Translations under genes and position numbers: made by a program
Assembly: GCA_031256725.1 (NCBI GenBank)
Contig: JAIRQE010000010.1
Location: forward strand, 1 to 32,000
Source: Propionibacteriaceae bacterium
GTDB taxonomy: Bacteria > Actinomycetota > Actinomycetes > Propionibacteriales > Propionibacteriaceae
DNA: 32,000 bases
Direction of reading: 5' to 3'
Notes under the pieces: model-generated
Seen by the model: the letters and a program-made list of their open reading frames with translations, nothing else
The model's database searches: none
What the model was told of the DNA's origin: nothing
Shown: positions 1 through 32,000 of the stretch, in pieces
Layout of the letters: each line of letters begins with the position of its first letter
How positions within the stretch are numbered: position 1 is the first letter of the stretch

Positions 1-3000
1 GATTCGTGTATGACGGATTCCACTGGTGAATGTAGTGTTACGGCGACTTCCACTGTCGCAGCTGATCATATGGCTCGCGCGTTTGTGGGTGCCTATGAGT
101 TGTCTGAGCGTGGTTCTCCATTGACGTTGACCTTCACGGCAGACACTGTTTGCATTATTGAAGAGGGCTGTGAGCCTGAGGGTCCTGGTACTGATCCCAA
201 GAATCAGACCCGTGTTGAGGTGACGACTAATGATCAGATTGCTGATGGTGTGGCTCAAGATGTGGTGACTGCTCGTGCTTTTGATCGTCAGGGTAATAAG
301 GCTCCGAATGTGACGTTCACTTTCTCGGCAGGTGATGGTATTGATGACCTGATTATTGAGGATTCGTGTACGACGGATTGCACTGGTGATTGTAGTGTAA
401 ATGCAACATCCACGGTTGCTGGTGACCATCAGGCTCTCGCGTTTGTGGGTGCCTATGAGTTGGCTGAGCGTGGATCCCCACTGACACTGACCTTCATTGC
501 TGATGAGGTCTGTGTGATGGAGGCTGGTTGCGAACCTGAGGGTCCTGGTACTGACTATGACCATCAGACTCATGTTGCGGTGACGACCGATAACGCAACT
601 GCTGATGGTGTGGATGTTGATGTGGTGACTGCTCGTGCTTTCGACCGTCAGGGTAACAAGGCTCCCAACGTGACCTTCATCTTCGCTTCAGATGATGCCA
701 ATGATGATCTGGTTATCGAGGAATCCTGCACAACCGATGACACGGGTACATGTACTGTCAACGCGAATGCAACTGTTGCGGGTGCCCATCTGGCTCGCGC
801 CTCAGTCGAGGGTGTGGAACTGATTAGCCATGGCTCGCCACTGGCACTCAACTTCGTTGCTGATGATCTGTGTGTGGTGGAGAAGGGATGTATCCCTGTC
901 GGACCTGGTACTGATCCAGATCGTCAGACTCGTGTTAAGGTCACGACGGATTATCAGACAGCCAATGGTGTCGAGACAGATGTGGTGACCGCTTATGCCT
1001 ATGACCGTCATGGCAATGTAGTTAAGGATGCTGTCATCGACTTCGTGAAGGATGCCGGTTCCCCCGACCTCGTTATCGAGGAAAGCTGCACAACGGGTAC
1101 CACTGGTGAATGCTCAGTGAATGCGACCTCGACTGTTGCCGCAGCTCATCTGGCTCGCGCTTGGGTTGCGGGTACAGAATTGGTGACCCATGGTTCCCCG
1201 CTGGCACTCACCTTCGTCGCAGACAGTGTGTGTGTGACCGCAGATGGCTGCGAATCAGTCGGGCCTGGTACTGATCCAGACAAGCAGACTCGAGTTGAGG
1301 TAACCCTCAATGACCAGTCGGTCGATGGTGGCCAGAACATCGTGACTGCCTATGCCTTTGATATCCATGGCAACAAGGTGCCAAGCGTAGCCTTCCTCTT
1401 TGCTAAGGCTGACGTTAATGATGTTATGACCATTGAAGGTGGCTGTGTGACTGATGCCACGGGTACCTGTCAGGTGAGGGCAACCTCAACTGTGAAGGGC
1501 GATCATCTGGCTCTCGCTTCGGTCAATGGAACAGAACTCAGCGACCATGGCTCTCCACTGACACTCACCTTCGTCTCCGATGCTCTGTGTGTCGTGGAGG
1601 ATGGTTGTGAGCCAGTTGGGCCTGGTACTGATCCAAGCCGCCAGACTCATGTTGAGGTGACAACGGACTATCAGGTCGTTGCTGGTGTACCAGATGTCGT
1701 GACAGCCTATGGGTTTGATAAGTACGGCAATGTCGTGGAGGGTGCAACCTTCGACTTCGCTAAGGCTGCTGGATTCGATGACCTGACCATTGATAGTCAG
1801 TGTACGACCAACGAGTTGGGCGTGTGTACTGTCGAAGCTCGCTCTACGGTTGCGGGTGCTCACGAGGCCCAAGCTTGGGTCAGTGGGAAGGAACTCAGTG
1901 ATCATGGTTCCCCGTTGACACTCACCTTCGTCGCCGATGAACTGTGTGTCGTCGAGGACGGGTGCGAGACTGAAGGCCTAGGTACTGAGTACGAATATCA
2001 GACTCGAGTTGAGGTGACCAAGGACTACCAGCCAGCCAATGGTTCGGTTGATGTGGTGACGGCCTATGCCTATGACTACTTGGGTAATGCGGTCTTTGGG
2101 AAGTTCTTCGAGTTTGAAGCTGCTGAGGGTTACGATGACCTATTCATCGGCTCCGGATGTACGACGAACGACGAAGGTACATGCGTGGTCTATGCCACAT
2201 CCACGGTGGCTGGCGCTCATTTGGCTCTGGCTTCAGTGGGTGGCAGGGAACTTAGTGATCATGGTTCCCCGTTGACACTCAACTTCGTTGCTGATGTGCT
2301 CTGCATCGCTGAAGAAGGCTGTGAGACTGATGGCCCTGGCAGTGAGTACGAGTACCAGACTCGTGTTGAGGTCACGACCGACTATCAGACCGCTGACGGT
2401 CAGGCCACTGATGTGGTGACTGCTTATGCCTTCGACGCCAACGGAAACGTGGTTAAGGATGCAGTCTTCACCTTTGAGACTGTCGACGGATTCGATGATC
2501 TGGTGATTGAGGACACATGTACGACCAATGAGTCGGGTGTGTGTACTGTCACAGCAACGTCGATTGTTGCTGGCGCTCACAAAGCCCATGCATCGATTGG
2601 TGTGACAGAACTTACATCCCATGGTTCTCCTGTGACGCTGAACTTCGTCTCCGACGAGATCTGCATCATTGAACTCGGATGCGATCCGGGTACAGATGAT
2701 AAGCATCGTACTCGTGTTGAGGTGACCACCGACAGTCAGACTGCTGATGGTGTGGCCCAAGACGTGGTGACTGGGTATGCCTTCGATGTCAATGGCAATG
2801 TGGTTGAGGGTGAGACCTTTACCTTCGCCACAATTAATGATGCCTCTGATCTGATCATTGGCGAAAGCTGCACGACAGATGAGACTGGCGAATGTACGGT
2901 CACAGCCACATCCAAGATCGCTGGGGCACACCAGGTTGCAGCATTCAGGGATGGAATTGAGTTGGTTAGCAGTGGCTCCCCACTGACACTGACCTTCGTC

Positions 3001-6000
3001 TCCGATAGCCTGTGTATTGCTGAAGAGGGTTGCGAATCTGAGGATCCTCAGCGTCGTACCCGTGCCGAGGTAACCACCGACTATCAGACGGTCAACGACC
3101 AACCTGATGTGGTGACAGCCTATGCCTATGACCTCAATGGCAATGCAGTATCTGGTGTGAAGTTCGACTTTGAACCCGCCCCAGGATTCGATGATCTCGT
3201 GATCGGAGACTCCTGTGTGACTGGTGATAATGGTCAGTGTTCGGTTGAGGCAACCTCAATTGTGGCTGGTGCTCATGAAGCTTTGGCATCAATTGGTGAC
3301 TCTGAATTGACCAAGAGCGGTTCTCCGTTGACACTGAACTTCGTCTCCGACGTCATCTGTATTGTTGAAAATGGCTGCGAGATTGAGGGGCCAGGTACTG
3401 ATCCTAATCGTCAGACTCGTGTTGAGGTGACACTCGATTACCAGAAGACCAATGGTTCAGCTGATGTGGTGACCGCCTATGCCTATGATTACCTGGGCAA
3501 TGTGGTCTCCGGAACGTTCTTCACCTTTGAGGCTGCTGACGGGTACGATGACCTATTCATCGGCTCCGGATGTACCTCGAATGATGAGGGTACGTGCGTG
3601 GTCTATGCAACCTCCACGGTTGCTGGTGCACATCAGGCACTCGCCTCGGTTGATGGCACACAGCTCAGTGATCATGGCTCCCCATTGACGCTGAACTTCA
3701 TCGCCGATGATCTGTGTATGATTGAACAAGGATGCACCCCTGTCGGGCCTGGTACCGATCCAAAGCGCCAGACTCGTGTCGAGGTGACCACCGACAATCA
3801 GACTGCTGATGGTATGTCTGCTGACGTCGTGACCGCCTATGCCTATGATCAGAATGGCAATGTGGTCAAAGATGTAACATTCCTGTTTGCCAGTGCTGAC
3901 GGATTCGATGACCTTGTCATTGAGGAACTATGTACAACAGATGCCACGGGTATGTGTACTGTCAAGGCAACCTCCACGGTTGCTGGTGCTCATAAGGCTC
4001 AGGCCTGGGCTGGCGCAACAGAGCTCACCTCAACAGATTCCCCTGTGACAGTGAACTTCGTTGCTGGCGCAATCTGCCTCATCGAAGCTGGCTGTGACCC
4101 AGATGGTCCTGGTACTGATCCTGACAAGCAGACCCGTGTTGAGGTGACAACTGATGATCAGACTGCTGATGGAACAAGTGCAGACGTGGTGACCGCGTAC
4201 GCCTTTGACCTCAATGGCAACAAGGTTGAGGGTGAAACCTTCACCTTCACCAAGGTTGATCCAATCAGTGATCTCGTGATCGAAGGATCATGCACAACGG
4301 ATAAGTCCGGCGAATGTAGCGTCAACGCAACCTCGAAGACTGCTGGGGCTCATCTGGTGAGCGCCACAGTCGCGGACACTGAGTTGACCAGCCATGGTTC
4401 CCCAGTGACGTTGAACTTTGTTGCTGACAAGGTCTGCATCATTGAGGAAGGCTGCGAGCCTGAAGGGCCAGGAGCTGATCCTGACAAGCAGACTCGCGTC
4501 GAGGTGACGGTTGATTATCAGACCGTGAACGATGAGCCTGATCTCGTCACAGCCTATGCATTCGACATCAATGGCAACGTCAAGAAGGGAGTCACCTTCA
4601 CTTTCGTGAATGCTCCCGGATACGACGACCTGGTGATCGACAGTGCCTGTGTCACCGACGAGTCGGGGCAGTGTACAGTCGAGGCACGATCCGCGATTGC
4701 TGGCGCCCACCAAGGGCTGGCTTCCGTGAATGGTATGGAGCTCACATCCAGTGGTTCCCCGTTGACGCTGAACTTCGTCTCCGCCGAGGTCTGCATCATT
4801 GAGGCTGGCTGTGAGCCTGAGGGGCCAGGTACTGATCCTGAGCGTCAGACCCATGTTAGTGTCACAACCGACTATCAGACTGCTGATGGTGTGGCTACTG
4901 ATATTGTGACCGGCTATGCCTTCGATTACCTGGGTAATGTTGTTGAGGGTCGTACCTTCACCTTCTATGCCGCGACGAGCGATCTGGTGATCGACGCAGA
5001 CTGTACGACAGATGAGTCAGGTGAATGCAGTGTCACTGCAACCTCAACTGTTGCTGGTGCTCATATGGCCGCCGCTTGGGCGAACGGTTATGAACTCACC
5101 ACACATGGTTCCCCAGTGACGTTGAACTTCGTGGCTGGCAAGGTCTGCCTCATTGAGGAAGGCTGTGAGCCTGAAGGACCAGGAGCTGATCCTGACAAGC
5201 AGACTCGCGTCGAGGTGACCACCGACTATCAGAGAGCTGATGGTGTGGCTACTGATATTGTGACCGCTTATGTCTTTGATGAGAACGGCAACAAGAAGCC
5301 ACAGGTGAGTGTCACCTTCGAGGCCGCTGCCTCCGATCTCATGATTGATGCTAGCTGTGTCACCAATGATGAGGGGCAGTGCACTGTTGAAGCAACATCC
5401 ACGGTTGCTGGTGCACATCTGGCTCGCGCATCTGTGAATAGCGTGGAACTGTCCAGCCATGGTTCTCCAGTAACGCTGAACTTTGTTTCTGGTGACATCT
5501 GCATCATTGAGGAAGGCTGTGAGCCAACTGGTCCAGGTGCTGATCCTGCGCGCCAGACTCGCGTCGAGGTGACCACCGACTATCAGAGAGCTGATGGTAT
5601 GGCCACGGACGTCGTGACGGCGTATGCCTTTGATGAGAACGGCAACAGGGTTGAGGGTATGACCTTCACCTTCGTGGCAGTCTCAGAAGATCTCATGATC
5701 GAAGCGCAGTGTATCTCCGATGCATCGGGTGAATGTACAGTCACCGCAACCTCGACGGTTGCTGGGGCTCACCTTGCCCGAACCTTGGTTGGTGGTACTG
5801 AACTGACACTCCATGGTTCACCACTGACACTGAACTTCGAAGCAGGCGATGTCTGTGTGATTGAGAAGGGCTGTGAGCCAACTGGTCCAGGTGCTGATCC
5901 TGAGCGTCAGACACGCGTTGAGGTAACCAAGGACTTCCAGGAAGTCGGCGGTTCAGCTGATGTGGTCACGGCCTATGCTTTCGATGAGAATGGCAACAAG

Positions 6001-8808
6001 GTCTCCGGTGTCGCCTTCGACTTCGTCAAGGCAGTCGGTGAGGAACTCACCATCGGGTCACAGTGTGTGACTGGTGACAGTGGTCAGTGCGTGGTCTATG
6101 CGACCTCCACAGTGGCTGGCGCTTATCTGGCTCACGCATCAGTCGATGGTAGTGAACTGACGAGCCATGGTTCCCCAGTGACACTCAACTTCGTCTCCAA
6201 GGATGTTTGCATCGTTGAGAACGGTTGCGAGCCCACTGGGCTAGGTGCTGATCCTAAGTATCAGACTCGTGTTGAGGTCACAACTGACTATCAGACTGCT
6301 GATGGTATGACGGCTGACATTGTCACCGCCTATGCCTTTGACGAGTTGGGCAATGTGGTTGACGCCACGACCTTCACCTTCACTGCCATCTCTGAAGATC
6401 TATCGATCCAGTCAAGTTGTGTAACCAATGAGTCGGGCGTGTGTACCGTCAATGCGACCTCTAAGGTTGCAGGTGCCCACCTTGCTAGCGCGAAGTACGA
6501 AGGTACAGAACTCATCAAGCATGGGTCTCCTGTGACACTCAACTTCGTGGCTGGCGAGATCTGCCTCATTGAGGAAGGCTGTGAGCCAACTGGTCCAGGT
6601 GCTGATCCTAAGCATCAGACTCGTGTAGTCGTGACCAAGGACGCCCAGAAAGCTGATGGTGTGGCCACAGACCAGGTGACTGCCTATGCCTTTGATTCTG
6701 AAGGCAACGTGGTTGAGGGTCGTACCTTCACCTTCGAGGCAGTCTCAGATGATCTCGTGATCGAGGGTTCTTGTACCACTGATGTCACAGGCGAATGTAG
6801 TGTCAACGCAACCTCCACGGTTGCTGGCTCACATCTCGCACGCGGGTTCATCAGTGGCACGGAGCTGTCAAGCAGTGGCTCCCCATTGACGCTGAGGTTC
6901 GTCTCCGGCGGAGTCTGCATTGTTGAGGATGGTTGTGAGTCGGTTGGCCCAGGTGCCGATCCTGCGCGCCAGACTCGCATCGAGGTGACAACCGACTTCC
7001 AGACAGTTGGTGGCGATCCTAACGTGATCACCGGTTATGCCTTCGATGAGTACGGCAATGTGGCTTCAGGTGTACAGTTCAGCTTTGCTGAGATCGATTC
7101 AAGTGATCTCACGATCCTGCCTGCAACACCAAGTCGCCTGCGTACTGCAACGGTATGTACAACCAATGATGAGGGTGAGTGCTCAGTGAATGTGACCTCC
7201 CAGGTTGCAGGAGCCTACCTGCTTTCAGGCACTGCTCAGGGTGTTGAACTGACCAGTCATGGTTCTCCAGCGACTGTCACCTTCCTGGCTGAGAAAATCT
7301 GCATCATTGAACAGGGCTGTGAGCCTGAGGGGCCGGGTACTGATCCGAACCGTCAGACTCGAGTCGCCGTCACCACTGATTATCAGAAGGCTGGCAGTCA
7401 TGATGTGGTAACTGCGTACGCCTTCGATGCCAAGGGCAACAAGGTTGAGGGAATGACCTTCACCTTCGAGGCAGTATCTGGTGACCTCACGATTCAGTCC
7501 GAATGTACAACCGATGCTTCGGGTGAATGTCGTGTCAACGCAACCTCCACAGTTGCTGGTGCACACCTAGCTCGGGCCTATGCCAACGGTTATGAGTTGA
7601 GTGCCCATGGCTCGCCACTGACACTGCACTTCGTACCAGCATCGGTGTGTATTGCCGGGTGTGATACTGAGGGTATTGATCCTTCACGTCAGACTCGTGT
7701 CGAGGTGACTCATAACAATGAGGCCGTTGACGGTCCTAATGTGGTGACCGGTTACGCCTACGATGAGTACGGAAACCCAGTTGAAGGAGTGACCTTCACC
7801 TTCGAGAAGTCAGTGGACTCCAATGGTCTTGTCATCGAGTCCAGTTGTACAACTGATGCCTCAGGGAAGTGCAGTGTGAAAGCGACTGCAACTGTTGCAG
7901 GTGAATACCATGCACACGCTTCAATCAACGGCAAGGAACTCATCGGGCACGGTTCACCAGCAGCCATCACCTTCACGGCAGGTTCGATCTGTATCGTAGA
8001 AAATGGGTGTACCCCTGTTGGTCCTGGTACTGATCCACAGCGTCAGACCCGTGTCGAGGTAACCATCAACTACCAGGCAGCTGGAACAGGTACAGATGTC
8101 GTGACCGCCTATGCCTTCGACAGGTATGGCAACGTGGCTTCAGGTGTTGTGTTCACCTTCGTGAAGGTCAGCGATTCTGTGATCATCGAGTCCAGTTGTA
8201 CCTCTGATGCTCGTGGAGTGTGTACAGCCAAGGCAAGCTCTCAGGTTGCTGGGTCTCACAAGGCCAAGGCCTCAGTGGGTGGCCATGAGTTGACTGCTCA
8301 CGGTTCGCCGCTGGAACTGTCCTTCGTTTCCAGTGACGTGTGCGTGATTGAGGACGGCTGCGAGCCTGAAGGTCAGGGTAAGGACCCGAAGCGTCAGACT
8401 CGTGTCGAGGTTGTCGTCAATGATCAGATGGTGAATAGCGGCCAGAATGTCATCCAGGTCTATGCCTTCGATAGGTATGGAAACCTTGTTCACAATGTCT
8501 CCTTCGATATTGAAACAGTTGATACCGACCTCAAGCTGTCTGCCACGACGGTCACCACGGGTACCAATGGTACGGCTCTGGTGACAGCAACTGCTGGTCA
8601 GGCGCGGGCACATATGGCCACGGTGTCCGTCAATGGCAAAGAGTTGACCAACCATGGTTCGCCACTGAATCTGAGGTTCAAGTCACAGCCTGTACCGAAG
8701 GTACCAACAGGTGGTACGGCTATTCCAACTCATCGTGGTCTGGAAGCTGAGACCGAGGTATCCGCAGTGCTCGCTGGTCCAAGGCGTCGTCACTCAGATG
8801 CTGCATAA
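1..8808 (+). CDS. Giant repetitive surface/adhesin-like protein, 5'-truncated by the window edge; about 25 tandem Big_1 (invasin/intimin-type bacterial Ig-like) modules
   Basis: The frame is open from nt 1 (nt 1-9 encode DSC, matching the module motif EDSCTTD); the stop is TAA at 8806-8808. I counted 25 recurrences of the (H/S)GSP(L/V)TL(N/T)F strand. First to last recurrence gives an average period of about 356 nt (about 119 aa). Each module carries the Big_1-like pattern DVVTAYAFDxxGNxVxGxTFTF...CTTDxxGxCSVxATSTVAGAH...V.G.EL. The linker is VCIIEEGCEPEGPGTDPxRQTRVEV. No N-terminus or signal peptide is visible in the window. Confidence 0.85.
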   Translation, partial: DSCMTDSTGECSVTATSTVAADHMARAFVGAYELSERGSPLTLTFTADTVCIIEEGCEPEGPGTDPKNQTRVEVTTNDQIADGVAQDVVTARAFDRQGNKAPNVTFTFSAGDGIDDLIIEDSCTTDCTGDCSVNATSTVAGDHQALAFVGAYELAERGSPLTLTFIADEVCVMEAGCEPEGPGTDYDHQTHVAVTTDNATADGVDVDVVTARAFDRQGNKAPNVTFIFASDDANDDLVIEESCTTDDTGTCTVNANATVAGAHLARASVEGVELISHGSPLALNFVADDLCVVEKGCIPVGPGTDPDRQTRVKVTTDYQTANGVETDVVTAYAYDRHGNVVKDAVIDFVKDAGSPDLVIEESCTTGTTGECSVNATSTVAAAHLARAWVAGTELVTHGSPLALTFVADSVCVTADGCESVGPGTDPDKQTRVEVTLNDQSVDGGQNIVTAYAFDIHGNKVPSVAFLFAKADVNDVMTIEGGCVTDATGTCQVRATSTVKGDHLALASVNGTELSDHGSPLTLTFVSDALCVVEDGCEPVGPGTDPSRQTHVEVTTDYQVVAGVPDVVTAYGFDKYGNVVEGATFDFAKAAGFDDLTIDSQCTTNELGVCTVEARSTVAGAHEAQAWVSGKELSDHGSPLTLTFVADELCVVEDGCETEGLGTEYEYQTRVEVTKDYQPANGSVDVVTAYAYDYLGNAVFGKFFEFEAAEGYDDLFIGSGCTTNDEGTCVVYATSTVAGAHLALASVGGRELSDHGSPLTLNFVADVLCIAEEGCETDGPGSEYEYQTRVEVTTDYQTADGQATDVVTAYAFDANGNVVKDAVFTFETVDGFDDLVIEDTCTTNESGVCTVTATSIVAGAHKAHASIGVTELTSHGSPVTLNFVSDEICIIELGCDPGTDDKHRTRVEVTTDSQTADGVAQDVVTGYAFDVNGNVVEGETFTFATINDASDLIIGESCTTDETGECTVTATSKIAGAHQVAAFRDGIELVSSGSPLTLTFVSDSLCIAEEGCESEDPQRRTRAEVTTDYQTVNDQPDVVTAYAYDLNGNAVSGVKFDFEPAPGFDDLVIGDSCVTGDNGQCSVEATSIVAGAHEALASIGDSELTKSGSPLTLNFVSDVICIVENGCEIEGPGTDPNRQTRVEVTLDYQKTNGSADVVTAYAYDYLGNVVSGTFFTFEAADGYDDLFIGSGCTSNDEGTCVVYATSTVAGAHQALASVDGTQLSDHGSPLTLNFIADDLCMIEQGCTPVGPGTDPKRQTRVEVTTDNQTADGMSADVVTAYAYDQNGNVVKDVTFLFASADGFDDLVIEELCTTDATGMCTVKATSTVAGAHKAQAWAGATELTSTDSPVTVNFVAGAICLIEAGCDPDGPGTDPDKQTRVEVTTDDQTADGTSADVVTAYAFDLNGNKVEGETFTFTKVDPISDLVIEGSCTTDKSGECSVNATSKTAGAHLVSATVADTELTSHGSPVTLNFVADKVCIIEEGCEPEGPGADPDKQTRVEVTVDYQTVNDEPDLVTAYAFDINGNVKKGVTFTFVNAPGYDDLVIDSACVTDESGQCTVEARSAIAGAHQGLASVNGMELTSSGSPLTLNFVSAEVCIIEAGCEPEGPGTDPERQTHVSVTTDYQTADGVATDIVTGYAFDYLGNVVEGRTFTFYAATSDLVIDADCTTDESGECSVTATSTVAGAHMAAAWANGYELTTHGSPVTLNFVAGKVCLIEEGCEPEGPGADPDKQTRVEVTTDYQRADGVATDIVTAYVFDENGNKKPQVSVTFEAAASDLMIDASCVTNDEGQCTVEATSTVAGAHLARASVNSVELSSHGSPVTLNFVSGDICIIEEGCEPTGPGADPARQTRVEVTTDYQRADGMATDVVTAYAFDENGNRVEGMTFTFVAVSEDLMIEAQCISDASGECTVTATSTVAGAHLARTLVGGTELTLHGSPLTLNFEAGDVCVIEKGCEPTGPGADPERQTRVEVTKDFQEVGGSADVVTAYAFDENGNKVSGVAFDFVKAVGEELTIGSQCVTGDSGQCVVYATSTVAGAYLAHASVDGSELTSHGSPVTLNFVSKDVCIVENGCEPTGLGADPKYQTRVEVTTDYQTADGMTADIVTAYAFDELGNVVDATTFTFTAISEDLSIQSSCVTNESGVCTVNATSKVAGAHLASAKYEGTELIKHGSPVTLNFVAGEICLIEEGCEPTGPGADPKHQTRVVVTKDAQKADGVATDQVTAYAFDSEGNVVEGRTFTFEAVSDDLVIEGSCTTDVTGECSVNATSTVAGSHLARGFISGTELSSSGSPLTLRFVSGGVCIVEDGCESVGPGADPARQTRIEVTTDFQTVGGDPNVITGYAFDEYGNVASGVQFSFAEIDSSDLTILPATPSRLRTATVCTTNDEGECSVNVTSQVAGAYLLSGTAQGVELTSHGSPATVTFLAEKICIIEQGCEPEGPGTDPNRQTRVAVTTDYQKAGSHDVVTAYAFDAKGNKVEGMTFTFEAVSGDLTIQSECTTDASGECRVNATSTVAGAHLARAYANGYELSAHGSPLTLHFVPASVCIAGCDTEGIDPSRQTRVEVTHNNEAVDGPNVVTGYAYDEYGNPVEGVTFTFEKSVDSNGLVIESSCTTDASGKCSVKATATVAGEYHAHASINGKELIGHGSPAAITFTAGSICIVENGCTPVGPGTDPQRQTRVEVTINYQAAGTGTDVVTAYAFDRYGNVASGVVFTFVKVSDSVIIESSCTSDARGVCTAKASSQVAGSHKAKASVGGHELTAHGSPLELSFVSSDVCVIEDGCEPEGQGKDPKRQTRVEVVVNDQMVNSGQNVIQVYAFDRYGNLVHNVSFDIETVDTDLKLSATTVTTGTNGTALVTATAGQARAHMATVSVNGKELTNHGSPLNLRFKSQPVPKVPTGGTAIPTHRGLEAETEVSAVLAGPRRRHSDAA

Positions 8809-8851
8809 ACGCTAGAGGGTAACCTCCAAGGGTCGCTTACACGACTCCCAC

Positions 8852-8900
8852 GAGTACCACCGTATGTTCTCCACATGAATGGGTACATGCGGTGGTACTC
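8852..8900 (+). terminator. Putative stem-loop terminator downstream of the giant gene
   Basis: GAGTACCACCG (8852-8862) is the perfect reverse complement of CGGTGGTACTC (8890-8900). The stem can extend inward (cgtatgt/acatgcg with one G-U pair). It is followed by ATTTGTCTG, which is only weakly T-rich. Confidence 0.45.
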
Positions 8901-9085
8901 ATTTGTCTGCACGATCATAGGCTTTCGGGACCCATCACGGCATAAAATCATGGAATTCACATCTCATATGCTGGGTTCAGCGGGTCGATACCCGCCACGC
9001 CAGTAGCGTGTCAGTATTCTTCTTCGGAAAACAAAGAAGCAATTCCGTGAATATCTTCGCGTCCCCCATTAACAGGAGGTTCCTA

Positions 9086-10672
9086 ATGATTCGACGTACA
9101 GTCGTCATCATGTCGGCCTTGGCCGTCGCCGCGCTAACTCTTACCGGGTGCGCCCAGCCAGTTGATCCAGTCGATCCAGGCAGTGATGCACCCACTAGCA
9201 CAGAGCAGATTGTTATCGACACCACCTTTGATATTGCAACTATTGACCCAGGTCGTGAGTACGAACCAACAGGTCAGATTGTTGTGAAGGCTCTCTATGA
9301 CACTTTGTTGACCTTTGCCGACAACGACACCACAACCGTCATCCCCGATCTTGCGGAATACACCGCCAACGATGACCTGACAGAGTTTGTGTTCACCCTC
9401 GTGGGTGACCGCGTTTTCTCTGACGGTACTGCGGTGACCGCTGACGATGTCGTCTTCTCCCTCAACCGCCTCATTGGTATGAAGGGGAATCCTTCCTTCC
9501 TCCTTGATGGTGTCACCATCACAAAGACTGATGATGTAACGATCACGATGACAACCGAGGAATCCAATCCGGCACTTCCAGCCGTCTTGGCTACACCATC
9601 GGCGGGTATCCTCAACTCCAAGGTAGTCATCGACAACGGTGGTACAACCGACGAGTCTGATGGCGCCGAGACCTATCTGAACTCCAATTCTGCTGGTTCA
9701 GGGCCCTATGTTCTCGAAATGATGGATGTGGCCACTCAGGCTATCCTCGTCAAGAACGAGAACTACAACGGTTCCCAGAAGCCAACCTATGAGAAGGTCA
9801 TCCTCCGCAATGTCGAGCCAGCCACCCAGAAGATGAATGTCGAGCGTGGTGACGCACAGGTTGCTATGGGTCTGTCAGGTGATCAGGTTGACGCTCTTGA
9901 TTCGTCCGTGAGCGTATCTTCGACTCCGTCAGCCACAGTGGTCTTCCTGCTTATGAACTCCAACCCTAAGGTGAACGAGTTCACAGCCAAGCCCAAGTGT
10001 GTTGAGGCTGTTAAGGCTGCTTTGAACTACGAGTCCATCCTTGAATTAGCTGGCCGAGGTGCATCCCAGGCAACTGGTGTGGTACCTGCTGGCTTCCTTG
10101 GTGCACTTCCGCAGTCCGAGGCACCCAAGTACGATCTTGAAGCTGCTAAGGTCGCTGCAACCGAGTGTGGCATGACAGAGTCCACAATCACATTGTCTTT
10201 GCCTAATGACATCGACCCGGCAGGTACATCCCTGACAACGGTCGCACAGCGTATCCAGCAGCAGCTTGCCGAAGCAGGGATCACCGTCGAGTTGGCTCCA
10301 GCTCCATTCGCAACCGAGATTGATGCATACCGTACAGGTAAGGAGCAGATCGGTCTGTGGTACTGGAATCCAGATTACATGGATCCGGCTAACTACCTCG
10401 CTTTCGGTCCTGGTCAAACAGTTGGTTTGCGTGCCGGATGGACTGCTGAGATGAACCCAGCAGCTGCCGAACTCGTAGCCAAGGCATACACCACTGGTGA
10501 TCTGAACGATCGCAAGACCCTCTTCCAAGACTGGGGTCGTTTGATGAATGCTGAATCACCATTCATCCCGCTCATTCAGCCTGGTTCCAACGTGGCTCAC
10601 CAGCCATCTGTGACCAACGTGTACTACAACCCAACGTGGTTGATCAATGTCGCAGGGCTTGGAGCAGCCTAA
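9086..10672 (+). CDS. ABC transporter substrate-binding lipoprotein, family 5 (peptide/nickel, DppA/OppA/NikA-like)
   Basis: ATG at 9086 sits 6 nt after AGGAGG (9074-9079). The N-terminus MIRRTVVIMSALAVAALTLTGCAQP is a lipoprotein signal peptide with lipobox LTGC. Its length (about 528 aa) and its position ahead of two permeases and two ATPases fit SBP family 5. The ORF-track start at 9008 adds 26 non-signal residues and is unlikely. Confidence 0.85.
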   Translation: MIRRTVVIMSALAVAALTLTGCAQPVDPVDPGSDAPTSTEQIVIDTTFDIATIDPGREYEPTGQIVVKALYDTLLTFADNDTTTVIPDLAEYTANDDLTEFVFTLVGDRVFSDGTAVTADDVVFSLNRLIGMKGNPSFLLDGVTITKTDDVTITMTTEESNPALPAVLATPSAGILNSKVVIDNGGTTDESDGAETYLNSNSAGSGPYVLEMMDVATQAILVKNENYNGSQKPTYEKVILRNVEPATQKMNVERGDAQVAMGLSGDQVDALDSSVSVSSTPSATVVFLLMNSNPKVNEFTAKPKCVEAVKAALNYESILELAGRGASQATGVVPAGFLGALPQSEAPKYDLEAAKVAATECGMTESTITLSLPNDIDPAGTSLTTVAQRIQQQLAEAGITVELAPAPFATEIDAYRTGKEQIGLWYWNPDYMDPANYLAFGPGQTVGLRAGWTAEMNPAAAELVAKAYTTGDLNDRKTLFQDWGRLMNAESPFIPLIQPGSNVAHQPSVTNVYYNPTWLINVAGLGAA

Positions 10673-10684
10673 GAAGCTAGTCGA

Positions 10685-10713
10685 GCCGCCGTCCCCCGAG
10701 CGGGGACGGCGGT
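10685..10713 (+). promoter_or_regulatory. GC-rich intercistronic stem-loop just after the SBP stop codon
   Basis: GCCGCCGTCCCC (10685-10696), a 5-nt loop CGAGC, then GGGGACGGCGGT (10702-10713). That is 11 Watson-Crick pairs plus a terminal G-U, with no T-tract after it. The position, 13 nt after the SBP stop, matches the mRNA-stabilising or attenuating hairpins often found between SBP and permease genes. Confidence 0.5.
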
Positions 10714-10724
10714 CCTACTATGGC

Positions 10725-11738
10725 TTGATTCGATACCTGGGCAAGAGACTTGTTCTGACAGTCATCCTGCTCATAGGGATCACGTTGGTGACCTTCACCC
10801 TTACCAATCTTGTTCCTGGTGACCCAGTGGCGGCTGCCCTTGGTCAACGAGCTGCCGATGATCCACAGATCGTTGAGCGTTTCCGCCAGGAGTTTGGGCT
10901 TGATAAGCCACTTCATGAGCAGTACTTCTCTTATCTTGGTCGCCTCATTCATGGTGATTTGGGGATGTCCTGGCAGACTCGACGTCCCGTCGCCCAGGAC
11001 TTGGCAGGAGCCATACCAGCCACAATGGAGATCGCTTTCACCGCCATCACCATGGCCGTGATCCTGGGTCTGGTTTTGGGTTCTATCGCCGCCTATCGAC
11101 GCGGGAAGATCACCGATCAGGTCGTACGTTTGATCTCCCTGCTTGGGATCTCTGTACCAACCTTTTGGACAGCAATCCTTTTCTTCTACCTCTTCTATTA
11201 TCGACTCGGTATTGCCCCCGGTTCGGGGCGACTCTCACCAGGAATGCCAGCCCCACCACGAGTGACAGGTATGTATACAGTTGACTCTGTTTTGGCTGGG
11301 GATATGCGTACCTTTGTGGATGCTGCAGCCCACCTAGCCCTACCCTCCCTTGTCCTTACTTTCTTTACTGTGGGTCTACTGACCCGCTTCTCCCGTATGG
11401 CTCTGCTTGAGGTTCTCGACAAAGATTTTGTACGCGCCGCCCAAGCTAAAGGATTGCCTGCACGTACCGTCTTCGTAAGATATGTACTCAGGGCAGCTGC
11501 GGTTCCAATCCTCACCATGGTCGGACTTGCCTTCGGCTCCCTCCTATCGGGTACAGTCCTGGTTGAATCAATCTTCTCCTGGCCAGGATTGGGTTCTTAT
11601 GCCTACCAGTCGGCTTCCAAACTTGATCTGCTTGCCGTCATGGGGGTGGGACTCTTCGTGGGTGTGGTCTACCTGACGATCAACCTGATTATCGACATCG
11701 CCTATGGCTTCATTGACCCGAGAGTGAAGGTGGGATGA
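10725..11738 (+). CDS. ABC transporter permease (DppB/OppB-like)
   Basis: A multi-TM protein with the typical N-terminus (M/L)IRYLGKRLVLTVILLIGITLVTFTLTNLVPGDP. I prefer the TTG start at 10725 because it reproduces the family's conserved N-terminus and lies downstream of the hairpin. The ORF-track ATG at 10647 would overlap the SBP gene and encode the hairpin. The stop overlaps the next gene's start (ATGA at 11735-11738). Confidence 0.8.
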   Translation: MIRYLGKRLVLTVILLIGITLVTFTLTNLVPGDPVAAALGQRAADDPQIVERFRQEFGLDKPLHEQYFSYLGRLIHGDLGMSWQTRRPVAQDLAGAIPATMEIAFTAITMAVILGLVLGSIAAYRRGKITDQVVRLISLLGISVPTFWTAILFFYLFYYRLGIAPGSGRLSPGMPAPPRVTGMYTVDSVLAGDMRTFVDAAAHLALPSLVLTFFTVGLLTRFSRMALLEVLDKDFVRAAQAKGLPARTVFVRYVLRAAAVPILTMVGLAFGSLLSGTVLVESIFSWPGLGSYAYQSASKLDLLAVMGVGLFVGVVYLTINLIIDIAYGFIDPRVKVG

Positions 11739-12598
11739 TGGACACTATTCCACGTCGCTCGCTCACACGGCGTATCTGGCGCAAGATTCCGCGTGAGATC
11801 CGAATGCCTGTTGGAGCAATCGCTGTCTTCATTGCTTTCGGATGGATCGTTATATGCATCATTGGGCCTTCAATTGTTCCCTTTGATCCACTTGCCCAAA
11901 GCCTTCCACGATTCCAACCCCCCGGTTCTCAGACATGGTTTGGTACAGATGAACTTGGGCGGGATCTCTTCTCACGGGTCATCGTGGGGGCGAGGGTCAC
12001 GATTGCCTTAGCTCTTCTGTTGGTTATTGCCTCAATGATCATTGGTTCACTGATTGGTTTGATCGCTGGCTTCTTCGGGCGCTGGGTTGATGAAGTACTC
12101 ATGCGCATGACCGATGTTGTCTTGGCCTTCCCTACAGTCATCTTGGCCATGGTGACGGCTGCGGCTTTGGGAGCCTCGCTGTTTAACGCCGTACTAGCAG
12201 CCCTGATTGTGTCATGGCCCCCCTATGCTCGAGTTGTACGATCCATGGTGCTGTCCCTGCGTAATGCTGACTTTGTGTCCTCGGGGCGCTTGCTTGGATT
12301 CTCGCCACTGAAATCTATACGACTGGATGTTCTCCCCAATGTGGGAGGGCCAACACTTGTACTGGCCAGCCTTGATATTGGGAATGCGGCACTGTTACTT
12401 TCGGGATTGTCCTTCCTGGGCTTGGGGGCTAAGCCACCCACACCGGAATGGGGTTCGATGATCTCTGCTGCAGTCGTCAACTTCGACAAATGGTGGTTGG
12501 GGTGGTTCCCTGGTTTGGCGATCCTCACAGTGGTGATCTCCTTCAATTTCCTAGGTGATGCTCTGCGCGATACCTTCGATACGGAGGTGAGATCATGA
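11735..12598 (+). CDS. ABC transporter permease (DppC/OppC-like)
   Basis: 287 aa with multiple hydrophobic segments. ATGA overlaps at both ends indicate translational coupling. It is the second permease in the operon. Confidence 0.85.
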   Translation: MMDTIPRRSLTRRIWRKIPREIRMPVGAIAVFIAFGWIVICIIGPSIVPFDPLAQSLPRFQPPGSQTWFGTDELGRDLFSRVIVGARVTIALALLLVIASMIIGSLIGLIAGFFGRWVDEVLMRMTDVVLAFPTVILAMVTAAALGASLFNAVLAALIVSWPPYARVVRSMVLSLRNADFVSSGRLLGFSPLKSIRLDVLPNVGGPTLVLASLDIGNAALLLSGLSFLGLGAKPPTPEWGSMISAAVVNFDKWWLGWFPGLAILTVVISFNFLGDALRDTFDTEVRS

Positions 12599-13449
12599 CT
12601 GGGCTACGCATTGAGAACCTGAAACTTGAGATTCGTACCGAGGATGAGGTCAAACCCATCTTGAAGGGTGTGGATCTCAGCGTTGATGCGGGAACCGTTC
12701 AAGGATTAGCAGGGGAGTCAGGTTCAGGAAAAACCATGACAGGGTTGGCCATCATCGGCCTGGAACCCCCAACGGCTATCACCAGCGGAAAGATCATGTT
12801 GGGGGATACTGACCTCCTCCAGATCACGGGAAGTCGACTCAACACGATTCGAGGAAACCGGGTCGGTATGGTCTTTCAAGACCCCTCGACCTCCCTCCAT
12901 CCCCAGTTGTCTATTGGATCCCAGTTGACCGACCACGTACGGTACCACCTCAAGATTTCCAAGAGTGAGGCACGAGATCGTGCCGTTGGTGCGTTAGAGC
13001 GAGTGGGTATCACAGGTGGGCTTGCCACCTTGAGTCGGTATCCCCATGAATTCTCTGGTGGCCAGCGCCAACGTATCGCCATAGCCATTGCACTAGCCTG
13101 TGATCCCGAGTTGGTCATCATGGATGAACCCACGACAGCCCTCGACGTCACAGTTCAAGCTGGGGTCCTGGAGTTGGTACGACGCCTGGTCGACTCCCTG
13201 GGATTAGCCGTGTTGTTCATCTCCCATGATCTGGGTGTGATGAGTGCCATCGCTGATGATGTGGCTGTGATGAGACATGGGGTTGTCGTGGAAAACGGAC
13301 CCAGCTCCCAGGTCTTCACCAACCCTCACCATGAGTACACGCGTGCCCTGTTGGCATCTCTGCCTGGTACCACCTCTGGTCCCCAAACCAAGGGAGATTT
13401 GGTACGCCTTGCTGAAGGCTCCCAGGATTGTGAAGGTGGTGCATCATGA
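12595..13449 (+). CDS. ABC transporter ATP-binding protein (DppD/OppD-like)
   Basis: Canonical motifs: Walker A GESGSGKT, signature FSGGQRQRIAIA, Walker B VIMDEPTTALD, H-loop ISHDL. Confidence 0.9.
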   Translation: MTGLRIENLKLEIRTEDEVKPILKGVDLSVDAGTVQGLAGESGSGKTMTGLAIIGLEPPTAITSGKIMLGDTDLLQITGSRLNTIRGNRVGMVFQDPSTSLHPQLSIGSQLTDHVRYHLKISKSEARDRAVGALERVGITGGLATLSRYPHEFSGGQRQRIAIAIALACDPELVIMDEPTTALDVTVQAGVLELVRRLVDSLGLAVLFISHDLGVMSAIADDVAVMRHGVVVENGPSSQVFTNPHHEYTRALLASLPGTTSGPQTKGDLVRLAEGSQDCEGGAS

Positions 13450-14339
13450 CTGAAACAGAACCACATATGTCAGGGGACGTATCTCCTGGCTCATCCACTA
13501 GGGCCGTACTTTCCGCAAGGGATGTCGTTGTGGACTATCCAGGTCACCCAGCCCTTCGAGCCGTTGACGGTGTCTCCTTTGATGTACACCCAGGTGAAGT
13601 CATCGGTTTGGTGGGGGAGTCAGGATGCGGAAAATCCACGATGGCCCGCGTACTCACAGGTTTGTTGAAGCCTAATGCTGGCGAGATCCTCTATAACGAC
13701 CAACCCCTGAAACCCCTTGGAATTGGTGGGCGTGCTGCTGATTCCACAGGTATTCAGATGGTTTTCCAGGATCCAGGATCCTCCCTGAATCCTAGGCGCA
13801 GAGTTGGGCCACAGATACAAGATGGTCTTGATGCTGCGAGGCGTCGCTTGGGTCGTACCCTCAAAGAGGGCCACCCAACCACCCCGGGTCAATGGCTCGA
13901 ACGCATTGGTATGACCCCATCTGATGCTGAGCGCTTCCCAAGAAGCTTTTCGGGTGGTCAACGTCAACGTATTGCTACCGCACGTGCCCTGGCAGCCGCT
14001 CCAGACGTCCTGATTGCCGATGAACCCATCTCGTCCCTGGATGCCTCCACCCAGGCCCTAGTCGCCTATGTCATGAGTTCCTTAACCGTAGCGGAGGGGG
14101 CCGGAATGCTGTTTATCTCCCATGACTTGGCCGTGGTACGCCTCATCGCTGATCGCCTCCTGGTGATGTACAAGGGCCGAATCGTGGAACGTGGACCCGC
14201 AGAAGAAATCTGGGCCGACCCACATCACCCCTACACCAAGGCGCTCCTGGGTGCCATCCCCCTACCTGACGGAGCCGGGAAACTACCCGCAGTCACCCCT
14301 CCTGGTACACAGTACCCCCTCGAGGAAGTGGTACGTTAA
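13446..14339 (+). CDS. ABC transporter ATP-binding protein (DppF/OppF-like)
   Basis: Walker A GESGCGKST, signature FSGGQRQRIATA, Walker B LIADEPISSLD, H-loop ISHDL. There is an ATGA overlap with the upstream ATPase gene. Confidence 0.9.
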   Translation: MTETEPHMSGDVSPGSSTRAVLSARDVVVDYPGHPALRAVDGVSFDVHPGEVIGLVGESGCGKSTMARVLTGLLKPNAGEILYNDQPLKPLGIGGRAADSTGIQMVFQDPGSSLNPRRRVGPQIQDGLDAARRRLGRTLKEGHPTTPGQWLERIGMTPSDAERFPRSFSGGQRQRIATARALAAAPDVLIADEPISSLDASTQALVAYVMSSLTVAEGAGMLFISHDLAVVRLIADRLLVMYKGRIVERGPAEEIWADPHHPYTKALLGAIPLPDGAGKLPAVTPPGTQYPLEEVVR

Positions 14340-14416
14340 GTTTGAGGTATTCATCGAAGAGATACCCAGCTACTATTTTAGTCAGCGCTCTATGCGGGGG
14401 CTTGGGGACATGAAAT

Positions 14417-14445
14417 TTGGGGGATTTGCGCTTAAAGCGTACAAT
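14417..14445 (+). promoter_or_regulatory. Candidate promoter for infA
   Basis: TTGGGG (14417-14422), a 17-nt spacer, then TACAAT (14440-14445), about 53 nt upstream of the infA ATG. This is a motif match only. Confidence 0.3.
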
Positions 14446-14498
14446 TAGTCCTCGGTCGTCTATGCCTAGAGGACCTCACACCGATTCCGAAAGAAAGT

Positions 14499-14720
14499 AT
14501 GGCAAAGAAAGAGGGAGCCCTCGAACTGGAGGGTACGGTCGTCGAAGCGCTACCGAACGCAATGTTCCGCGTAGAACTCGCAAACGGCCACAAGGTCCTC
14601 GCAACGATCTCTGGAAAGATGCGGCAGCACTACATTAGGATTCTGCCCTCCGACCGAGTAGTTGTAGAGCTTTCGCCGTACGACCTGACAAGGGGTCGGA
14701 TCGTCTACCGACACAAGTAG
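14499..14720 (+). CDS. infA: Translation initiation factor IF-1
   Basis: The 73-aa product [73 protein letters not shown] is the near-universal IF-1 S1-fold sequence. Confidence 0.97.
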
Positions 14721-14800
14721 ATCCTCGTCCCACGAGGTCCACAGGTAGACACCCCACACCGTAGGGATTCATTCCTACATGACCACAAGGAAGCAGCTCG

Positions 14801-14914
14801 ATGAAAGTTCAGCCGAGCGTCAAGAAGATCTGTGACAAGTGCAAGGTGATTCGTCGCCATGGACGCGTCATGGTGATCTGCGAGAACCCTCGCCATAAGC
14901 AGCGCCAGGGCTAA
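14801..14914 (+). CDS. rpmJ: 50S ribosomal protein L36
   Basis: Translated by hand because it falls below the ORF-track length cutoff: [37 protein letters not shown], stop TAA at 12-14 of 149xx (14912-14914). It has the zinc-ribbon CxxC...C...H pattern and the expected position between infA and rpsM. Confidence 0.95.
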
Positions 14915-15100
14915 GCAGCACCGACGCGACCATACGGTCGCTGATCTTTGTGACAACTAAATAGAAACAGCGTGTACGCAACCTGTTCATTGAACAGTCC
15001 ACCCCCGGGCGAAGGCCGGGGCCTCTGAAATGGGGAACGCGTCACGTCCACACCTTCGCACCTGGGACACCAGGCGATAACCGAAAGAGAAACAAGCCAC

Positions 15101-15475
15101 ATGGCAAGACTTATCGGTGTCGATCTCCCGCGCGACAAGCGCTTGGAAATCGCACTTACAGCCATCTTTGGCATCGGGCGTTCCCGAGCAGCCAAGATTC
15201 TTGAAGCCACTGGAGTCAGTGGTGATTTGCGAGTACACCAGGTCACAGACGAACAATTCGTGATCCTGCGTGACTTCATCGAAGCCAACTACGAAATCGA
15301 AGGTGATCTGCGCCGTTCCGTCGCAGCAGATATCCGCCGCAAGGTCGAGATTGGTAACTACCAGGGCCGACGTCACCGTTCCGGTCTGCCAGTACGCGGG
15401 CAGCGTACCCGTACCAATGCCCGTACGCGTAAGGGCCGCAAGAAGGCAGTCGCAGGCAAGAAGAAGGCTCGCTGA
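15101..15475 (+). CDS. rpsM: 30S ribosomal protein S13
   Basis: [30 protein letters not shown]... is the canonical S13 N-terminus. The C-terminal tail is basic. Confidence 0.97.
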
Positions 15476-15509
15476 TCGCTAACCGATCAAGCATAGAAAG
15501 AAGGATCAG

Positions 15510-15917
15510 ATGGCTACAGCAGGCCGTAAAGCCGGCGCAAAAACCAAGGTGCGCCGCAAAGAGAAGAAGAATATTCTCGTGGGTCAGGCCCACATTAAAT
15601 CCACATTCAATAACACGATCATTTCGATCACTGACCCTAACGGCGCAGTGATCTCATGGGCCTCTGCCGGTACTGTCGGCTTCAAGGGTTCTCGCAAGTC
15701 CACTCCCTATGCCGCACAGATGGCTGCCGAAGCTGCAGGTCGTCGCGCAATGGAGCACGGAATGAAGCGCGTTGATGTATTCGTCAAGGGCCCAGGTTCC
15801 GGTCGCGAGACCGCCATCCGTTCCCTTGGTGCTGTTGGACTGGAAGTGGGTGCCATCTCGGATGTGACCCCCATGCCACACAATGGCTGCCGCCCACCAA
15901 AGCGCCGTCGCGTCTAG
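15510..15917 (+). CDS. rpsK: 30S ribosomal protein S11
   Basis: ...[46 protein letters not shown]...[11 protein letters not shown] is canonical S11. Confidence 0.97.
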
Positions 15918-15935
15918 TACGAAAGGACATTACCC

Positions 15936-16541
15936 ATGGCTCGTTATACAGGTCCTATGACCCGCAAATCCCGTCGACTTGGTACAGACCTCGTTGGCAA
16001 CGACAAGTCCTTTGAGCGTCGTCCCTTCCCTCCAGGCATGCACGGTCGCGGGCGTACCAAAGACTCTGAGTACTCCCAGCAGCTCAAGGAAAAGCAAAAG
16101 GCACGTTTCGCCTATGGCGTGATGGAAAAACAGTTCCGTCGCTACTATCAGGAAGCCACACGTTCTTCGATGAAGACGGGTGACATCCTGTTGCAGATCC
16201 TCGAATCCCGTCTCGACAATGTCGTGTACAGGGCAGGTTTTGCTCGTACCCGTCGTCAGGCTCGTCAGTTCGTCTCCCACGGACACTTCTCCGTGAATGG
16301 TACAAGGGTGAACATTCCTTCCTACCGCGTACGCGCTCAGGATGTCATTGATCTGGCTGAAAAGTCTGCCAACATCGTGCCAATCGTTGAAGCACGTGAG
16401 ATGTTCGACACTCGTACCGTGCCAGCATGGATGGACTCCCGTCCCACTCAGGGTCGGATCATCATCCACTCCCTGCCAACACGTGACCAGATCGTCATTG
16501 ATCTCCAAGAGCAGCTCATCGTCGAACTCTATTCTCGTTAA
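15936..16541 (+). CDS. rpsD: 30S ribosomal protein S4
   Basis: MARYTGPMTRKSRRLGTDL... with an S4 RNA-binding domain (RLDNVVYRAGFARTRRQARQFVSHGHFSVNG). Confidence 0.97.
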   Translation: MARYTGPMTRKSRRLGTDLVGNDKSFERRPFPPGMHGRGRTKDSEYSQQLKEKQKARFAYGVMEKQFRRYYQEATRSSMKTGDILLQILESRLDNVVYRAGFARTRRQARQFVSHGHFSVNGTRVNIPSYRVRAQDVIDLAEKSANIVPIVEAREMFDTRTVPAWMDSRPTQGRIIIHSLPTRDQIVIDLQEQLIVELYSR

Positions 16542-16602
16542 TCTGCCACTGGACAACAAGAAACAATTCGCCTTCATATAGTGGTTGGCGGAAAGGAAAG
16601 AA

Positions 16603-17598
16603 ATGCTAATTGCACAACGCCCAGTCCTGACTGAAGAGGTTATCCATCCTTATCGCTCGAAGTTCATCATTGAGCCACTGGAGCCTGGTTTTGGGTACAC
16701 CCTTGGCAACTCCCTGCGTCGTACACTGTTGAGCTCCATCCCGGGCGCTGCAGTGACCTCAATTCGAATCCAGGGGATCTCCCACGAGTTTTCCACGATT
16801 CCGGGGATCGTTGAAGATGTCACCGAGTTGATCCTCAACATCAAAAACCTGGTTCTGGGTTCCGATGAGGATGAGCCTGTCGAGATTCACCTGTCAAAGA
16901 AGGGTTCCGGCCCGATTACTGCGGGTGACATTGAGACCTCAAGCTCTGTGACTGTCTACAATCCTGATCTTCACATCGCTACCCTCAACGACAAGGGCTC
17001 CATTGAGATGGACCTTATCGTCGAGCGTGGTCGTGGATATGTTTCTGCTTCCCAGAACAAGAACCCCGAGGCTGAGATCGGTCGCATTCCGATCGACTCG
17101 ATCTACTCCCCGGTTCTGCGCGTCACCTACAAGGTAGAGGCAACCCGTGTTGAGCAGCGTACCGACTTTGATCGCCTGATCATCGACGTAGAAACCAAGC
17201 CAGCCATCCTTCCGCGCGACGCTATTGCATCCGCTGGTCGTACCCTGGTGGAGCTCTTCTCTCTGGCACGCGAACTCAACACTGAAGCTGAAGGCATTGA
17301 GTTGGGTTCCGGCCCTGTCGATGACCAGTTGGTCGCCGACCTTGCCTTGCCGATCGAAGACCTTTCTTTGACAGTACGGTCGTACAACTGCTTGAAGCGT
17401 GAAGGAATCCATACTGTTTCGGAACTGGTTTCTCGCTCCGAGCAGGATCTGATGGATATTCGCAACTTCGGTCAGAAGTCCATCGACGAGGTCAAGCTTA
17501 AGCTTGCTGAACTGGGCCTCACCCTCAAGGACTCCATCCTCGGGATGGACTCCTATTCACTTAACCGTTATGACACCGACGACGATTTCGCCGCCTGA
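16603..17598 (+). CDS. rpoA: DNA-directed RNA polymerase subunit alpha
   Basis: [13 protein letters not shown]...[26 protein letters not shown]...; the C-terminal domain reads [23 protein letters not shown]. The ATG at 16603 follows GGAAAGGAAAG. The ORF-track TTG at 16585 adds 6 residues and is less likely. Confidence 0.95.
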
Positions 17599-17625
17599 AG
17601 CTCGACAGAATTTGGAGATTGACAA

Positions 17626-18159
17626 ATGCCAAAGCCAACAAAGGGCCCTCGCCTGGGAGGTTCACCCGCCCACGAGAGGATCATCCTTGCAAACCTTGCT
17701 ACCCAATTGTTCGAGCATGGTCGCATCACAACCACGGAGACCCGTGCCAAGAGGGTACAACCCCTTGCTGAGAAGTTGATCACCAAGGCCAAGAAGGGTG
17801 ACCTTCACAACCGTCGCATCGTGATGAAGACCATCAAGGATCCGACAGTCGTCCACGTACTGTTCACCGAGATCGCCCCAGCTGTCGCTGAGCGTGATGG
17901 TGGATGTACCCGTATCACCAAGGTCGGCCCCCGCAAGGGTGACAACGCTCCGATGGCGATCATCGAGATCGTGACCGAGGAGGTTGTTAAGAAGCAGCGC
18001 GCCAAGAAGGCTGAGTCTGTGAAGGAAGCCGACACTGCTGAGGTTGTCGACGAGGTCGAAGAAGTAACCGAGGAAGCCGTCGAGGACACAACCGACGCTG
18101 TTGAAGATGCAGTTGAGGACGTTGCCGAGGCTGCTGAGGAAGCCACCGAAGAGAATTAA
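17626..18159 (+). CDS. rplQ: 50S ribosomal protein L17 with an acidic C-terminal extension
   Basis: The core [56 protein letters not shown] is L17. The last 50 or so residues are an E/D/A/V-rich tail ([39 protein letters not shown]). Confidence 0.95.
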
Positions 18160-18179
18160 TTCTCATGAACTCCTGTGAG

Positions 18180-18217
18180 CGCCAATCCACTTTATGTGGG
18201 TTGGCGTTTACTTTTAT
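18180..18217 (+). terminator. Rho-independent terminator of the rpoA-rplQ operon
   Basis: CGCCAATCCAC (18180-18190), loop TTTAT, GTGGGTTGGCG (18196-18206; 11 bp with one G-U), followed by TTTACTTTTAT. Confidence 0.75.
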
Positions 18218-18389
18218 GGTGCATGATCACTTAACTTCGACAAAATCGCTGTGCGATTTGGTCTCGTGTCCCTCGCGAAAGAGTTTTACCTTCGCCTTCC
18301 CTGATAACCAGTAGTCACTTATGATAACATTATGACGCGATTTCTTTGGTTGATGGAAGGTCCAAAATCGTAGATAGGGGTACTCAACT

Positions 18390-18878
18390 GTGGGCGTTTT
18401 TGAGATCTTTCAACTGTGTATTCCAGTTGTGACATTTGCTATGGGGTACTTCTTTACGAATATCGGGTACAAGCGGGAGAGAAAGCTGAGCATCATTCGG
18501 GAGAAGTTCGAGAAGCTTTATCATCCGTTTTATATGTTGATTCAGGAACTTGGTACAGAGAGGGAGGACGGGTTCGCCCTCGATAGTGATAATCTTGATA
18601 CCTTGAAACCCTTCTTTGACCACCTGATTAGCAATGTGTATCTCGCATCATCTGAGGGACAGAGGATCTTCTGGGAAACACGACAGTGGTACATCCTGTG
18701 TCACAAGAGCGAGGCAACACCCGAGTGGGAGGAGGCCCTAGGCAAGGGGATTGGAGACCTCTTTAGCCACCTCTTTGAAGAGTACCTCGCCTGCGCTCGA
18801 ACTTTGGGGTACGACCTCGCCTTTGGGTGGTACGGCGCCCGTACCGAAGAAGACTCTGATGCCCAAGAGCAGAGTTAG
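18390..18878 (+). CDS. Hypothetical protein with an N-terminal TM helix; family not recognised
   Basis: 162-aa ORF with a GTG start (an alternative ATG is at 18441). The hydrophobic N-terminus is VFEIFQLCIPVVTFAMGYFFTNIG, followed by a charged soluble region. It sits in a visibly AT-richer stretch directly after the rplQ terminator. Coding status is supported only by ORF length and the lack of competing ORFs. Confidence 0.5.
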   Translation: MGVFEIFQLCIPVVTFAMGYFFTNIGYKRERKLSIIREKFEKLYHPFYMLIQELGTEREDGFALDSDNLDTLKPFFDHLISNVYLASSEGQRIFWETRQWYILCHKSEATPEWEEALGKGIGDLFSHLFEEYLACARTLGYDLAFGWYGARTEEDSDAQEQS

Positions 18879-18880
18879 CG

Positions 18881-18923
18881 CCGGTTTTGTTTTGGTGTGT
18901 TTTCGTGTCAAGAGGCCACAGGT
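18881..18923. repeat. Imperfect direct repeat, copy A (partner at 19071-19113)
   Basis: ccGGTTTTGttTTGGtGtgTTTTCgTGTCAAGAGGcCACAGG compared with ccGttcGGTTTTGGcGcTTTTCcaTGTCAAGAGGACAGG. The shared cores are GGTTTTGG, TTTTC, TGTCAAGAGG and ACAGG. Confidence 0.6.
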
Positions 18924-19070
18924 CGGGTCCTTTAAGAATCAACGGCTTGAACACCATCAATTCTTTAGGGACACGACCCCCCCCCACACACACAACCAAC
19001 CTCACACCCACGTACACCCTTCCCCCCCACCGCAGATGAGACGAGCCGCTTATACCTAAGCAGAATCAGG

Positions 19071-19113
19071 GCCGTTCGGTTTTGGCGCTTTTCCATGTCA
19101 AGAGGACAGGCCC
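19071..19113. repeat. Imperfect direct repeat, copy B (partner at 18881-18923)
   Basis: See copy A. The two copies bracket a C/CA-rich tract (18971-19033: cccccccccacacacacaaccaacctcacacccacgtacacccttcccccccacc). Confidence 0.6.
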
Positions 19114-19137
19114 AAGGATTGGATCATGAATGATCAC

Positions 19138-19545
19138 TCAATAGGTTAGTCTTCCAACAGGGTCCTCGGTCGTGAGTACCTCCCAGCCGAGCGAGGTTGC
19201 GGTCTTAATGAGTCCCTGATCAAAGGTCGCCAAGGTCGCACCGTGATAAGCGACCGTATCTAGAACGCAACAATGAGGCAAACGCAAGCGAGTGGAAATG
19301 CGAAGATGAGCAATCCTGGAAGGATGGGCGTCATCAGGAGACCATATTTCAATTCCGAGATTATGGATGGCTTGCGTGACGAGTGTCTCGCTGTTAACTC
19401 GCACAGCTCCTACAAGGATCTCTGAATAAGTGAGAGGATGAAGGAGTAGCTCTTCCTCGTGATCCATGATGGTTGCAGCAGGCTGAGAATGGATGTGACC
19501 TTTTTCCAAGAGTGCAATGACCACGCAGGCATCGAGAACGATCAT
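19138..19545 (-). CDS. vapC: PIN-domain ribonuclease toxin (VapC family)
   Basis: 135 aa with N-terminus MIVLDACVVIALL (conserved Asp at position 5). Further acidic positions occur in TYSEIL, CVLDTV and TFDQGL, as expected for the PIN catalytic quartet. It lies 11 nt downstream of a small RHH-like gene. Confidence 0.85.
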   Translation of the reverse strand: MIVLDACVVIALLEKGHIHSQPAATIMDHEEELLLHPLTYSEILVGAVRVNSETLVTQAIHNLGIEIWSPDDAHPSRIAHLRISTRLRLPHCCVLDTVAYHGATLATFDQGLIKTATSLGWEVLTTEDPVGRLTY

Positions 19546-19556
19546 TCACCCCAGCC

Positions 19557-19814
19557 TTACCAGTCTTTGCGTAATTCTTCAAGAAAGTTGTCAGGGAACG
19601 CCCCGGATAGAATCCCTTGTGATTCAGCTATTGCTTTCCTTCGAACAGCTCTCTTCGCCTCTCGCTCATCGGCCAAAGCCTGAGAACCGAGCACTATCAA
19701 TTGAGTTGCGATCTTGCTTTTGGGGGCATCCGGCCACCGGGAAGCAGCAGCCTCAAGAGCATCTTGAACCTGGTCCGTGAGTGTGATCTGAATACGCGGC
19801 AGAGTGGTAGCCAT
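19557..19814 (-). CDS. vapB: VapB-type antitoxin (ribbon-helix-helix-like N-terminus)
   Basis: 85 aa. MATTLPRIQITLTDQVQDALEAAA fits an RHH beta-strand plus helix. It is followed by a charged linker and a C-terminal FPDNFLEELRKDW toxin-binding-like tail. It sits immediately upstream of vapC. Confidence 0.75.
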   Translation of the reverse strand: MATTLPRIQITLTDQVQDALEAAASRWPDAPKSKIATQLIVLGSQALADEREAKRAVRRKAIAESQGILSGAFPDNFLEELRKDW

Positions 19815-19822
19815 AAGGATAG

Positions 19823-19850
19823 TGTACCACTGAACATCTTTAGTGGTACA
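19823..19850. promoter_or_regulatory. Operator-like perfect inverted repeat upstream of vapB
   Basis: TGTACCACT (19823-19831), a 10-nt spacer, then AGTGGTACA (19842-19850), 9 to 36 nt upstream of the vapB start codon (19812-19814 on the minus strand). An extra half-site, AGTGGTA, lies at 19803-19809. TA operons are typically autoregulated at such palindromes. Confidence 0.5.
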
Positions 19851-19925
19851 GATGCTGGATGGCGAAGACAGTCATGGCACGACACGGTGGTGAACGTCGC
19901 GAAATTAACATTTGTCGTTACTCCA

Positions 19926-20168
19926 GTGGAGCGATTGGTTTCCGCATACCTTGACCTAGCCGAGTCAATGGCTATGAAGCGAATTCCCATGACGATGGAA
20001 GACTGGGAGGAACGGCTCAATGGATTTCCGGCCATAGCCGATCGTGAGATTCTCCAAGATGCTGGAAGAGTGAGCGCAGAGATCGCGAAAGCTCATGTAG
20101 AAACAGAGTTTGAGGAATATCGCATCGCCCAGGATGCGCTCTTTCGTTCGGACTTCGACAGATTCTAG
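19926..20168 (+). pseudogene. 3' remnant of a rhuM-family (virulence protein RhuM-like) gene
   Basis: The last 80 or so codons of ORF 19701-20168 read VERLVSAYLDLAESMAMKRIPMTMEDWEERLNGFPAIADREILQDAGRVSAEIAKAHVETEFEEYRIAQDALFRSDFDRF. From memory this matches the conserved C-terminal region of RhuM-family proteins, which are about 330 aa long when intact. The upstream part of the ORF is antisense to vapB and shows no such similarity. Confidence 0.6.
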
Positions 20169-20221
20169 GAGTTGTAGAATCAGGCCTCCATGAAAACCAG
20201 AAGTGATCTGTATGCTCACGG

Positions 20222-20265
20222 TTATTCTGAATCAGGGGTAGTTTTATTCTGAATCAGGGGTAGTT
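20222..20265. repeat. Perfect tandem duplication, 2 x 22 nt (TTATTCTGAATCAGGGGTAGTT)
   Basis: The copies at 20222-20243 and 20244-20265 are identical. A degenerate third GAATCAGG core lies near 20177. The repeat ends 25 nt upstream of the serS ATG. Confidence 0.95.
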
Positions 20266-20276
20266 GTGGTGAGGCA

Positions 20277-20282
20277 CTAGAC
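20277..20282 (+). promoter_or_regulatory. Candidate -10 hexamer TAGACT for serS (leaderless or near-leaderless mRNA)
   Basis: TAGACT lies 8 nt before the serS ATG, and no Shine-Dalgarno is present (cttgtacccATG). The same hexamer recurs in front of the small-gene copies and the HAD gene. Confidence 0.4.
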
Positions 20283-20290
20283 TTGTACCC

Positions 20291-21565
20291 ATGATTGATC
20301 CGAAACTGATTCGTACTAACCCTGACTACCTGAAGCGTGCCCAAGTAGCGCGCGGGGAGTCTGAAGAGTTGATCGACCAATTGATCTCGGCAGATGAGGA
20401 TCGTCGTACGGCTATCGCAAGCTTTGAGGCACTCAGGGCCCAGCAGAAGGAACTGGGGCGTTCGGTCGCCAAAGCCACATCCGAGACTCGTCCTGCACTC
20501 CTGGCTGAGGCATCAGCATTGGCTGAGAAGGTTAAAGAAGCCGAGGCAGCCTCCAGCGAAGTGGAAGCCACCTTTAATGAGTTGATGGCACTCGTACCCA
20601 ACCCTGTTTTTGATGAGGTACCTCGCGGTGGGGAAGAGGACTTTGCCGTCCTCGAAACTGTCGGGACTCCGCGTGACTTTGAAGCGGAAGGTTTCACGCC
20701 GAAAGACCATCTGGAGCTTGGGGAGATCCTGGGAGCCATCGATATGGAACGAGGGGCCAAGGTTTCGGGATCGCGGTTCTATTTCTTGACGGGTGTGGGG
20801 GCCTTGCTGGAATTGGCGCTGACCCAGTACGCCGTCACGAAGGCGGTGGAATGGGGTTTCAACCCGATGATCGTACCCTCGCTTGTGAAGCCTTCGGCTA
20901 TGGAGGGTACTGGCTTCCTTGGTCAGGCGGCCCAGGATGTCTACCATCTGCCAGCCGATGATCTCTACCTCGTGGGTACCTCTGAGGTTGCGCTGGCTGC
21001 GTACCATTCCGATGAGATCCTGGATGCGGGCACCCTTCCACGAAAATACATGGGGTACAGCCCCTGTTTCAGGCGCGAAGCCGGCTCCTATGGCAAGGAC
21101 ACTCGCGGTATCTTCCGCGTCCACTGGTTCGACAAGGTCGAGATGTTTGTGTACTGCCGTCCTGAGGATTCCGAAGCCGAACACCTCAACCTGCTGAACT
21201 TCGAGAAGGAGTTCATCACCTCGCTGGGGATCCCCTTCCAGGTTCTGGATGTTGCCTCGGGGGATTTAGGGCTGTCCGCAGCCCGCAAGTACGACTGCTA
21301 TGGGTGGGTACCAAGCCAGCAGAAGTACAGGGAAATCACCTCGACCTCGAACTGTACCCAGTTCCAGGCCCGTCGTCTCAATATCAGAGCCCGTTATGAG
21401 GATGGGATCGGCCCAGTCGCAACCCTCAACGGTACCCTGTGCGCCATGCCAAGGATGATCATCATGATCCTGGAGAATAATCAGCAAGAAGACGGCTCAG
21501 TGGTCGTACCTGAGGTGCTTAGACCCTATCTTGGGGGACGTGAGGTACTGTCTCCTCTTTCATAG
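20291..21565 (+). CDS. serS: Seryl-tRNA synthetase
   Basis: 424 aa. It has an N-terminal coiled-coil arm ([17 protein letters not shown]...) and a class II core ([27 protein letters not shown]...[36 protein letters not shown]). Confidence 0.97.
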
Positions 21566-21605
21566 CTGTAGTCTTCCTAGGGATAATTCCTAGAAAGGGA
21601 CAACT

Positions 21606-21827
21606 ATGGCATATACGGTGGTACGGGTCCGTCTTCAAGGATGGACAGACAAGTTCCAGGATTTCGAGTCCGATACTGATTTTGGCGCGCAGGCCTATCC
21701 GGGCCTGGATAATTATCTATCAACGATGGAAATCAGGGGTTGGACAGTTGTTAATACCGCTGTCGCTTCCACAGGTGCTGGTATTCCAGCCCACCTCATG
21801 ATCACCCTTCACCGACCTGATGCTTAG
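21606..21827 (+). CDS. Small protein paralog 1 (DUF4177-like by motif; function unknown)
   Basis: 73 aa: MAYTVVRVRLQGW...FESDTDF...YPGLDNYLSTMEIRGWTVVNTAV...HLMITLHRPDA. The SD AAAGGGA is 5 nt upstream. It shares the MAYT(V/M)VR...D(H/T)DF...YP.LD.YL(S/T)TME.RGW.IV...(T/F)(L/F)HRPE scaffold with the four downstream copies. Confidence 0.7.
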   Translation: MAYTVVRVRLQGWTDKFQDFESDTDFGAQAYPGLDNYLSTMEIRGWTVVNTAVASTGAGIPAHLMITLHRPDA

Positions 21828-21963
21828 TGTCCACCAACAAGGTATCCTCATGAATAACCTCATGAATCCTGGATGTGTTGATGAAGACTGGCTGACTATT
21901 TGAGCGGAGTCATTCTGTGGAAGAACTTTGTACGCAAGGATAGATATTTTACGGGTACCCATC

Positions 21964-21969
21964 TAGAGT
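21964..21969 (+). promoter_or_regulatory. Candidate -10 (TAGAGT) plus conserved leader for paralog 2
   Basis: cTAGAGTtaTATCACATCGATATGAAAGGAAtgtcATG; the leader is 28 nt and carries the SD AAAGGA. It is homologous to the leaders at 22665 and 22926. Confidence 0.4.
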
Positions 21970-21997
21970 TATATCACATCGATATGAAAGGAATGTC

Positions 21998-22204
21998 ATG
22001 GCGTACACGATGGCGTGAGTCCCTCTGATGAGTACATGGAAGGACCCCTGTGAAGAAGTTCAGGATGATCACGATTTTAAAGTGAGGAACAATAGTGCAT
22101 TGGATGAGTATTTGACTACCATGGAGTCACGAGGCTGGTCGATTGTCAATGTCATCAATTCTGATTCCGTAACCTTCCTGATTACTTTTCACAGATCGGA
22201 GTAA
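21998..22204 (+). pseudogene. Small protein paralog 2, interrupted by an in-frame TGA at codon 7
   Basis: atg gcg tac acg atg gcg TGA (22016-22018), then the same frame continues: VPLMSTWKDPCEEVQDDHDFKVRNNSALDEYLTTMESRGWSIVNVINSDSVTFLITFHRSE, stop at 22202-22204. A restart at ATG 22028 would give a 58-aa product lacking the conserved MAYTxVR strand; that is below the ORF-track cutoff. Confidence 0.6.
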
Positions 22205-22275
22205 CCACGAATCCAGGATTGCGAAGATTGGCCGATAACGAGCCTCATGATTAGCCGAATGATTGTGAGGAAACC

Positions 22276-22497
22276 ATGGCTTATACAGTCGTACGAATCA
22301 AGCTTGGGATTTGGAAAGAAAGATTCAAGGAAACACCCACCGACTCTGATTTCGATGTGGATACCTATCCAGAGATGGATGAGTACCTCTCAACGATGGA
22401 GGAACGTGGCTGGTCCATAGTGAACACTGCCGTCAGTTCTGGTAGTAATGGAGTGGCCTACTATCTGCTGGTGACCCTCCATCGCCCCGAGGTATGA
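22276..22497 (+). CDS. Small protein paralog 3 (DUF4177-like by motif)
   Basis: 73 aa: MAYTVVRIKLGIWKERFKETPTDSDFDVDTYPEMDEYLSTMEERGWSIVNTAVSSGSNGVAYYLLVTLHRPEV. The SD GAGGAA is upstream. It is closest to paralog 1. Confidence 0.7.
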   Translation: MAYTVVRIKLGIWKERFKETPTDSDFDVDTYPEMDEYLSTMEERGWSIVNTAVSSGSNGVAYYLLVTLHRPEV

Positions 22498-22502
22498 CCC
22501 GT

Positions 22503-22571
22503 TATACTGCGCGCAAGTCGCAGCATCCAGACCCCAGGATTCCTGGATTCTGCGACTAAAGCGCAGAATGA
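22503..22571. repeat. Conserved intergenic hairpin element, copy a (partner at 23175-23242)
   Basis: taCtGCGCGCAAGTCGCAGCATCcAG...GGATTCTGCGACTaaaGCGCAGAATGAC. It contains the perfect inverted repeat AGTCGCAG/CTGCGACT, flanked by GCGC/GCGC. Confidence 0.7.
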
Positions 22572-22664
22572 CGATGTGTGGTTATTCCCCTCAGCCAGAG
22601 GAAGCTTCTTGATCTGCCCCCCGCAGAAGGAACGGAGTCATTCTGTGGGGACTGTCGATGTGAC

Positions 22665-22670
22665 TAGACT
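22665..22670 (+). promoter_or_regulatory. Candidate -10 (TAGACT) plus conserved leader for paralog 4
   Basis: cTAGACTcgTATCACATCGATATGAAAGGAAatgtcATG; the leader is 29 nt. Confidence 0.4.
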
Positions 22671-22699
22671 CGTATCACATCGATATGAAAGGAAATGTC

Positions 22700-22906
22700 A
22701 TGGCGTACACGATGGTGAGGGTTGGACTGTGGGGATTTCGTGATCCCTTCAAGGAAGTCGAGGATGATCATAGTTTTAAGACGCGAGCCTATCCCGACCT
22801 AGACGACTACCTCACGTCTATGGAGTCTCGTGGCTGGAGGATCGTCACAGTGAACCCTTTGCCTGATGGATTAAATATGCTCATTACATTCCATAGACCT
22901 GAGTGA
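22700..22906 (+). CDS. Small protein paralog 4 (DUF4177-like by motif)
   Basis: MAYTMVRVGLWGFRDPFKEVEDDHSFKTRAYPDLDDYLTSMESRGWRIVTVNPLPDGLNMLITFHRPE. The start was chosen at the family-conserved MAYT with the SD AAAGGA upstream. The ORF-track start at 22685 (MKGNV-) uses an ATG inside the conserved leader that is out of frame in paralog 5. Confidence 0.7.
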   Translation: MAYTMVRVGLWGFRDPFKEVEDDHSFKTRAYPDLDDYLTSMESRGWRIVTVNPLPDGLNMLITFHRPE

Positions 22907-22925
22907 CCGTGTACCTGGCCACGGC

Positions 22926-22931
22926 TAGACT
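22926..22931 (+). promoter_or_regulatory. Candidate -10 (TAGACT) plus conserved leader for paralog 5
   Basis: cTAGACTttagTATCACGTCGATATGAAAGGAAcgccATG; the leader is 30 nt. Confidence 0.4.
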
Positions 22932-22961
22932 TTAGTATCACGTCGATATGAAAGGAACGCC

Positions 22962-23165
22962 ATGGCTTACACAATGGTACGAATCCCTATGGTAGGTGTC
23001 TTCTCAAGCCCCTTCAAAGTAGTTGAGGATGACCATGACTTTAAAGTGAAAAACCATCCCGAGTTGGATGATTATCTGACGACCATGGAGTCGCGAGGAT
23101 GGGCAATCATATCCGTTGAGTCCTTCGGTGAAGGAATCCTCGTGACCTTTCACAGACCTGAGTAG
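22962..23165 (+). CDS. Small protein paralog 5 (DUF4177-like by motif)
   Basis: 67 aa: MAYTMVRIPMVGVFSSPFKVVEDDHDFKVKNHPELDDYLTTMESRGWAIISVESFGEGILVTFHRPE. It is closest to paralogs 2 and 4. Confidence 0.7.
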   Translation: MAYTMVRIPMVGVFSSPFKVVEDDHDFKVKNHPELDDYLTTMESRGWAIISVESFGEGILVTFHRPE

Positions 23166-23174
23166 TCACCACGT

Positions 23175-23242
23175 CATACCGCGCGCAAGTCGCAGCATCT
23201 AGGCATAGAATTCTGGATTCTGCGACTGAGTGCGCAGAATGA
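23175..23242. repeat. Conserved intergenic hairpin element, copy b (partner at 22503-22571)
   Basis: taCcGCGCGCAAGTCGCAGCATCtAG...GGATTCTGCGACTgagtGCGCAGAATGAC, with the same AGTCGCAG/CTGCGACT stem as copy a. Confidence 0.7.
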
Positions 23243-23255
23243 CTGTACAAACAGC

Positions 23256-23261
23256 TAGACT
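23256..23261 (+). promoter_or_regulatory. Candidate -10 (TAGACT) for the HAD gene (leaderless configuration)
   Basis: gcTAGACTcgtaaacATG. The hexamer is 7 nt before the ATG at 23269 and there is no SD. The CTAGACTCGTA context is identical to that in front of paralog 4. Confidence 0.4.
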
Positions 23262-23268
23262 CGTAAAC

Positions 23269-24078
23269 ATGGCGATACGAAGGGTCCCTCAACAATGGAA
23301 GCCCCAGCTTGTCGCCGTTGATATAGATGGCACAATCGTTGGTCGTGATGGAATCGTACCCCCCGAGATTGCGGAGAAGCTTTGCCAGATCCGCACCCAA
23401 GGGGTGCCGGTCGTGATCGTCACGGGGCGTTCGTGGCTGTCCTCCCAGATCATCCTTGACCAACTCCAGATTCCGGGAATCTACTGTGTTTGCAATAATG
23501 GCGCCACTGTGGTCACCTATCCACCCCTTGCCCTGCATCGGGCGGAAACCTTCGATCCAACCCCGATCCTTGAAGTGGTACGACACCACCCAACCGCCAT
23601 CGTGGCTATCGAGGATTTTGGGAGGGGGTACAAGGTATCCAAACCCTTCCCACCAGGGATATATAGTCTCCATGGAGAAACGACTCTCGTGACCCTTGAT
23701 GAGATGGCCCAAGAACCCCAGTCGAGAGTGATCTTGCGTGATCCCGAGTCAAGCGCAGAAGAATTCGATGTACTGCTTGCTCAGATTGATTTGGGGGATC
23801 TCTATTCCGCAAGGGTTGCTCCCACATGGTTGGATCTGGGCGCTAGTACAGCTGGAAAAGACAAAGGGTTAGCTTTCGTGGCAGCCCAACTGGGAATCGA
23901 ACAGGCAGATGTACTAGGTATCGGTGATGGGTACAACGATATTGACTTGCTGAGTTGGGTTGGTAGGGGAGTGGCTCTTGGTGATTCCCCGCCCGAATTG
24001 GTGGCTGTCGCAGACCATGTGACTGCGAGTTTCGCCGAGGGGGGAACCCTGTCCGAGCTGCGGCGATGGTTTGAGTAA
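23269..24078 (+). CDS. Cof-type HAD-IIB family phosphatase/hydrolase
   Basis: HAD motifs: I VAVDIDGTIV; II VVIVTGRS; III GKDKG; IV GIGDGYNDIDLL. The start is uncertain: candidates are 23230 GTG, 23239 ATG and 23269 ATG. I prefer 23269 because the upstream codons lie inside the repeated intergenic element. Confidence 0.85.
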   Translation: MAIRRVPQQWKPQLVAVDIDGTIVGRDGIVPPEIAEKLCQIRTQGVPVVIVTGRSWLSSQIILDQLQIPGIYCVCNNGATVVTYPPLALHRAETFDPTPILEVVRHHPTAIVAIEDFGRGYKVSKPFPPGIYSLHGETTLVTLDEMAQEPQSRVILRDPESSAEEFDVLLAQIDLGDLYSARVAPTWLDLGASTAGKDKGLAFVAAQLGIEQADVLGIGDGYNDIDLLSWVGRGVALGDSPPELVAVADHVTASFAEGGTLSELRRWFE

Positions 24079-24183
24079 ATCCTACTAGTTGAGACAAACA
24101 CCGCTGGGAGGGGTTAGCTTCTCTGAAGTCTGTTGGAGTGTACGCTATGATGATAACTAATCTGTGTGTACAGGTGGTGAGCG

Positions 24184-25557
24184 ATGATTGATGTGACGGA
24201 CCTGACTAAGAGGTTCGGTAGGAAGACTGCTGTCGACGATTTAAGCTTCTCCGTGCGCGCAGGTATGGTTACCGGATTCTTGGGACCCAATGGGGCAGGT
24301 AAGTCCACAACAATGAGGCTCATTCTTGGCCTTGATCGACCCAACAACGGTCGTGCTCGCGTTAATGGTCGTACCTACAAATCCACTAAGGCGCCTATGA
24401 CAGAGGTTGGTGCCCTTCTTGACTCCAAATCTGTACACCCTGGACGTACTGCTCGCAATCATCTTCGTGCGCTGGCGGCCACCCATGGAATCTCACGGAA
24501 ACGAGTCGATGAAGTCATCGAGATGGTTGGCCTTGAGTCTGTTGCCAGAAAGCGGGCTGGTACCTTCTCCCCAGGGATGAGCCAACGCCTAGGGTTAGCG
24601 ATCGCATTATTGGGAGATCCGCAGACTCTCATCCTTGATGAGCCTATGAACGGGCTTGATCCTCAGGGGGTTGCATGGCTCCGAAACCTCTTGGAGCATC
24701 TGTCATCTGAGGGGAGGACAGTCTTCGTTTCAAGCCATCTCATCTCAGAAATGGCTCAGCTTGCCAGTCATCTCATTATCATCGGTAGGGGACAACTCAT
24801 CGCGGATTCACCCACGGCTGAGCTTGCCGAGAAAGGGTCAGGCGTTGTCACGCGTGTGAGATCCCCTGAATTGGGAGAACTTGCGGAAGCGGTCAAGGAA
24901 GCCGGTCATACTTATACCGATCCGGGGGATGGATCACTGTTGATCTCAGGATTGACCCCGGACGCCATTGGTGATGAGGCGGCTTACAGGGGCTGGGCAA
25001 TCTATGAGATGGCTCCAGTACACCGCACCCTGGAGGAAATCTACATGGAGTTGACCCACTCCGTGCAGGAGTTCCAGGCAGAAAACAGCATCTTCGGGTC
25101 TCCAATGAGGAGTCCTTCAAAGCCACCCGTCATACTAAAACCACCCGTGTCCATGCATACGATTCCCCACGAAGCGCCTGTCCAACATCACCGTCGCGAT
25201 GTGGAGCCCCAAAGTCTCACAACCACGGGAAGCCATCGAGTGACCGATATTTTCCGTGACGACGATACCCCACCACCTGATCCTGTACACATATCAACTC
25301 CCCATTTGCAGTTGGGGCCGGTACGATCTCCCCAAACACGTCCGGGACGAGCACCCACAGATTCGATCGTGCCAAGCGACCTGGGGCCACATGTGCGGCC
25401 AAGGCCTATGGGAGTCCATCCCAGTGCAGATTCATGGGATGACTCCTATGATGATACCCGCATACCTGAGTCTTATGACTACGACTCCTATGACTCTGAT
25501 TATGATGACGATGATGATTACGCCCATCCCCCCAGATCCCGGGCATGGGAGGTCTGA
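24184..25557 (+). CDS. ABC-2-type exporter ATP-binding protein with a roughly 155-aa disordered C-terminal extension
   Basis: NBD: Walker A GPNGAGKST, signature FSPGMSQRL, Walker B LILDEPMNGLD, H-loop SSHL. The domain ends near TLEEIYMELTHSVQEFQAE. From about nt 25081 the sequence is low-complexity: Pro-rich, then SADSWDDSYDDTRIPESYDYDSYDSDYDDDDDY. Confidence 0.9.
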   Translation: MIDVTDLTKRFGRKTAVDDLSFSVRAGMVTGFLGPNGAGKSTTMRLILGLDRPNNGRARVNGRTYKSTKAPMTEVGALLDSKSVHPGRTARNHLRALAATHGISRKRVDEVIEMVGLESVARKRAGTFSPGMSQRLGLAIALLGDPQTLILDEPMNGLDPQGVAWLRNLLEHLSSEGRTVFVSSHLISEMAQLASHLIIIGRGQLIADSPTAELAEKGSGVVTRVRSPELGELAEAVKEAGHTYTDPGDGSLLISGLTPDAIGDEAAYRGWAIYEMAPVHRTLEEIYMELTHSVQEFQAENSIFGSPMRSPSKPPVILKPPVSMHTIPHEAPVQHHRRDVEPQSLTTTGSHRVTDIFRDDDTPPPDPVHISTPHLQLGPVRSPQTRPGRAPTDSIVPSDLGPHVRPRPMGVHPSADSWDDSYDDTRIPESYDYDSYDSDYDDDDDYAHPPRSRAWEV

Positions 25558-26411
25558 TGGCGAGAGTAAAACTGTCCTTCTTTAGGATGATCAGAGCCGA
25601 ATGGATCAAGATCTTTACAGTACGTTCAACCGGCTGGATCCTGCTCCTGTGTATTCTGATCAGCATAGGACTCTCTGCCGCTTTTGCTGCCTCTCTCCAG
25701 TACTCGGAGGTCATGCTCAGACGTAGCTCGGAATCCTCAGACCTCGACCCTGGGGCCTTTGGGCCCCTCGTGGTCCATGTGGTGATGGCCTGTGGACTTT
25801 TTGGGCAATTGTTTTTCATGATCCTGTCTATCCTCATGATCACCAACGAATACTCAACGGGTACGGTTCGCTCGACCTTCACAGTCGCCCCCCGACGGAT
25901 TCGTGTACTCATCTCAAAGATGCTTGTTCTTGTGGTGATCTGTGTTGTCACTTTCGCTATTTCTGTGGTGGCATCCTGGGCGGTGGGGTACCTCATCTTG
26001 CAGAATTGTGTACTCACGGACCTGACACTCATCTCGTATACGAATCTGAGGATAGCGGGGGGATTCCTGGCGAAGATGGTACTCGTGTCTCTCTTCTGTT
26101 TTGGCCTTGGCGCCATGATCCGTTCCACTGCCGGAAGCATTGGTACCTCTGTGGCTATTCTGTGGGTGCTACCTATCATCGCTGCGACTGTTGCTTCAAT
26201 GATCTCTGGTGCGGGTGAGCCCGTTGGTTGGCGCGAGTGGATCGTCAAAATAGGGGAGTTCCTTCCCACGAATGCTGGTGATCTGATCATCCAAGAGAAC
26301 CCATCATCACGGGTATTCCTCCCGTGGGGAGGAACCGCAGCACTTGGAGGATGGGCCTTCGGGTCGATCATCCTTGCCTTCATAGCAACTGCCAGGCGCA
26401 GGATTCAATGA
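25557..26411 (+). CDS. ABC-2 family transporter permease
   Basis: The N-terminus MARVKLSFFRMIRAEWIKIFTVRSTGWILLL and six or so hydrophobic segments are typical of ABC-2 permeases. The ATG at 25557 overlaps the ATPase stop by 1 nt (TGATG) and follows GGGAGG. The ORF-track start at 25545 is an alternative. Confidence 0.85.
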   Translation: MARVKLSFFRMIRAEWIKIFTVRSTGWILLLCILISIGLSAAFAASLQYSEVMLRRSSESSDLDPGAFGPLVVHVVMACGLFGQLFFMILSILMITNEYSTGTVRSTFTVAPRRIRVLISKMLVLVVICVVTFAISVVASWAVGYLILQNCVLTDLTLISYTNLRIAGGFLAKMVLVSLFCFGLGAMIRSTAGSIGTSVAILWVLPIIAATVASMISGAGEPVGWREWIVKIGEFLPTNAGDLIIQENPSSRVFLPWGGTAALGGWAFGSIILAFIATARRRIQ

Positions 26412-26503
26412 CCTTCTAGAGGGCGTAGCACCTGGTGATGACCTTAGCAACCAAGTCCGTACTCATCCCCCCCAGAAATCCACAATAGAGGATAATTGAC
26501 GTC

Positions 26504-27427
26504 GTGAACGAGACAAAAACCAACCTTACGAAGTATGCGTGGCTGTCCCTCGCTGCTGCCCTCGTGACTATCTCCCTCAAAACAATTGCGTGGCGAATCA
26601 CTGGATCTGTGGGTCTACTCTCGGATGCCGCTGAATCCCTTGTGAACCTGGCTGCGGCCATCCTGGCACTCATCATGCTTTCCATTGCTGCCAGGCCACC
26701 AGATAGTGACCATCACTTTGGGCATGATAAGGCCGAGTACTTTTCTGCTGCTGTTGAAGGGGTACTCATTTTTGTGGCTGCAACCGTGATCATCGTCACT
26801 GCTATCGCCAGGATCATGAACCCCCAGCCCCTCGAATCACTGTCGATTGGTATCGTCATCTCGTCTATTGCTGCCGCTATTAACGGTGTTGTGGGTATCG
26901 TACTTATTCGTGTCGGTAAGAAACATCGTTCACCTACTCTTGTCGCCGATGGGCGCCACTTGTGGACTGATGTCATCACAACTGTCGGGGTCATTGTTGG
27001 GGTTGCACTTGTGTGGATCACCAAATGGGAGATCCTTGACCCTATCGTGGCCCTCATCGTTGGGATCAACATCATCATCACCGGTTTTCGCCTGGTACGA
27101 GAGTCGACCCGTGGGCTCATGGACATCACCCTCCCTGATGATGAAAATGCCGCTATTGCTCAGATCCTCGCTGACCATTCCAATGAGGATGTGAGCTTCC
27201 ATGGTCTGCGTACCCGGCTCTCAGGACGTCAAAGATTCGCCATCGTTGACATCCTCGTACCTGGTGAGTGGACAGTCAGACACAGTCACGATCTCATCGA
27301 AGAAATCGAAGAGGCCATCAAGGCCCTCTATCCTGAGATATTGATCCAGATCCATTTGGAACCCAAGGAAGATCCCAGAGCCTATGGCGACTTTCATGTC
27401 GAGGTACCCATTCCAACTGATCCCTAG
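26504..27427 (+). CDS. Cation diffusion facilitator (CDF) family metal efflux transporter
   Basis: TM2 LLSDAAESLVN, the motif HHFGHDKAEY, TM5 HLWTDVITT (HxxxD), and a C-terminal cytoplasmic domain. The start is GTG at 26504. GATAAT lies 7 nt upstream with no SD, so the mRNA may be leaderless. Confidence 0.88.
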   Translation: MNETKTNLTKYAWLSLAAALVTISLKTIAWRITGSVGLLSDAAESLVNLAAAILALIMLSIAARPPDSDHHFGHDKAEYFSAAVEGVLIFVAATVIIVTAIARIMNPQPLESLSIGIVISSIAAAINGVVGIVLIRVGKKHRSPTLVADGRHLWTDVITTVGVIVGVALVWITKWEILDPIVALIVGINIIITGFRLVRESTRGLMDITLPDDENAAIAQILADHSNEDVSFHGLRTRLSGRQRFAIVDILVPGEWTVRHSHDLIEEIEEAIKALYPEILIQIHLEPKEDPRAYGDFHVEVPIPTDP

Positions 27428-27518
27428 ATCGTCACTGCTCAGAAAACACTAAGATACGATCCTGTGAGATAGGGAGTTTCGTTTTTCGATAACCATCAGG
27501 TCATGGGAGAATGGTTCC

Positions 27519-29261
27519 GTGAGCGATCAATCTCAACGTATTCCTTTCAGCTCGCGTGGTAGTTCAGCGCGCGCAGATGGGCGCTCGTCGAGGGTACGAC
27601 CCTCATCTGGTTCGCCACGAAATGTCGAACCAGAGTTGACAGCCATGTTTGGCGAGGAGGAAGTCCTACGCCGCCCCCCAGATCCATTTGAGGAGAAGAT
27701 CTTGACCGGACGAAACAGTTTCACCGATCTCAGAGACCACCTAGCCGAAGAAGACACTGACAGGCCACGTTCAGGATCATCTGGCAGTTCGCGTGTACCA
27801 CGGACACCGGCAACCAGATCCCGGGTCGGTGCAGCAGGGGATTCCAAGGTTGCCGCATTGAGGCGAGACCTGGCTGGGGGTGGAGGAAGCTCTCGCTCTT
27901 CTGCTGCAGATTCCAGATCGCGTTTCTTGCAAGAGGACGATGTGGTCGAGACACGTCCCCGCAGTAGGGTTTCCTCAGATTCTGAAGAAAGACTTGCCTC
28001 GCTCAGGCGTGAGTTGGCTGATCGCAGAGCAGCTACCGCTGATCCTGCTCCACGGGTACGCCCCTCAGCACCAAGTGCACGCAGGCCGCGAGTGAGTCGT
28101 GAAGAAGAGGTGGAGATCCGCGAACGCGCTACACAAGAACTACCACCTCGCTCTAGGCGCCCTGTCGTCGACGATCCGCCACCGCGCAGGGTCCCACGTA
28201 CGCGACCCCCAGTTGAAGAGTACGACTATGAAGAGCCTTTCGAAAACTTCGAGCCAGAAGTAGAGACACCTCCACCACCACCGAGGCAGCGTCGTACAAC
28301 CACACGTAAGCCAGTTGAAGTAGTCGAAGTGATCGAGGAGATCGAAGAGGAGGACCTGGGTCCATCCTTTGAGCCTCCCCAGGTGATAGAGGAAGAGCCT
28401 CCAGTTATTGCTATTCTTGAGGAAGCTCCAGTCGAGCCGCCAGTTGAAAAGAAGGAGACTCGTCGTCGAGCTAAGACACCCAAGGCTGAACCTGCTCCGG
28501 TTGTGACTCCCTCACGTGCGCCACGGGCCGCAACAGGGGAGATCGCAAAGATTTCTGGGCTAACTAAGATCATTGGGAGTTCGTCACAGAAGACAGAGGT
28601 ACTTCGCAGGGTTGATCTCGTACTCGGTCAAGGGCAGATGACAGCGATCATGGGTTCCCCCGGCGCTGGCGTGTCAACACTGATTCAATGCATCGCTGGT
28701 ATCGAATCCCCAACATCGGGATCAATCACGGTGGCTGGTCAGAACATCACAGGGTTCAAAGAAGGGCAACTGGCCAAGTTCCGACGCAGCAATGTGAGCC
28801 ACGTCTTCTCAGCCTTCAACCTGATCCCGACCCTAACAACGGCAGAGAATATTCGTCTGCCTATGATCCTTCAGAAGAAGTCTGTGGATTCGGCTTGGTA
28901 CGACCAGGTTGTGACAACCCTGCACCTCACGGATGCGCTCACCCACAAGCCAAGCGCTTTGAGCCCGTCTCAGCGCCAGCGCGTTGCCTTTGCGCGGGCT
29001 CTGTTGGGTAAGCCTGCGATTATCGTTGCAGATGATCCGACTGCGGATCTCAACCAGGAGGCCAGTGTTGAACTCATTGGTTGGGTCAGGGATTGTATGT
29101 CCATATCCGAGCAGTCCATTGTTGTGGGTACGCAGGACCCCATCCTTGCCGCCATGGCTGACCGTGTCTGCGTGATGAGAGATGGTGTCATTGTAACCGA
29201 GATCAGTTCGCCAAGTGTGAGCCGCGTCATGGACGCTCTTCGTACAGTGGCGGGTGGTTAA
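27519..29261 (+). CDS. MacB/LolD-type ABC nucleotide-binding-domain protein with all catalytic motifs degenerate and a 340-aa disordered N-terminal extension
   Basis: GTG start with GGGAGA 8 nt upstream. Residues 1-340 are R/P/E/S-rich low complexity. From nt 28539 the sequence aligns colinearly with the MacB-type NBD consensus, but with these changes. Walker A is GSPGAGVST (Lys to Val, gtg at 28671-28673). The Q-loop is HVFSAFNL (Gln to Ser, 28809-28811). The signature is LSPSQ (28959-28973). Walker B is IIVADDPT (catalytic Glu to Asp, 29031-29036). The D-loop is DLN. The H-loop is VGTQD (His to Gln, 29133-29135). Confidence 0.85.
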   Translation: MSDQSQRIPFSSRGSSARADGRSSRVRPSSGSPRNVEPELTAMFGEEEVLRRPPDPFEEKILTGRNSFTDLRDHLAEEDTDRPRSGSSGSSRVPRTPATRSRVGAAGDSKVAALRRDLAGGGGSSRSSAADSRSRFLQEDDVVETRPRSRVSSDSEERLASLRRELADRRAATADPAPRVRPSAPSARRPRVSREEEVEIRERATQELPPRSRRPVVDDPPPRRVPRTRPPVEEYDYEEPFENFEPEVETPPPPPRQRRTTTRKPVEVVEVIEEIEEEDLGPSFEPPQVIEEEPPVIAILEEAPVEPPVEKKETRRRAKTPKAEPAPVVTPSRAPRAATGEIAKISGLTKIIGSSSQKTEVLRRVDLVLGQGQMTAIMGSPGAGVSTLIQCIAGIESPTSGSITVAGQNITGFKEGQLAKFRRSNVSHVFSAFNLIPTLTTAENIRLPMILQKKSVDSAWYDQVVTTLHLTDALTHKPSALSPSQRQRVAFARALLGKPAIIVADDPTADLNQEASVELIGWVRDCMSISEQSIVVGTQDPILAAMADRVCVMRDGVIVTEISSPSVSRVMDALRTVAGG

Positions 29262-29266
29262 TCGGT

Positions 29267-31828
29267 ATGAAGGGTGTCAAAGTTGGTGTTCAGGGAAGCC
29301 CTGGACGCTTGGTACTCGCCGTCCTAGCTGTAGTGTTGGGAATGGCTGTTGCGTCGTTCGCTCTCTTCCTGCGTGGATCAGTGACAACAACACTGTCCAC
29401 AGTCGTGGACAAGGTGCTAAGCGCTGATGTGTATATTCTGCCGGCGGATTCCAGTCCTGCCGATATGATGACCCAGCCTAAGGTTTATCAGAAGTTCCTT
29501 GATTCGCGTGTGACTGCGCAGATTTCTGTGATACCTGAGGTGAGGGGAGTCTTCTCGGTTTATGTTGGTCAGGTTCAATTAACGAAGTCCGATGGTACCG
29601 TAGTCTCATCTGGAGTAGCCCCATCGGTTGGCATCGGTGTTGATACTAATGAAGTTGAGTCATCGCGGCTGATAGATGGTGCCTTCCCGACCAGTCCCTC
29701 GGAAATCGCTGTGGAGCAGGCAACTGCCGAACGAGCTGGATTATCTGTTGGTGACAAAGCTCAATTAATAGCCAATGGCAATAGGTTCGACCCCGAAGTC
29801 ACGATCTCAGGCATTGTCTCCTATGATTCTGATCTTGGTGGGGCTACCGTGGTCTTCCTCAACGGTATCGTTGCTCGCGCAGTATTCTCACCATCGTCGA
29901 TGGTACCTCTGATCGCTGTACGGGTACAGGATGATGCGAGTCCTGCCGATGGTCGCAATGCCATTGAGGCTGCTCTTGAGAGCGAAGTCGACGCGAAGAT
30001 TGTGGTTGGTTCCGAGCTCCGTAAGCAGACGGTAAGCTCTGCAATGAACTCCTTGTCCACCCTTGGGATTGGTCTGCTTATTCTGGCTGGCTTGGGTGTC
30101 GCTATCGGTGGTCTCCTCGTTGGCGCAACCTTTGCAGGGGCTCAGCGGGAGAATATCTCTACGATTGCCACCTTGAAGGCATTCGGTGCAACGACCAGCC
30201 AAGTACTCGGTAAGTCCATATCCCAGGCTGCCGCAGTTGGATTCATCGGATCCATCTTCGGGATCGCCATAGGATTCGTCGTGGCTGTCCTTGTGAGAGC
30301 GATCATGACGGCACAGGGTCTGGCTCTCAGTCTGGGTATTCCCGTGATCGAATTGGCGCTCTGCTTTGTCGCGATGATGATTGTCACCATTCTTGCGGCC
30401 TGGCTTGGGTCCCGCAGGGTGGCGAATGTTGCCCCCCGCGAGGCGATAAACGGTTTTGCTGCGGGTAGGTCTGGTCTAGGTCTGGTACGCGTCATCATAG
30501 GTGTTGTCCTCATCCTCGCCGGAGTTGGTGCTGCCATGTGGGTCGTCTTCTCGTCCCAGTCTGCCCTGATTATCTATGCGGGTTTGGTAGCCATCCTCAT
30601 GGGGGTCTTGCTCGCTGCACCACTGTTACTTATAGCGTTCGCTCCCATTTTCGCGGCCCCGCTTAGACTCATCTCTTCAGTGTCTGGACGCTTGGCCAAA
30701 CACAATCTCATCCGCAGTCCTCGTCCTGCCGCTAATGTTGCGGGCGTTATGATTCTTGGTTTCTCACTGGCAACAGCAGGATTGATTATCGCCTCCACTG
30801 CAGACGCAGCTATTGGTGATTCACTGCACAGGGATGTACCTGCTGACTATGTCATTCAGCCGGATAGCGGTAATAGTTTCATCCCTGATCAGGCTGTTGC
30901 TCAGGTACGTCAGATCCCTGGTCTCAGTGTTGTTGCCTACGGGCAAGCCCCAGTACGGGTACTCAACGATGAGGGCAAGGTTCTTGATGCCGATGTGCTC
31001 TTTGGTCCACCGGATACCTTCTCTTCCAGTCTCAGTGAGGTTGCCATCGTTGATGGGGCTCCTGAGCAATTCCGTGATGGGTTGGCTCTCAACAAGGCTT
31101 TTGCTGATGCTCAAGGAATACGTGTCGGTGATACACTCAAACTGCTCGTAGCACAGGACACCCCGCACGAAGACACCCTGTCCTTGTCGGTGGCGGTGAT
31201 TGTGGATTCGCAGTTCTTCCGTGACGTGCTCATCCCGACAGGGCTTCTCATTGAGCCGATTCCTGGCCATGCACGTACACAGTTCATGCCGATTACTACA
31301 GTGTTCATTACGGCAGCCAATGAGGGTACAGTTCAGGTTCTGCGTGACCAGATCCAAGAGGCACTATCTGGGTATGAAGGACTTAAACTCTCTTCTCGTG
31401 ACGAGTTTATTTCCACTCCCTCACCAGTGGTAACACAGATTCGTACAGCGGCCTTGATCCTTATTGGTTTGGTTGCCCTCGTCGCCATTGTCGGGATATC
31501 CGTCATCCTAGGTCAGGCAGTTATCCAACGTGAGAAGAACATCGGTCTGATGAGGATTAGTGGGGCCTCCCGTGGACAGATGAGGCGGGCGGTCACATTC
31601 GAGTCGCTGCTGATCTGTGCAACGAGTGCCTTCGTGGGTATCCTCGGTGGTGTGGGTCTGGCATATCTTGGTTTGCGGATACTTCCAAGCCTTGGCATGA
31701 CGACTCTGGTTTTCCCATGGCTGTGGATTGTCGGACTCTTTGTTGTGGCACTCCTAGTAGGATTTGTCGCTGGTATTGCCCCTGCGCGACGCGCGGGTTC
31801 AGTACCTCTACTGACAATGGCAGCCTAG
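29267..31828 (+). CDS. Large FtsX-family ABC permease with two FtsX domains (10-TM, MacB-like duplicated architecture)
   Basis: 853 aa, starting 5 nt after the NBD gene's stop. It has an N-terminal TM helix, a periplasmic-type domain of about 215 aa, then FtsX domain 1 (ATLKAFGATTSQVL...). This is followed by extra TM helices, a second extracytoplasmic domain and FtsX domain 2 (IGLMRISGASRGQMRR...). The size and layout resemble the mycobacterial Rv0987-type permeases, recalled from memory. Confidence 0.88.
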   Translation: MKGVKVGVQGSPGRLVLAVLAVVLGMAVASFALFLRGSVTTTLSTVVDKVLSADVYILPADSSPADMMTQPKVYQKFLDSRVTAQISVIPEVRGVFSVYVGQVQLTKSDGTVVSSGVAPSVGIGVDTNEVESSRLIDGAFPTSPSEIAVEQATAERAGLSVGDKAQLIANGNRFDPEVTISGIVSYDSDLGGATVVFLNGIVARAVFSPSSMVPLIAVRVQDDASPADGRNAIEAALESEVDAKIVVGSELRKQTVSSAMNSLSTLGIGLLILAGLGVAIGGLLVGATFAGAQRENISTIATLKAFGATTSQVLGKSISQAAAVGFIGSIFGIAIGFVVAVLVRAIMTAQGLALSLGIPVIELALCFVAMMIVTILAAWLGSRRVANVAPREAINGFAAGRSGLGLVRVIIGVVLILAGVGAAMWVVFSSQSALIIYAGLVAILMGVLLAAPLLLIAFAPIFAAPLRLISSVSGRLAKHNLIRSPRPAANVAGVMILGFSLATAGLIIASTADAAIGDSLHRDVPADYVIQPDSGNSFIPDQAVAQVRQIPGLSVVAYGQAPVRVLNDEGKVLDADVLFGPPDTFSSSLSEVAIVDGAPEQFRDGLALNKAFADAQGIRVGDTLKLLVAQDTPHEDTLSLSVAVIVDSQFFRDVLIPTGLLIEPIPGHARTQFMPITTVFITAANEGTVQVLRDQIQEALSGYEGLKLSSRDEFISTPSPVVTQIRTAALILIGLVALVAIVGISVILGQAVIQREKNIGLMRISGASRGQMRRAVTFESLLICATSAFVGILGGVGLAYLGLRILPSLGMTTLVFPWLWIVGLFVVALLVGFVAGIAPARRAGSVPLLTMAA

Positions 31829-31843
31829 ATTCTTGACAAAACT

Positions 31844-31876
31844 AAAGGGCTGGTACCTTCTCGGTACCAGCCCTTT
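31844..31876. terminator. Bidirectional rho-independent terminator between convergent genes
   Basis: AAAGGGCTGGTACC (31844-31857), loop TTCTC, GGTACCAGCCCTTT (31863-31876). This is a perfect 14-bp stem with A-run and T-run flanks, so it can terminate both the permease (+) and groEL (-) transcripts. Confidence 0.85.
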
Positions 31877-31890
31877 ATGTTTGGACTTAG

Positions 31891-32000
31891 TTAGTGTCCA
31901 TGTCCATGGCCAGCGGCGGGAGCATCGTCCTCATCTGCGGGCTTCTCAACGACGAGGGTCTCGGTCGTCAAGAGCAGAGCAGCAATCGAGGCTGCGTTTG
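31891..32000 (-). CDS. groEL: Chaperonin GroEL (Cpn60), 3' end only; the gene continues beyond the window
   Basis: The minus-strand translation from 31998 is [35 protein letters not shown], with its stop at 31891-31893. The AASIA.L.LTTE...V.KP motif is the conserved GroEL C-terminal helix. The His-rich tail resembles actinobacterial Cpn60.1-type paralogs. Confidence 0.8.

What the first reader, a model, noticed from the sequence alone, without database searches (positions are those of the whole stretch)
21566..23270. Tandem array of five paralogous small genes (67-73 aa), each with its own promoter-like leader, between serS and the HAD phosphatase
Five copies of one small ORF family occupy 1.7 kb, at 21606, 21998 (interrupted), 22276, 22700 and 22962. 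The shared scaffold is MAYT(V/M)VR(I/V).....(F)....D.DF....(Y/H)P.LD(D/E/N)YL(S/T)(S/T)ME.RGW.I(V/I)......(L/I)(V/I)T(L/F)HRPE. There are two subfamilies, 1/3 and 2/4/5. The N-terminal beta-strand-like MxYxxVR and the C-terminal GW.IV....F/LHRP block recall the DUF4177 pattern (xEYKxV ... GWELVxV ... FKRP). That is motif-level inference only. The proteins have diverged strongly while the non-coding leaders of copies 2, 4 and 5 remain nearly identical (CTAGA(C/G)T..TATCAC(A/G)TCGATATGAAAGGAA). That pattern suggests diversifying selection on the proteins with conserved regulation. It is reminiscent of immunity-protein, antitoxin or anti-phage decoy arrays, though no cognate toxin or effector gene is adjacent. 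The region looks AT-richer than the flanking housekeeping genes.
Basis: partly seen in the sequence, partly recalled or inferred. Interest (0 to 1): 0.75.

Follow-up and report, generated by a model that had tools for sequence, protein, structure and literature searches.

The report
Five-copy small-protein array after serS
Five tandem copies (one inactivated) of a small acidic protein of unknown function lie just after the seryl-tRNA synthetase gene of an uncultured termite-gut bacterium; the gene is normally single-copy at this spot in related bacteria, and it shows no sign of being a defence or immunity array.

Summary
Five paralogous small ORFs lie between serS and a Cof-type HAD phosphatase. 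There are two subtypes: A (copies 1 and 3) and B (copies 2, 4 and 5). Copy 2 is interrupted by one in-frame CGA>TGA nonsense codon. A second assembler's contig reproduces the array base for base.

The interpretation mostly fails. All pairs are saturated at synonymous sites (pS 0.65-0.93) while pN is 0.19-0.40. These are old paralogs under purifying selection, not diversifying ones. No toxin, defence or phage family matches.

The family is tiny: 11 representatives among 1.84 billion proteins. Every locus that carries an organism name is a higher-termite-gut Propionibacteriaceae MAG. In 19 of 23 distinct loci the gene sits immediately downstream of serS. It is usually single-copy, with a strong ribosome-binding site. 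Two loci have two copies; only this window has five. The outgroup Propionicicella has serS-HAD with nothing between.

AlphaFold models (pLDDT 68-70) give a beta-alpha-beta-beta fold, the topology reported for DUF4177. Pfam hits are below threshold and the profile-profile comparison is not significant.

The B-copy leaders are homogenised within this genome. TAGACT also lies 7 nt before the serS and HAD start codons, so it is probably a real -10 box.

Function is unknown. My best guess is a small cytoplasmic binding or oligomerising protein co-expressed with SerRS. Interest is modest.

The parts
20278..20283 (+). TAGACT, a -10-like hexamer 7 nt upstream of the serS ATG. This suggests a leaderless serS mRNA.
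   Evidence: Four of the five TAGACT sites in the window sit just upstream of + strand genes.
20291..21565 (+). serS (seryl-tRNA synthetase, 424 aa), the conserved upstream neighbour of the family
   Evidence: Pfam Seryl_tRNA_N + tRNA-synt_2b. serS lies immediately upstream of the small gene in 19 of 23 loci.
21569..21574 (+). TAGTCT, a -10-like hexamer before copy 1. L005 has a TAGTCT at a similar distance (about 30 nt) before its type A gene.
21606..21827 (+). Copy 1, type A, 73 aa, intact
   Evidence: HMM E 2.4e-32
21963..21997 (+). Leader of copy 2: CTAGAGT...TATCACATCGATATGAAAGGAATGTC (a -10-like hexamer, a small 5' hairpin and a Shine-Dalgarno sequence)
21998..22204 (+). Copy 2, type B, probable pseudogene. 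It has an in-frame TGA at codon 7 (22016-22018), the nearly invariant F17 is replaced by C, and HRPE has become HRSE. A 58-aa remnant ORF starts at 22028.
22276..22497 (+). Copy 3, type A, 73 aa, intact. No -10-like hexamer lies upstream, so it is probably co-transcribed with copy 2.
22498..22580 (+). REP-like palindromic element, a long hairpin (-41.3 kcal/mol, z -8.7) downstream of copy 3
   Evidence: (D8, D10). Related copies occur in L007, L001 and L002.
22664..22699 (+). Leader of copy 4: CTAGACT (-10-like hexamer at 22665-22670), TATCACATCGATATGAAAGGAA
22700..22906 (+). Copy 4, type B, 68 aa, intact. The in-frame ATG at 22685 lies in the leader and is not conserved in frame in copies 2 and 5.
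   Evidence: Frame of the leader ATG read from the sequence.
22925..22961 (+). Leader of copy 5: CTAGACT (22926-22931), TATCACGTCGATATGAAAGGAA
22962..23165 (+). Copy 5, type B, 67 aa, intact
23166..23250 (+). Second REP-like palindromic hairpin (-39.1 kcal/mol, z -5.4) downstream of copy 5
23256..23261 (+). TAGACT, a -10-like hexamer 7 nt before the probable HAD start. The flanking CTAGACTCGTA is identical to the copy 4 leader.
23269..24078 (+). Cof-type HAD-IIB phosphatase. The likely true start is ATG 23269; the longest ORF begins at GTG 23230, inside the REP-like element. HAD is the ancestral direct neighbour of serS.
   Evidence: The outgroup L018 has serS-HAD adjacent.
24184..26411 (+). 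ABC ATPase (24184-25557) and ABC-2 permease (25545-26411). They are frequent but not obligatory downstream neighbours.

Best explanation
The five ORFs belong to a small, lineage-restricted family of acidic cytoplasmic proteins of 67-86 aa. The predicted fold is beta-alpha-beta-beta, with a variable acidic loop after strand 1. The family is a conserved passenger of the serS operon in a clade of higher-termite-gut Propionibacteriaceae. The ancestral state was one type A gene inserted between serS and the Cof-type HAD phosphatase and co-transcribed with serS. A second subtype (B) arose in a sub-clade. In this MAG the locus grew to A-B-A-B-B through old tandem duplications. Copy 2 was later knocked out by a nonsense mutation.

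Four of the five copies have a -10-like TAGNNT hexamer upstream and all five have a purine-rich Shine-Dalgarno-like stretch before the ATG, so they can probably be expressed independently of serS read-through. The B leaders have been kept alike within this genome, by gene conversion or by a shared regulatory constraint.

Steps shown here: the genes exist, they are under purifying selection, they are linked to serS, copy number varies between genomes, and no toxin or defence partner is present. Steps inferred: promoter use, co-transcription with serS, and the fold.

My guess at mechanism is that the protein is a small oligomerising or partner/ligand-binding module. The invariant D23, M-E-x-R-G-W and T-x-H-R residues would form the functional surface. 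Its dosage or A/B composition would matter alongside SerRS and HAD expression. The biochemical function remains undetermined.
For: The ORFs are real and conserved. Five window copies match the family HMM at E 1e-22 to 1e-35. The search of the 5.8-billion-protein collection found 18 homologs. An exhaustive search of 1.84 billion representatives found 11.

Selection is purifying: pN 0.19-0.40 against pS 0.65-0.93 for all pairs.

The serS link holds in L001/2/3, L005/6, L007/11, L008, L009, L010, L016, L022-24, L026, L028, L029 and L031-35. The gene starts 2 nt after the serS stop in L001. It overlaps the HAD start by 4 nt in L016. The outgroup Propionicicella has serS-HAD directly adjacent.

Copy number is 1 in 20 of the 23 loci, 2 in L005 and L010, and 5 only here.

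The paralogs are old. Copy 4 is 72-76% identical to L005_B and P0005 but at most 62% to its array mates. Copy 3 is 64% identical to L005_A but 52% to copy 1.

Two AlphaFold models agree on beta-alpha-beta-beta (pLDDT 67.7 and 70.0). The proteins have pI 4.6-5.2, the intact copies have no Cys, and they are not hydrophobic overall (GRAVY -0.1 to -0.5).

TAGACT lies upstream of serS, copy 4, copy 5 and HAD. Leaders match at 32-33 of 40 positions between paralogs; random 40-mers match at 21.3 +/- 2.5. All named sources are termite-gut MAGs.
Against: No functional evidence exists. There are no expression data, no significant match to any characterised family or solved structure, and no partner demonstrated. 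Four loci (L004, L013, L014, L025) carry the gene away from serS or on a contig too short to show it, so the link is not obligatory. The models are of only moderate confidence, and residues 11-31 are poorly predicted. The NJ tree rests on about 70 columns, so the order of duplications is uncertain. Gene conversion in the leaders is inferred from a similarity pattern, not demonstrated.
Confidence: 0.6

Rival explanations
1. Regulatory or accessory subunit tied to serine supply. On this reading the small protein binds SerRS or the adjacent HAD phosphatase, or binds a small ligand in the manner of an ACT-like or dodecin-like beta-alpha-beta-beta module. It would tune their activity. The A and B types would form distinct homo- or hetero-oligomers.
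For: The gene sits tightly next to serS, and often HAD, with the same orientation, in 19 of 23 loci. The start and stop spacings in L001 and L016 suggest translational coupling. ACT domains recur among the weak Foldseek hits: PurU, AHAS small subunit, AcuB, aspartokinase and homoserine dehydrogenase. One off-locus member follows formate-THF ligase, a one-carbon and serine-related gene.
Against: All Foldseek hits are non-significant (E >= 0.02) and cover only part of the fold. No fusion to SerRS or HAD was found among 1.84 billion representatives. HAD is absent from several loci (L005, L007, L010, L026, L028). The outgroup functions without the gene. Synteny alone cannot separate function from co-transcription.
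Confidence: 0.15
2. Secreted bacteriocin-like or leaderless peptides, exported or neutralised by the adjacent ABC-2 transporter. Multiple structural-gene paralogs would be present, as in bacteriocin loci.
For: A DUF4177 protein (PEG 446) was reported to have antibacterial activity (PMC11322243). An ABC ATPase and ABC-2 permease follow the genes in many loci. The best NCBIfam match of the ATPase is the lantibiotic-protection subfamily, at 197 bits, below the 310-bit cut-off.
Against: The proteins are acidic (pI 4.6-5.2) and not hydrophobic overall. The alignments show no signal peptide or double-glycine leader, and the intact copies have no Cys. No modification enzyme or C39-peptidase transporter is present. 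The transporter is absent next to the gene in L001, and HAD separates it from the gene in other loci. DUF4177 membership itself is unproven. The N-terminus is the conserved strand 1, not a leader.
Confidence: 0.08
3. Immunity, antitoxin or anti-phage decoy array under diversifying selection.
For: The array consists of tandem small acidic paralogs. The region is slightly AT-richer than its flanks. A VapBC-like pair and a RhuM fragment have been inserted just upstream of serS, so accessory DNA does accumulate here.
Against: pN/pS is well below 1. The gene is single-copy and syntenic within a housekeeping operon across the clade. No toxin or effector lies in the window or in the related loci. PADLOC and PHROGs give no hits.
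Confidence: 0.07
4. Functionless or decaying duplicates, or an assembly artefact.
For: Copy 2 is nonsense-interrupted and has lost the nearly invariant F17. The source is a MAG.
Against: Four copies are intact with conserved cores. Purifying selection is clear. The family is conserved in 23 loci. A second assembler's contig (Logan SRR14710887) reproduces the array exactly.
Confidence: 0.03

Closest known systems
DUF4177 (Pfam PF13783)
   Same: Both are about 60-70 aa. The predicted beta1-alpha-beta2-beta3 order matches the topology reported for DUF4177. Both have an aromatic-x-V N-terminal strand, a G-W-x-[IL]-V motif at the start of strand 2 and a basic [HK]-R near the C-terminus. A sub-threshold full-length Pfam alignment covers residues 3-70 of copy 3 against profile positions 3-64 of 65.
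   Different: Scores are below the gathering threshold (at most about 15 bits against 25). hhalign and HMM cross-searches are not significant. This family has a roughly 20-residue acidic loop, an invariant M-E-x-R-G-W motif, and a serS-operon context not described for DUF4177. DUF4177 itself has no established function.
DUF2812 (PF11193), N-terminal region
   Same: Weak hits occur in 7 of 24 members, aligned to the region up to the G-W motif.
   Different: Hits are below threshold. DUF2812 is a longer profile (110 positions) and only profile positions about 20-72 align. From my own recollection, not tested here, DUF2812 proteins also carry membrane segments; the proteins here are short, acidic and not hydrophobic overall.
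Stand-alone beta-alpha-beta-beta or ACT-like small binding modules (dodecin, ACT domains)
   Same: Size and secondary-structure order are similar. A conserved Trp sits at the start of strand 2, as in dodecins; that comparison rests on my own knowledge and was not tested. ACT domains recur among the weak Foldseek hits.
   Different: No significant structural or sequence match was found: dodecin 3onr gave TM 0.26, and ACT hits had E >= 0.08 and were partial. ACT has two further elements (alpha2, beta4).
Tandem immunity-gene or orphan-antitoxin arrays
   Same: Both are tandem arrays of small acidic paralogs.
   Different: Here there is no toxin, no hypervariability and no defence-island context. 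The gene is normally single-copy in a housekeeping operon.

Membership tests
DUF4177 (PF13783) | Pfam HMM score at or above the gathering threshold (25 bits) | tested here: not met
   Copy 3 scores 15.1 bits (E 0.027) and the other four window copies have no hit. Eight of 24 family members hit at E < 1, with a best E of 0.0046.
DUF4177 (PF13783) | Significant profile-profile or reciprocal HMM similarity to bona fide DUF4177 proteins | tested here: inconclusive
   hhalign against nine clostridial DUF4177 proteins gave 3.7% probability over 19 columns around the G-W motif. HMM cross-searches scored 2-7 bits. The DUF4177 alignment available was shallow, so a deeper one could change the result.
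DUF4177 (PF13783) | beta-alpha-beta-beta topology in about 60-70 residues | tested here: met
   The AlphaFold models give E2-10/H32-43/E47-55/E62-70 (pLDDT 67.7) and E2-9/H32-43/E47-53/E59-66 (pLDDT 70.0). The DUF4177 topology is taken from PMC11322243. Model confidence is moderate.
Toxin-antitoxin or polymorphic-toxin immunity array | A cognate toxin or effector gene adjacent or in the same operon | tested here: not met
   The neighbours are serS, HAD, ABC transporter genes, a CDF transporter, ribosomal-protein genes and a Big_1 adhesin without a toxin domain. The VapBC-like pair at 19138-19814 is a separate, complete unit. No toxin is present in the related loci.
Toxin-antitoxin or polymorphic-toxin immunity array | Elevated non-synonymous change or diversifying selection between paralogs | tested here: not met
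   Nei-Gojobori pN is 0.19-0.40 and pS 0.65-0.93 for all pairs. Where dS could be computed, dN/dS is at most 0.34. dS is saturated, so the ratios are rough.
Known anti-phage defence or phage protein families | Match to PADLOC or PHROGs models | tested here: not met
   The four intact copies give no hit at E <= 0.1.
Bacteriocin or RiPP precursor array | A leader or signal sequence with a variable core, cationic or hydrophobic or Cys/Ser/Thr-rich, with modification enzymes or a dedicated peptidase-ABC exporter | tested here: not met
   The proteins have pI 4.6-5.2 and the intact copies have no Cys. Conservation is spread over the whole length, and the N-terminus is the conserved strand 1. The neighbours include no modification enzyme. 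The ABC system is a generic ABC-2 type.
Dodecin (beta-alpha-beta-beta flavin-binding dodecamers) | Sequence or structure match to dodecin | tested here: not met
   There is no Pfam dodecin hit at E <= 10. No dodecin appears in the PDB profile search. Foldseek against 3onr gave TM 0.25-0.26 and probability 0.14-0.15.
REP-like or MITE-like palindromic intergenic repeats (for the two hairpins in the array) | Imperfect long palindromes, intergenic, dispersed in several copies across the genome and in relatives | tested here: met
   There are two copies in the window, with z-scores of -8.7 and -5.4. Further copies lie in L007 (three), L001 and L002, the last as tandem copies of 100-nt period. Genome-wide copy number is not testable from a single contig.

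The most novel reading that the evidence does not exclude
The family is a previously unrecognised accessory factor of the seryl-tRNA synthetase operon, specific to termite-gut Propionibacteriaceae. It would be a small beta-alpha-beta-beta module that binds SerRS, the adjacent Cof-type phosphatase or a serine or one-carbon metabolite. It would couple serine supply to tRNA charging. The five-copy A/B expansion in this MAG would provide alternative subunits under separate promoters.
Probability: 0.15. Interest if true: 0.55.

Novelty: new variant of a known kind. Interest (0 to 1): 0.3.

Why it matters
If the serS linkage reflects function, this would be a lineage-specific small-protein partner of a core translation enzyme. 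No such partner of a bacterial SerRS came up in the profile, structure or literature searches run here, and those searches did not target SerRS partners. The locus would also offer a natural copy-number series (0, 1, 2 and 5) for study. More generally, it shows how a tandem array that looks like a defence or immunity locus can turn out to be an old expansion of a conserved operon passenger. It also gives indirect evidence for TAGACT-type -10 boxes and leaderless serS and HAD mRNAs in an uncultured Propionibacteriaceae lineage. As it stands, it is an uncharacterised small-protein family of narrow distribution and modest interest.

Tried and rejected
- **Family libraries.** Pfam, NCBIfam, PHROGs and PADLOC scans of the copies gave only sub-threshold DUF4177 and DUF2812 hits.
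- **Solved structures.** The PDB sequence-profile search gave nothing below E 0.24. A PDB search with the DUF4177 profile found no solved DUF4177 structure.
- **Fold searches.** Both AlphaFold models were searched with Foldseek: the type A model against PDB and BFVD, the type B model against PDB. No match had E <= 0.001, and the top hits were heterogeneous.
- **DUF4177 comparisons.** hhalign and HMM cross-searches against clostridial DUF4177 proteins were not significant.
- **RNA families.** Rfam found nothing in the array at E <= 0.3 and nothing at gathering score in the whole window. The leaders show no significant RNA structure (z +0.3 to +1.3) apart from a 5-6 bp hairpin near the leader's 5' end.
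- **Promoter scan.** The sigma-70 consensus scan found no site before any of the five copies. Its single match (21559-21587) spans the serS stop and the start of the copy 1 leader, and the count was below the shuffled expectation. The organism evidently does not use TTGACA/TATAAT-type promoters here.
- **Toxin hypothesis.** The 2932-aa ORF is a Big_1/invasin-type adhesin, not a polymorphic toxin.
- **Shared partner.** The off-serS loci L004, L014 and L025 have nothing in common in their neighbourhoods, and L013 is too short to tell.
- **Fusions.** The exhaustive search returned no fusion of the family to SerRS or HAD. The two long hits, P0025 and P0027, match as multiple short stretches; I did not inspect their sequences.

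Full report
**Observation.** They lie at 21606-21827 (73 aa), 21998-22204 (interrupted), 22276-22497 (73 aa), 22700-22906 (68 aa) and 22962-23165 (67 aa). They sit between serS (20291-21565) and a Cof-type HAD-IIB phosphatase. They align end to end with 15 invariant columns. A family HMM finds these five and nothing else in the 32-kb window.

Copy 2 is interrupted by a single in-frame TGA at codon 7 (22016-22018), where copy 5 has CGA. There is no frameshift. Copy 2 has also lost the nearly invariant F17, and its HRPE motif has become HRSE. It is therefore a probable young pseudogene.

The leader block TATCACRTCGATATGAAAGGAA precedes copies 2, 4 and 5; shuffled sequence gave none. The array is 47-50% GC, against 56-58% for serS. 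A Logan contig from run SRR14710887 matches window 19700-23755 at every base, including the stop codon. It may derive from the same reads as the MAG, so it rules out an assembler artefact only. The paralogs are only 53-65% identical in DNA, so repeat collapse is not a concern.

**Distribution of the family.** The profile search of 5.8 billion proteins returned 18 sequences. The exhaustive HMMER search of 1.84 billion representatives returned 11. Every named source is 'MAG: Propionibacteriaceae bacterium'. The GTDB loci carry the isolate names Lab288, Emb289 and Nt197. These are the higher-termite gut MAGs of Hervé et al. 2020 (PMC7024585).

**Genomic context.** I combined look-ups, the genome scan and the metagenome scan into 23 distinct loci.
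- In 19 of them the small gene lies immediately downstream of serS on the same strand. It usually has a strong AGGAGG-type ribosome-binding site and a short gap.
- The gap is 2 nt in L001. In L016 the small gene's stop overlaps the HAD start by 4 nt.
- Downstream come HAD, an ABC ATPase, an ABC-2 permease and a CDF transporter, in various combinations.
- Copy number is one in 20 of the 23 loci, two in L005 and L010, and five only in this window.
- The outgroup Propionicicella superfundia has serS followed directly by HAD. A relative with 78% SerRS identity (L017) has no copy after serS.
- Three loci (L004, L014, L025) carry divergent or single copies in unrelated neighbourhoods with no shared partner, and L013 is too short to tell.

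The gene is therefore a clade-specific insertion into the ancestral serS-HAD pair, and the five-copy array is an exceptional local expansion.

**Evolution of the array.** The two subfamilies are real. Type A ends in TLH[RQ]P and has a longer strand 2-strand 3 loop. Type B ends in TFHRPE. Most single-copy loci are type A-like, so type A is probably ancestral. Type B occurs in the window, L005, L001, L007/L011 and two short contigs.

Every pairwise comparison is saturated at synonymous sites (pS 0.65-0.93), with pN 0.19-0.40. Where dS can be computed, dN/dS is 0.07-0.34. That indicates purifying selection on old duplicates, not diversifying selection.

Copy 4 is closer to proteins from other genomes than to its array mates: 76% to P0005 and 72% to L005_B, against at most 62%. 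Copy 3 is closer to L005_A (64%) than to copy 1 (52%). The tree rests on about 70 columns, so I do not rely on its finer branching.

**Leaders and promoters.** The 40 nt upstream of copies 2, 4 and 5 match at 32-33 of 40 positions. Random 40-mers from the window match at 21.3 +/- 2.5. The same leaders match those of the B genes of two other genomes (L005, L007) at only 22-26 of 40 positions. The coding regions show the opposite ranking. This points to within-genome homogenisation (gene conversion) or a genome-specific regulatory constraint. It does not point to fast protein evolution beside a static promoter.

TAGACT occurs five times in the window, against 9.4 expected by chance. Four of the five sites are just upstream of + strand genes: copy 4, copy 5, serS and HAD. 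For serS and HAD the hexamer sits 7 nt before the ATG. I infer that TAGACT is a genuine -10 box and that serS and HAD are probably leaderless. This relies on established knowledge of actinobacterial TANNNT promoters and leaderless mRNAs, not on a test here.

Copy 2 has TAGAGT and copy 1 has TAGTCT. L005 has a TAGTCT at a similar distance (about 30 nt) before its type A gene. Copy 3 has no such hexamer. The HAD upstream region shares CTAGACTCGTA with the copy 4 leader. The longest HAD ORF starts at GTG 23230, inside a repeat element, so ATG 23269 is the more likely start.

**Repeat elements.** The direct repeats D8 and D10 after copies 3 and 5 are two copies of a long imperfect palindrome. They fold at -41.3 and -39.1 kcal/mol, with z-scores of -8.7 and -5.4. 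Related copies lie in intergenic DNA of the relatives: three in L007, several in L001, and tandem copies of 100-nt period in L002. This is a REP-like or MITE-like family. The elements may stabilise or terminate transcripts and may have served as recombination substrates.

**What the protein is.** The copies are acidic (pI 4.6-5.2) and not hydrophobic overall, and the intact copies have no Cys. Two AlphaFold models, one per subtype, agree on beta1 (2-10), a poorly predicted acidic loop (11-31), a helix (32-43), beta2 (47-55) and beta3 (59-70). Mean pLDDT is 67.7 and 70.0. The invariant residues are D23, M41, E42, R44, G45, W46 and T67. Y3, F17, F26, Y37, L38 and H69 are nearly invariant.

This topology is the one reported for DUF4177 (PMC11322243). 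Pfam DUF4177 aligns over the full length of copy 3, but at 15.1 bits against a 25-bit threshold. Eight of 24 members hit it at E < 1. hhalign against a shallow clostridial DUF4177 alignment gave 3.7% probability, and HMM cross-searches scored 2-7 bits. Foldseek found nothing at E <= 0.001 in PDB or BFVD, and ACT domains recur only among weak partial hits. PHROGs, PADLOC and NCBIfam found nothing. I file the family as 'possibly a remote DUF4177-like fold; membership not established'.

DUF4177 itself has no settled function. One report describes antibacterial activity. One RNA-binding-proteome preprint captured the B. subtilis DUF4177 protein YjzH. One study notes synteny with crp and whiB genes in Streptomyces.

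**Mechanism.** The following points are shown here:
- The genes are real and under selection.
- They are tied to serS.
- They vary in copy number between genomes.
- They have no toxin or defence partner.

I infer that the protein is cytoplasmic and co-expressed with SerRS. I also infer that in this MAG four of the five copies can be driven by their own -10-like hexamers.

My best guess is a small oligomerising or partner/ligand-binding module whose conserved MExRGW and TxHR face is the working surface. The more specific idea that it modulates SerRS or the HAD phosphatase is attractive but rests on synteny alone (probability about 0.15). The bacteriocin reading is disfavoured by the acidity, the lack of a leader and the inconsistent link to the transporter. 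The immunity or decoy reading is disfavoured by purifying selection, single-copy synteny and the absence of a toxin.

**Verdict.** This is a real but ordinary-looking expansion of a narrow, uncharacterised small-protein family. Its one notable feature is near-obligate residence directly after serS. Interest is 0.3.

Noticed in passing
window 22498-22580 and 23166-23250; L007 93-148, 337-392, 750-805; L001 79-288, 6035, 10507; L002 2321-2730: A family of long imperfect palindromes (about GCGCGAAGTCGCAG..CCAGAAT...TTCTGGATTCTGCGACTTCGCGCAGAATGACGG) forms very stable hairpins. It is scattered in intergenic DNA of these termite-gut Propionibacteriaceae MAGs. In L002 it forms tandem copies of 100-nt period. 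It looks like a REP-like or MITE-like element.
   Followed up: partly
window 23230-23271 and 20278-20293: The longest HAD ORF starts at GTG 23230, inside the palindromic element. ATG 23269 is preceded by TAGACT and 7 nt, exactly as the serS ATG 20291 is. Both genes are probably leaderless, and the HAD start is probably mis-called in annotations.
   Followed up: partly
window 18390-20168: About 2 kb of accessory DNA is inserted between rplQ and serS. It holds an unknown 162-aa ORF, a PIN/VapC gene (19138-19545, - strand) with an 85-aa upstream partner (19557-19814, - strand), and a C-terminal fragment of a RhuM-family gene (19701-20168). In relatives, rplQ and serS are 30-400 nt apart.
   Followed up: partly
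window 20222-20265: A perfect tandem duplication of a 22-nt unit (TTATTCTGAATCAGGGGTAGTT x2) lies just upstream of the putative serS promoter.
   Followed up: no
window 10-8808: A 2932-aa ORF carries at least 18 Big_1 / invasin D3 repeats, encoded by tandem DNA repeats of 354-360 nt. It is a giant surface adhesin-like protein with no toxin domain.
   Followed up: partly
window 24184-25557: The ABC ATPase has a C-terminal extension of about 140 aa. The extension is proline-rich and then ends in an extremely acidic D/Y-rich tail (...DSWDDSYDDTRIPESYDYDSYDSDYDDDDDY...). The similarity to homologs in the relatives stops at about residue 300-320 (410 in L005).
   Followed up: no
window 22700-22906 (P0001): NCBI names copy 4 'strawberry notch family protein'. 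The only basis visible here is a 10.7-bit, E 0.24 hit of residues 1-22 to Pfam AAA_34. The name is almost certainly spurious.
   Followed up: yes
window 21985, 22685, 22949: Each B-type leader contains an ATG within TCGATATGAAAGGAA. It is in frame with the gene only in copy 4. In copies 2 and 5 it opens short out-of-frame ORFs that overlap the start codon. These could be incidental or a small uORF-type control.
   Followed up: no
L001 6137-6211: In the relative with a single type B copy, the gene is followed by a tRNA-Pro(CGG) on the opposite strand and an AAA_14/DUF4143 ATPase instead of HAD and ABC genes. The region downstream of the small gene is therefore rearranged between clade members.
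   Followed up: no

Follow-up and report, generated by a model that had tools for sequence, protein, structure and literature searches.

A MacB-type ABC domain with a degenerate ATP site and a disordered N-terminal arm, candidate pseudo-ATPase partner of a YbbP-like permease in the Propionibacteriaceae

Introduction

Can an ABC nucleotide-binding domain (NBD) be retained once every residue needed to bind and hydrolyse ATP has been replaced? This question is raised by a two-gene module in a 32,000-nt stretch of DNA (the window) from a metagenome-assembled genome (MAG) of a Propionibacteriaceae bacterium, in which an NBD with a long N-terminal arm adjoins a double-FtsX permease. A preliminary description, made from the sequence, read the NBD as a retained pseudo-ATPase rather than a decaying gene. 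Here, that reading is assessed against the reading frames, an ortholog family, structural models and known ABC systems.

The locus and its neighbourhood

The reading frames, their 5-nt spacing (TAA at 29259-29261, ATG at 29267) and the intact permease were as first described (Table 1), and the spacing suggests that the arm-NBD and the permease are co-translated. The GTG start is backed by the conserved ortholog N-termini MS(D/E)QSQ, and GGGAGA sits upstream of it. The 580-aa protein is identical to the NCBI MAG protein MDR0488455.1. Beyond the permease, the hairpin likely marks the end of the operon; the convergent neighbour was established as groEL on locus L019.

Synteny of the module is strict and its location is in the core chromosome, yet it is the fastest-evolving element of the region, with approximately 40-50% identity compared to 70-95% for the neighbouring genes. 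The NBD had been called the only adjacent ATPase. This holds for the MacB type, since the four further ABC ATPases in the 32-kb window are all of other types and the arm-NBD is the sole MacB-type NBD adjoining the permease in all syntenic loci. It does not hold for ATPases in general; 2 kb upstream lies a separate, syntenically conserved system (24184..26411), made up of a canonical ATPase of the DrrA/ABC-2 type and its own ABC-2 permease. No hydrolase or adaptor gene linked to the locus was found, nor any kinase gene among the annotated neighbours.

Table 1. Features of the arm-NBD and permease module, in window positions
Feature	Position	Strand	Basis
Arm and degenerate NBD gene, 580 aa	27519..29261	+	ORF; GTG start
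Arm motif 1, aa 34-83, contains AMFGEEEVLRRPPDPFEEKILTGRNSFTDLRDHLAEED	27618..27767	+	Conservation profile; predicted three short helices
Arm helix 2, aa 106-121, VAALRRDLA	27834..27881	+	Conserved segment; AF2 helix 109-119
Arm motif SRSRF(F/L), aa 131-141	27909..27941	+	Conserved segment
Arm helix 3, aa 154-173, SEERLASLRRELADRRA	27978..28037	+	Conserved segment; AF2 helix 154-173
Variable disordered R/P/E-rich arm part, aa 174-339	28038..28535	+	Low conservation, pLDDT <50
MacB/LolD-type ABC NBD, aa 340-580, fold retained	28536..29258	+	Pfam, NCBIfam, PDB alignments, AF2, Foldseek
A-loop, Ile352 (ATT) replaces aromatic Tyr/Phe	28572..28574	+	Alignment
Walker A GSPGAGVST, Val385 (GTG) replaces Lys	28653..28679	+	Alignment
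Q-loop, Ser431 (TCA) replaces Gln	28809..28811	+	Alignment
Signature LSPSQ replaces LSGGQ, P483-S484 at Gly-Gly	28959..28973	+	Alignment
Walker B IIVADD (Asp506 for catalytic Glu) and D-loop ADLN (Asn512 for Asp)	29019..29054	+	Alignment
Switch, Gln539 (CAG) replaces His	29133..29135	+	Alignment
Double-FtsX permease gene, fused, 853 aa	29267..31828	+	ORF; two Pfam FtsX matches
15-bp hairpin, strong, between permease stop and convergent groEL	31843..31877	.	Sequence

A degenerate ATP site in a retained fold

Motif positions were set by residue-by-residue alignment to solved MacB-type NBDs (5xu1, BceA) and to canonical actinobacterial orthologs. The alignment places all of the reported catalytic-motif substitutions where they had been described, and adds one that had gone unlisted, the A-loop aromatic (I352). 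None of the eight key ATP-site residues is kept (0/8). From canonical codons the eight replacements require at least 13 nucleotide changes, and five of them are two-nucleotide changes. The Walker A glycines (GxxGxG), the Ser/Thr that follows, and the Walker B Asp505 are kept. It is inferred from the sequence that the window NBD has lost ATP binding.

The domain is otherwise recognizable as an ABC NBD. Its aa 362-509 are matched by Pfam ABC_tran (E=5.8e-28). Among NCBIfam models it scores best with LolD, DevA, YbbA, MacB, and FtsE, in each case far under the equivalog cut-off. The AF2 model has a pLDDT of about 85-95, which is not independent proof of folding because the prediction leans on homologous sequences, and in Foldseek it matches YbbA, BceA, and the MacB NBD with TM-scores up to 0.92. 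The coupling-helix groove flanking the Q-loop, VFSAFNLIPTLTTAENIRLP, is identical at 16 of 20 residues to that of the canonical Kineosporiaceae ortholog.

The N-terminal arm

The arm of approximately 340 aa matches no Pfam domain, and most of aa 1-338 scores a pLDDT below 50 (AlphaFold), in line with the disorder proposed for it. All of the features quoted for it are present, including the LRR(D/E)LA repeats (VAALRRDLA, LASLRRELA), the proline-arginine tracts PPPRR and PPPPPRQRR, and VEVVEVIEEIEEEDL. Motif 1, with helices predicted at aa 36-51, 56-62, and 67-78 (AF2), is the most conserved block of the entire two-gene module: 50 residues, nearly invariant, of which 19 are invariant in A1/A2. 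In a profile search of 1.84 billion representatives it was private to the arm-NBD family. Towards helix 3 the block-mean pLDDT climbs to 87 (AF2). The variable part (aa 174-339) holds an acidic block and, immediately before the NBD, a basic ETRRRAK patch. Across the family, arm length varies, with Walker A beginning at residue 323-517, and the linkers have diverged beyond alignment, whereas the arm motifs stayed nearly invariant; all five conserved motifs are kept in the window copy.

A YbbP-like permease

The permease model (AF2 pLDDT 80.8, pTM 0.75) has 10 TM helices in a YbbP-like topology, extracellular domains at aa ~55-247 and ~528-716, and two non-identical coupling helices at aa ~297-305 and ~756-764. 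Its best Foldseek match is YbbP (9ge6_A, E=3e-23). The module had been assigned to a MacB/FtsX type; the NBD subfamily and FtsX fold agree with this, but FtsEX or MacB fit less well than E. coli YbbAP(-TesA), a type VII ABC system (PDB 9GE6/9GE7/9GE8; PMC12646458), which is the closest solved system. The model aligns with YbbP over its full length (TM-score 0.63-0.67) and agrees with the published topology, in which Porter/Sabre-type extracellular domains separate TM1 from TM2 and TM7 from TM8 and a coupling helix follows each of TM2 and TM8. The NBD model overlays YbbA with a TM-score of 0.92 (rmsd 1.8 A). In both systems the NBD is a separate gene. YbbAP has an NBD:permease stoichiometry of 2:1 (PMC12646458), and the same is expected here; this stoichiometry and the YbbP-like fold back the earlier proposal of a homodimer with two identical dead sites.

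There are also differences. Identity to YbbAP is just 15-17%, the NCBIfam YbbP/YbbA equivalog cut-offs are missed widely, the locus has no linked TesA-like hydrolase gene, and the host is Gram-positive. YbbA binds AMP-PNP conventionally (PMC12646458), whereas the window NBD is without any catalytic residue and carries a 340-aa disordered arm.

A family-wide gradient of degeneration

The arm-NBD family consists of 20 distinct sequences including the window copy, all from Propionibacteriaceae MAGs or unbinned metagenome contigs; the traceable members are all from higher-termite guts. The arm is present in every member, a canonical LSGGQ signature is in none (0/20), and the Q-loop Gln is kept in 4/20. 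However, the 19 orthologs retain the Walker A Lys (18/19; lost in the window copy and L010), the catalytic Glu (19/19), and mostly the switch His (16/19; lost in the window copy, L003, L010, and L025). The degenerate members are scattered on the NJ tree rather than forming one clade and therefore catalytic losses have been repeated, independently at least three times for the switch His and twice for the Walker A Lys. Since degeneration is a family-wide gradient, the unit of interest is the family, more than the window gene alone.

The 0/8 state is confined to a single lineage, represented by one MAG and a Logan assembly (SRR14710887), with 44-56% NBD identity to the orthologs; no relative closer than about 56% was found. 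The Logan assembly is possibly from the same sample as the NCBI MAG. The arm-NBD reading frame is intact at every other locus covering it and the permease at every locus reaching it, including those with His-less NBDs. More distant actinobacterial NBDs are short, arm-less and fully canonical, and the same permease type is paired with such NBDs in Streptomyces and Kineosporiaceae. In Streptomyces griseomycini (L044) and Kineosporiaceae (L045), a 256-263-aa NBD accompanies an 842-875-aa MacB_PCD-FtsX-MacB_PCD-FtsX permease. Gene order and permease family are shared with the window (permease identity 25-29% across 98% of the length; NBD identity 42-44% over ungapped columns), as are traits specific to the family, among them W(Y/F)D.V and the C-terminal helix. 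These NBDs, likewise uncharacterised, differ in having no arm and in carrying canonical GPSGSGKST, FQAFNL, LSGGQQQRV, DEPT, LD, and THD.

Evolutionary constraint and alternative explanations

Outside the ATP site, the window NBD keeps 71/131 (54%) of outgroup-consensus residues, compared to 50-66% in the other 19 members, against 0/8 of the key catalytic residues (Fisher p=0.003). Its root-to-tip length (0.677; range 0.615-0.726) and NBD/permease distance ratio (0.86; 0.76-0.90 in relatives) show no acceleration. In leave-one-out comparisons, approximately 7 of the 12 family-conserved positions lost by the window copy belong to ATP-site motifs, and most of the others carry conservative substitutions; its loss of family-invariant residues (5/32) is somewhat above that of most members. 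As judged from these sequences, the relaxation is site-specific, not global. In the one close pair, L009/L011, the proposed dN/dS comparison gave values of 0.037 (NBD), 0.17 (arm), and 0.13 (permease), so purifying selection acts on the module wherever it can be measured; on the window branch dS is saturated against L012.

Retention as a pseudo-ATPase is thus the best-supported reading and is somewhat favoured overall, because conservation outside the ATP site is family-typical and the arm motifs are kept; the complete loss, however, is lineage-specific. The earlier counter-case, canonical close orthologs with relaxed selection on this copy, is partly touched on by the orthologs' motifs, but generalised relaxed selection was not seen.

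Decay fits less well and is considered unlikely. Under it, selection on the module would be weak or absent in a host-associated clade and the window copy would be dead but so far uninterrupted. The low identity of the module relative to its neighbours could partly reflect such weak constraint, and the repeated catalytic losses, the most numerous losses of family-conserved positions (in the window copy and L010), the restriction of complete loss to one lineage and the saturated dS are also compatible with it. However, the 580- and 853-codon frames are intact here and at every covering locus. Eight replacements, five of them two-nucleotide changes, imply a long time since catalytic constraint was lost, and over that time the remaining domain kept family-typical conservation, with the arm motifs nearly invariant and the NBD still more conserved than the permease. 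The strong purifying selection in L009/L011 is likewise against decay.

It is improbable that the dead arm-NBD occupies one coupling helix and a canonical MacB-type NBD encoded elsewhere the other, giving a single active site of the kind found in heterodimeric ABC exporters. The two modelled coupling helices are non-identical, a degenerate site alongside an active one is a well-known arrangement among ABC systems (reviewed in PMC7756269), and the inspected part of the genome is 32 kb. Nevertheless, a consensus site combines Walker A/B and the switch His of one NBD with the signature of the other; the window NBD can contribute neither, and therefore a mixed dimer would also be without a complete canonical site. 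The lack of another MacB-type ATPase in the window or beside the syntenic permeases, and the probable co-translation, also argue against this arrangement.

A low probability is also given to a residual nucleotide sensor, a slow switch that binds weakly through the glycine-rich loop backbone and is not an ATPase. The kept glycines, Ser/Thr and Asp505 would allow this, and most members combine retained Lys, Glu, and His with a degenerate signature, a pattern compatible with binding but no fast hydrolysis. In the window copy, however, the Walker A Lys, A-loop aromatic, Q-loop Gln, and switch His are all gone, and in ABC NBDs changing the Walker A Lys is usually enough by itself to abolish hydrolysis and greatly weaken binding.

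Although the source is a MAG, a sequencing or assembly artefact is effectively refuted: two assemblers gave the same DNA (100% identity across 8270 bp), the substitutions are in-frame, scattered and at least 13 nucleotide changes away from canonical codons, and related degenerate variants occur in independent metagenomes.

Proposed mechanism

In the retained pseudo-ATPase reading, the module would be a clade-specific YbbAP-like type VII complex whose NBD, no longer a motor, acts as a scaffold anchored at the membrane. Ancestrally, the partner NBD would have been short and fully canonical. In a Propionibacteriaceae group largely from termite guts it would have gained a 320-520-aa disordered N-terminal arm with five short conserved motifs, and alongside this lost the canonical signature and usually the Q-loop Gln, so that ATP turnover was probably already weak family-wide. 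In the window lineage the process would be complete; with all eight residues replaced, both sites of the homodimer should neither bind nor hydrolyse ATP. Two NBD copies would dock on each fused 10-TM permease, with selection still acting on the NBD fold, the coupling-helix groove, and the arm motifs. The arm may be presented to a conserved cytoplasmic partner or to itself, and the permease either held in a nucleotide-free-like state or switched by a non-ATP signal. Both the scaffold role and the existence of an arm partner are proposed on this basis. A tether for the permease, activation of a cell-wall hydrolase and a partner NBD encoded elsewhere had also been put forward as possible roles.

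Comparison with other ABC systems

MacB, LolCDE, and FtsEX, the classical type VII ABC mechanotransmitters, have NBDs of the same subfamily, and their permeases likewise show the FtsX transmembrane fold and a large extracellular domain. Those permeases consist of dimerising 4-TM subunits, and the systems require both binding and hydrolysis of ATP (PMC12646458, PMC11627006), whereas here a fused 10-TM permease accompanies a predicted catalytically dead NBD; the FtsE/FtsX NCBIfam cut-offs are not reached. In TmrAB, TM287/288, CFTR, and ABCB11, as far as PMC7756269 describes them, non-canonical residues are likewise tolerated and conserved at the Walker B Glu, switch His, and signature positions, but one consensus site is always kept and ATP binding persists at the degenerate one. 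The window NBD has lost the Walker A Lys as well, and both of its sites are degenerate because one NBD gene supplies both halves. No example of a type VII or homodimeric ABC system with both sites dead was found in the open-access literature.

BceA is the top Foldseek match of the NBD model and among its top sequence matches, and BceAB also has a fused 10-TM permease. BceB has a single large extracellular domain and works with a BceS-type kinase; the permease here has two such domains, and its model reaches a TM-score of only 0.32-0.47 with BceB.

Rv1747 of M. tuberculosis, an ABC exporter, differs in transporter fold, and its NBD is active. It is also an actinobacterial ABC protein in which a long regulatory region with a disordered segment precedes the NBD (PMC8573418). 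FHA domains are present there, going by the title of Spivey et al. 2011, whereas the arm motifs here are unrelated and family-private. The disordered segment of Rv1747 governs clustering via multivalent interactions (PMC8573418), and the N-terminal module of that protein is phospho-regulated.

An intact module with a substituted ATP site

The ORF call and the positions of the stop (TAA at 29259-29261) and start (ATG at 29267) codons bear out the two coding regions and the 5-nt gap between them that the preliminary description had reported. In the arm-NBD protein, ABC_tran (PF00005) covers aa 362-509 (E=5.8e-28, 98.6 bits against a cut-off of 25, full profile 1-137), and by sequence and fold (Pfam, AF2, Foldseek) this domain belongs to the ABC superfamily. 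As an enzyme it does not, since by its catalytic motifs it keeps 0 of 8 key residues (IVSPSDNQ versus canonical YKQGGEDH). The top PDB and NCBIfam matches are LolD, MacB, BceA, and YbbA; the best NCBIfam models (LolD, DevA, YbbA, MacB, and FtsE) are all far under their equivalog cut-offs.

Motif positions were set by alignment to solved MacB-type NBDs (5xu1, BceA) and to canonical actinobacterial orthologs. These alignments place V385 at the Walker A Lys (GSPGAGVST), S431 at the Q-loop Gln, P483 and S484 at the Gly-Gly of the signature (LSPSQ), D506 at the Walker B Glu (VADD), N512 at the D-loop Asp, and Q539 at the switch His. All six motifs had been read as substituted from the sequence; the alignments to solved NBDs and orthologs likewise leave no Lys, Glu, or His at the catalytic positions, and the A-loop, where I352 replaces the aromatic residue, is added here. 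At least 13 nucleotide changes are needed to pass from the canonical codons to the substituted ones; none of the eight positions is unchanged, and in five the substitution takes two nucleotides, which points to catalysis having long been unconstrained in this lineage.

Features of the window and of two related loci
Feature	Location	Strand	Description
Adhesin gene	window 10-8808	+	2932-aa giant surface adhesin; 24 Big_1 repeats, Invasin_D3, and SpaA-like domains
Peptide ABC importer	window 9008-14339		Complete, Dpp/Opp-type; after the adhesin gene
RhuM-like ORF	window 19701-20168	+	155 aa; between rplQ and serS
Small-ORF array	window 21606-23165	+	Tandem array of five paralogous ORFs (73, 58, 73, 73, 67 aa)
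ABC-2 ATPase gene	window 24184-25557	+	Canonical ABC-2/DrrA-type; disordered D/Y/P-rich tail of about 160 aa
arm-NBD gene	window 27519-29261	+	580 aa; GTG start; ORF call
Permease gene	window 29267-31828	+	853 aa; ORF call; Pfam FtsX x2
Hairpin	window 31843-31877		Perfect 15 bp, TAAAGGGCTGGTACC-GAGAA-GGTACCAGCCCTTTA; between permease stop and convergent groEL
L010 locus	1575-3470		Second, independently degenerate clade
L025 locus	2855-4744		Second, independently degenerate clade

A syntenic family of arm-bearing NBDs

Family members were gathered from the protein database, GTDB genomes, and JGI metagenomes, and by an exhaustive HMMER search with an arm-motif profile. This gave 20 distinct full NBD sequences, every one from a Propionibacteriaceae MAG or an unbinned metagenome contig; those MAGs that can be traced (Emb289, Lab288, and Nt197) come from the hindguts of higher termites (PMC7024585). 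One further protein from the arm-motif search, P0126, was dropped as an unrelated repeat protein. Gene order at the family locus is strictly syntenic: rpoA - rplQ - serS - HAD - ABC-2 ATPase - ABC-2 permease - CDF - arm-NBD - FtsX permease - groEL, the last being convergent. The neighbouring genes are 70-95 % identical between family genomes and the arm-NBD and permease about 40-50 %; this module is fast-evolving everywhere. Judged from alignments, conservation profile, synteny, and motif table, the window copy belongs to the family, having the arm motifs, a non-canonical signature, and the order CDF - NBD - permease - groEL.

The arm is present in every member, with Walker A beginning at residue 323-517. 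Five elements follow one another in constant order: MS(D/E)QSQ, a block of ~50 residues, RIAELRRDL, SRSRFF, and DRIAALRRDLA.RR. The second of these, defined as FGEDELLRHPPDPFEEKILTGRNSF.DLR and reading ...AIFGEDELLRHPPDPFEEKILTGRNSF.DLRDQLAQE..., contains 19 residues that never vary and is better conserved than any other stretch of the two-gene module; a profile search with it against 1.84 billion representative proteins gave zero matches beyond the family. Distant relatives of the permease occur widely among actinobacteria, Streptomyces, Nocardia, and Kineosporiaceae included. Since the upstream NBDs in the two distant loci examined (256-263 aa) are without the arm and fully canonical, the arm and the motif degeneration are derived traits of the clade.

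Gradient of catalytic loss

The canonical signature LSGGQ is found in 0 of the 20 sequences, the closest being LSSGQ (the homologous loci L009 and L011) and LSTGQ (L022); several signatures contain acidic residues (LSASE, LTADE, LTPEQ). The Q-loop Gln is kept in 4 of 20. The switch His has been lost in the window (Q), L003 (A), L010 (T), and L025 (S), the Walker A Lys in the window (V) and L010 (L), and the catalytic Glu in the window alone. Seven of the eight key residues are thus kept in L009, L011, and L022, three in L010, L025, and L026, and none in the window. Conservation across orthologs, on which the preliminary description had made its reading depend, therefore holds for the arm (20/20) and the missing LSGGQ, but not for the complete catalytic loss.

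A simple neighbour-joining distance tree, without support values, places the window as sister to L012 (with L001), L010 with L025, and L003 with L022, which would imply at least three independent losses of the His and at least two of the Lys. In L010, Walker A is GLPHAGLTD (Lys to Leu), the switch is TTTD, and the A-loop carries a deletion; the L025 NBD (P0124) has the switch ATSD and the D-loop SRLT, and an intact 851-aa permease ORF lies downstream.

Within this one syntenic locus the family seems to form a natural series: at one end stand the near-canonical L009/L011, then come forms degenerate in signature and Q-loop, and finally one devoid of catalytic residues, with the NBD fold, the permease, and the unique arm conserved throughout. 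The series is a ready comparative set for non-hydrolytic roles of a type VII NBD, and could also show whether the permease acts independently of ATP and what is recruited by the arm. The value lies in this series, the fully dead copy resting on one uncultured lineage. Caution is advised with the label 'ABC transporter ATP-binding protein' for such genes.

Structure and comparison with known systems

AlphaFold was run on the arm-NBD with the family alignment as input. The NBD (aa 340-580) has pLDDT of about 85-95, a fold prediction that rests on homology and is no independent proof of folding, and Foldseek aligns it structurally with YbbA, BceA, and the MacB NBD at TM-scores of up to 0.92. The arm (aa 1-338), described as disordered from its sequence, does appear so, with pLDDT mostly below 50 apart from five helices (aa 36-51, 56-62, 67-78, 109-119, and 154-173). 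In the permease model (AF2; pLDDT 80.8, pTM 0.75), TM1 and TM2 are linked by one large extracellular domain and TM7 and TM8 by another, and a short coupling helix follows each of TM2 and TM8. Set beside the published topology, the permease is of the YbbAP type, with 10 TM helices, two extracellular domains, and two coupling helices. In Foldseek, YbbP of E. coli fits the model best (9ge6_A, E=3e-23, full-length TM-score 0.63-0.67), LolE and MacB also being among the matches, and permease homologs bear MacB_PCD. The coupling-helix groove segment VFSAFNLIPTLTTAENIRLP is identical at 16 of 20 positions between the window and the canonical Kineosporiaceae ortholog. With a MacB/LolD-subfamily NBD beside an FtsX-fold permease with Porter/Sabre-type domain(s), the module is of the type VII ABC class (MacB, LolCDE, FtsEX, YbbAP, BceAB), whose extramembrane work is understood to be powered by binding and hydrolysis of ATP.

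The closest solved system is YbbAP-TesA, with which fold, topology, and NBD subfamily are held in common. YbbAP has the same permease topology and a 2:1 YbbA:YbbP stoichiometry, and its nucleotide-free state exposes a periplasmic-side pocket (PMC12646458). YbbA is a normal ATP-binding NBD, unlike that of the window. Scores fall below the equivalog cut-offs for YbbP (NF041854, 27.5 bits versus 999) and YbbA (NF007879, 136 bits versus 336), and the conserved neighbourhood, where the CDF transporter and groEL flank the module, has no TesA-like hydrolase gene. Identity with FtsEX was rejected (FtsE 125 bits versus 264.85, FtsX_actino 16.9 versus 250, FtsX_Gpos 18 versus 225); FtsEX has a 4-TM FtsX with a single extracellular domain, whereas here a fused 10-TM permease has two. 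FtsEX-like activation of a cell-wall hydrolase was also set aside, as neither a hydrolase gene nor one resembling EnvC/PcsB is linked to the module, and scores for the FtsE and FtsX models do not reach their cut-offs. BceAB was rejected on the two extracellular domains here and a poorer structural fit. Rv1747 is a loose analogy, as an ABC protein of actinobacteria whose regulatory N-terminus is disordered (PMC8573418).

Evidence for retention and for decay

Indirect evidence favours retention of the window NBD. Where both canonical outgroups share a residue, ATP-site columns excluded, it keeps 71/131 (54 %; family range 50-66 %), against 0/8 at the key catalytic positions (Fisher p=0.003). It keeps 48 % of the 21 ATP-site columns, where most members keep 67-95 %. 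Twelve positions that are at least 85 % conserved in the family are lost, about seven of them in ATP-site motifs, the remainder mostly conservatively (A>V, L>I, L>M). The domain is not accelerated, the NBD/permease distance ratio being 0.86 (versus 0.76-0.90) and the root-to-tip length 0.677 (range 0.615-0.726). Through the long time in which catalysis seems to have been unconstrained, arm linkers have diverged past alignability, while the arm motifs and the rest of the NBD are preserved, and both ORFs are intact in the window and in all covering loci, including the His-less L003 and L025.

The dN/dS check suggested in the preliminary description gave purifying values in the sole close pair, L009/L011 (NBD 0.037, arm 0.17, permease 0.13); on the window branch, Nei-Gojobori dS is saturated against the nearest relative, L012 (55 % NBD identity). 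Searches of the protein database, GTDB genomes, and JGI metagenomes found no relatives closer than about 48-56 % NBD identity; near-identical sequences were the same contig under other names and nothing else.

Against retention count the confinement of complete catalytic loss to a single uncultured lineage, the fast evolution of the module, and the loss of 5/32 invariant residues, slightly above most members. Weighing these against the site-specific loss and the unaccelerated NBD, we hold it to be moderately probable that the domain is a retained pseudo-ATPase, as had been proposed, and unlikely that the module is in decay.

Proposed mechanism and alternatives

As a retained pseudo-ATPase, the dead NBD would dock on both coupling helices of the YbbP-like permease, and would serve chiefly to keep the arm membrane-bound. 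That the arm helical motifs hardly vary suggests that they may bind a conserved cytoplasmic partner, or self-associate. Without ATP-sandwich dimerisation, the permease would stay in a nucleotide-free-like state; alternatively, it may be switched by other means than ATP. We infer this mechanism as a whole, docking, tethering, partner, and permease state alike. The family-wide loss of LSGGQ and of the Q-loop Gln suggests that ATP turnover may have been weak already when the arm was acquired.

A bolder and rather doubtful reading is that the family is a type VII mechanotransmitter made ATP-free, with arm motifs switching the permease, or with signal flow reversed. The arm helical motifs would then replace ATP-driven NBD closure as the switch for the YbbP-like permease, triggered by cytoplasmic partner binding, self-association, or phosphorylation; in the reversed form, an event sensed by the two extracellular domains would be reported inward through the arm. 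Were the ATP-free reading true, the window copy, in which neither site works, would represent the end point and prove ATP dispensable.

That both sites of a homodimer would be dead had been argued before, and the logic holds by the YbbP-like permease match: by analogy with the 2:1 YbbA:YbbP stoichiometry, and with only one NBD gene product, two copies of that product would make up the two ATP sites. Where heterodimeric ABC exporters have a degenerate site, their other site remains consensus, and this system would differ from them. To our knowledge, degenerate ABC systems always retain one working site. Searches of the open-access literature found no ABC system, type VII or homodimeric, in which both sites are degenerate, which is no proof of novelty.

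A mixed pair, of the arm-NBD and an unlinked canonical NBD, is improbable, since the window NBD supplies neither the Walker half nor the signature half of a site. The operon and all syntenic loci each contain a single MacB-type NBD gene. Equally improbable is a residual nucleotide sensor. From its sequence the domain is predicted neither to bind nor to hydrolyse ATP. A sequencing or assembly artefact is scarcely credible: the substitutions are not an error, because a second assembly is 100 % identical across 8.27 kb (both may stem from one sample) and the window arm-NBD matches the NCBI MAG protein MDR0488455.1 exactly.

Neighbouring genes

The tail of the ABC-2 ATPase is hypervariable among the L001-L013 orthologs, from 40 to about 800 aa (the L009 protein has 1102 aa), and in most is closed by a conserved RRAW motif. 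With this tail and the arm, two adjacent ABC systems in the clade have NBDs with long disordered extensions. A likeness of the tail sequence 'DIFRDDDTPPPDP' to 'AIFGEDELLRHPPDPFEE' in the arm was dismissed as chance, being unconserved in orthologous tails.

The small-ORF array takes up the 1.66 kb that separate serS from the HAD hydrolase gene, a distance of about 290 nt in L001. Its consensus is MAYT.VR...D.YL(S/T)TME.RGW.IV...TFHRPE; a conserved TATCACATCGATATGAAAGGAA element precedes at least three of the ORFs, and the N-terminus of copy 2 is disrupted. The sole family similarity is to DUF4177, sub-threshold (E=0.027). The RhuM-like ORF matches the RhuM virulence-protein family only towards the C-terminus (profile 177-248 of 252), lies in a lower-GC stretch (0.49-0.51), and is likely to be a fragment of a gene. 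Neither an Rfam scan nor a tRNA scan of the 32,000-nt window gave a match. The hairpin beyond the permease gene is likely a bidirectional terminator.
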